64,000 nucleotides of DNA from Macrostomum lignano (taxonomy: Eukaryota), in the NCBI GenBank assembly GCA_002269645.1, contig NIVC01002449.1:1-64000 (forward strand), given 5' to 3'. Made by a program: the position numbers and the translations under genes. A model generated the notes under the pieces. That model did no database searches, was not told where the DNA came from, and saw only the letters and a list, made by a program, of their open reading frames with translations. This document shows positions 1 through 64,000 of this stretch, in pieces; within the stretch, counting starts at the first letter, position 1, and every line of letters starts with the position of its first letter.

Positions 1-3000
1 AGACATCCTTCATGGTCGGCTCCGTTCGAGCGAAACAGGATGTGGAGGACATGGGCGTCTGTGAGATGCTGCAGACATCAGTCGGGTCGGTACGCTACAA
101 GGAAGAGCTTGAAGTAAGAGAGTGCGCATCCTTCCTCGAGACTTCGTCATGGTCGGCTCCGTTCGAGCGAAACAGAGTATGAGGACATGGGCGTCTGTGA
201 GATGCTGCAGACATCGGGTCGACATACGCTACAAGAAGAGCTTGAAGTGAAGAATGCGCATTCGTTCCTTGAGACATCCTTCATGGTCGCTCCGTTCGAG
301 CGAAACAGGATGTGAGGACATGGGCGTCTGTGAGATGCTGCAGACATCAGTCGGGTCGGTACGCTACAAGGAAGAGCTTGAAGTAAGAGAGTGCGCATCC
401 TTCCGAGACTTCGCATGGTCGGCTCCGTTCGAGCGAAACAAGATGTAGGACGGCATGGGCGTCTGTGAGATGCTGCAGACATCGACTCGACAATGCGCTA
501 CAAAGAAGAGCTAGAAGTGAGAGAATGCGCTTCGTTCCTTGAGAGCATCTTCATGGTCGGCTCCGTTGGAGCGAAACAGGATGTGGAGGACATGGGCGTC
601 TGTGAGATGCTGCAGACATCAGTCGGGTCGTACGCTACAAGGAAGAGCTTGAAGTAAGAGAGTGCGCATCCTTCCTCGAGACTTCAGTCGTGGTCGGCTC
701 CGTTCGAGCGAAACAGGATGTGGAGGACATGGGCGTCTGTGAGATGCTGCAGACATCAGTCGACTCGACAATGCGCTACAAGAAGAGCTAGAAGTGAGAG
801 AATGCGCTTCGTTCCTTGAGACATTCCTTCATGGTCGGCCGTTCGAGCGAAACAGAAGTGAGGACATGGGCGTCTGTGAGATGCTGCAGACATCAGTCGC
901 GGTCGGTACGCTACAAGAAGAGCTTGAAGTAAGAGAGTGCGCTCGTTCCTCGAGACATCGTCATGGTCGGCTCCGTTCGAGCGAAACAGGATGTGGAGGA
1001 CATGGGCGTCTGTGAGATGCTGCAGACATCGACTCGACAATGCGCTACAAGAAGAGCTAGAAGTGAAGAGAATGCGCTTCGTTCCTTGAGACATCCTTCA
1101 TGGTCGGCTCCGTTCGAGCGAAACAGGATGTGGAGGCATGGGCGTCTGTGAGATGCTGCAGACATCGGTCGACAATGCGCTACAAAGAAGAGCTTGAAGT
1201 GAGAGAATGCGCTTCGTTCCTTGAGACATCCTCATGGTCGGCTCCGTTCGAGCGAAACAGGATGTGGAGGACATGGGCGTCTGTGAGATGCTGCAGACAT
1301 CAGTCGGGTCGGTACGCTACAAGGAAGAGCTTGAAGTAAGAGAGTGCGCATCCTTCCTCGAGACTTCGGTCATGGTCGGCTCCGTTCGAGCGAAACAGGA
1401 TGTGGAGGACATGGGCGTCTGTGAGATGCTGCAGACATCAGTCTCGACGCTACAAAGGAAGAGCTTGAAGTGAAGAATGCGCTCCTTCCTTGAGACATTC
1501 GTCATGGTCGGCTCCGTTCGAGCGAAACAGGATGTGGAGGACATGGGCGTCTGTGAGATGCTGCAGACATCGGACTCGACAATGCGCTACAAAGAAGAGC
1601 TAGAAGAGAGAATGCGCTTTTCCTTGAGACATCCTTCATGGTCGGCTCCGTTCGAGCGAAACAGGATGTGGAGGACATGGCGTCTGTGAGATGCTGCAGA
1701 CATCGGACTCGACAATGCGCTACAAAGAAGAGCTAGAAGTGAGAGAATGCGCTTCGTTCCTTGAGACATCCTTCATGGTCGGCTCCGTTCGAGCGAAACA
1801 GGATGTGGAGGACATGGGCGTCTGTGAGATGCTGCAGACATCGGACTCGACAATGCGCTACAAAAGAGCTAGAAGTGAAAGAATGCGCTTCGTTCCTTGA
1901 GACATCCTTCATGGTCGGCTCCGTTCGAGCGAAACAGGATGTGGAGGACATGGGCGTCTGTGAGATGCTGCAGACATCAGTCGGGTCGGTACGCTACAAG
2001 GAAGAGCTTGAAGTAAGAGAGTGCGCATCCTTCCTCGAGACTTCGGTCATGGTCGGCTCCGTTCGAAGCGAAACAGGATGTGGAGGACATGGGCGTCTGT
2101 GAGATGCTGCAGACATCAGTCGGGTCGACGCTACAAGGAAGAGCTTGAAGTAAGAATGCGCTTCCTTCCTCGAGACTTCGTCATGGTCGGCTCCGTTCGA
2201 GCGAAACAGGATGTGGAGGACATGGGCGTCTGTGAGATGCTGCAGACATCGGACTCGACAATGCGCTACAAAGAAGAGCTAAATGAGAGAATGCGCTTCG
2301 TTCCTTGAGACATCCTTCATGGTCGGCTCCGTTCGAGCGAAACAGGATGTGGAGGACATGGGCGTCTGTGAGATGCTGCAGACATCGGGTCGACAATGCG
2401 CTACAAGAAGAGCTAGAAGTGAGAGTGCGCATCGTTCCTCGAGACTTCGTCATGGTCGGCTCCGTTCGAGCGAAACAGGATGTGAGGACTGGGCGTCTGT
2501 GAGATGCTGCAGACATCAGTCGGTCGGTACGCTACAAGGAAGAGCTAGAAGTAAGAGAGTGCGCATTCCTTCCTCGAGACTTCGGTCATGGTCGGCTCCG
2601 TTCGAGCGAAACAGGATGTGGAGGACATGGGCGTCTGTGAGATGCTGCAGACATCAGTCGGGTCGGTACGCTACAAGGAAGAGCTTGAAGTAAGAGAGTG
2701 CGCATCCTTCCTCGAGACTTCGGTCATGGTCGGCTCCGTTCGAGCGAAACAGGATGTGGAGGACATGGGCGTCTGTGAGATGCTGCAGACATCGGACTCG
2801 ACAATGCGCTACAAAGAAGAGCTAGAAGTGAGAGAATGCGCTTCCTTCCTTGAGACATCCTTCATGGTCGGCTCCGTTCGAGCGAAACAGGATGTGGAGG
2901 ACATGGGCGTCTGTGAGATGCTGCAGACATCAGTCGGGTCGGTACGCTACAAGGAAGAGCTTGAAGTAAGAGAGTGCGCATCCTTCCTCGAGACTTCGGT

Positions 3001-6000
3001 CATGGTCGGCTCCGTTCGAGCGAAACAGGATGTAGAGGACATGGGCGTCTGTGAGATGCTGCAGACATCGGACTCGACAATGCGCTACAAAGAAGAGCTA
3101 GAAGTGAGAGAATGCGCTTCGTTCCTTGAGACATCCTTCATGGTCGGCTCCGTTCGAGCGAAACAGGATGTGGAGGACATGGGCGTCTGTGAGATGCTGC
3201 AGACATCAGTCGGGTCGGTACGCTACAAGGAAGAGCTTGAAGTAAGAGAGTGCGCATCCTTCCTCGAGACTTCGGTCATGGTCGGCTCCGTTCGAGCGAA
3301 ACAGGATGTGGAGGACATGGGCGTCTGTGAGATGCTGCAGACATCAGTCGGTCGGTACGCTACAAGGAAGAGCTTGAAGTAGAGAGTGCGCATCCTTCCT
3401 CGAGACTTCGGTCATGGTCGGCTCCGTTCGAGCGAAACAAGAAGTAGGGCATGGGCGTCTGTGAGATGCTGCAGACATCAGGACTCGACAATGCTACAAA
3501 GAAGAGCTAGAAGTGAGAGTGCGCTTCGTTCCTTGAGACATCCTTCATGGTCGGCTCCGTTCGAGCGAAACAGGATGTGGAGGACATGGGCGTCTGTGAG
3601 ATGCTGCAGACATCAGTCGGGTCGGTACGCTACAAGGAAGAGCTTGAAGTAAGAGAGTGCGCATCCTTCCTCGAGACTTCGGTCATGGTCGGCTCCGTTC
3701 GAGCGAAACAAGAAGTAGACGGCATGGGCGTCTGTGAGATGCTGCAGACATCGGACTCGACAATGCGCTACAAAGAAGAGCTAGAAGTGAGAGAATGCGC
3801 TTCGTTCCTTGAGACATCCTTCATGGTCGGCTCCGTTCGAGCGAAACAGATGTGAGGACATGGGCGTCTGTGAGATGCTGCAGACATCAGTCGGTCGGTA
3901 CGCTACAAGGAAGAGCTTGAAGTGAGAGTGCGCATCCTTCCTCGAGACTCTTCATGGTCGGCTCCGTTCGAGCGAAACAGGATGTGGAGGACATGGGCGT
4001 CTGTGAGATGCTGCAGACATCAGTCGGGTCGGTACGCTACAAGGAAGAGCTTGAAGTAAGAGAGTGCGCATCCTTCCTCGAGACTTCGGTCATGGTCGGC
4101 TCCGTTCGAGCGAAACAGGATGTGGAGGACATGGGCGTCTGTGAGATGCTGCAGACATCAGTCGGGTCGGTACGCTACAAGGAAGAGCTTGAAGTAAGAG
4201 AGTGCGCATCCTTCCTCGAGACTTCGGTCATGGTCGGCTCCGTTCGAGCGAAACAGGATGTGGAGGACATGGGCGTCTGTGAGATGCTGCAGACATCGTC
4301 GGGTCGGTACGCTACAAGAAGAGCTTGAAGTGAGAGAATGCGCTCCTTGAGACTCCTTCATGGTCGGCTCCGTTCGAGCGAAACAGGATGTGGAGGACAT
4401 GGGCGTCTGTGAGATGCTGCAGACATCGGACTCGACAATGCGCTACAAGAAGAGCTAGAAGTGAAAGAATGCGCATTCGTTCCTTGAGACATCCTTCATG
4501 GTCGGCTCCGTTCGAGCGAAACAGGATGTGGAGGACATGGGCGTCTGTGAGATGCTGCAGACATCGACTCGACAATGCGCTACAAAGAAGAGCTAGAAGT
4601 GAGAGAATGCGCTTCGTTCCTTGAGACATCCTTCATGGTCGGCTCCGTTCGAGCGAAACAGGATGTGGAGGACATGGGCGTCTGTGAGATGCTGCAGACA
4701 TCGGACTCGACAATGCGCTACAAGAAGAGCTTGAAGTAAGAATGCGCATCGTTCCTCGAGACTCCTCATGGTCGGCTCCGTTCGAGCGAAACAGGATGTG
4801 GAGGACATGGGCGTCTGTGAGATGCTGCAGACATCAGTCGGGTCGGTACGCTACAAGGAAGAGCTTGAAGTAAGAGAGTGCGCATCCTTCCTCGAGACTT
4901 CGGTCATGGTCGCTCCGTTCGAGCGAAACAAGGATGTGGAGGACATGGGCGTCTGTGAGATGCTGCAGACATCAGTCTCGACGCTACAAGAAGAGCTTGA
5001 AGTAAGAGAGTGCGCATCCTTCCTCGAGACATCGTTCATGGTCGGCTCCGTTCGAGCGAAACAGGATGTGGAGGACTGATGGGCGTCTGTGAGATGCTGC
5101 AGACATCGGACTCGACAATGCGCTACAAGAAGAGCTAGAAGTGAGAGAATGCGCTTCGTTCCTTGAGACATCCTTCATGGTCTCCGTTCGAGCGAAACAG
5201 GATGTGGAGGACATGGGCGTCTGTGAGATGCTGCAGACATCAGTCGGGTCGGTACGCTACAAGGAAGAGCTTGAAGTAAGAGAGTGCGCTCGTTCCTCGA
5301 GACTTCTCATGGTCGGCTCCGTTCGAGCGAAACAGGATGTGGAGGACATGGGCGTCTGTGAGATGCTGCAGACATCGGACTCGACAATGCGCTACAAAGA
5401 AGAGCTAGAAGTGAGAGAATGCGCTTCGTTCCTTGAGACATCCTTCATGGTCGGCTCCGTTCGAGCGAAACAGGATGTGGAGGACATGGGCGTCTGTGAG
5501 ATGCTGCAGACATCGGACTCGACAATGCGCTACAAGAAGAGCTAGAAGTGAAGAGAATGCGCTCGTTCCTTAGACATCCTCATGGTCGGCTCCGTTCGAG
5601 CGAAACAGGATGTGGAGGACATGGGCGTCTGTGAGATGCTGCAGACATCAGTCGGGTCGGTACGCTACAAGAAAAGCTTGAAGTAAGAGAGTGCGCATCC
5701 TTCCTCGAGACTTCGGTCATGGTCGGCTCCGTTCGAGCGAAACAGGATGTGGAGGACATGGGCGTCTGTGAGATGCTGCAGACATCAGTCGACGGTACGC
5801 TACAAGGAAGAGCTTGAAGTGAGAGTGCGCTCGTTCCTTGAGACTCCTTCATGGTCGGCTCCGTTCGAGCGAAACAGGATGTGGAGGACATGGGCGTCTG
5901 TGAGATGCTGCAGACATCACTCGGGTCGGTGCTACAAGAAGAGCTTGAAGTAGAGAATGCGCATGTTCCTTGAGACTCAGTCATGGTCGGCTCCGTTCGA

Positions 6001-9000
6001 GCGAAACAGGATGTGGAGGACATGGGCGTCTGTGAGATGCTGCAGACATCGGTCGGTACGCGCTACAAGAAGAGCTAGAAGAAGTGAGAGTGCGCATCCT
6101 TCCTCGAGACTCTTCATGGTCGGCTCCGTTCGAGCGAAACAGGATGTGGAGGACATGGGCGTCTGTGAGATGCTGCAGACATCAGTCGGGTCGGTACGCT
6201 ACAAGGAAGAGCTAGAAGTAGAGAGTGCGCTCCTTCCTCGAGACTTCGGTCATGGTCGGCTCCGTTCGAGCGAACCAGATGTGGAGGACATGGGCGTCTG
6301 TGAGATGCTGCAGACATCAGTCGGGTCGGTACGCTACAAGGAAGAGCTTGAAGTAAGAGAGTGCGCATCCTTCCTCGAGACTTCGGTCATGGTCGGCTCC
6401 GTTCGAGCGAAACAGATGTAGACGGCATGGGCGTCTGTGAGATGCTGCAGACATCAGTCGGTCGGTACGCTACAAGGAAGAGCTTGAAGTAAGAGAGTGC
6501 GCATCCTTCCTCGAGACTTCGTCATGGTCGGCTCCGTTCGAGCGAAACAGGATGTGGAGGACATGGGCGTCTGTGAGATGCTGCAGACATCGGACTCGAC
6601 AATGCGCTACAAAAGAGCTAGAAGTGAGAGAATGCGCTTCGTTCCTTGAGACATCCTTCATGGTCGGCTCCGTTCGAGCGAAACAGGATGTGGAGGACAT
6701 GGGCGTCTGTGAGATGCTGCAGACATCAGTCGGTCGGTACGCTACAAGGAAGAGCTTGAAGTAGAGAGTGCGCATCCTTCCTCGAGACTTCGTCATGGTC
6801 GGCTCCGTTCGAGCGAAACAGGATGTGGAGACATGGGCGTCTGTGAGATGCTGCAGACATCGGACTCGACAATGCGCTACAAGAAGAGCTAGAAGTGAGA
6901 GAATGCGCTCGTTCCTTGAGACTCCTTCATGGTCGGCTCCGTTCGAGCGAAACAGGATGTGGGGACATGGGCGTCTGTGAGATGCTGCAGACATCAGTCG
7001 GGTCGGTACGCTACAAGGAAGAGCTTGAAGTAAGAGAGTGCGCATCCTTCCTCGAGACTTCGGTCATGGTCGGCTCCGTTCGAGCGAAACAGGATGTGGA
7101 GGACATGGGCGTCTGTGAGATGCTGCAGACATCAGTCGGGTCGGTACGCTACAAGGAAGAGCTTGAAGTAAGAGAGTGCGCATCCTTCCTCGAGACTTCG
7201 GTCATGGTCGGCTCCGTTCGAGCGAAACAGGATGTGGAGGCATGGGCGTCTGTGAGATGCTGCAGACATCGGACTCGACAATGCGCTACAAAGAAGAGCT
7301 AGAAGTGAGAGAATGCGCTTCGTTCCTTGAGACATCCTTCATGGTCGGCTCCGTTCGAGCGAAACAGGATGTGGAGGACATGGGCGTCTGTGAGATGCTG
7401 CAGACATCGGACTCGACAATGCGCAAGAAAGAGCTAGAAGTGAGAGAATGCGCTTCGTTCCTTGAGACATCCTTCATGGTCGGCTCCGTTCGAGCGAAAC
7501 AGGATGTGGGGACATGGGCGTCTGTGAGATGCTGCAGACATCGGACTCGACAATGCGCTACAAAGAAGAGCTAGAAGTGAAGAATGCGCTCGTTCCTTGA
7601 GACATCCTTCATGGTCGGCTCCGTTCGAGCGAAACAGGATGTGGAGGACATGGGCGTCTGTGAGATGCTGCAGACATCAGTCGGGTCGGTACGCTACAAG
7701 GAAGAGCTTGAAGTAAGAGAGTGCGCATCCTTCCTCGAGACTTCGGTCATGGTCGGCTCCGTTCGAGCGAAACAGATGTGAGGCATGGGCGTCTGTGAGA
7801 TGCTGCAGACATCAGTCGGGTCGTACGCTACAAAGAAGAGCTGAAGTAGAGAGTGCGCTCGTTCCTTGAGACATCCGTCATGGTCGGCTCCGTTCGAGCG
7901 AAACAGGATGTGGAGGACATGGGCGTCTGTGAGATGCTGCAGACATCAGTCGGTCGACAATGGCTACAAGAAGAGCTTGAAGTGAGAGTGCGCATCGTTC
8001 CTTGAGACTCTTCATGGTCGGCTCCGTTCGAGCGAAACAGGATGTGGAGGACATGGGCGTCTGTGAGATGCTGCAGACATCAGTCGGGTCGACGCTACAA
8101 AGAAGAGCTAGAAGTGAGAGAATGCGCTCGTTCCTTGAGACTTCCTCATGGTCGGCTCCGTTCGAGCGAAACAGGATGTGGAGGACATGGGCGTCTGTGA
8201 GATGCTGCAGACATCAGTCTCGACAGTACGCTACAAGAAGAGCTAGAAGTGAGAGAATGCGCTCGTTCCTCGAGATCCTTCATGGTCGGCTCCGTTCGAG
8301 CGAAACAGGATGTGGAGGACATGGGCGTCTGTGAGATGCTGCAGACATCAGTCGGTCGGTACGCTACAAGGAAGAGCTTGAAGTAAGAGAGTGCGCATCC
8401 TTCCTCGAGACTTCGGTCATGGTCGGCTCCGTTCGAGCGAAACAGGATGTGGAGGACATGGGCGTCTGTGAGATGCTGCAGACATCAGTCGGGTCGGTAC
8501 GCTACAAGGAAGAGCTTGAAGTAAGAGAGTGCGCATCCTTCCTCGAGACTTCGGTCATGGTCGGCTCCGTTCGAGCGAAACAGGATGTGAGGCATGGGCG
8601 TCTGTGAGATGCTGCAGACATCAGTCGGTCGACGCTACAAGGAAGAGCTTGAAGTAAGAGAGTGCGCATCCTTCCTCGAGACTTCGTCATGGTCGGCTCC
8701 GTTCGAGCGAAACAGGATGTGGAGGACATGGGCGTCTGTGAGATGCTGCAGACATCGGACTCGACAATGCGCTACAAAGAAGAGCTAGAAGTGAGAGAAT
8801 GCGCTTCGTTCCTTGAGACATCCTTCATGGTCGGCTCCGTTCGAGCGAAACAGGATGTGGAGGACATGGGCGTCTGTGAGATGCTGCAGACATCAGTCGG
8901 GTCGGTACGCTACAAGGAAGAGCTTGAAGTAAGAGAGTGCGCATCCTTCCTCGAGACTTCGGTCATGGTCGGCTCCGTTCGAGCGAAACAGGATGTGGAG

Positions 9001-9910
9001 GACATGGGCGTCTGTGAGATGCTGCAGACATCAGTCGGGTCGGTACGCTACAAGGAAGAGCTTGAAGTAAGAGAGTGCGCATCCTTCCTCGAGACTTCAC
9101 ATGGTCGGCTCCGTTCGAGCGAAACAGGATGTGGAGGACATGGGCGTCTGTGAGATGCTGCAGACATCGTCGACAATGCGCTACAAAGAAGAGCTAGAAG
9201 TGAGAGAATGCGCTTCGTTCCTTGAGACATCCTTCATGGTCGGCTCCGTTCGAGCGAAACAGGATGTGGAGGACATGGGCGTCTGTGAGATGCTGCAGAC
9301 ATCAGTCGGTCGGTACGCTACAAGGAAGAGCTTGAAGTAAGAGAGTGCGCATCCTTCCTCGAGACTTCGTCATGGTCGGCTCCGTTCGAGCGAAACAGGA
9401 TGTGGAGGACATGGGCGTCTGTGAGATGCTGCAGACATCGGACTCGACAATGCGCTACAAAGAAGAGCTAGAAGTGAGAGAATGCGCTTCGTTCCTTGAG
9501 ACATCCTTCATGGTCGGCTCCGTTCGAGCGAAACAGGATGTGGAGACATGGGCGTCTGTGAGATGCTGCAGACATCAGTCGGTCGGTACGCTACAAGGAA
9601 GAGCTTGAAGTAAGAGAGTGCGCATCCTTCCTCGAGACATCCTTCATGGTCGGCTCCGTTCGAGCGAAACAGGATGTGGAGGACATGGGCGTCTGTGAGA
9701 TGCTGCAGACATCAGTCGGGTCGGTACGCTACAAGGAAGCTTGAAGTAAGAGAGTGCGCATCCTTCCTCGAGACTTCGTCATGGTCGGCTCCGTTCGAGC
9801 GAAACAGGATGTGGAGGACATGGGCGTCTGTGAGATGCTGCAGACATCGGACTCGACAATGCGCTACAAAGAAGATCTAGAAGTTAGAGAGTGTGTCAGC
9901 TTTCTTGAAC
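1..9910. repeat. 138-bp tandem array with two interspersed variants (A/B), ~72 copies, truncated by the window start
   Basis: The motif catggtcggctccgttcgagcgaaacaggatgtggaggacatgggcgtctgtgagatgctgcagacatc recurs every ~136-138 bp (e.g. ATG at 2588 and 2726). Confidence 0.98.
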
Positions 9911-10137
9911 GTCCTTTTGTTCAGAGTGAACTTTTGGTTCATCCTATTTCTTCAAGCGTTGGTGTTCAGTGCAACCAGCCGATTGGTTCTACGTCCGTTT
10001 GTTTTGAGGTTTCGACATCGACTGGGTTTATTTCGACTTTCGCAACATTTGCCGATGCGTCGGCTCAAGTTTTTCAAGAAGTCCGTGGAACTGGTCTTCT
10101 TATTGAAGAGAAAATTTTCGTGACTCCTTTCGATTAA
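1..10137 (+). CDS. 3' part of a giant tandem-repeat protein: ~72 x 46-aa repeats (MVGSVRAKQDVEDMGVCEMLQTS[VGSV/DSTM]RYKEELEVRECASFLETS[V/F]) running into a unique ~80-aa C-terminus; 5' end lies outside the window; many indels, probably assembly errors
   Basis: Unit is 138 bp = 46 codons with no stop in this + frame (intact run 2588-3382). Variants A and B differ at 15 codons, 10 of them synonymous. The frame continues through a diverged last copy (RYKEDLEVRECVSFLE) into unique sequence to TAA at 10135-10137, followed by AT-rich UTR-like DNA with AATAAA at ~10463. Confidence 0.75.
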
Positions 10138-10704
10138 TTTTTTTAATTTGATACAAAATGGATAAAATTTTATGATTTTTCTAAGTAGCAAGAAACTTTC
10201 GCCAGTTTTAATCTCCTCAACGTTTTTGTGCTTTTTTAGCTTCAGAAACGTTGAAATATTTATTAGTTTTGTGTTTTAGGTAGCTAAGAAGTAGATGGGC
10301 CCCTGCTTTTGCTATATTGCAATTGGGGATCTTTTTAGTTGTATTTAACTAAACTTGGTGCAGCGAAATTCGAGTTATTGGCTGTCAGCTGTAAATTTTA
10401 TGCAGCTTTTTAAAATCTTACAAATTAAGGTAGCATGAAGTGAGCAGGTTAATGCTTAATGGAATAAAATCACAGTACCATTAAGGTAGTCTAACTTATA
10501 TATACTTTTTATTGCATACGTGGTGCAAGCCAGTGAGTTGTGGCCTGTCTATTGTTTTAATATCGGTCCAAATTACCCGTACAATATAAAGTTGCTTTTT
10601 TCGTTTCAACGAGTACCCTATTTTCTTGTGGTCATGAATATCTTTTAAACATTGAAATCAAACATTCATGGATTATGCAGGTATTTAAAAATAATTTTGT
10701 TGAT

Positions 10705-11025
10705 CAGTGGCGGATCCAGGAATTCTGTTTGGGAAGTGGCGGACTGTCAGGGGGCGCCAATGACAATCACAAATGGGGGCGCCAGGGGGCCAATGTTGCG
10801 CCAGTGGAGCTAGGTTTAGTTTATTACCCTTTGCTGTCTTAGTTGGGAGGGGCACTAAAAATCTTCATATGGGGTGGGCCAGTATCAGGGTGGGGGTCGC
10901 GCAGCAGATGTCAGTCTTTAGCACCTGGATGAATCCTTTCCGTAAGGTCGGTGTGCATTGGCGTCAGTGGGGGCGCCATAAACCCATGACCGAAATTTTC
11001 CCCCCGCCCCCTAAATCCGCCCTTG
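10705..11025. mobile_element. hAT-type MITE (~320 bp)
   Basis: Imperfect 15-bp TIRs cagtggcggatccag / ctaaatccgcccttg. Flanking 8-mers ttgttgat (10697-10704) and ttgttgct (11026-11033) match 7/8, consistent with an 8-bp TSD. GC-rich interior in AT-rich DNA. Confidence 0.65.
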
Positions 11026-13216
11026 TTGTTGCTTAACATTATTTTTACTAAATAACACAATTCAATGTGAAAGTGAAACTGATTACAGTATAGTGACTAA
11101 CATTAGATTTATCTTTTGTTTATTTGAACAATAATATATGTTACGTTTTACTGTGACGCATGCAGTAGTGCATCATTCGATTTTTTCAATTTTGCTCGTG
11201 GTAGTTATTACATTACTGTTATTACAGTAAAATTATTATGTTTGATATCCAGTTTTTAGTTTTTTCAATTTACTTCCTAATATATTTATTTAAAGTTAGT
11301 TTAAAAACAGTGCTGAGCTGGCCTTGGATTTTTTTTGCTATAAAACGGTCTCTTTGGGTGAAGATATTGCTCTTTGCTAGAGACATTGCTGCAAAATACT
11401 ATGTGCTTCAGAATAGAGTCATACAAGTACATGTACGTCATTTTAAGTAGTTTTTCTATCATTCATAAAATAAATAGTAAATTCGTATCATTAGATAATC
11501 ATATACGATGCTCTATCATTCGTTGAAACTTACTCTACATTTGCTTAAGTCTTTAACATTGTAAAATGGTTTGGTTTTACGTTACCCTACGTGCGTACTT
11601 GTACCAGTAAGATAGCTTGTATATACGCGTATACACGTGTTCTATATTGCTACATCTACATGTGTGATAGCTATGATGCACGGACGCGTGGCGACAATGA
11701 TGCAATTCGATATTACTATATAGTAAACAATGATAAATTATTATTATTACACTTAAATTATTATTATAATAGTAACGCGCGACGTAACTATCACCCACAC
11801 CTGCGCCTCAAGTCACCTGCACGCTTCTGCTATCGCCCCGCGCAGCTGCCACTTCGGCCGAGGCCCGCAAATCAGCCAAGTACACCGACCTGGGCGACCA
11901 CGATGACTTCCACCCGGTCGGTGTGAAAATGCTGCAGTTGCCTTCGGCCCCCATGCCCTGAAGCTATACATGTAGTTGTCGCCCTTGCGGCCTGCATCCG
12001 CGCTAATTCTGGGGAGCGGGGATCCGGGTGCGCATCTTCCGCCGACTCGGGGCAGTTGTTCCCAGGCTAGAAACGCCCCGCACCATTTTCGCCTCCCACG
12101 CCCACGCCACACTCACGTCTACGGGAGGCCCGCTGCTGAGTTTTGTTTCTTGCTTTTTACATCCTATGGGTAATTTTTTAACTACTTTGATGCTTAGCTC
12201 ATTTCGAGTCACAAATTGTTATTATTGTTATTATTAATATTATCATTATTATAAATAATATCATTCATAGATTAGATGATACTGCTGCACCCCAGCCACC
12301 CGTCCCCAATCATGTACGTTGCTATTGCTATCGATTACTCAGCCCCTCTCACCCCTTCGCTTCCCAGTGTCAAAAACTCCGGCGAATCGCGCAGCGAAAT
12401 GTCCCGGGAAACTGCAGCGAATCACCGGAGAAAAAACGCCGTTTTTTTACAGCCTACTTATAGTAGCATACTATGCGCATGAAATTAATCGAATCCTTTA
12501 TAATTAGGCTGGTAGTTTACATTATAGGTTCACCGTGATAAAAAAATAGTGAAGACTATTTCATAACACAATTTAATAGAATTATTTAATTTTATAGATT
12601 ATCAGATTTTATATTTTATCAGTATTTTATTATGCTTACGAAAATATACCAGTATAAAAAATGTCAGCAAATTAATAGCAGATAGAGTGATATTGCATTT
12701 TAATATATGCGCATGCATATTGCATACTGCTATTGGATGCAGTGAGAAACACACTACGTTAAATTCAATATTTTCACAGAGCAATTGATTAGGGCAGAAA
12801 ATTTCATTTTAAACTTTGTAAAGCCAAATGTAAGCGTTATCAAACTTGTAAAAGAATAATTGTTTAGGAACGCTCTGAAAGGACTGATTGATAAGCAAGG
12901 AAGACAAGTTACAATTTGAAGAAAAACATATGCATTTATGAGTAAAGGTAATTAAGACATAAATCATATATATTGCCGCGCATGTATGAACATGTTATAT
13001 ACAATTAGCATTAGCACTAAAGATGCAAAAAATTACCACTTACACGATTGAAATAGGTTAAGGAAAGAAATTACGAAAGTAAACAGTTAATTCATGTTAC
13101 AAAAGAAGAGTAAAAGGCGCACATTGACTGATGTATACGTATGCTTTATGATACTTTTAATAAATACAGGCTTTCTCTCGGTCGCACGTTCATTACCTAC
13201 ATGGCGTCGCAAGCAG

Positions 13217-13476
13217 GGGCCTTTTCATATTGCTTGCTCTGGTTCCAGAACCAGAACCAATTTGTGAAGTATAACTTTTTGTCTCCATAACTAGAGGGAG
13301 ATACGTACTATAAAGTTTTTATTATTGAATGACAATCGCCAAGAAGAAAGTGAAAAATTGTGCTAAGTTAGGTTGTTAAGGCAGTCGAATATTAACAGAG
13401 TTTAATAGTTATACTGCTGTTTTTCTTGGAATTCCGAACCGATTCTGGTTCTGGAATTGGTAATATGAAAAGGCCC
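13217..13476. mobile_element. PIF/Harbinger-like MITE (260 bp) inserted in a Gypsy RT relic
   Basis: TIR gggccttttcatatt at 13217 and its reverse complement ending at 13476, plus a subterminal inverted ttccagaaccagaa. 3-bp direct flank CAG on both sides (13214-13216, 13477-13479). Confidence 0.65.
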
Positions 13477-13479
13477 CAG

Positions 13480-14040
13480 GATCTGGACGAACACCGTCGG
13501 ATGAAATCACGTGTGGCTGACATACTGAAGAAACACCAACTTTCAGTTTCTTGCGATTAAGTTTTAAATTCGACTGACGGGCTTCATTGAGCACCTTGAG
13601 TAGCTTCTGATCGTGCCATCAACTGACTTTCACGAGTGATCGCAAGCGTTCACACTGCAATCAACTGACATATACTGAGGAGAATGAGTGGGCGAACGCA
13701 AGTTTTCCAATTTTTTTCGCGAGTAATACTGTGCGCACATATCTCCAGCTGAGCCCAGATTCGTGCATCTTTTCAGCAAGTTTGAGAAAACTACTTTGTG
13801 CTTTGAATTCAATACCAGTGTACAGTCTGTATCAGAGTACAAAGGCCAGCGCTCTTATTGATATAACTGGCGCGAGCTAACAAAAAACCAAGCACCTACA
13901 CTTTTCCGATCGTCCTTTTTCCTGGTATTTCGATTGTCAATCAGGGTGCCGAAGGTCGTATATAAACAGGATTTTCTTGCACATTGTTTACCAGAGGTTC
14001 CAGCGGCAACCAACAGGCGCTGTTTTTTCACACTTGCCAT
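13480..14040 (-). mobile_element. Degenerate Ty3/Gypsy LTR-retrotransposon reverse-transcriptase fragment
   Basis: The minus strand encodes HDQKLLKVLNEARQSNLKLNRKKLKVGVSSVCQPHVISSDGVRPDP, matching the Gypsy RT C-terminal pattern (HD..L..VL.RL...LKLN..KC.F....V.YLGH.IS..G..PDP). A weaker upstream match is SCLYTTFGT. Frameshifted and stop-riddled. Confidence 0.6.
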
Positions 14041-14051
14041 TTCGCTTACGT

Positions 14052-14468
14052 CAGGGGGTCAGCAAACTTTTTTACCCCAAGGGCCAGAGCAGATAAAGAA
14101 CCTAGAGCATGACTGCGTCCGGAGGAATTGAAGGAGGAGATGAGAGAGGGATCATAAAAAAGAAGGAAGGGAGATGGGAGAAGGGAGAGGCGAGGGAATA
14201 AAGGAGCAAAGATGAGAGGAGAGGAGAGATGAATTAGGCTAGGAGAGTAGAAAAGAGAAGAGAGAGGGATCGAGTAGAGGAATAAAGAGAGAGGAGAGAA
14301 GAAGAGGGGAGAGAAGAAGAGTGGAGAGAAGAGAGAAGAGCACTGAGAAGAGACAAACATTGAGCGGGCCGAGTTACTATTGTGCAGTTTCAAAGGACCG
14401 CGAGGGCCGGATGAAGAGACTTTGCGGGCCGCATGTGGCCTGCGGGCCTGAGTTTGCCGCGACCCCTG
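14052..14468. mobile_element. hAT (Charlie/Tip100-like) non-autonomous element with internal GA-rich microsatellite
   Basis: Ends cagggggtcagcaaac ... gtttgccgcgacccctg, with the typical subterminal gcgggccgcatgtggcc. Purine-rich tract at ~14130-14350. The TSD is degenerate (gcttacgt/gctcatat). Confidence 0.65.
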
Positions 14469-14999
14469 GCTCATATGATGGAAAATAATAAAAATAGTTA
14501 ATAACCTGCTGGGGTGTGATGACCAATCAATTTTGAAGCGACAGTCAGACTAGACAGAGATTTGTTAAAATAGAGTGGCTTGAGTTGAATTTCGTGTGTT
14601 GCGCATTTTTGGGTGCTGTCTAAGAGGCAAGCTGTAGTTAGCTGCGATTTCAAGTGAACACAGAAAAATTATGAAATTCTGTGTGGTCAAACGAGTCATG
14701 TGATTTGGTCTTTCATTTGATTGCAATGTGAATGAGCCTTAAAGCGTGCTACCTTACCTGAATAATTTTACATTCTTTCTTATTTGGGCCCCCGAAGCTA
14801 GTGGAGACTAGATTGGTAGTAAGGTATCTAAAAAGTAAAAATAACTTAGGCCTCTCAGCTAGAACTAAAACTATAGTTTCCAAAGCTTTTTAAACTTAGC
14901 AGCCGCAGTGAGCAATTTATCTCTGCATGGCAACGTCCACTTTGTTTGAATCGGTAAAATGTTTGCGTAAAGCCAGTGGTGGAAATTCGAACGAAATAA

Positions 15000-15430
15000 T
15001 TTAGCGCAGATTGAAAAAAAGAAAAGAAAATCAGCAACATATTAAACTCTACAAAAACGCCTATCTCTACAAAAAAATCTGCAAGCCCGACCTGTCAAAT
15101 TACTTTCCATGCACATTTAGAAACAAAAAATTCTTAACAACTCTCCTAAAACTGAAATGCGAGATTACACCCAACTTTTTTTTCTCAAGAACCATGTAAA
15201 ATGTGTGGAGCGCGAATTGGTTCTGACATTCTACACTACTTGACCGAATGTCCACAAACTGAAGAGATCAGGAAAAAATACTTCTGCGATCAATACCTCT
15301 TAAATGGCAATCAAATACACAAGATAGGATATGCTACAAATGAAAAAAGAGTCAGAAAAGAACTCACTGGTGTAGCTAAAATATATGAAGTCATGAATAG
15401 CTAAAACAGTTAAACAAACTGAATCAGATA
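15000..15430 (+). mobile_element. 3' relic of a non-LTR retrotransposon ORF2 (C-terminal CCHC-type zinc knuckle)
   Basis: PCKMCGARIGSDILHYLTECPQTEEIRKKY fits CxxC..H....CP...R of LINE ORF2 C-termini. Frameshifted relative to the upstream segment. Confidence 0.45.
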
Positions 15431-16022
15431 CATTAGCAGTGTAATAAATCCGCTTTTCAGTTATTTATTCAAAAATAAGCGCTTTCAAAAATACTGCTAT
15501 TGTAATTACGGTTATATATGCTTAGATATATTGGCATAAAATAGTTATTTTTTTTCTTTATTTTTTTTCTCTTTTCGATTTTTCGTTCGAACTTTACTCG
15601 CAACTTATCGTAATCAAAGTAATCTCGCAATTAAAGCTAATACCTCGTAATTCGTACTCATTTTTGTATTAATATTTATACTCGATGTTAGTTGTTAGTC
15701 GTCACTTTTCGCCCAAAAATACCGTAAAAATTCTGGCGCGCTTTCAAATACTTTATCTTTTACAATAACTCGTCATGCAATCGTCGTCAACGTCAAATCG
15801 TCTTTAAACCTCTATTTCGAAAATTTTTCCAAATACACAGCTCTATAATATATTGGCCAAACAGGCTAATCGCCTGAGCCAACTTCTTACTACTAATTGA
15901 TTCCGCGGCCCTGCTGCAATTATTATCATCGACATCGATTATGAAGATTCTCCAGCACATTATGCACGTAATCGTTCCTAGTCATGCAAGATCGTTGTCT
16001 TAATTACCATGCACTAACCAAA

Positions 16023-16133
16023 GGGAGTCATTTCGTCATCCACCAGGCGCAATTGTGTTGGGAGTCATTTCGTCATTCACCAAGCGCAATTGTGTTGGGA
16101 GTCATTTCGTCATCTACCAAGCGCAATTGTGTT
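16023..16133. repeat. 3 x 37-bp tandem repeat (gggagtcatttcgtcatccaccaggcgcaattgtgtt)
   Basis: Three adjacent near-identical copies seen directly. Confidence 0.85.
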
Positions 16134-17456
16134 TATTCTAAGTGAAATTTAGTATATAGGCCTATATGTTAGGCCTATGTCAATAGGCCTATCTCCATCA
16201 GGCTATAAAATATAGACAAAAGTTGCTTAGAATTAGTTTTTATAGGCCCCTATCATCATCTGTAATTTTATTTTAATATCTAGAAAGTCTAGAAGACTTG
16301 GCATCAATTTATTGGATCAAAATTTCAGTTTAACTTTGTGCCATGTGTTCATATTTGTAGGCCTAACTAGTACGTAGGCCTAACCTTTGTACATTTGTAA
16401 TTTTGTACCTTTTGGCCAGGAGGCATTGCAGCTATCCTGCAGAATCATTTGTTAAACTCAATCTATATGCACATTTTTAGCTATTGACATGAAATTTTCG
16501 AAATTATAGCATTGCATTTACATTGTCATCAATCAATTTTTTTATCACTTGGTATCAAAGACCTACTTAGTAGGCCTATGAAATTTTGGCACTTATGGCA
16601 ATAGGCATAGACCTATGGTTTGCTTTAAAGTATTTGTAATTTTGGTATCCTAAGACTATGTATAGGTGCCACTAATATCAAATTTGTTAATAGGCCTTCT
16701 CCTTATCTAGGCCTAATTCAACAACTCAAAGCAGATCAAAGCATGCCCAGTTGATAAAATGAAACAACTTTTGAATTATAGTTATTCAAAGCCAAATGCA
16801 TATAGGCCTAGGGCCTAAAGCATTTAGCATTTGTTCAAAATTTTATTAATAGGCACCTAGTTTATTGGCCTATGGCTAATATTAAATATTTATTTCTTTA
16901 TCATTGTCTAGGCTTATTGTTCTTTTTAAAATATCTCTTCTTTGTTATAGGGGCCTAATTGATAAGATAAAAGAATTTATAAGAGAATGAAATATGATTT
17001 TTTTATTTATTTCTAATTATATTAGGCCTAGCCTACTTCTCAAAAGATAAAAATTAATCAAGTAAAAAGTTAGGTCTATTAGAAATACTATAAAAGACAA
17101 ATAATCATAATGACTAGGCTAATAAATAAAATACATTAAAAAATGTTGAAAATTAAGGAGACAAAAGGATTTATAACTTTTTTTTTAATTCACTAATTTA
17201 AAAAAAAAGTTTTTACTCAGGCCCAAAAAATAAAAATTTTCAAATAAAATAAAAAATATTAAAAAACATTTTTCAAAATCTCATTGTAGTCTTTATGTTA
17301 AAGCACAACTTAAGAAAGTATTAAAATCATCAATGTTAGGCAAGTTTCAGCTTGAAAAGTAAGTAACTCATAGTTAAATAACTTTCAATTCCAAAGAAAA
17401 TAACTTTTGGCACTTGTTCTGGTGCTGGTACCTTTAAAACAAAGAGTAGTAGTATA

Positions 17457-18768
17457 TTAGTGATGGATCAAAATTATTTTTCAAATCAAAATTGAAATTG
17501 AAATTTTCGGTTCCTTAAAATCAAAATCAAAATCAAAATTTTTTGAGCTTAACAAATTTTTACTTTTTCGCTAATCATGCAAAAAAGTTAACACATTGCC
17601 TCTGCATGTATGAGCTTACATGTTTTATAAAAAGTATCTTTGATATGTGTAATCCAGAATACTTAAGATTTAACTTACTTTAAAAATACAAAATAGAAAA
17701 TGCTGGTATAATATGTTATATACTCATACATAAAATATAGTAGAAGTTGTATTATATTTCACCACTGTTTTAGCTGAAGATCTAGATACAAGTAGCCTAT
17801 ATCAATTTCATTAAGGCTTTAAGTCTTTAGCCAATTAAAATCTATGCCGATGAGTTCAGCCAGTGGGCTTGTAGAGGTTGAGGTGGGTGCAGCACAAGGC
17901 CTAGAACAGTGTATGCCCCGCACAATCTTTTCTTGTAGAAAAGGCAATTCTCACCTCCCCACTGAGTCTTTGAACCGCGCTTCCTTTTATTTCCTATAGA
18001 TTTTCTTACTCGTGTAGCATGATCATCAATGTCTAAATTGTTAAAATATTAACCAAAATTTCAAAATGATTTTCGATGAATGGTGTCGAAATTTGAAATT
18101 GAAATTGAAATTATTTCGATGCAAAATTAGTTTCAAAATTCGGAATATCAAAATCGAAATCGAACTTGAATAACTATGACACCTTTCAGTGACATAAATG
18201 TTGCATCATCTAATTAGTTATCATATTAGTGCTGTAAATTAATTTACTTACAAGATTCAATCTATCTTGGGCTTATACTATATCTATCTAGTATCTGAAT
18301 TGAATGGAACTTAATTCTTATATATCTTATCTAACTAATTCCAATTACTAATACTAACTGACATTACATTTGTGCAATTTGATAACTTTACTGTGTTTGT
18401 GTATAGTGCATGTAAAGTCCGTTGCATTTGCATTTAAAAAAACAAAGTAATGATTACACTTAAACAATGATTGCCTAAAAATGTTTCTGCAACTTAAGTT
18501 TAAATGACTCAAAGGTCCTGAAGTACTTAATTACACTTTAAAAATATATTTTATTCCAAGAATAGACAATTGTCAAAACAAACAATATGACATTGAATTT
18601 TGTGTTTTCATTTTTTAATTTACTTTTTTTTCAAAAGTTTTATTTCTTTATGTTATATGTTTGCAAATCAAAATGTTTGCATAATTTTGTTTTTTATTTT
18701 TTCATATTCAGAAGGATTTCTAAAAAAGTGAGACTTTTTCGGATTTAGATATTCTGATCTATCACTAA
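17457..18768. mobile_element. Possible old non-autonomous DNA transposon (~1.3 kb)
   Basis: Inverted ends ttagtgatggatc / gatctatcactaa (12/13) and internal (gaaatt/caaaat)n subrepeats. No matching TSD found. Confidence 0.3.
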
Positions 18769-19592
18769 TTTTGACTCTTTACAAATATAAACTATAAACA
18801 GAGCTAGATAATTTTTGACCAATAAATGTGTCATAATCAGTAATAATATTTCAGCTGACTTTAAGGTTGTATGATTCATTCTTGTTGCTTTAGTCTGTTC
18901 TAGTTTTATATAATAATAGGATAGCTTTACTATACTGTAAGTATAGTTTTATATTGCTAACTTATTTAGAATCAATGATAACCTTCTGGCAGCCTTAAAA
19001 AACCTTAAAAAAACAAGAAAAAATGATCTAGGACAAAAATGGCTGCAATTTGATAGATAGACCATAGTTTACAAGACATCAATTAATTTGATTTGTGTCA
19101 TTGCTATACAATAAAAAATATAATTAGCCATAAAAGAGTTAAATTATTCTTAGTCATTCTGTTAACTTGTTTAAATAGTTACCAATAATTCTTTCATTCT
19201 ATTAAAATATGATTCTATGATACCTAAAATGTGCTCTGACTTAAAAAGACCTCATGATCTAGAGTATATCTTTTTACCTTTGTATTACTATATTTTGGTA
19301 AAAGTTTTGCACTTTTGGGAAATATTTAGTACAAGCAGTTTAGCACCTAAATTTTCATTTTCAAGTACTAGAACTAGAAGTACTGGACTTTTCAAAAAGT
19401 AACTTCCAATACCAAAAGTGCGAGAAGTGTGGGAACTGTGCCCAACACTAGAAATTGTAATTTTTTTTTCAATTGCATATGCAAGCATACATGTGCAATT
19501 ACATGTTTGCTAATATTTAAAGTATAATTAGACTTGGTAAGGCTGTAGCATATCTTCAATAAGATAATTCAACATATTAAACAAATTTTCAG

Positions 19593-21663
19593 GAGAACTC
19601 CACTGTTAGTGTAAGAGTTGCTCGTGGTCTGAATGGGCATTTAGAAGGTCTACTAGATGAGACTGATTGGTCTGGAGAATTCTGCTTTGTACAAGCAGCT
19701 GATACTCAGTTTGGACTTATTAGCCGGTATGTTTTTATTTTATTCTTTTAATAAATGTACTTTTCAAACTAATGAATTTAAGCTTATAAACTCCATAATT
19801 ATATACTGTTGTGTCAGGAATAAAATAAAAAACCACCAATAGAGCAAGGTCTCAAAGCCTGCTCAAGGTCTGTCTTTTCTCAGCTGTCTTCTTTCTTCTC
19901 TTTTTTTCTTCTCCTCTCCTCTCCTTTCTCCCTATCTCTCTTCTCCATCTGGCAATGGAGGTAAAAAAATTCACTATAGTTCACTATTATTAATTATCTA
20001 CATATAATATTCTTCTATTTCTACTGTGACAAGTATAGCATATAGGATTTAATATAGTTAAATTTTTCTTGAAGTTCAGACTGTCAGTTTATTTTCCACT
20101 ATAATAATGCCTACTAAAAATACAAGTAATATTCTACTAGTCTACTTCAAGTAAACGGCGATGCAAATTCGCGCAGAAAAACAAGCTGATTAGTAATAAT
20201 TCTTAACCAATATCAATGACAGCTACATCGACAAGGCGGATCCTCAGCCAGCGGATTCGCCAACCAATCGCGATGCGGACATTGCCAAGGAGGTGCACTT
20301 AACTCGCCGACTTGTCAGCGAAGTGAACGCAATTTCGCCGGCGCCTCGTTTTCTCATCGTCTGCGGCGATATGATCGACGCATTTCCTGTTGCCGTTAGA
20401 GACGAAAATGGCGAACAGAGGCGCGAGCGGGAACAGAGGCGACAGCGTCAGCTGCGAGCGTTTGCTGACTGTTTTAGACAGTTGCGATCTGATGTTCCTT
20501 TGGTGTGCGTCTGCGGCAATCACGATATTGGCGATGCGCCCACGCCTGAATCTGTGAGCAGCTCTTCGTGTCTTGAGGACCTTTGGAATGAGAGATCCCC
20601 AGTTGCTGGAGCAGCCTCTAAGATCCACAGTTGCTGGGCCAGGCTTCCAGAGTGTCAGTTGCTGGGCCAGCCTCCCAGATATTCAGTTGCTGGGCCAGCC
20701 TCCCAAATCCTCAATTGCTGGGCCAGCCTCTCAAATCCTTAGTTGCTGGGCCAGCCTCCAAGCTCCTCAGTTGCTGGGCCAGCCTCCCAGATCCTCACTT
20801 TCTGGACCAGCCTCCCAGATCCTCAGTTGCTGGGCCAGCCTCCCAGATCCTCAGTTGCTGGGGCAGCCTCCCAGATCCTCAGTTGCTGGGGCAGCCTCCC
20901 AGATCCTCAGTTGCTGGGGCAGCCTCCCAGATCCTCAGTTGCTGGGCCAGCCAGGCCCAGCCTCCTAGAGTGTCAGTTGCTGGGCCAGCCTCCCAGATCC
21001 TCAGTTTCTGGGCCAGCCTCCCAGATCCTCAGTTGCTGGGCCAGCCTCCCAGATCCTCAGTTTCTGGGCCAGCCTCCCAGATCCCCAGTTGCTGGGCCAG
21101 CCTCGGGTTATCATAAAAAAACTCCAAAAACTCCGCCACAGGTGGGCATCTACCGTCAGACCTGGGGCGACGACTACTTCGAGTTCTGGATCGGTGGCTG
21201 CCAGATGCTGGTAGTGAATTCTCAGTATTACGTCAACAGCAGCCAAGTACCGGAGGAGAAGTCCGCAATGACTCGCTGGCTGATGACACGCCTCAGCCAA
21301 AGCAAACCGACGCATCGCATTTTATTCATGCACGTGCCGCCGTTCCTTACTGACGCCCACTCGGATGCCGACAGCTACTTCACTTTGCCCAAAGCTGACC
21401 GTCTGCCACTGCTGGACGCCTGCCTTGAGGCCGGAGTGTCGGCCATATTCTGCGGTCACTATCATCGTAATGCTGGCGGAGTCTATCGGGATAAACTACC
21501 GGTTGTTGTCACTTCGGCTGTTGGCGCTCAGATTGGCAACGATCGTCATGGCTATCGTTTAGTAAACGTTGCTAAGGACGCTGTTCGGCATAGTTACGTT
21601 GATTTGGCGTGCGAACCGGTTAATCTAACAAATGGCGCGGATGGTTGCAAGGCGTGCCAGTGA
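19593..21663 (+). CDS. CPPED1: Calcineurin-like metallophosphoesterase CPPED1; exons 19593-19726, 20223-20553, 21142-21663 (~328 aa plus a missing start Met)
   Basis: Motifs AADTQFGL, LIVCGDMI, VCGNHDIG, TWGDDYF, FMHVPPF, FCGHYHRNAGG and SAVGAQIG match CPPED1. GT-AG sites with consistent phases (2, 0). Confidence 0.92.
20600..21105 (+). repeat. 28-bp minisatellite (cagttgctgggccagcctcccagatcct) in CPPED1 intron 2
   Basis: Tandem copies seen directly. The same family recurs at three other loci in the window. Confidence 0.95.
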
Positions 21664-21814
21664 TTTGAGTTAAGGAATATTTTTTACGGTAGCTATCGAT
21701 TTTGAAAATTGATTTTTTTGAGAGCGTTTCGAAATAAATGTAGTGGAGGCTTAGAACTCTGAGTGGACATAGAAATCTTGCTTTTGTTGTCAAGATCTAG
21801 AACTGGATACTATG

Positions 21815-22380
21815 GTTGCCAAGGAGATCTAAAACTAAATAACTTGGTTGCCAAGGAGATCTTGAACTGGATGTTATGGTTGCCAAGGAGATCTTGAGCT
21901 GGATGCTATGGTTGCCAAGAAGATCTTGAACTGGATGCTATGGTTGCCAAGGAGATCTAGAACTGGATGCTATGGTTGCCAAGGAGATCTTGAACTGGAT
22001 GCTATGGTTGCCAAGGAGATCTAGAACTGGATGCTATGGTTGCTAAGGAGATCTAGAACTGGATGCTATGGTTGCTAAGGAGATCTAGAACTGGATGCTA
22101 TGGTTGCCAAGGAGATCTTGAACTGGATGCTATGGTTGCCAAGGAGATCTTGAACTGGATGCTATGGTTGCCAAGGAGATCTAGAACTGGATGCTATGGT
22201 TGCCAAGGAGATCTTGAACTGGATGCTATGGTTGCCGAGGAGATCTAGAACTGGATGCTATGGTTGCTAAGGAGATCTTGAACCGGATGCTATGGTTGCC
22301 AAGGAGATCTAGAACTGGATGCTATGGTTGCTAAGGAGATCTTGAACCGGATGCTATGGTTGCCAAGTAGATCTCTAAAA
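21815..22380. repeat. 32-bp minisatellite (gaactggatgctatggttgccaaggagatct[t/a]), ~17 copies, between convergent 3' ends
   Basis: Period of 32 bp (e.g. ggatgctatg at 21901 and 21933). Confidence 0.95.
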
Positions 22381-22897
22381 CTGAATACTGTGGTTGTCAA
22401 AACCATTTCGAAATATAAATTGGTAGTGAAGAAGCTCCTTGTAGCCTGTGAAATTTGCACTAATAGGACTAAAAAATTGGCAGCCAAGTTCGTCCAGGTC
22501 ACGTAAGGTCTAGATTTTGTATCGAAGAATTTTTCTTCAATTTTTACTTTTGAAAACTAGTTTTCTTCGTTCCTGGTTTCTCGTATGGGTTAGTGTTTTA
22601 ACTAGCACCTGTGCCTATTTAGAAAAGAAATAGTTTTATTCCAGATTATGTTCAAAACAAATTGAATCAATAATGTTCGATTGCTTCGTATATATTCGCT
22701 ACCGCACATTGTGTATTTATGCATTCAATCAAATTTATCGTTGCCAAAAAAGTAAATTGTGTCGAGTAATTGATTTCAATATTTGTGATTTTTCTATTAG
22801 TAAATTTGTTTTTTAATTCATTGATATTTGCTGGATTGTAGGAGACAATAGGAAACAGTTTGTTTTTATGAAAAATCACAGCGGTCAAAAAAGTTTA

Positions 22898-24079
22898 TTA
22901 TTGATTGCTCCCAGCTTCCATTAGCTTCATCCTGGCCAAGGCCAGCGCGCATTTGTCCTCCTTGTCCATCCGGTGAAACGCGTCGTTGCCTAAAATTTTT
23001 TCAACGCTCCATTTTGTTAGACGATTTAGGCAGACGGATTCCAGCTGTTGGCAATTGTAAGTTCTGGCTAGCGCGTAGCCTTCCATTGGGCAGGGTAGGT
23101 CAGATTCCACTGTGCCAGCATCGCAACTGTAATGCTGATGATGCTGGGCGTAGGAGCTGACAATAAGTTCCTCGGCCGTCTCCTTGATATGATCAATCTG
23201 GTATTCATCAGCTAGAACTAGTATGGCCGGGGCCAGGCGTAAACTCAATCTGCGAGGCGTTGCCGGCTGCAATAGTAACAGTAGTTCTTCAATTTCAATG
23301 GCTGATTTACCTGGCAGCCTAATTAGACGTTTAGAATATGATTGAGTCTCGTCTTGCTCCTTAGTAACTGTCACTAGGCTTGCCTGGCTAATTATTTTAG
23401 CGAATACTGGTGAAGCCATCGTTAACAGATCGCAGAACGTGTGAAATCGTTTGCCTTCGACTTCGACTATTAGGTTACTGTCGGGATTATGTCCAGTCTC
23501 GGACAGGTCCGTTAACCGGACAGTCTTCTTCGGACTGGCCCCCAGAGGACAAGTTTGAGTAGACCTACTAGAGTAGTGCAGATTCTCCGGCGGAAACCAA
23601 TCGCTGTGTACAATGTCGAAGTCTACCAAGATTCGATAGCGATCCTTATAGTTGGCATCGTGTCGCACAAGATCCTTGCGTACCCAGAATAGTGTCGCTT
23701 CAAATTTATTAGTCCAGATGCTCAGCTTAGATTGGAATGCTAATTCTTTCCAAGCGTTCTCTTTGCATAGGTATTTACAGCGCAACAGCAGGTGGCACAC
23801 TCGCAATGGAAATACTGTTTTAATTCTTAAATAGAAGAGTCTCCTCTGGCCTTCTAATAGACAGTGCATCGAGCAGACCAGATTCTCAGCGGCGGATTTT
23901 AGCTCGCGAGTTTCCAAATCCTCAGACAATGGCAAATTCAAAGAGAAATCAATTAGGCGCTTTGCTGTGCACCAGCTTCCATTGTCAGGTACGTAGAACT
24001 GCGCCTGTAATGGGTGTAGGAATGCTGTTGACAAGCGACTCTCTTCGTGCTGTCTTTTGCTCGCCTTCGCGTCCTGCAT
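22898..24079 (-). CDS. BTB/POZ-domain protein, probably MATH-BTB type, 393 aa, apparently intronless
   Basis: Uninterrupted 393-aa ORF with BTB signature DSNLIVEVEGKRFHTFCDLLTMASPVFAKII...IRLPGKSAIEIEELL...ILVLADEYQIDHIKETAEELI. The N-terminal half ends in a MATH-like strand (..YKDRYRILVDFDIV). Confidence 0.85.
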   Translation of the reverse strand: MQDAKASKRQHEESRLSTAFLHPLQAQFYVPDNGSWCTAKRLIDFSLNLPLSEDLETRELKSAAENLVCSMHCLLEGQRRLFYLRIKTVFPLRVCHLLLRCKYLCKENAWKELAFQSKLSIWTNKFEATLFWVRKDLVRHDANYKDRYRILVDFDIVHSDWFPPENLHYSSRSTQTCPLGASPKKTVRLTDLSETGHNPDSNLIVEVEGKRFHTFCDLLTMASPVFAKIISQASLVTVTKEQDETQSYSKRLIRLPGKSAIEIEELLLLLQPATPRRLSLRLAPAILVLADEYQIDHIKETAEELIVSSYAQHHQHYSCDAGTVESDLPCPMEGYALARTYNCQQLESVCLNRLTKWSVEKILGNDAFHRMDKEDKCALALARMKLMEAGSNQ

Positions 24080-24639
24080 ACTTGGTGTTGGATGTTATAC
24101 ACTGTCCCCGTGGTTTGCTTTGCTAAGCTTGAATGGGCTTATATAGTTGTAGCTAGGGGTGCCTATTCCTGCTCGCCATTGATCAGTCATCATCATTCCC
24201 TATTCAAAACCGAGCCATTCACAGCTGGATGCTCAATCTTCTGGGGTTAATTAGTTTACTCCTCTTCCCCCTTTCCCTTCCTCTATACTACCGCTTCGTT
24301 GCTCCACGCGACTAATTATATTTTTTAATCCAATCCGGAACGCAAGAGAGAGGATCACGCGTTCCGACGTTGTTACTGAGGATTCTCGGCTGAATAGTCG
24401 CCTAGTATGCTAATTAAATCATAAAAAGCTCCTATACCAAAAAAACAACTTTGATCTGAATAGTCACGAAAGCGCGGCGCGATGGTAGTCAATTTTTGTA
24501 TCAAATATATGTATATTTACGAGTTATGTTGCCTAATTGAGTCAAGGCCGTTTATCAAAGCATAAATTCATGCTTACGTCGTATGTTAAGCAGAATTCGA
24601 AGCGGTTAGTACCCAACTAATTAGTCTCAGCTCCGGTTT

Positions 24640-24890
24640 ACACTGGTGATGGGATAACTCCGTACGACCAATATCTCAAAATCTTTTGTCAAATTAAGCT
24701 GACACACTCGCCCGTGAAGGTTGTCTTGTGATGCACGACCGCCCTCCCCAAGGCACTGTACTCAAGGTCTGTACATGCCTAATGATTATAAAGTCTAAAA
24801 GACCTACTTAGAGTATCCGGGCGCTGGAACGTGCTCAAGAGTCGGACGATTTCGTCAAAAGCTTTGCGTCAGGGTGCCCACAATCCCCTT
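24640..24890 (+). mobile_element. Degenerate SINE-like repeat related to the element at 62552-62900
   Basis: Shared blocks: tgtacatgcctaatgattataaagtc vs tgtacatgcccaacgatttataaagtc, and gtcagggtgcccaca vs gtcagggtgcacaca. Confidence 0.45.
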
Positions 24891-25026
24891 GCCAGTATAT
24901 TATCTTTGTTTTTGTTATGATTTCAACTACTGACAGTAAGTAGTATGCATTCCGATAACAATTTATGTCGGTGCAATAGTCGGCTAAGTCAATTAAATCA
25001 ATAAAGAACCAGTTTATCTGCTGTCC

Positions 25027-27709
25027 ATGTCCTCCTACTCCATGCCAACAATGGACTCTAGCTGCACTTTAATAGTTCACGGTTTGCCGCACAATACAAC
25101 GCCAGACATCTTGGCTAAACAAATGGGCCGCTGGGGACAAGTTGATCGAGTCTTACTCTGTCCGGATCCCGGCTACGTGCATGCCGACACTCTGGGATCT
25201 CTGGTTGGCCCTCTGTGGGCTCTAGTAGCCTATGTTGATCCTGCTTCAGCTGTGGAAGCCTTGAACTCTTGCCAGGAGTCTAATGTATTTCAACTCCGCC
25301 GATATCGATCGCCCACTGATCCGCCGTTTGATGAGGCTAGCGATGGCCAGCTGATGATGCCTAACGCTGCTGGGGCTTCGGCTACGCCGACTCTAACTGG
25401 TCAACTCGAACTTCTGCGCGCTAAATGCGCTGAACTGCAGGTGAGTGGGGCTGGCCGTTGGTGGAATCTCCTCATATTTTACCTACATAAAAAGCTTTAC
25501 AGAAATCAATAATGAAACCACTCAAATACAAATGTACCAATAAATACCAATATACCAATAAATCAAATCAAATATTAATCCCTAATGACCTCGGGTAGAC
25601 TGAAATGATCCCTAATAACCTCAAGCGGACTAAAGTAGTCCCTAATGACCCCAGATAGACTAAAATAATCCCTAATGACCCCAGATAGACTAAAATAATC
25701 CCTAACGACCCCAGATAGACTAAAATAATCCCTAATTGACCCCAGATTGACTGAAATGATCCCTAATGACCCCAGATAGACTAAAATAGTCCCTAATGGC
25801 CCCAGATAGACTAGAATAATCCCTAATGACCCCAGAAGGACTAAAAAAAATTCCCTAATGACCCCAGATAGACTGAAATAATCCCTAATGATCCCAGAGA
25901 GACTTAAATAATCCCTAATGACTCCAGATGGACTGAAATAATCCCTAAAGACCTCGAATTAGCAAAAAGCGAGCTTTAAGTCCTGATAAACCTCAAATGT
26001 AAAGTAGAAGAATAAAAATAGCCTATCAAGAATACAGGCACAATTCTTTGCTTCCACATTTTCATCCAGGCTGAGAACCAACGCCTAGCCAGCGCAGTCT
26101 ACGACAAAGACAAAACCACACGCCTCCTGCTAGCCAACGTTGAAGCCTGGAAGCAGAAGCTCGACTGCGTTGAAAAGAGCAAAGCCCAAGACGTGCAGCG
26201 TCTGCAATCCTTCATACAAGATCTAGATCGTATCGGTGAGCAGCTGGTTGGCGGCATCGGGGCGATGCGGATGCAACTAGAGGAGCGTCGAGCTGCCGAA
26301 ATGGCCATGCAGGCTGGCCTGCGCCGCCTGCAGGAGTTGGAGAGGGAAAATGCTACTCTGCTGAGTATCCTGCATGGTGAGTGTACTTACCCCACTTCCC
26401 AGTGTACTCGGTGAGACACCCACCCCACTCAGCAGTGTACTCTGTGAGACACCCACCCCACTCCCCAGTTTACTCAGTGAGACACCCACCCCACTCCCCA
26501 GTGTACTCAGTGAGACACCCACCCCACTCCCCAGTGTACTCAGTGAGACACCCACCCCACCTCTAAGTGTACTTAAGGAGACACCCACCCCACTACCCAG
26601 TCTACTCAGTGAGACACCCACCCCACTTCCCAGTGTACTCGGTGAGACACCCACCCCACTCAGCAGTGTACTCTGTGAGACACCCACCCCACTCCCCAGT
26701 TTACTCAGTGAGACACCCACCCCACTCCCCAGTGTACTCAGTGAGACACCCACCCCACTCCACAGTGTACTCAGTGAGACACCCACCCCACTCCCCAGTG
26801 TACTCAGTGAGACACCCACCCCACTCCCCAGTGTACTCAGGAGATACCCACCCCACTTCTAAGTGTACTTAAGGAGACACCCACCCCACTTCTAAGTGAA
26901 AGGAGAAACCCACCCACCCCACTCCCCAGTGTACTCAGGAGAAACCCACCCCACTCCCCAGTGTACTCAGGAGAAACCCACCCCACTCCCCAGTGTACAC
27001 AAAGACACCCACCCCACTCCGATTCGCAGGCAAGCACAAGGACAATCCAACGCTACTGCAGCTGCTAGCCTCGCTGCAGACAGTCAAGCAGGACCTTCGC
27101 TGGCACGAGACGGAACACACTCGCCTAACTTATCTACTCGGCCAGCGGGACAAGCAGTGCAGTCAGGTATCCAACAGATTAGGCGAAGCTAAAACTCGCT
27201 TAGAGAAACTAGCCTGGGAGCAGAGCAGCAGCGACAACCAGCAAACTGCTGTTGTTGTACGCGAATTAGTCATTGAACGGGACAGATTGAAGGCTCAATT
27301 AGCAGCCGTAGGCGTTGCCCCAGACCAGCAACAGCAGAAGCAGCAGCGGCAGGCTACTCCGCCGCCACCCGCCATGACCGTGGTGAAGTCATCGAGTGTG
27401 CCAGTATTCGATGACGATGCCGAGTCTGAGGATTTCGACGCCAACGCTGAGAATTTGGCACCCGCGACGCCGCAGGCTCCGATCGGGACGCCAAAGGCTA
27501 ACAAGCCTCTGCTGGCTCCCATTGGATCTGGCAGGCGCTCTAAGCTGAATTCTTCTACTACTAATAGTAGTAAAGCTGCCGCTAGCAACGACTGCAACGA
27601 GTCGCCGTCTGCCGCCCTGTCTGCCGCTTTTAACCGCATGACTGTCGGCGGCGGAGGTAACGGTGGAGGCAGCCGCCGACCTCCGCTTGGCTCCCTGCAG
27701 CTGCAGTGA
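25027..27709 (+). CDS. RRM-like N-terminus plus long coiled-coil protein; exons 25027-25440, 26070-26376, 27030-27709 (466 aa)
   Basis: TLIVHGLPHNTT..LAKQMGRWGQVDRV...ALVAYVDPASAVEAL resembles an RRM (RNP2/RNP1). Heptad-rich middle region. Canonical gtgagt donors and cag acceptors with phases 0 and 1 give an open 1401-nt CDS. Confidence 0.8.
25575..25955. repeat. 30-bp intronic minisatellite (atccctaatgaccccagatagactaaaata)
   Basis: About 12 tandem copies inside intron 1 of the RRM-like gene. Confidence 0.93.
26385..27020. repeat. 33-bp intronic minisatellite (gagacacccaccccactccccagtgtactcagt)
   Basis: Fills intron 2 almost from donor to acceptor and explains the spurious ETPTPLPSVLS ORFs. 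Confidence 0.95.
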
Positions 27710-27789
27710 GCAGTGCGCAGTGCCTGCAGGGTTGAACTCCGTCAGGTGTTTTTTTTCAGGTAACTTAGTAGCGTTTTTGAGGGTTTTGT

Positions 27790-28420
27790 GACTTTTGAAA
27801 TTTTTTTAGGGTTGTTTAGGCGATTTTTAGAATAGTTTAGGTGATAATTTTAGGGTTGTTAACGAGTTTTTGGAATAGTTTAGGTGATTATTTTAGGGAA
27901 GTTTAGGTGATTTTTTAGTGTAGTTTAAATGATTATTTTAGGGAAGTTTAGGTGATCATTTTAGGGAAGTTTAGGTGATTTTTTAGTGTAGTTTAGGTGA
28001 TTATTTTAGGGAAGTTTAGGTGATCATTTTAGGGTAGCTTAGGTGATTTTTTAGTGTAGTTTAGGTGATTATTTTAGGGAAGTTTAGGTGATCATTTTAG
28101 GGTAGCTTAGGTGATTTTTTAGTGTAGTTTAGGTGACTTTTTTAGGATAGTTCAGGTAATCATTTTAGGGTAGTTTAGGGGATATTTTTGGTATAGTATA
28201 GGTGATTATTTTAGGGTAGTTTAGGTGATTATTTTAGGTTATTTTAGGTGACTTTTTATGGTAGTTTTGTGACTATATTTAAGTTCGTGTAGGCCATTTT
28301 TAGGGTAGTTTAGGCGAATAATTTAGGATAGCTTAGGTGATTATTTTAGTGTCCTGTTGCTGATTGTTTTAGGGTAGTTTAAGACGACTATATTTAGGTT
28401 AGTTTAGGCAATTTTTCGGG
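27790..28420. repeat. Degenerate ~22-23-bp minisatellite rich in TTAGG/TTAGGG (tttaggtgattattttagggtag)
   Basis: Strongly G/T-skewed tandem copies just downstream of the RRM-like gene stop codon. Confidence 0.85.
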
Positions 28421-29540
28421 CTGTTTGGGTAATTCAAAATCACCAAATTTGATAAAAATTTAAATCTAAGAGTATTTATAATACCATAATTTTTATAAAA
28501 TTTAGGAAAGTCTAAAATTAGGACTGTTAATATTGTGCTCCGCCAACGGTTTTCCTGTCAGCTATTTTTATATCAATTTTTATCCTTTTAAAGCATTTTA
28601 AAACATTACCCAATGCATACATTTGTGTCCGTTTATACTCAATTAGTCCAGCTATTTTTCTAATTTAATATTTTTAAATTGGTGCTACTTTTAGTAATAC
28701 AGCAGTGACATTTCTACCTTTGCTATGCGTTTCTCTAAGGTGTAGTTAAAAATTATATTATTGCTTTATTTATAAATATCCATGTGTTTTCGCAAGCAGA
28801 ATGTTGTCAATTTTGCTTATTGTCTGAGTCCTTTCTCAGATAAGTTTGCAATTCCTTCAGGAAAAACCAATTATATCGTAACACTTTTTGGTTTCTTTTC
28901 TATTAAATAATATTTTGTTGAATATCTGTGCAATTTCTTGATTAAAAACAGTTTTTTTCTTTAAATTGATTTTTCGGTGAACCAGTCTATAGAATTGCGC
29001 AGTTGAAAACCTTTGCTGAATTTTTGTTTTAATTAATTCTTTGATTTTCCCTGAGGCTCTAAATTTTGCAAAGTCTGTTGTCACTTTCATCTCATACTGT
29101 ACTACACATAACCCTCCGTGTTTATTCACCATTCAATTAGTTGCGCTACACTAATTTTGAATTCGTACGATCAATTATAACAAATTTATGTTTAATCTCG
29201 CACCGCGCTTAATCCGACTGTTATTTAATCGCGTTAAATGATTTTTAATATAAAATTGAAACAAAATATACCCAAAAATATTAGTTCATTGTCAAGCCCT
29301 TTGTAGCAACAATTATTTAACTATTTAAATTTGTTATTTAGCTCTGTTATTTTCACTCAGCTGCACTGCCAACTCAAAGAAATTGACTAGCTCTTGATAC
29401 TTGACCGAATACTCGTTCTTATATTGGCTCCGATTCTAAGCACCGCATTTGGCATTGACCTGCCAGCAAGTCAACCTGCATGGCTTGTGTTATTTATGTA
29501 CTTCAGCTGAACAGCACCCTCCGAAGCTTGTGTAATTGTC

Positions 29541-30170
29541 CCAGCCTCCCAGATCCTCAGTTGCTGGGCCAGCCTCCCAGATCCCCAGTTGCTGGGCCAG
29601 CCTCCCAGATCCCCAGTTGCTGGGCCAGCCTCCCAGAGTGTCAGTTGCTGGGCCAGCCTCCCAGATCCTCAGTTGCTGGGGCAGCCTCCCAGATCCTTAG
29701 TTGCTGGGCCAGCCTCCCAGATCCTCACTTTCTGAACCAGCCTCCCAGATCCTCAGTTGCTGTGGCAGCCTCCCAGATCCTCAGTTTCTGGGCCAGCCTC
29801 CCAGAGTGTCAGTTTCTGGGCCAGCCTCCCAGATCCTCAGTTGCTGGGCCAGCCTCCCAGATCCTCAGTTGCTGGGCCAGCCTCCCAGATCCTCAGTTGC
29901 TGGGCCAGCCTCCCAGATCCCCAGTTGCTGGGCCAGCCTCCCAAAGTGTCAGTTGCTGGGCCAGCCTTCCAGCTCCTCAGTTTCTGGGCCAGCCTCCCAG
30001 AGTGTCAGTTTCTGGGCCAGCCTCCCAGATCCTCAGTTGCTGGGCCAGCCTCCCAGATCCTCAGTTGCTGGGCCAGCCTCCCAGCTCCTCAGTTTCTGGG
30101 CCAGCCTTCCAGCTCCTCAGTTGCTGGGCCAGCCTTCCAGCTCCTCAGTTTCTGGGCCAGCCTCCCAGAG
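29541..30170 (+). repeat. 28-bp minisatellite family, copy immediately upstream of the SRR1-domain gene
   Basis: Same unit as 20600-21105. Confidence 0.95.
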
Positions 30171-30266
30171 GCTAATCGGCTGTAATTGTAACAATCTCGT
30201 GCTCAAACCACACTAGCAAAGAAGAAAGCTATGAAAGGCATACTCTACATATATTTAAATATATAA

Positions 30267-32294
30267 ATGTCCTGTTTGATGACCAGCCGCAGGTCCAGCT
30301 CAGATGGCTGGCAGCAGCAGCCCTGCCGATCTCAAACCAGGCGACGTCGCCATAGGAAAAAGCCTGGCGCAGACGAAGCGACGAACTTGTATCAGCGCGT
30401 TAAAATGCGCTTTGAAGAGGAGCAGCAATTGCTAAGCAACTCGCCATTGCCAGCAAAGCTAAGCAAAGAGTTGCAGAAAATTTTTGCGTCGTTGCAATTG
30501 AGCGGCGCTTCAATAAAATTTGCGAGTTCGATTTGTCTGGGGCTTGGCTCGCCAACCGACAGTCGGGATGCTCGACTGCAATTGGCGCTGTGGATGTCTG
30601 CGTTGAAGGATGAAGCCAGCGAGGCTGGAGATAGCGATAAAGATGTGTAAGTCTTGGTTGCGCAAATTTTGTGTGGCCCTGCCGGCTTCTGGGAATGAAT
30701 AGCTGAGGCTCCGTGTGTTTCATAACCATAACAGTGGTGTGTGATCGTTTTGATGAGAAACGCTATGGTTTACAGTGTTCTCGTGACTGTACATGTAAAT
30801 ATGTTACGTATGGGAGCACGAGAAATGCCCGCAGACGATTTGCCCGCAGGAGATTTGCCCGTGGAGATTTGCCCGCCGAGCTTTTCCCGCCGAGATTTGC
30901 CCGCCGAGGTTTGCCCGCAATGCTTTTTTACTGCAGCGCATTTGGCAACTAGATTCTGTCTGTCATTGCCCGGCTCCCCAAAAAAATATGCATTTGATAT
31001 GCTGTTACTATCAAAAAGTTTTGATCGTGCAAATCTCTTTACTAAGATTTATTACATGTAATAAGCATTGGGAAGGCAATGCAGACAAAATCTGCAGTAA
31101 AAAAAGCATTGCGGGCAAACCTCGGCGGGAAAAGCTCGGCGGGCAAATCTCCACGGGCAAATCTCCTGCGGGCAAATCGTCTGCGGGCAATTCTCATGGA
31201 CCCGTTACGTATTTGAAGCTTAAACTCATTTATTGTTTGATTCAGCATATTTCTGCTGCTCCTGTGATCTCAGGCGGCCCTATGTATCGCTAAATGTTTG
31301 TGACTCGGCATCCTCAGTTGCTGGGCCAGCTTGTCTCAGAGTTTTAGTTACTGGGCCGGCGACGTCGGCAGCCTGCAAGATCCTCAGTTGCTGGGGCACC
31401 CTCCAAGATGCTCAGTCGCTGGGCCAGCCTCTTAGATCCTCAGTTGCTGGGGCAGCCTCCAAGATCCTCAGTTGCTGGGCCAGCCTCTTAGATCCTCAGT
31501 TGCTGGGGCAGCCTGCAAGATCCTCAGTTACTGGGGCACCCTCCAAGATGCTCAGTTGCTGGGCAAGCCTCACCAGTCTTTAGTTGCTGGGCCAGCCTCT
31601 TAGATCCTCAGTTGCTGAGGCAGCCTCCAAGATCCTCAGTTGCTGGGGCAGCCTCCAAGATCCTCAGTTGCTGGGGCAGCCTCCAAGATCCTCAGTTGCT
31701 GGGCCAGCCTTCCAGAGTGTCAGTTGCTGGGCCAGCCTCCCAGATCCTCATTTGCCCGATTGACCAAAACTTTCCCGATCCCGAAGGCTCGCCGCCTCAG
31801 CGCCGCTGCTGCTAGCCGTGGACCCCGCGTTCACCCCGGAGGACGAGCAGCTGCTCTCCAGTCTGGGGGTGACGGTGGGCGACCCGACATCGGCCGCCAG
31901 CCGCTACTCCGCTTTGCCGCTGCCCTGCCTGGCTTTCCTGCCGCACGCGCCAAATTTTGTAATCAACAATTTTCTATACGAAAACTGGAGCAAGTCGCGT
32001 CTCCATGGACACGTGTTGCTAGGCAACAGTCTGGCATCGCTTCGAACTAATTTATCTGCGCCGGTACTGAGACAGCTCGGCTACATTGAGTCCGCGGCCG
32101 AGGTTTGCGTCGAAGCTGTGAGCTCCAGCTCTTTGGCTAATCGAGCTGACGAATTTTTCACCGCATTTAACGACATCAGTTTGCAATGGTTTCCCAAGAT
32201 TGAGAAAGGTTTCATTGGCGAAGTTGAGTCCAGTCTTGGCGAGCCGGTTTACGATTGTGCCGATGACAGACTGAAGGATCTGCTGGGATTTTAG
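30267..32294 (+). CDS. SRRD: SRR1-domain protein (SRRD-like); exons 30267-30646 and 31787-32294 (~295 aa)
   Basis: DGWQ..RRRR N-terminus, CLGLGS...ARLQLAL, VDPAFT.ED..LL..LG, AFLPHAP..VINNFL..NW, VLLGNSL and AFNDISLQWF match the SRR1 domain. The gtaagt donor (phase 2) is compatible with the aag acceptor at 31786; the exact acceptor is less certain. Confidence 0.85.
30812..31203. mobile_element. Mutator-like foldback MITE (392 bp) in the SRR1 intron
   Basis: ~120-bp TIRs starting GGG and built from gatttgcccgc subrepeats. Perfect 9-bp TSD gttacgtat at 30803-30811 and 31204-31212. Confidence 0.85.
31312..31750 (+). repeat. 28-bp minisatellite family, diverged copy in the SRR1 intron
   Basis: Units cagttgctggggcagcctccaagatcct running up to the acceptor region. 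Confidence 0.9.
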
Positions 32295-32842
32295 ATCCCT
32301 ACCAAATCGAACATCGCCCTCTTGGAATCGCCCCTGAAAATCGCTCTCTGTAAATCGCCCCTGAAAATCGCCCCTGAAAATCGTCCTCTGGGAATCCCCC
32401 TAAAAATCACCTCTTGGAATCTCCGCCACTGCAAGTCACCATTCTCTGTCAACGCTTTGACCTTTGACCTCTCATTGATACGTTAGCCTAAAAAGACGTG
32501 TTTTTTAGAGATTTTGTTAACAATCAGCTTACTCATAGAAAATATTTTGCTCGTTATGAGGATTTGACGAAAAAAATACACCATCTTTGTTAACTACATT
32601 CGCTTGCTTGGTTATTACTAGATAAACTGAACCCGGTCTTGCTTGACGAACTTATTTGTTTTTTTACACCTGTCATAGTATCTAAGGTAATTTTGTTCCA
32701 GCTCTGATAGACGATAAGACCGCAACTATTCACCTCTATAACATCTGAGGGCTGCTATCTGCGAATCTTGTGCATGCTTATTGAATGCAAATATAGTTTG
32801 TCGGATGTTGCTCTTGGTTGCCACCAGCCTCCCAGAAGTCCC

Positions 32843-33085
32843 AGATCCTATTTCTGGGCCAGCCTTTCAGATCCTCAGTTGCTGGGCCAGCCTCCCAGAT
32901 CCTCAGTTGCTGGGCCAGCCTCCCAGAGTGTCAGTTGCTGGTCCAGCCTCCCAGATCCTCAGTTGCTGGGCCAGCCTCCCAGATCCTCAGTTGCTGGGCC
33001 AGCCTCCCAGATCCTCAGTTGCTGGGCCAGCCTCCCAGATCCTCAGTTGCTGGGCCAGCCTCCCAGATCCTCAGTTGCTGGGCCA
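32843..33085 (+). repeat. 28-bp minisatellite family, copy upstream of the amidase gene
   Basis: About 8 near-perfect units. Confidence 0.93.
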
Positions 33086-33381
33086 CCGCTGCCCTTCGAG
33101 TTCTTTAGTAATGACCACTAATAATACTTGTAGAAGACAGAGGTTTACGTTCAAATGAATGAGATATATAATTCAGTGCTAGATTAAGTATAAGTTGACT
33201 GTATAAATTAGACTGGATATAAGTTGATTCAAGCAAAAACTGTTATTAAACTCTGCTGAGATCGCACTATCGAATTGAAATTCCAATCAATTGAATTTGG
33301 CAGCAGTATAAACCGCACTGCGGATTTGTATGCATATTGCATACTCGTACTTGGAGCAGCCACCGGGTCCGCAGGTCCGCT

Positions 33382-36300
33382 ATGCGTCGCTTCAGCCAGC
33401 AGTTTCGAATTCCAACGGAAGCGCCCAGTCTCGAGCAGCTGTCGGCCACGGCTCGCGCCCTGGGTCTTGAGCTGCCCAGCAACCAGCTTACCGACTATCG
33501 CGCCCTCGTGCGCTCATTCCTGGCTGCATTTCGCCAAGTCGACGACATGGCGTCCAAAGAGGATTATGGGACTGCTATCCTTAGGAAGATGGATGGAATA
33601 AGGCTTATTAGAAAGTTCTGGAAGCCGGAGCCCAATCCCGGAAATGCCTGGGTCACCAGGTGCGAAATCTCTGGCTCACTTTTGAGCAGCAGCAGACTTG
33701 AATCGCCTTCACCCCTGGCTGGCAAGCGAGTGGCTGTCAAGGATTGCATCTCTGTGGCCGGACTGCCAATGACCTGCGGCTCTGAGCTGCTGCTCGCCAA
33801 TGTCCCCGACTCCGATGCCACCGTTGTTAGTCGGGTGCTTCAAGCCGGAGCTACGATTGTTGGCAAAGCTACCTGTGAGGAGTTTTGCTTCAGGTGAGCG
33901 AGACTTGATTAGTGTTGTGAGCTTGTAATCAGGTTTGTTCTGGAAGGCCAAGAATGACTCAGCAACATCGAAAAGTCGCCACCCTTTGCCCCCGTGAGCC
34001 GTGTCTTTCCACCAGCGTCGATCACCTGGCCAACCATTTTGATATTTAAAAAATGCTTGAAAAAAACAATGAAAAGCGCACGGGCGGAAGCTTCCATCAA
34101 TCCATCAAATCTTCGCCCTCCGCTCTTCCCAATCCGCGTGGCGCAAGTTGAGTCACTGAAAAGTCAATACCGCGAGCAAGACTTTACTGCTCACTCTCAA
34201 AGGTGGCGACTTTTTAATTTTGTTGAGTATATACTCAGCCACATTGAAAAGTCGCCAATATATCGCGCCACTCCAGTGAGCATCTTCTCTTGGACTGTTT
34301 TGAAATAAAAGATACGAGAAAACTGATCGGGGCAGCTTGAATCCGTCCAACCCTCGCACAAACCGCATGTAGCGACCAAAGACAGAATCTTCTGTGTTAG
34401 CGACTTTTCAATGTTGCTAAGTATACTTCTGCGGCGAAGCTACCTGAGAGATTTGCGACTCAAAGATGATATATCAGTGTCCGTTTAGAAAGAACTGGCT
34501 CAGTGTACAGCGGCCCGTCGACTTTCCAATCGACTGTACACAATCTGTGCCATGGGGGTCGGCCTTCATGGGTGTAAGTCGAAGGACGCCCCTACGTTAA
34601 CGACGTGTGAAATTTTGAGCTAGTCAAACTGCTTACCCAAAAGTTACGCATCAGTTGGTGAACAAGCTGCACCTTAACAACTATTTTGCTCAGCGGCGGC
34701 AGTCACACGGGCTACCCGGGTCCCGTGTCGAACCCGCACGATCCCGACCGCACCGCCGGCGGCTCCAGCTCCGGCTGCGCTCGCCTGCTCGCCGTGGGCG
34801 ACGAAGTCGACCTCGCCCTGGCCACGGATCAGGGCGGCTCGGCCCGGACCCCGGCTGCCTGGTGCGGCGTTGTCGGATTGAAGCCGAGTTACGGCCTGGT
34901 GCCCTACACAGGGACGGTGTCCATGTGTCGCCGGCTCGATCACATCGGCCTCATGGCTCGGACAGTGGCCGAAGTTGGACAGCTCCTGGCCGTTCTAGCC
35001 GGACCAGACGGATTGGACGGTCGACAGTTGACGGTGGACGAGTCCGAGTTGCTGAAGTCGTCACCGAAGGCGTCACTGTTGAATGGAGACTTGAGAAAGT
35101 ATAGGTGAGAGCGCTGTGCTTTGTTAGTGTGGTTTAAAGTGCATTTTCCCTAAAAGTGTCAATTCATACTTATGCAGACTGTAGTTTTGTAATTTTTTAA
35201 AAGTTCATTATGTACTTTTCTAAAGTATTACTTTGTACTTTTATAGTGTCGTATGTACTTTTATGATGCACTGTTTTGTACTTTTCTAATATGTTACTTT
35301 GTAATTTCTAGAATACCATCGACATCCTGTTCTGTAATACTCGTAAGCGTCATTTTTTATTTTGAATAATTATAAAGTTTTATTTTTAGTTTTTAAAATA
35401 TAATTTTCCGGTGTCATTGTTTCAACAGTGTTATTTTATTCAAAGTTCCAGTAATACTTATTCACCATTTCTTTAATTATGCAGCTTCGCAAAATGTTGG
35501 AAGAACTGAAACGATTTTGAATGACACGTTCACCAGTTTTACTGTCTAGCATTTTATTTACTGTCTAGCACCTGTAGGCTGTAGCTAATGCGCTTTGATG
35601 TATTTTGATGCGTCCAATGCTCCACGCAGATTTGCTCTGCTAGCCGAAGGCTTCGTTGGCAAGGACGCCGAAGTTGACGCCGCGGTTCGTTCGGCCGTTG
35701 ATAGAATTTTCCAAGCCTCTGACGGCGGCGGCGGCGACGGCGGCTGTCCCGTCGTGTCCGTGCCGCGGCACCGTCGAGCGCACCGCTTCGTCAGCTGTCT
35801 GTCGCTGCTGAAGGGCTTCGGTTAGTTGCTGAGTGCTGAGTGCTGAGTGCTGAATGCTGAGTACTGAATGCTGAGTGCTGAATGCTGAGTACTGAATGCT
35901 GAGTGCTGAATGCTGAGTACTGAATGCTGAGTACTGAATGCTGAGTGATTAATGCTGAGTACTGAATGCTGAGTGATGAATGCTGAGTGCCGAGTGCTGA
36001 ATTCTGAGTGCTGAGTGATGAATGCTGAGTGCTGAGTGCCGAGTGCTGAATGCTGAGTGATAAATGCTGAATGCTGAGTGATAAATGCTGAGTGATGAAT
36101 GATGAATGCTGAGTGCTGAGTGATGAATGCTGAATGCTGAATGATACTTGTAAATGCTGAGTATAATAATGATTAATAATAGTTTATTACACCTGCCCCT
36201 CATGGGCAGATTTGCAACCGACAGCTCAGCCGCAGCTTTTGCGCGGGTCATCTGAAGGCTGCGTACGGCTGTTCAGTCCAAGGACTGGAGGGTCGCCACA

Positions 36301-37211
36301 CACTCTCAATTACCCCAGCTAATGCTGGCACCAATTTTACAGCTGACTGAAATGAAGCAGTGCAGAGTTGTGTCTTGCTCAACGACAAAAATTGTTCCAG
36401 TGGGATCGGGAATCTAACCCCTGACCTCTCAGTCGCGAGTCCGACGCTCTAACCACTGGGCTGCAACCCCCTATACAACCATGAGTGCTGAGTGCAAAAT
36501 GTGAAATACCGATTATCGAGTACTGCATTCCAAGTACGCCCGAGTTCCAAGCTCAGACCGCTCACTCGCCCACTCCCATCAGCCTCAGTACGATTCCCTG
36601 CCTCTCCGCCCGCTCCTGCATCAAATCCGGCTTGATTTCGCCCCGCAGAAGAGCGGCGAGCCTCCACACCTGGCCAGCAGCTGCCCCATCTGCCCAGCCT
36701 GTGGCCAACCAGCTCCGCTGGCTCTCTGGCCGCTGCCACTTTGGACGCCGATTGTCACCGACATCTTGTCGATATTTGCGTCGATCTAGCCGATCGACTT
36801 CGGCGCGACTACGACTGCGCCGCTTTTAAACAATTCGACTTTTTATTGATGCCCACCCTGCCTTACCGACCGCCGGTTCTGCCGCCGCCGTTTAAATCTG
36901 TTTCCGGTAACACTTCCGGTGCTACTTCCGGTTTCGATTCTGGTTCCGTTTCCGGTTCTACTTCCGGTTTTGGTTCTGCTTCCGGTTCCGCTTCCGTTGG
37001 CGAAACTTTCGCGGCCGCGTTCGGCATGATGGGCAATACGCAGCCATTCTGCGCCACCGGGCATCCGGCGGTAAGCGTCAACTGCGGCTCGGTTGCCAAC
37101 GGAGCACTTCCGGTCGGCCTCATGCTGGTTGCCAGACGATGGGACGATTGGCGACTGTTGGACGCTGCACTGGGAGTGGAACGGCTGCTCGGAAGATTTG
37201 CTGCACCCTGA
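33382..37211 (+). CDS. Amidase-signature family enzyme; exons 33382-33893, 34694-35104, 35630-35820, 36649-37211 (~558 aa)
   Basis: LAGKRVAVKDCI (catalytic Lys), DATVVSRVLQAGATIVGKATCE, GGSSSG (cis-Ser), TDQGGSAR (nucleophile Ser), GLKPSYGLVP, DHIGLMART, FDFLLMPT, NTQPFCATGHPAVSV and LPVGLMLVA. Splice phases 2, 2, 1 are consistent. Confidence 0.88.
33958..34421. mobile_element. Two adjacent related MITEs (33958-34227 and 34234-34421) separated by tatata
   Basis: Both carry the TIR ctcagc[a/c]acat[c/t]gaaaagtcgcca and its reverse complement. TA-type flanks suggest Tc1/mariner-like insertion. Confidence 0.6.
35826..36165. repeat. 7-bp-based microsatellite (tgctgag/tgctgaa)n in amidase intron 3
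   Basis: Seen directly, starting 5 bp after the donor site. Confidence 0.95.
36220..36471 (-). mobile_element. tRNA-derived SINE with V-domain-like core
   Basis: Minus strand: gcagcccagtggttagagcgtcggac (A box) ... ggttagattcc (B box), then ttgagcaagacacaactctgc..cagctgtaaaattggtgcc, resembling the conserved V-type SINE core. Confidence 0.65.
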
Positions 37212-37283
37212 TTTGAGGGTAAAAGCGGTGTAACTCAGCTCGGTGTAACTCAGTAACTCAGATCGACGCCCAATGACACGCTC

Positions 37284-38163
37284 CACCAGAATCGACCTCC
37301 ATCAGAATCGACCTCCATCAGAATCGACCTCCATCAGAATCAACCTCCATCAGAATCGACCTCCACCAGAATCGACCTCCACCAGATCCGATCTCCACCA
37401 GAATCGACCTCCATCAGAATCGACCTCCATCAGAATCAACCTCCATCAGAATCGACCTCCACCAGAATCGACCTCCATTAGAATCGACCTCCACCAGAAT
37501 CGACCTCCATTAGAATCGACCTCCACCAGAATCGACCTCCATCAGAATCAACCTCCATCAGAATCGACCTCCACCAGAATCGACCTCCACCAGAATCGAC
37601 CTCCACCAGAATCGACCTCCACCAGAATCGACCTCCATCAGAATCGACCTCCACCAGAATCGACCTCCACCAGAATCGACCTCCATCAGAATCGACCTCC
37701 ACCAGAATCGATCTCCACTAGAATCAACCTCCATCAGAATCGACCTCCACCAGAATCAACCTCTATCAGAATCGACCTCCACCAGAATCGACCTCCACCA
37801 GAATCGACCTCCATCAGAATCGACCTCCACCTGAATCGACCTCCATCAGAATCGACCTCCATCAGAATCGACCTCCATCAGAATCGACCTCCATCAGAAT
37901 CGACCTCCATCAGAATCAACCTCCATCAGAATCGACCCCCATCAGAATCGACCTCCATCAGAATCAACCTCCATCAGAATCGACTTCCATCAGAATCGAC
38001 CTTCACCAGAATCGATCTCCACCAGAATCGACTTCCATCAGAATCGACCTTCACCAGAATCGACCTCCACCCGAATCGACTTCCATCAGAATCGACTTTC
38101 ACCAGAATCGACCTCCACCAGAATCGACCTCCATCAGAATCGACCTCCACCAGAATCGACCTC
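37284..38163. repeat. 16-bp minisatellite (a[c/t]cagaatcgacctcc), ~55 copies, downstream of the amidase stop
   Basis: The translated pattern has a 16-aa period, equal to 3 x 16 bp. Confidence 0.96.
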
Positions 38164-38989
38164 CTCCTCGAACTGTACACTGTTAGTCAAAAGTGCAAAA
38201 TGCAGTAACAATATTGAAACTAAAATCTGCATCTATGACTTTAACCAAAGCTTGGCTTTTTATTTTAACCAGGGTTGGGAGTTGTCGCTCGGTTGTACCA
38301 TAGACTAAATTTCCCCTTATTCTGGAGACGAGAATCCATCATTTGAATTTCAATAACAGGGAAGGTCGTACAATTTGCGTGGTTGAAAATTAGCAATCCA
38401 GGTAGAATTTATCATTCTGGGGTACGAAAGATAGCACTGAGCTGCAAAAAGATAACTTGAGAAAGCTGAAAATTATGGACTGATGAGCAGATATATACTG
38501 TTTTATTCTATGATAATTGTAAACAAGCCAATGAGTTCTATAATTAGCATCTGGAGTGAAAACGAGTTTTTCACTTTTACCTCATGAGGCCACGCAGTTT
38601 GCAAATCTCATTTAGTCTTTGTGCGAGTAGCATAGACAGAGTCAGACAGAGTCATAGCCATGGTACATCGCTTACACCTGCACACAATTGAAGCAATTTT
38701 TGGTCATTGTAATTATACTTATACCCAGACGTAATAACAAAATAGTTTGGCCATTATTCCACACTTTTTAGGTTCTTGGCCATAGACATAAGGATTTGAA
38801 ATAATTCGTAGCTGTTATTAAGTGTATTTTAACAGATAAACCCGTGAACAATTTGACAGTTGAGGCATAGAATTCTAGATTACTACTACTAGTTATTACT
38901 AGATAATTACTAGTAGTAATCTAGAATTCTATGGTTGAGGCTTCCTTGAAATATACTTATTATTATATATATACTTATTATTTGATATC

Positions 38990-40640
38990 GAACGAATTCA
39001 ATGTTGAAAACGCCAAATTGCATGAAAAAAATTAAATTAAGCTTAACTTTTGCAAAACACTTCATCAGTTTGTAGTCAACATTTTGCAGCGAGTGTTTAC
39101 TTACTCGCCCCGAAATTAAAGGTGCAGTTCTCAAAGCGGCAGTTCCCGAATATGCTGGACACAAGACCCTGGCTATTTAGCACTGCAAATGCAAGAATAA
39201 TTCTTTCTTGAATTAGGCTTCTCAAGTTTTCTACTAACAAGAGCTCTCGGTGACTGCATGGCTGCCTGACTTAGCGCTAGATACATGTAGATGCAATTCT
39301 TGGCTTGTGGTGACAAGTTCATTTGGGGACTTCGTTTTGGCGCTGGTCTCCAGACTGGGAGTCTTTTTGACTGTCGGTTGCTCGGCTGAGTGAGTCTATT
39401 GGGCGCTCCAAGGCACCGCATATAGCCGTCGAAGCGGTGAAGACTGTTCGTTCGCGTTTTCTTGCTAGGTAGCGCTGCACAGTTCGTTCACTTTTTTGCC
39501 CGGTAATACACATAATGTCACTCATTCTCTTTCAGGTCAGCGATCCTCGTCACTTGTATGCAATGGTTGGTGTACTCTCGAGACAAGCTGAACCGCTGGC
39601 TCAGGCGTTTCATCAGAGAGTTAAACCAATTTATGCCTCGTACTTGTTGAGTAGAGAAGCGCAGGTTACTAGCCTTTTCGTTCAGTAGAGCTCGTGGGAA
39701 CAGACTGCCTTCTTTGCAATCTGCTGGGAGTAGCGACATTTATTTTCCCACCAGGTCCCGCTCCTTTCCATACAGCCTCGCTTGCCTTGACGTGTCGTCC
39801 TTGCAACGCGTTGGGTCAGAAATTTGGTTCTTTGTGGGCAGATTCCGGAGCGCAAAGTATAGGCTCTACCATCGGCATCCACCACCTGCTCTACCAGACT
39901 GCTCGTAGACTTCAGTGCCGGCAAATGCTCCTGCCCACGCTCCCCGCAGACATACAAAATAGTGAACACAACTTCCTCCTAAAGCTTCTCAGTGGTACTC
40001 CGATCAAAATAGCCTCTCAGCTTAATTAGATCGCCTTCCTCGATCGCTTCAAATTGTTTTGTTGTGCCACCAGCATTGTGAAACTCTCGTACCTTGACCC
40101 TGAGCATGCGATTCGCACTTGCAAACCTTTCTAAGTTTCTCCTCCTACGATGTTGATCGACCGCTTCAGAATAAGGTCCCACCGTCCTGCTTTTTCATAC
40201 CGAAATAAAAGTATCGCAAATACTCGTTGAGCTTCGATGCCTCCATTGTCGTTGGCAACTCTGGGGTGTTCTCGGTGAGAAATTGAACGAACGCCTCGCC
40301 GTGCCGATTCATCTGTTCAACCGTTGATTTCGAAAGTGACTGTAGCTCAGCGCTATCCATTGTCGAGATCAACTGCTCATTGAAGCCATCCACTTTCGGC
40401 AGGTCCGGCAGTTCTTCAGTTCCGTGGTCGTTCTCAATCCAATCAATGAAATCCCGCCAGGCCTGGTCATCGTGATGGTCCGTCGAACTAAGCTCAGACA
40501 GCAGTTGCAACTCGTCCATCTTGACTCCGTTTAGCGAGTTTAGCGAGGGAAGATGTTTCCAATTAATAAGCGCAGCCATAGTTGCTTTGTAGAGTGAGAG
40601 TTTTAATTTTTGAGAATCGCATAAAATTATAATCAAAGAC
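38990..40640 (-). mobile_element. Decayed Crypton (DUF3504-type tyrosine recombinase) DNA transposon
   Basis: Collinear fragments EYLRYFYFGMKKQDG, ANRMLRVK..AGGTTKQFEAIEEGDLIKL, L*EEVVFTILYVCGERGQE, GINWFNSLMKRLS..LSREYTNHCIQVT, IMCITGQKSERTVQRY and C-terminal IFGNCRFENCTF. Frameshifts and an in-frame TAG at 39979-39981. Confidence 0.8.
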
Positions 40641-40839
40641 AGACTTTAAGGAAACTGTTTTGTCTATGGCCCATCTAAGTATATGGTTGACCTCGTATAG
40701 CTCTCGTGTGTTTCGTCTATGGTAAACTAAATCGCAAAACAGCCAATAGCACCAGAGCCAAAAAGTGTTGAATAATGACAGCGACAAAAGTGCTAAATAA
40801 TGACCGCAAAGTGTGGAATAATGCCATGACGCTGGGTAA

Positions 40840-41230
40840 AAGTATAAATGTACCCAAAATACCCAAAATGAAACGTATAGTTCTCAAAGCCGCAGTTCTC
40901 AAAGATGCTCGACACTTTAGCCTGATGATTTAGCACTGCAAGAGGTGGTTTATGTTGAATTTTTTCTATAAAAGAGAAATACAGGTGCTCAAGTATAGAT
41001 GCCGAACTTACCATTTGAAAGATGCACGCCTTGGCTTGCAGTGACTAGTTCGCCTGATGAGCTTCTTTAGTACCGCAGTATCCAAGCTGGGATTCTTTGG
41101 GACTGTCGGCTGCTCGACTGAATCTATCGGCCGCTTTGAGGCATCGCTTATAGCCGTCGAGACGTTGAAGACTGCATGGTCGCGTTCGCACGGTTCGTTC
41201 AGTTGTCGATTGGAAGATTTTTCCAATTAG
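40840..41230 (-). mobile_element. Diverged second copy of the Crypton 3' coding end, in tandem with the first
   Basis: VFNVSTAISDASKRPIDS vs VFTASTAICGALERPIDS, and VLNHQAKVSSIFENCGFENYTF vs VLNSQGLVSSIFGNCRFENCTF. DNA is homologous to 39110-39470. Confidence 0.65.
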
Positions 41231-41303
41231 CTAATAAGCGCGGCTGTTTGATGAGATGCACCAGCCATAAGTTGTTTGACAAGACAAATAGCTTTTTGCG
41301 ATT

Positions 41304-41899
41304 GAATTCAGCCAAACTGAAAAACCTTTCAGCCGATGGAGATTTTGCCTTCACTTCGGCGGCTCCTACCATAGACTATTTAGGACACACCGGCTAGCTG
41401 TCCCGCTCCTGTAAATGAATTCAGCCAAACTGAAAAACCTTTCAGCCAATGGAGATTTTGCCTTCACTTCGGCGGCTCCTACCATAGACTATTTAGGACA
41501 CACCGGCTAGCTGTCCCACTCCTGTAAATGAATTCAGCCAAACTGAAAAACCTTTCAGCCAATGGAGATTTTGCCTTCACTTCGGCGGCTTTTACCATAG
41601 ACTATTTAGGACACACCGGCTAGCTGTCCCACTCCTGTAAATGAATTCAGCCAAACTGAAAAACCTTTCAGCCAATGGAGATTTTGCCTTCACTTCGACG
41701 GCTCCTACCATAGACTATTTAGGACACACCGGCTAGCTGTCCCACTCCTGTAAATGAATTCAGCCAAACTGAAAAACCTTTCAGCCAATGGAGATTTTGC
41801 CTTCACTTCGGCGGCTCCTACCATAGACTATTTAGGACACACCGGCTAGCTGTCCCACTCCTGTAAATGAATTCAGCCAAACTGAAAAACCTTTTAGCC
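41304..41899. repeat. 113-bp tandem repeat, 5 copies plus a partial copy
   Basis: gaattcagccaaactg at 41304, 41417, 41530, 41643, 41756 and 41869; copies nearly identical. Confidence 0.97.
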
Positions 41900-42731
41900 A
41901 AGACTTTCAGTCAGTGATTCTCACATAGAGTGAAAGAATATCGCCATGATTCTTAGCTGATCATTAAATTATCAGAAACTGTCAACCCATACGCCAAGCA
42001 TAGGACTGGCTGAAAGGTTTTTCAGCCAGTAAATAGTTCTAAAACAGACCGGCCAGCACCACATTCTAGTAAAAGTAATTTTTGCGAGTGTAATTGTGCT
42101 CTTGTTATAATATATTTTGGCTATTGCATTAGACCATACAACATCATAGCACTTATAATTCGTACTAGACACCAGGTAGCAATCCAATAAATAGTAAAAA
42201 AGGTTTTTCTGTATGTACATATATATATACACAGACAATATTCAAGCAATATATATATATATATTTTACTATGTTTTATTTACATTTGGACTATTATATA
42301 TGTATTACATATAATTATTTCTTGTCTAAAAACTTCGAAGTATTCCCATTATTTTCCATCATTTAATTTTTTTGCATCCAGTTTTTTATTTTATTTACGG
42401 ATACTAAAGGTTTCTTTATGGCTTAAGTTACACAATTAATTAGCTCTTCATTTTCTCCAATTGCCCTACTTTGGCTGAGACATGGGATTTTCTATGACAC
42501 CCTCGCGGCCAATCTGATGGGATTCGGCACAGAATCCGCTCTGGTATTTCGACCCAAGCTAACATCCCCTTCCAGTGTTGTAAAAGTCACTGAGCTAGTC
42601 ATTGCGCAATGCTGGTGCAGTGTGTTTCCTTAGCTGATCGAATGCCAGCTAAACAATTATGAAATGTTTTAGCCAGGCGTATTCGATATTAATACGATTT
42701 TTCAAATTTCCAGCGCCATTCTTCAAGCACA

Positions 42732-44236
42732 ATGTCTGACTCGAGCCCGAGCTGCTTCATCAGAGGCTGCAGCGCTGCCCCAAAAGGCACGGGCGTTCGC
42801 CTCCCAGAGCAACTGTGCAAAAGACACTTGGCTCAGGATGCTGCCAGGGTGCGCCACCGGGCACAGGAGGCGCTCAAGCAGCTGCAGCCGCTGAAGAGTC
42901 TGCGAGACGGCCTTCGAGTTCATCAGCGAGCGCTGGCAGCCGAGCTGCAGAGCGTCGAGCAGCTGTTCGAGTTGGCTGTGCAGTCGCTGCTCACCTACAA
43001 AGAATCTGTGCTCAACCGATTGACTGTCAGACATGTGAGCAGTCTGCAGAAGCTGAATGAGCTGTCAGTGCTGCAGGAGTATGAGATTGGCCTTACTGAA
43101 GCTGAGGCCAATGCTGACCTGAAGACAATGCTCTCACTCTCAGCTGCAGTGAGTGCGGAGTGCGGCAAATTGAATGAAAAGAAAGACAGCTTTTTAAACG
43201 TTGTCAGAGACATTGGCGACGTGAGCGGCAGCGTGAGAGACTTGCAGCTGCTGATTGACAGGCAGCTGAGCGACGTGATGCAGCTGTGCGAGTTAGCTGG
43301 TCCGCTGAGCGAGAGGCAGAGAATTTGTGAGTTCCACAGCGAGATCAAAGGACTCGATGGTACGCCTGATTGGGTTTCATGCTGCAGCAACACGAAGGGC
43401 TTCTCCGCTGATGCTTCAGGCAGCAAAGTGGTGAAGGCGGAGTCTGCGGTCGATGCGGCACAGATGCTTCCGGAGCCGTGTCTGTTCGTAGCTTTTCATT
43501 GCCAATATATGCTGCATCCGTGAGGCTGAAAGTTCAAGTCGACCTCGACTGGTTCACGCAAATCACAGGACTCAGCTGTGACAGCAAGCGCCAAGCTCTG
43601 TACATCTCGCAGAAAAAATGGCTGAAGGTGTCGGACCTGAGCGGTCAGGTGTCGCTCAAGATCAACTCGAGCAGCCTCGGACGGCCTGTCAGATTTATGG
43701 GGCTGACCTGCAGCTCTGACAAGATAATTGCTCTGGACAAAAGCGGCTCGGAAATGCAGCTGCTGTGCATCGACAAAGACAGCGGCCAGCTGCAGACCTG
43801 CGTTTCTGTCGGTGGCGTGTCCAGTTCCCCAGATTATCCAGCATCCCTGTCGATCATTGATCACACGGTGCTGATCACTGACTGGGCAGTTCAAAAGCTT
43901 TATAAAGTGTGCATCGCTTGCGGTCAGCTGGTCTCGACCTACCCGACGAAGCGAAGTCGTCTTAATGTAATTCAAAGACCTTCAGGAGTCGCGGCTCATC
44001 GCTCAGGTCTGGTGTTCGTCAGCGAGTGGTCGAGGCATGCGGTTCGTGTGATGCAGAGTGACGGCACTGTACTGCAGACTGTCGGAGTCGAGGGTGAGTC
44101 TGGCAGTGGCAAGGATATAGTGCTCAATCCATGTGGCTTGGCCATCGTTAAAGGCGACTCCGAGCTGCTGGCTGTGTGCCTAGAGAGTGGAGAGTCGATC
44201 AGGTTCTACCGAGTCTCAACTGGTTCTGCCGTGTGA
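42732..44236 (+). CDS. C-x4-C-x15-C-x2-H finger, coiled-coil and NHL/beta-propeller protein (TRIM-NHL-like, no RING); two overlapping ORFs joined by a 47-nt intron or a frameshift near 43478-43524
   Basis: ORF1 42732-43523 (CFIRGC..LCKRH, helical coiled coil). ORF2 43478-44236 has NHL-like blades (RPSGVAAHRSGLVFVSEWSRHAVRVM, LNPCGLAIV). Confidence 0.65.
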
Positions 44237-46308
44237 CATCAGAGTTCAGGATGGTTCTGCTGGAACTGTTTATCATTCACTCAAAGCCGTTTATTCACGT
44301 CTCTACGTACAACTGACAGTACCATGAATCTAACAATATTCGGTTTAAAATAATGTCACAGGGCTCCTGGGTAATCTATTAGAATCTCACTGATGTCAAT
44401 AAAATCTGTTGTAGGGTGGGAATAAAGAAAGATGCAAATTCTACTACTGACAGGAGTAAGCCGTAGGTTGCTCCTGGGGGCGTGAAGTGTCCGAGCGGCA
44501 AGACACAGTTTTCTATTCAGTCCGGGGGATATAAATGGGGAAATTTAAGGGCTTCGCGGTGGATCAGAGTTGCCTGGGGAATGATCGCGCAAGGGAATTT
44601 CCTAATGGGGAATGCTTTCGCAGAGGGTAATTCGCTTAATAGGAATGGCGCCGAAAGCTGGTAGGACCCTTAATGGTTAGGGGAAATTCTGGGAATAGTC
44701 TTCAGAGAAGTTCGGCGGTATGCCAGGTCAGCGGGGAGGTTAGAGGCAGGCTCGAGACTGGGCAATCCGCGGGTCTGGGCGAGAGAGTTGGCGGAACTCT
44801 AGATCAGGCTGGGGACTGGGTTAGGGGAAGAGAGGGAGAGGCGGGGCGCCTTCCGTTGGGGAGAATTGGGCTGCGATAGTTACTGCACGTTCCTGGGGAA
44901 GGGGGGTTGAAGGGGGGGCTGTACACTTCTGATTGAGCAAGCCTGGAGGGAAAGGGAAGGCTGAACGCCTAAATGAGGAACAGTGAGTCAAGCTATTTTT
45001 AGAACAAACTGTTCATACTCCAGACTTAGCACGGGGGCAGACAAGGTTAACTTTCTTTTGCTGTGTATTTGCGAGTATATATAGTATTTCCACTAAATAT
45101 GGCGGACAATTTTTAACAAATGTTACGAAAAGAATTATTTAGCAACAAATTTACAGTATAAAACTAACTATTTATTCATGTATATTTACTTCTAATAAGG
45201 CTACGAGTAAGAGTGATAAAAATAGTGAATTTGCGTTAAAAACGTAAAAAAAACTAATGTATTGAGGCCACTTGACTACTAGTAAGGCATACAAAAATAA
45301 GCATACAAGTATTAATGAGTACATAGAATAATGAGCCTGCCTCAATAATTTCATTTGAGTTTGAGTCTAACGTCGTAGTCTGTCATTGACGTTTTTTATT
45401 GCATGTGTATCATGTAATCCTTTCATTATTTCTGCTTTGCGATTCTCGGATTTTGATCAGCTAGAATTATATAAATTGATTAAACATGCCTTCGTTTCGT
45501 CAGTTATAGCTGTATTTTATTACGTTAATTTGACACAAAGCAAATGTTATTCGAAGCGTTTATGCGCTACCTAAACAAAATATATTAGCAAATAAGCACT
45601 TTCTGACTCTTTGGCGAATGCTTTGTTCTTTGTTCTTAATGACATCTGCTCTAAAGGTCATTCCTGTTGAAGAGAATGTTCCACTCTGTTCCACTGTTGA
45701 AGAGACATTGCTGGCCTACAGGCCACTAAACTGTAGCTTAGGTACCGCCGAAGCTGGCACCGCCACTGATGATCGAGTATGGAGGTGGGGACTGTTGTAC
45801 TTTGGATTTAAGCCTTCAAATTGAGCTGAAAGCTGAGCTGAGCTCTCATTCCATTTCATTATTCTTAATCACAGAATGGAGGAATCTAGCACGCTGACGA
45901 GTGCGTCAATGGCTGAAACACGAGTCAAAGTGCTAGATTCCCATTCTTATTTGATCCAACATGTGTGGCTAAAGTAGACAAGGGTGGAGCGGGGGGTGTG
46001 GAGTTAGACTTGAACCATAGACAAAATATGCGCGAGCTAGTCTGAACATTCTTGCACGATGGAAAGAAGATTATGCTTGTAGTCTATGGCTGTTATGCTA
46101 AATATAGAAACATTGCGCATTACATTCTTGCACGATTGACATTCCTGCACGGAGTGCACACGTAAATTCAAGGTGATTTTACCATAGACACTTGCATTTC
46201 TGCACGCATATGGCGACTTCCAAAGCATTCTTGCACGCTGGATCAAATAAGAATGCTTAATTACGCATTTTCCATGAAGCCGAATTAAAAATGGTTCGCA
46301 CTACTTTT

Positions 46309-48892
46309 CCCAGTCAAAGCAATGCCGTTGCCTCGACGTCGCCAACACGTCGCAAAATAACGTCGCCAAACCAGCCATTTTGTCGCGCGCGGCGACGTCG
46401 CCATTACGACCCCAGGCGACGTCAGAATTTCACATACTGGCGACCAAACGGCGACCATCTATTACAGATTGCTTAGCACCTTTAATATAGTGCAAATCTC
46501 GAAATCATAATTAAATAAACCTTTTCTAAGATTGTAGATGAAAATTTAAACAAGATTAATGCGCTAGCTTGCTCGCGTTTTCATATCTTTATCAAATTTA
46601 TAAATTTTATAATTTAATTTAAGGTGTTTATGTCGGTTAATTTATTATTATCAGAAAAGTAATATTTACACAGTTACACTTAAAGACACAAATTATTTTA
46701 AATTTACAAATGGATTTTCTAGTGCAGATATTTTACTCACTGAAAAGGGTCGAAAGAAGAAGAAAAAAACGATGTCAAAAAAAATTGCTCAAGATTTTTC
46801 AGTTCAACCTTACAGCATGTTGGCAGCATTTATTACTTAAATCAAACTATTTCCTTCTCGTCAAGTCCCCGTCGATTCAGACTGCAGAAAACTGGGTCCC
46901 GTAGCCGGCAACGGAACTGCACCTTGCATGCACAGCTTGTGGACAAAGCTTATATGCTGCAATGAAATTTATTAGTACATTAGTGACAATTGGACTACAA
47001 TGTTGACCATTATCATTATTACAACAGGAAAGAAATGTTATTTTACAAAAATATACACATTGACAGAAGAACTAACCTTTGGGGCTTAGATGGTAAACTG
47101 CCAGCAAAATCCTGCTGTTGAGCATGAGAAATTGATGCCACAAAGCGACAAATTGAGTGTCTTTAACAGTTGCTGAATTGTGCTGACATATCTCTGAAGA
47201 AAATGAATGCAAAAATATATTAAATTTCAATTTTTGTAACTTGAAAAATCTGACTTTAATATTAGCATACTCACCATTCTTAAAAGGAAATGGTAGGACA
47301 CTGAAAGCAGCCAATTTCACCATGGTCCTCCACATCATGACTCAGATGCATCAGAAGATACAGAAACAGGTCCTTCTGCACTTGTCCAGTTATTCTCTTG
47401 CTGATATGCTGATGGACCTGCTAAATGCTCATTAATGTTCCTCAGGCTTTAATGTGTTCACATTATTTGGTATTCTCTTAGTATTCTGCTGCCATTAACG
47501 TCACTGGCCTTATTTGATACAAGTGACAAAAGAATGACATCTTAACTTCTTGGGCAAAGTACATAGGCCATCATGAATGCAAATTGTAATAAAAATATGT
47601 TCTCTATATATTAAAAACTTTGACATAAATAATATTCCAAGAAGTTAAAGAAAATGAATAAAATAAAAAGTATATAGCTAAGATAAAAAATTGTATAGAT
47701 ATAAAATGCAAAGCCTATGAGAAAAGCTACTTTTAAACAGTATCTATAGGTAGGCCTAGTTATTATTTATAAGAAATATTTAGTTTATTTTATCTTTAGT
47801 TAGTTTAATTATTAAATCTTTTCCATTGGTTATTAGACAAGAAAGGGGAAGAACTCTCATCACTAGCCTAGAAATTTATTCCCTTAACTGCATTAGCTAA
47901 CTCCCATGACCTGAATTATATCATCCAACTTTTCTCCAAATCCATAAAAATCCTCTCCATGAAACTTAACACCATTGAAATCCTCTCTATAAAACTAAAT
48001 ACTATCAAAAATCCTCTTTGTGAAACTGTGATAGTGTTACTTGAAAAATTTTCCAAATAAAATCTCATTAGACACAAGACAGCATAGGCCTAGCCTAGGC
48101 CTAATCAGTAGTCTAATATTAAATTAAGGCCTAGCAACATAAAGGGCCAACTTAGCTTATTATAAAGTAGTCTAGGTCCTATTATATTATATTATCCTCT
48201 TGCCCTTGGCCTTGCTTGATTTCCCCTATCCAAAGTCTAATTTCATTGTTTTTTTCCAAACCCAGCTTTCTAATATCATTGTGAGCAGAATTACATCATT
48301 TGTATGCATAGTATCATAGGTTACTCAGGCACAGGCTCCACTTATGAACTTAAGTTGACAAGCCCTTGGTCTTTGGATTGGCCAAAAACAACACAATATA
48401 ATATAGCAGCAGTATATAGGCATAATGAAGTTAGCTTCCTAAGCTAAAATTATCGTTAAAAACAGACCTATATCATATAAGGTCATACAATATTATACCA
48501 CACAATGTACGAAGATCATATGCAGAATTGATTCTTTACTTCTCCACCATTATCAGAATTTACAATTATTTACTGTCAAAAGAAACAGTTCGTATTTTGC
48601 TACTTCAATCAAGAAGATTTAACTATCCATCATATAACAAACGAACAACTGAACTTCGTGTAGATATAAAGAATACTTAAGCTCAACTTGTTTGCAAATT
48701 CATAAAAAAGTTTTTAAGATTTAAGTAAGGATATAAGATCTTCTATAGCACATCGAATATTTTTTAGCTAAATGCCTTGGTCGCAAGAAGACGTCGCCCC
48801 GACTAAAACAGTGCAACCAATATTTGCCCGCGACGATGGCGACCAATGGCGACTTCATAGCGACGTCGACGCGACGTACTGCCTTGCTTGGG
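46309..48892. mobile_element. Putative non-autonomous DNA transposon (~2.6 kb) with CCCA..TGGG ends
   Basis: Imperfect TIRs cccagtcaaagcaat / rc cccaagcaaggcagt (11/15), each followed by clusters of gcgacgtcgc subterminal motifs. AT-rich interior; no clear TSD. Confidence 0.35.
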
Positions 48893-49006
48893 TTGTTGTG
48901 AAGTCTATGGTCAGTAGTATCCACTGATACTACGAGTATAAACACAGCTTGTATATAGTGTATACACTGTGTATAAACTGTGTTTATAGTATCTGTGGTA
49001 GTTTTC

Positions 49007-49226
49007 CTTTTGACAGCCAAGTTGATAATTAAGCCAACCAAGTTAGCTTCTAAACATTCTAAACTTGGTTAGCTTTTTATCAACTTAATTTGGTTGGCCT
49101 TTTTTATGTCTACGGCCAATAGTGTCGATGCTAAACCAACGGAAGAGGTGGGAACACTCGCTGACTGCGCAAGGCTAGGCGGATTCTCAACTTGGTTGGC
49201 TTAATTATCAACTTGGCTGTCAAAAG
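49007..49226. mobile_element. 220-bp MITE-like hairpin
   Basis: Perfect 38-bp inverted repeat cttttgacagccaagttgataattaagccaaccaagtt (49007-49044 / 49189-49226). Confidence 0.6.
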
Positions 49227-50795
49227 CAATACCAACTAGCGAAGAATAATTTAGCAAAAAGTATCAAAAGCAGTAACAGATCCTATTACATGGATCAAAT
49301 GTAAAAACCAGTCAGTTTATTTAGGAAGTCAAAACTTGAATCTTTAAGTTTCAAGTTTGACTTGCTGCGCCTCGGCCATGCAAGAAACGAGTCCTTAGCC
49401 AACTTCATGGCCAAAGAAACGTTTTTGGGGGTATTATCTTATACATAAATAATATTTATTCCTATCTTAATAAAAAACTTAGTAATCGTGCAATTAGTAC
49501 CGTATCAAACGCGCTTTAATACCAATTTTGTTTTAGCTAAACCTCCATTTTTCCTATCTTTTTTATAAATACGAGCCTCTTATCAGAGCCTGTTTTTGTG
49601 CTAAAAATAGAAACTGAGTCATAGTTCGTTATTAGAAGGCGTTCTGCTTTTATTAGCGGCGCCTTCTATTAGCGTGCTGCCGACTTCTTCCCCAGTGCGT
49701 ACTTACCTAACTATTGCCTATCCCAGACGTTCTGTTCCCAGGCGTATTGCCTAATCCCAATCCCCTATTAGGCGTTCTGCCATCCCCGCCAAAATTCCCC
49801 ATTGGGCAATAAGTTCCTCTCTTAAAATAGCGCGTATCCCCATTCTCTAGGCAACTCCGATCCATCGCGAAGCCCTATTAAGACTGGAATTAAGTAGTTT
49901 AGTTAGATAGTGTCTTACTGCTCGGGCACAAACGCTAACGGAGTCGATAAAACATACTCCTTATACATGTAGACTATAGTAATATAAATAGAAAGTACTC
50001 TGCTCAATTCCAGGAAAACTCCAGAACCCTACCACAAATTCGGTGACAGCTGTGAAATTATTACGTCAAAAGAGCACTCCAGAACTTTTCCCTACGACAA
50101 ATTTGTTGGCATCGACTAAGATTAAAATAACCCCGTAACATAAGCTTAAACTATGAAGGGTCAATTTTTAATTAGCAGAAAGATCACAAAAATTGTACAT
50201 GCTGTTTAATGCTGAATCAATCAGATTGACTACAGAGCTAACTTAAACTAATCTTATGTGAGTTTTTTTGTGGGTGGTTGGGCCTTCGTGTTTGTGTTTG
50301 TTATTTTATTCCCTTGTTTGGTCACGTGCTCTTTGTACTTGTGACTGTAAATTTTAACCTCTGCCCCCTCAGGGGTGAGTCGTTGAATGTTATTGAATGT
50401 TATCCATCATTAATGCTAAGTATACTTCGTTTACTTTGTCCTTGGCTCTTACACTTACTATTCAAGTTCTCAAATTTGCTGCTCATTTCTGCTTCGTGTA
50501 TTGTAAGGCTGCAGAATCGGTGTTGTACCATAAATTGTTTTAAAGTTAATTTAGACAGAATTTGAGCAAGGCAGAATTCCGAATGACACTCCGGGTTAAA
50601 ACACAAGCAGTATAAAACACAGTGGAATATTCTTTTAAAAGAGCGGAGAAAAGTCATACGTGCATATTGACTGACTGGCACACAAACAGATCGAATGCGA
50701 GGTCTAAAAGCCTCACCCTTTACCCTAACAGAATATGGAACACAGTAAAACAGCGAGCCAGTCGCTCGCAATGGAATTATAAAAAACTCATTGAA

Positions 50796-53039
50796 CTATA
50801 CTGTATGAGCAGAAAAAAGATCGTAATCAAGCGGCCGGCACTGCTGCATGGCTAATATTATAGAACTTGCTACTTCTGCAGCAGTGCTGGTGGCCTGCTT
50901 GCGGCAAATCTGGCAGAGCACATTATAAGACGGGTTCCGGTCGTGGTCAACGAAGCCATAGGTTCGCCTCCAGCGGTGGTAGGCGTTGTACTTCTCAGAA
51001 TCTGCCGCTAAACTCTCCTGACCGCGGGGCCCCACAACCCGTTGGAGTATATCTTCTCCGTGATATAGTCGCGACAGAATACATTTTCAAAGCTCAGGTG
51101 AAAATAGTACTACCTAGAAAGGTCAACCATGCTCTGACTGTCTGGCAGTGCTCTGTTGCCGCAACGTCCGTAGAGGTGCAGCTCCATGTCCTTGGCGTCA
51201 GAATCTCTTGCCGACGGTTGAACGGCAGTTGGACACGGCTATGAAGCTGAGGTATCTATTCTCAGCAAGGGAAACCTTCGGTGGCAGAGCGATCGGTCTG
51301 GAATGTAGGGCAGCGGTTTCGATTGAAAATTTCATCCAGGGGTGTCGCCATGGATTTTATGTTGGGGGGGGGACAAAGCCAAGAATTCCAAATGTACATG
51401 ACTAAACTCCTACATGTACAATATTTTCAAAATCGGTGTCATCAATCATTTTAGCGCCGCAGGCACTCCTTTCGGCGCCGCAGGCACTCAGTTTAGTGCC
51501 GCCGCAGGCGCTATACTTTGTCACCCTGAAGCAAACTTATTGATTTCCACAAGGTGGAGTGGAGTGGACAAAGCATTGGCATGTCCCCCCCGATAGATTT
51601 TACTGGGGGGGCATGTCCCCCCTGTCCCCCCCCCGGTGGCGACGCCCCTGATTTCATCATCCCTAGGCAGCTTAATTCCTCTAGCTGGTATTTACAGATA
51701 GCTTCTTCAATTCTGGAATCAAATCACAAGCAGTAAGTTAAGTGATTCCGAGTACTTGTTAAGTTGAGAAGGGATGGGGAAAAGGTGGGAAAGATGGGAA
51801 AAGGGAGAGCTCAGAACGGTAAGCATTATACTCTCTTAAGCTAGCCCTTTCCCGATGAACAACGCTTTAGAGTCATTTCAGGTGACACAGGTAAAATAGG
51901 AAATAAGTGAGTCTAGACGACTCTAAAACGACAAGATGTCACATGTCACGGAACAAGTCGCCAAAAAGTCGTCGAAGAGACGCCTAAGAGTCAATTTGAG
52001 GCTCTGGGGCGCTTCTATAATGACTATGGGGCCATAGAGTCGTATCTGAGGCGTGCTGGAGTCTCTGTAGAATCACTGAGTTGCGTCTAAAGTGCATCTG
52101 CCTCACTTTATCAATTATAATTGCATTTCGAATTTATAACAACTCTATTTAGTCTACTTGAGGTAGTAGAAAGTGTTAAGCGCTAAAACTGAAAGACTCT
52201 TGGACGACTTTCGCGACTCTTACAATTCTACAACTCGTGACTCGTGACTTAATGACTCGTGAATCGTGACTTAATGACTCGTGACTCGTGACTTAACAGT
52301 CGCCCCTCCGTCGCATTGCAGTCGTTAAAGTTGTGCAAGATTCGCCTAATAGTCGCTTGAGTCACTAGTGAGTTGTTTCCAATGGCTATTTAACAATTCT
52401 TGCCACGGGTAACGCTTTCAATGGGATTTTAAGCGGACCTACCTGCTGTGTAGTTGTAAGGCCTACAACAGTATATGCGGAAGTAGCCGCCATCTCCTTA
52501 CCCGCTATGCGTCTCTCCAGTCGCGCTGGCAACCGGCTCAAACCGATAGTAGGGCGTGTAGATTGTCGAATCTCGTCGGTAAGTCATCGTCCAATTGAAG
52601 TAATTCGCCTCCTCAGTCGTGTCCGGGTTTTCTCGCAACAGGTAGGAAGGAAACGTGAACTGTTTAAAGTAGGCCAGAGTGTCGTCAACAAAGGATAACC
52701 AGGTCGCTTTCAAGCAATGCTGGCCGCATCGTTGAGTAGTCAGAGGCATCGGACTCTCGATGCTGTAGTAGATCCACAGCTGATTCCGTGGCAGCGTCTG
52801 TCGCATGCGACGCAGGCGTTTCTGACTGGGCAAATCGTATAGGTGTGAAACAGCAGGGCGTGGGCCTGTGAGTGGTCAGCAATGAGCCGGCAGTTGGAGG
52901 CGGAGACAGGCACCAAACCAGGCTGCAGCACCTCATTCCAGTAGCTGTAGCTGCGGAAGATTCTGGTAGCCAAAGCCGATGCAGGTGGCGTTGGCTGGAC
53001 AGCCGACGCTGGTAGCCAACGTACCGTGACGACGATAGC
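50796..53039 (-). pseudogene. Alpha-1,3-fucosyltransferase (GT10) pseudogene; exons ~53039-52502 and 51297-50796
   Basis: Exon A: CRLIADHSQAHALLFH, QLWIYYSIESP, FNWTMTYRRDSTIYTPY. Exon B: FIAVSNC, LHLYGRCG, YYFHLSFENVFCRDYITEK, YNAYHRWRRTY..LCQIC. Phase-2 intron is consistent. Lesions: frameshift ~52838, stop/frameshift ~51197, TAG at 51110-51112, internal deletion ~51030. Confidence 0.85.
51337..51650. mobile_element. hAT-type MITE (314 bp) in the fucosyltransferase intron
   Basis: 14-bp TIRs caggggtgtcgcca / tggcgacgcccctg (13/14) and a perfect 8-bp TSD atttcatc (51329-51336, 51651-51658). Confidence 0.88.
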
Positions 53040-53956
53040 CTACTCAGTTTAGTAAACAGTGAGATTAAAAGGGATAAACCATAGTAGAAAGTACATAGGC
53101 ATAATAAAGCTTGTTGACAACAGGTTTTTCTAGGACAGTCATGTGTTAACTATACCACAGCGTGTCCCTAATTAATTGTACAATCGATTCTCTATGCCAT
53201 GGGCAACCAGAATGCTGTGTACATCTCTTAATAGGCTTGCATTTTTATCTAAAAATAGCTTTTTTTGTCAAAGCTCAAACAAGATCTGAAAAATGATGGC
53301 AAAATCTGTAGGTAGCGGGCTAGATTAGCAGTAGATTACTGCTAACAGCTTGAATGTATACTATCTGCGTATATCGCTTGCAGAATTTTCGTTATTTTAA
53401 AAAAAAATTTCATTGCAGTCATGTGTCTGCGCGTCGTTGCGTGCGTGTACTCGACAACCTCTATGCAGAAACCACAAGCTTAAGAAAGTTTTTAGTGTCT
53501 ATTATCTTTGAGAATGAGCAGTTTTCAAAGTCTAGTAGTGTTATATAGGTGCTTTAAAGAGAAACGGCAAAAGCTTTTATCGGCAGAACAGACATTTGAT
53601 TAGATAGTTGACTGTTGGCGACTGTAGTTGGGCCCTGGAAAATTTTTTAAACTGCTAGAAAATGTAGCGAACGTTAAAGCCAGCATTTCGAGCCATCGGA
53701 TTAGTAAATAAAGGGTGGGTATCTTATCTCATTGCCTCAACGACCTTGGCTCAATTGATCTCGAGTCTAATCTCAAATGGCCAGAGTGAGAACCTGCTTT
53801 TTCCGGCACAAGAAATTCTTGGATTTTTTAAAAGGCGTAACTAGTTTGTAAGCGGTTTAGAAGTTTTCTCACAGACATTTTTTGTTATACCTTGGAACTA
53901 CCAAGAGCCAAACAGAATTTACCATCAGACTAAAGAAATTTTCTGATTTCTTCACA

Positions 53957-63965
<10,009 letters not shown>

Positions 63966-64000
63966 TAAGTCTACGGAACAGATCAGACGAGAGGAGAGTG

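What the first reader, a model, noticed from the sequence alone, without database searches (positions are those of the whole stretch)
1..10137. A 'satellite' that is really a giant coding exon: ~72 x 46-aa repeats under purifying selection
Seen: the 138-bp unit is stop-free in exactly one frame (+). Its two variants differ at 15 codons, 10 of them synonymous, and all nine differences in codons 28-45 (RYKEELEVRECASFLETS) are silent third-position changes (aag/aaa, ctt/cta, gta/gtg, gag/gaa, gca/gct, tcc/tcg, ctc/ctt, act/aca, tcg/tcc). The last, most diverged copy again keeps the peptide (tcg to agc, still Ser) and reads without a break into a unique C-terminus ending TAA at 10137. Non-coding satellites do not diverge this way. 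Inference: this is the 3' end of a >3,300-aa repeat protein I do not recognise, which repeat-masking pipelines would hide. The repeat has two Cys and an acidic/hydrophobic beta-like pattern, so a structural, secreted or scaffold role is possible.
Basis: partly seen in the sequence, partly recalled or inferred. Interest (0 to 1): 0.88.

Follow-up and report, generated by a model that had tools for sequence, protein, structure and literature searches.

The report
Giant plakin-like repeat gene, flatworm
The 10-kb "satellite" is very probably the repetitive 3' coding end of a giant plakin-type cytoskeletal protein gene of the flatworm Macrostomum lignano, and the many frameshifts in this copy look like assembly errors rather than gene decay.

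Summary
The window is Macrostomum lignano contig NIVC01002449.1, bases 1-64000; the array abuts the contig start. There are 73 units of 138 bp. The two unit variants are stop-free in one frame only. Ten of the 15 differing codons are silent (dN/dS 0.12). The last unit runs into a 75-aa tail ending at TAA 10135-10137.

However, 84% of the indels sit at the sites where unit variants differ, and none sit in the invariant 26-nt block. This points to a polishing artefact.

A near-identical duplicate locus keeps 2,519 repeat codons open with one stop. On that contig, and on a third, the array is preceded by a plakin-type SH3/spectrin domain (desmoplakin, plectin, E about 1e-9). On the third contig one 2,200-codon open stretch runs from unique sequence into the repeats. 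The NCBI gene models here are fragmentary.

The 46-aa acidic unit matches no Pfam or PDB family and was found only in M. lignano. I read it as a lineage-specific plakin-like cytolinker; its function is inferred.

The parts
1..9818 (+). Tandem array of 138-bp (46-codon) units: a partial unit at 1-49, then 72 units starting at ATG 50. Two main variants, A (..QTSVGSVRYKEELEVRECASFLETSV..) and B (..QTSDSTMRYKEELEVRECASFLETSF..), largely alternate. The array runs into the contig start.
   Evidence: TRF; anchor matches; unit alignment; variant order; window 1-20137 is identical to NIVC01002449.1:1-20137.
2555..3379 (+). Longest uninterrupted stretch of the repeat frame in the window: 275 codons, six units.
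9819..9914 (+). Last and most diverged repeat unit (MGVCEMLQTSDSTMRYKEDLEVRECVSFLERP). It differs from variant B mostly by silent changes.
9915..10137 (+). Unique C-terminal tail (FVQSELLVHP...EEKIFVTPFD) and stop codon TAA at 10135-10137.
   Evidence: Translation. It has the same end as NCBI model PAA57748.1. It is 93% identical to PAA87650.1 at the duplicate locus.
10463..10468 (+). AATAAA, a candidate polyadenylation signal 326 nt after the stop. This is inferred only.
2588..10137 (+). Span of annotated gene model BOX15_Mlig000986g17 (PAA57748.1, 164 aa). It joins 2588-~2830 to 9877-10137 and skips about 52 units, which looks like the mapping of a transcript with collapsed repeats. Two further fragment models lie at 2183-8586 and 6086-9108.
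   Evidence: annotation method in PMC5730564

Best explanation
Window 1-10137 is the 3' part of one very large protein-coding exon of a Macrostomum lignano gene.

Architecture, seen at the duplicated loci:
- a non-secretory N-terminus (MASLETPDN...);
- a plakin-type domain, that is, spectrin-like repeats with an embedded SH3_10;
- about 500 aa of unique sequence and old, degenerate repeats;
- 57-aa (171-bp) units;
- a long homogeneous array of 46-aa (138-bp) units organised as an A/B dimer;
- a diverged last unit;
- a 75-aa tail.

The array evolves by unequal exchange (concerted evolution), while selection keeps the peptide, especially R-Y/F-K-D/E-E-x-K/E-V/L-x-E-C-A-S-x-L-E.

Most of the 174 indels that break the frame in the window are artefacts of consensus and short-read polishing in a two-variant array at a contig end. 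They are not mutations.

Inferred function: an intracellular giant cytolinker. The plakin domain would dock at a junction or membrane complex. The strongly acidic repeat region (net charge about -5 per unit) would form a long rod or a multivalent binding platform, in place of the plakin-repeat domains of canonical plakins.

Shown here: coding-type divergence; open frames at the sister loci; linkage to the plakin domain at the sister loci; clustering of the indels at variant sites.
Inferred: transcription and translation of this copy; the artefact origin of the indels; the intracellular cytolinker role.

The confidence given (0.72) is for the statement as a whole. Coding alone is about 0.85, and the cytolinker role alone about 0.5.
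For: Coding signal.
- Only one frame is stop-free.
- A versus B has 10 silent and 5 replacement codons, P=1.5e-4, dN/dS 0.12. The last unit gives 0.18.
- All pairwise comparisons among unit types and paralogues give 0.12-0.66.

Sister locus L001 (NIVC01000222.1).
- The 3' flank is 98.8% identical to the window by blastn over 7.6 kb, with 0.56% mismatch by global alignment.
- Its array is open over 1-3369 and 3373-7557, that is 2,519 codons with one TAA.
- All 52 units there are 138 or 171 bp, and the 46 re-aligned 138-bp units contain no indel.

Linkage to the plakin domain.
- L003 has a 2,200-codon open stretch running from unique sequence into 28 repeats.
- On the L001 contig, PAA87639.1, which carries SH3_10, lies upstream. 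The 171/138-bp array starts about 1.2 kb after the end of that model.
- UniProt models A0A1I8G870 and A0A1I8G762 join SH3_10 to the repeats.
- SH3_10 scores 45.5 bits against a cut-off of 22.8.
- PDB matches are desmoplakin 3r6n (E 3.4e-9) and plectin 3pe0 (E 1e-8), covering the SH3 and its spectrin-repeat flanks.

Artefact origin of the indels.
- 147 of 174 indel events lie within 1 nt of a variant site, where 43% is expected (P=5e-29).
- There are no indels in the invariant 26-nt block across 72 units.
- The same bias is seen in L004: 35 of 40 events, P=9e-9.
- The assembly is Canu on PacBio reads, polished with Pilon using multi-mapping Illumina and RNA-seq reads (PMC5730564).
- The array sits at a contig end.

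Transcription.
- The annotation is built from RNA-seq transcripts, and three + strand models overlap the array.

Intracellular location.
- The N-terminus has no hydrophobic signal-like segment.
Against: - As assembled, the window copy cannot be translated beyond 275 aa. No read-level data were available to prove that the indels are errors.
- The N-terminus of this particular copy is not on this contig, so its link to a plakin domain rests on the sister loci.
- 34 kb between L004 and L001 was not seen, so continuity of the array there is assumed.
- The C-terminal tail shows no clear constraint between the two copies: 12 of 291 nt differ, dN/dS is 0.6, and this is as diverged as the adjacent 3' UTR.
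- L001 carries one in-frame TAA.
- There is no direct RNA, peptide or localisation evidence.
- AlphaFold2 gave no usable model, with pLDDT 37 and 26, so the rod or platform idea is untested.
Confidence: 0.72

Rival explanations
1. The window copy is a decaying duplicate, a pseudogene, of a functional gene that lies elsewhere. The frameshifts are real, tolerated because the DV1 line carries redundant chromosome copies.
For: 42 of 72 units are out of frame. The assembly holds at least two 3' ends and three 5' ends of this gene. The genome has 180 Mb in duplicated blocks that are at least 95% identical (PMC5730564). The tail has dN/dS 0.6 between copies.
Against: Real mutations would not pick out the variant sites (P=5e-29), nor spare the invariant blocks completely. 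72 of 73 anchors are base-perfect. The flanks differ by 0-5%, which is too young for 174 indels with almost no substitutions. The same kind of indel appears in parts of the sister array, while another 7.5 kb of that array is clean.
Confidence: 0.12
2. It is coding, but for a secreted or extracellular structural or adhesive repeat protein. This was the first reader's alternative, and it would resemble the giant adhesive proteins Mlig-ap1 and Mlig-ap2.
For: There are two Cys per unit. M. lignano is known to make giant repetitive secreted adhesion proteins of 5,407 and 14,794 aa (PMC6410801).
Against: The linked N-terminus has no signal-like hydrophobic segment. It carries a plakin SH3/spectrin domain, which to my knowledge is a cytoplasmic module. 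The first Cys is not conserved among paralogues. The units are acidic, with pI about 4.5, whereas Mlig-ap1 is extremely basic, and both adhesive proteins carry extracellular interaction domains such as vWD, TSP-1, EGF and C-type lectin. None of those domains was found here.
Confidence: 0.07
3. It is a non-coding satellite whose open frame and silent-looking differences arose by chance or by a 3-nt periodic mutation bias.
For: It is highly homogeneous, sits at a contig end, has a 138-bp period typical of satellites, and the frame is broken as assembled.
Against: The silent/replacement pattern is found in one frame only. The sister locus has 2,519 open codons, whereas the other five frames carry at least one stop per unit. 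All unit lengths are multiples of 3: 138, 171 and 309. The motif is conserved at about 40% amino-acid identity in paralogues whose synonymous sites are saturated. The frame is continuous with unique coding sequence at both ends.
Confidence: 0.02

Closest known systems
Plakin family cytolinkers (desmoplakin, plectin, envoplakin/periplakin; invertebrate Shot and VAB-10)
   Same: The gene that carries this array at the sister loci has the family's signature, an SH3 (Pfam SH3_10) flanked by spectrin-like repeats. Its best PDB matches are the plakin domains of desmoplakin and plectin. It is very large, and the C-terminal repeat modules are encoded in one very large exon. Compare the large plakin-repeat exon of shot (PMC2173965 abstract).
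   Different: No plakin repeat (PF00681) was detected, and no CH, GAS2 or EF-hand domain. The repeat is a new 46/57-aa acidic unit with no Pfam or PDB match. It was found only in M. lignano among 1.84 billion representative proteins.
Epiplakin (EPPK1)
   Same: It is a plakin-family protein made of many tandem repeat domains encoded in a single exon. It shows intragenic copy-number variation, and its repeat number is notoriously hard to determine by standard sequencing (PMC8782857). The assembly problem is the same as the one seen here.
   Different: Epiplakin consists only of plakin repeat domains and lacks the plakin domain. This protein has the plakin-type domain but a different and much shorter repeat.
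Mlig-ap1 / Mlig-ap2, giant repetitive adhesion proteins of M. lignano
   Same: They come from the same species, are giant (5,407 and 14,794 aa), have large repetitive regions and no homologues in NCBI nr (PMC6410801).
   Different: They are secreted, and Mlig-ap1 has extremely basic KR-rich regions; both carry extracellular interaction domains such as vWD, TSP-1, EGF and C-type lectin. Here the units are acidic, none of those domains is present, and the N-terminus is plakin-type.
Existing database entries: PAA57748.1, PAA87650.1, PAA76341.1, PAA76340.1, PAA87639.1, A0A1I8G870, A0A1I8G762
   Same: They are the same gene family and in part the same locus. PAA57748.1 is a model on this very contig that ends at the same stop codon.
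   Different: All are fragments of 96-1,135 aa, named 'hypothetical protein' or 'Desmoplakin SH3 domain-containing protein'. None represents the array. No paper in the held library mentions them.

Membership tests
Plakin family | [quoted passage not shown] | tested here: met
   Tested on the genes that carry this array at the sister loci (P0010, P0011, P0009). SH3_10 scores 45.5 bits against a cut-off of 22.8. phmmer against PDB matches residues 89-305 to desmoplakin 3r6n (E 3.4e-9) and plectin 3pe0 (E 1e-8), covering the SH3 and helical flanks.
Plakin family | The plakin domain lies in the same gene as the window's own array | not testable with these tools
   The contig begins inside the array. 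Linkage is shown only for the sister copies: on the same contig for NIVC01000222.1, and in the same open frame in L003.
Plakin family | C-terminal plakin repeat domains (Pfam PF00681). These are typical of plakins that bind intermediate filaments but are not universal in the family. | tested here: not met
   No PF00681 hit at E<=1 for the window repeats or tail, nor at E<=0.1 for P0001, P0002, P0009 and P0010. The repeat profile finds nothing in PDB at E<=10.
Spectraplakins (Shot / MACF1 / VAB-10B type) | N-terminal calponin-homology actin-binding domain, and a C-terminal EF-hand/GAS2 module | tested here: not met
   No such Pfam hits in P0009 or P0010 or in the window tail. The ORF upstream of the start Met is closed by a stop. 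Alternative upstream exons were not excluded.
Non-coding satellite DNA | No reading-frame constraint: substitutions are spread over codon positions, unit lengths are unconstrained, and stops occur in all frames | tested here: not met
   One frame is stop-free and dN/dS is 0.12-0.66. Unit lengths are 138, 171 and 309 bp, all multiples of 3. The sister locus has 2,519 open codons.
Mlig-ap adhesive proteins | Secreted, with KR-rich basic regions (Mlig-ap1) and domains such as vWD, TSP-1, EGF and C-type lectin (PMC6410801) | tested here: not met
   Unit pI is 4.4-4.6. None of these domains was found.

The most novel reading that the evidence does not exclude
A Macrostomum-specific plakin-domain protein of well over 10,000 aa. 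It could reach about 17,000 aa if the array on NIVC01000222.1 is continuous from about 47 kb to about 100 kb. In this reading the ancestral filament-binding plakin repeats have been replaced by a newly evolved 46-aa acidic module, maintained by concerted evolution as a 276-bp dimer. That would make it a new class of cytoskeleton-binding or spacer repeat, and one of the largest proteins in flatworms.
Probability: 0.3. Interest if true: 0.6.

Novelty: new variant of a known kind. Interest (0 to 1): 0.48.

Why it matters
The case shows how a giant coding array can be fragmented, frameshifted and cut at contig ends in a long-read assembly polished with short reads. A protein that may be among the largest in a model flatworm then survives in databases only as hypothetical fragments of 96-1,135 aa.

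Biologically, it adds a lineage-specific branch to the plakin family, in which the usual C-terminal repeats are replaced by a new unit. M. lignano has transgenesis and RNAi, so the function can be tested directly, for example in epidermal or muscle attachment, the terminal web, or adhesive-organ anchor cells.

The array is also a clean example of purifying selection acting together with concerted evolution in a coding tandem repeat.

Tried and rejected
- The word-indexed protein search with A+B+tail found nothing. A repeat profile recovered only PAA87650.1. That index evidently misses proteins which the exhaustive HMMER search did find.
- P0004, P0005 and P0006 are unrelated repetitive proteins and were discarded after reading them.
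- The Pfam 'hits' to the repeats (RRM_9, H2TH_5, PBP2, T6SS_Tdi1_C and others) have no single stretch that passes on its own. They are sums over repeats and were rejected.
- AlphaFold2 was run on 155 aa without an alignment (pLDDT 37.5, helices) and on three units with a 10-row alignment (pLDDT 25.7, strands). The two models contradict each other, so neither was used and no fold search was run.
- Rfam and tRNA scans of the window found nothing.
- An exact look-up of the BTB ORF was not on record.
- Literature and supplement searches for the locus tags, and for Macrostomum together with plakin, found nothing relevant.
- A first version of the indel test across loci was spoiled by fuzzy unit boundaries. 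It was redone.
- Identity with Mlig-ap1/2 was considered and rejected.
Full report
**1. What is in the window**

TRF finds one array at 10-9893 with period 138, 72.8 copies, 88% matches and 4% indels. A 24-nt anchor occurs 73 times on the + strand only, and 72 copies are identical; shuffles give none. The array is GC-rich (0.54) and the flank falls to 0.39.

Aligning the units shows two main variants, A and B, that largely alternate. They differ at 18 nt. Only one of the six frames is stop-free in both, and it reads:
- MGVCEMLQTSVGSVRYKEELEVRECASFLETSVMVGSVRAKQDVED (A)
- MGVCEMLQTSDSTMRYKEELEVRECASFLETSFMVGSVRAKQDVED (B)

In that frame 10 differing codons are silent and 5 are not. The other five frames give 0-6 silent. 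Random placement of 18 changes reaches 10 silent codons in 0.015% of trials. NG86 gives dN 0.063, dS 0.512 and a ratio of 0.12.

The last unit differs from B by 10 codons, 6 of them silent, including TCG>AGC (ratio 0.18). It continues into a unique tail that ends at TAA 10135-10137. The only AATAAA in the next kilobase is at 10463.

**2.

The assembled sequence is not an open frame. Each + frame has 86-110 stops in 1-10500, and the longest open stretch is 275 aa, at 2555-3379. Unit lengths run from 130 to 139. Only 18 of 72 units are 138 bp, and 42 have a length that is not a multiple of 3.

The indels are not placed at random:
- 147 of 174 events lie within 1 nt of a site where unit variants differ, against 43% expected (P=5e-29).
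- The invariant first 26 nt of the unit has no indel in 72 units. The second invariant block has 5.

Mutation has no reason to respect variant sites. Consensus calling from reads of mixed unit types does.

**3. Where the window comes from**

An exhaustive HMMER search with the last unit plus tail found six proteins in 1.84 billion. Three are real, and all three are from Macrostomum lignano. PAA57748.1 (164 aa) is encoded on NIVC01002449.1 of assembly GCA_002269645.1. Bases 1-20137 of that contig are identical to the window, so the array abuts the contig start.

According to the genome paper (PMC5730564):
- The assembly is Canu on PacBio reads, polished with Pilon using Illumina and RNA-seq reads.
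- Tandem and simple repeats make up 15% of the genome.
- 180 Mb lies in duplicated blocks at least 95% identical, owing to extra chromosomes in the DV1 line.
- The annotation is a genome-guided transcript assembly, not an ab initio prediction.

Three + strand models overlap the array. PAA57748.1 joins 2588-~2830 to 9877-10137 and skips about 52 units, as expected for a transcript with collapsed repeats. This is indirect evidence of + strand transcription.

**4. Sister loci**

*L001 (NIVC01000222.1:90281-110571).* It holds a duplicate of the array and flank. The flank is 98.8% identical by blastn over 7.6 kb, or 0.56% mismatch in a global alignment. Its repeat frame is open over 1-3369 and 3373-7557, which is 2,519 codons with one TAA. 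All 52 units there are 138 or 171 bp, arranged as a strict two-unit higher-order repeat with dN/dS of about 0.16 between the subunits. The 46 re-aligned 138-bp units contain no indel. Its last 2.4 kb shows a few frameshifts.

*L004.* Another part of the same contig's array has 16 of 47 units off-length, with 35 of 40 indels at variant sites (P=9e-9). Error density therefore varies within one array, which again points to the assembly.

**5. The rest of the gene**

On the L001 contig, PAA87639.1 (723 aa, SH3_10) lies upstream. After its last exon come unique sequence, 171-bp units and then the 138-bp array. The 34 kb between L004 and L001 was not retrievable.

On a third contig (L003) a single 2,200-codon open stretch runs from unique sequence through old, degenerate repeats into 28 units. 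Two UniProt models from another annotation also join the SH3_10 region to the repeats.

The N-terminal region scores 45.5 bits on Pfam SH3_10 against a cut-off of 22.8. It matches the plakin domains of desmoplakin (3r6n, E 3.4e-9) and plectin (3pe0, E 1e-8) across the SH3 and its helical flanks. The N-terminus has no hydrophobic signal-like segment.

A more distant tandem paralogue (PAA49746.1 / PAA76339.1) lies just upstream. It has its own 46/57-aa repeats in a 309-bp higher-order unit.

Across all unit types the conserved core is R-Y/F-K-D/E-E-x-K/E-V/L-x-E-C-A-S-x-L-E. The first Cys varies. All pairwise dN/dS values are 0.12-0.66, and synonymous sites are saturated between the oldest pairs.

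**6. What the repeat is not**

- No real Pfam domain matches it.
- A repeat profile finds no PDB sequence at E<=10.
- It has no plakin repeat (PF00681).
- The units are acidic: pI about 4.5 and net charge -4.5 to -5.5.
- AlphaFold2 gave pLDDT 37 and 26 with contradictory secondary structure, so the fold is unknown.
- It is not Mlig-ap1 or Mlig-ap2: those are secreted, Mlig-ap1 is extremely basic, and both carry extracellular interaction domains such as vWD, TSP-1 and EGF.

**7. Interpretation**

The array is coding and is the 3' part of a giant plakin-domain gene. I put that at about 0.85.

The window's frameshifts are mainly assembly artefacts (about 0.8 given coding). The alternative of a decaying duplicate cannot be excluded without reads.

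The cytolinker function is inferred from the N-terminal domain alone (about 0.5).

One weak point is that the tail differs at 12 of 291 nt between the two copies, with dN/dS 0.6. That is no better conserved than the adjacent 3' UTR.

**8. Novelty**

Fragments of this gene are in NCBI and UniProt as hypothetical or 'Desmoplakin SH3 domain-containing' proteins. No paper in the held library mentions them, or links Macrostomum with plakins.

The closest parallels are the large plakin-repeat exon of Drosophila shot (PMC2173965) and single-exon, copy-number-variable epiplakin (PMC8782857).

I file it as a new variant of a known kind: it has the plakin family's signature N-terminal domain, joined to a new, lineage-restricted repeat.

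Noticed in passing
window 10138-17405 versus L001 10292-17584: Divergence between the two gene copies falls with distance from the array. It is 4.1% in the coding tail, 5.0% in the first 400 nt after the stop, 1.25% in the next 1.6 kb, and 0 of 5000 nt beyond 2 kb. Gene conversion or polishing with multi-mapped reads could explain this, but neither was tested.
   Followed up: partly
window 1-9850; L004 27851-34526; L001 1-7560: The window's array next to the tail is built of 'MGV / QDVED' unit types, like the 5' part of the sister array (L004). The sister array next to its tail (L001) is a strict dimer of 'MGF..B' and 'A..QEVDG' units. The two copies therefore differ in array composition although their flanks are almost identical.
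   Followed up: partly
L001 3370-3372: A single in-frame TAA (CAA>TAA in a 171-bp unit) interrupts 2,519 otherwise open repeat codons. It could be an error, a polymorphism or a real truncation.
   Followed up: no
L003 1-5690 and L004 2-3250: A tandem paralogue (PAA76339.1 / PAA49746.1 type) lies directly upstream of the plakin-like gene. It also has SH3_10, with its own 46/57-aa repeats in a 309-bp higher-order unit (13 copies, 99% identical), followed by 69-bp repeats.
   Followed up: partly
L004 13562-18399: Retroelement-like ORFs of 333, 966 and 340 aa lie inside the span of the N-terminal gene model. One has a zinc-knuckle-like motif and another an integrase-like end. This is probably an LTR retrotransposon inserted in an intron.
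   Followed up: no
window 20593-21104, 29541-30169, 31367-31755, 32839-33085: The same 28-bp minisatellite (CCAGCCTCCCAGATCCTCAGTTGCTGGG) recurs at four places among the genes. Long spurious ORFs run through it, and one merges with what appears to be an exon of the annotated Metallophos gene.
   Followed up: no
window 41303-41901; 37281-38164; 16023-16133: Other tandem arrays: 113 bp x 5.3 at 98% identity; 16 bp x 55; and 37 bp x 3. The last is conserved at the sister locus (L001 16203-16313).
   Followed up: no
window 19593-57024: Neighbouring genes, by ORF and Pfam: Metallophos (from the precomputed annotation) at about 19.6-21.7 kb; weak, sub-cut-off BTB/BACK at 22898-24079 (-); RRM (sub-cut-off) at 25027-25512; amidase at 33337-33897 and onward; NHL (sub-cut-off) at 43478-44236; SRCR at 54303-54830; kringle at 56386-57024.
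   Followed up: partly
L003 about 29.7-31.2 kb: A scaffold gap of 1,505 N interrupts the array on NIVC01000828.1. After the gap the sequence resembles the start of the large exon again, which suggests either a scaffolding artefact or a tandem duplication.
   Followed up: no
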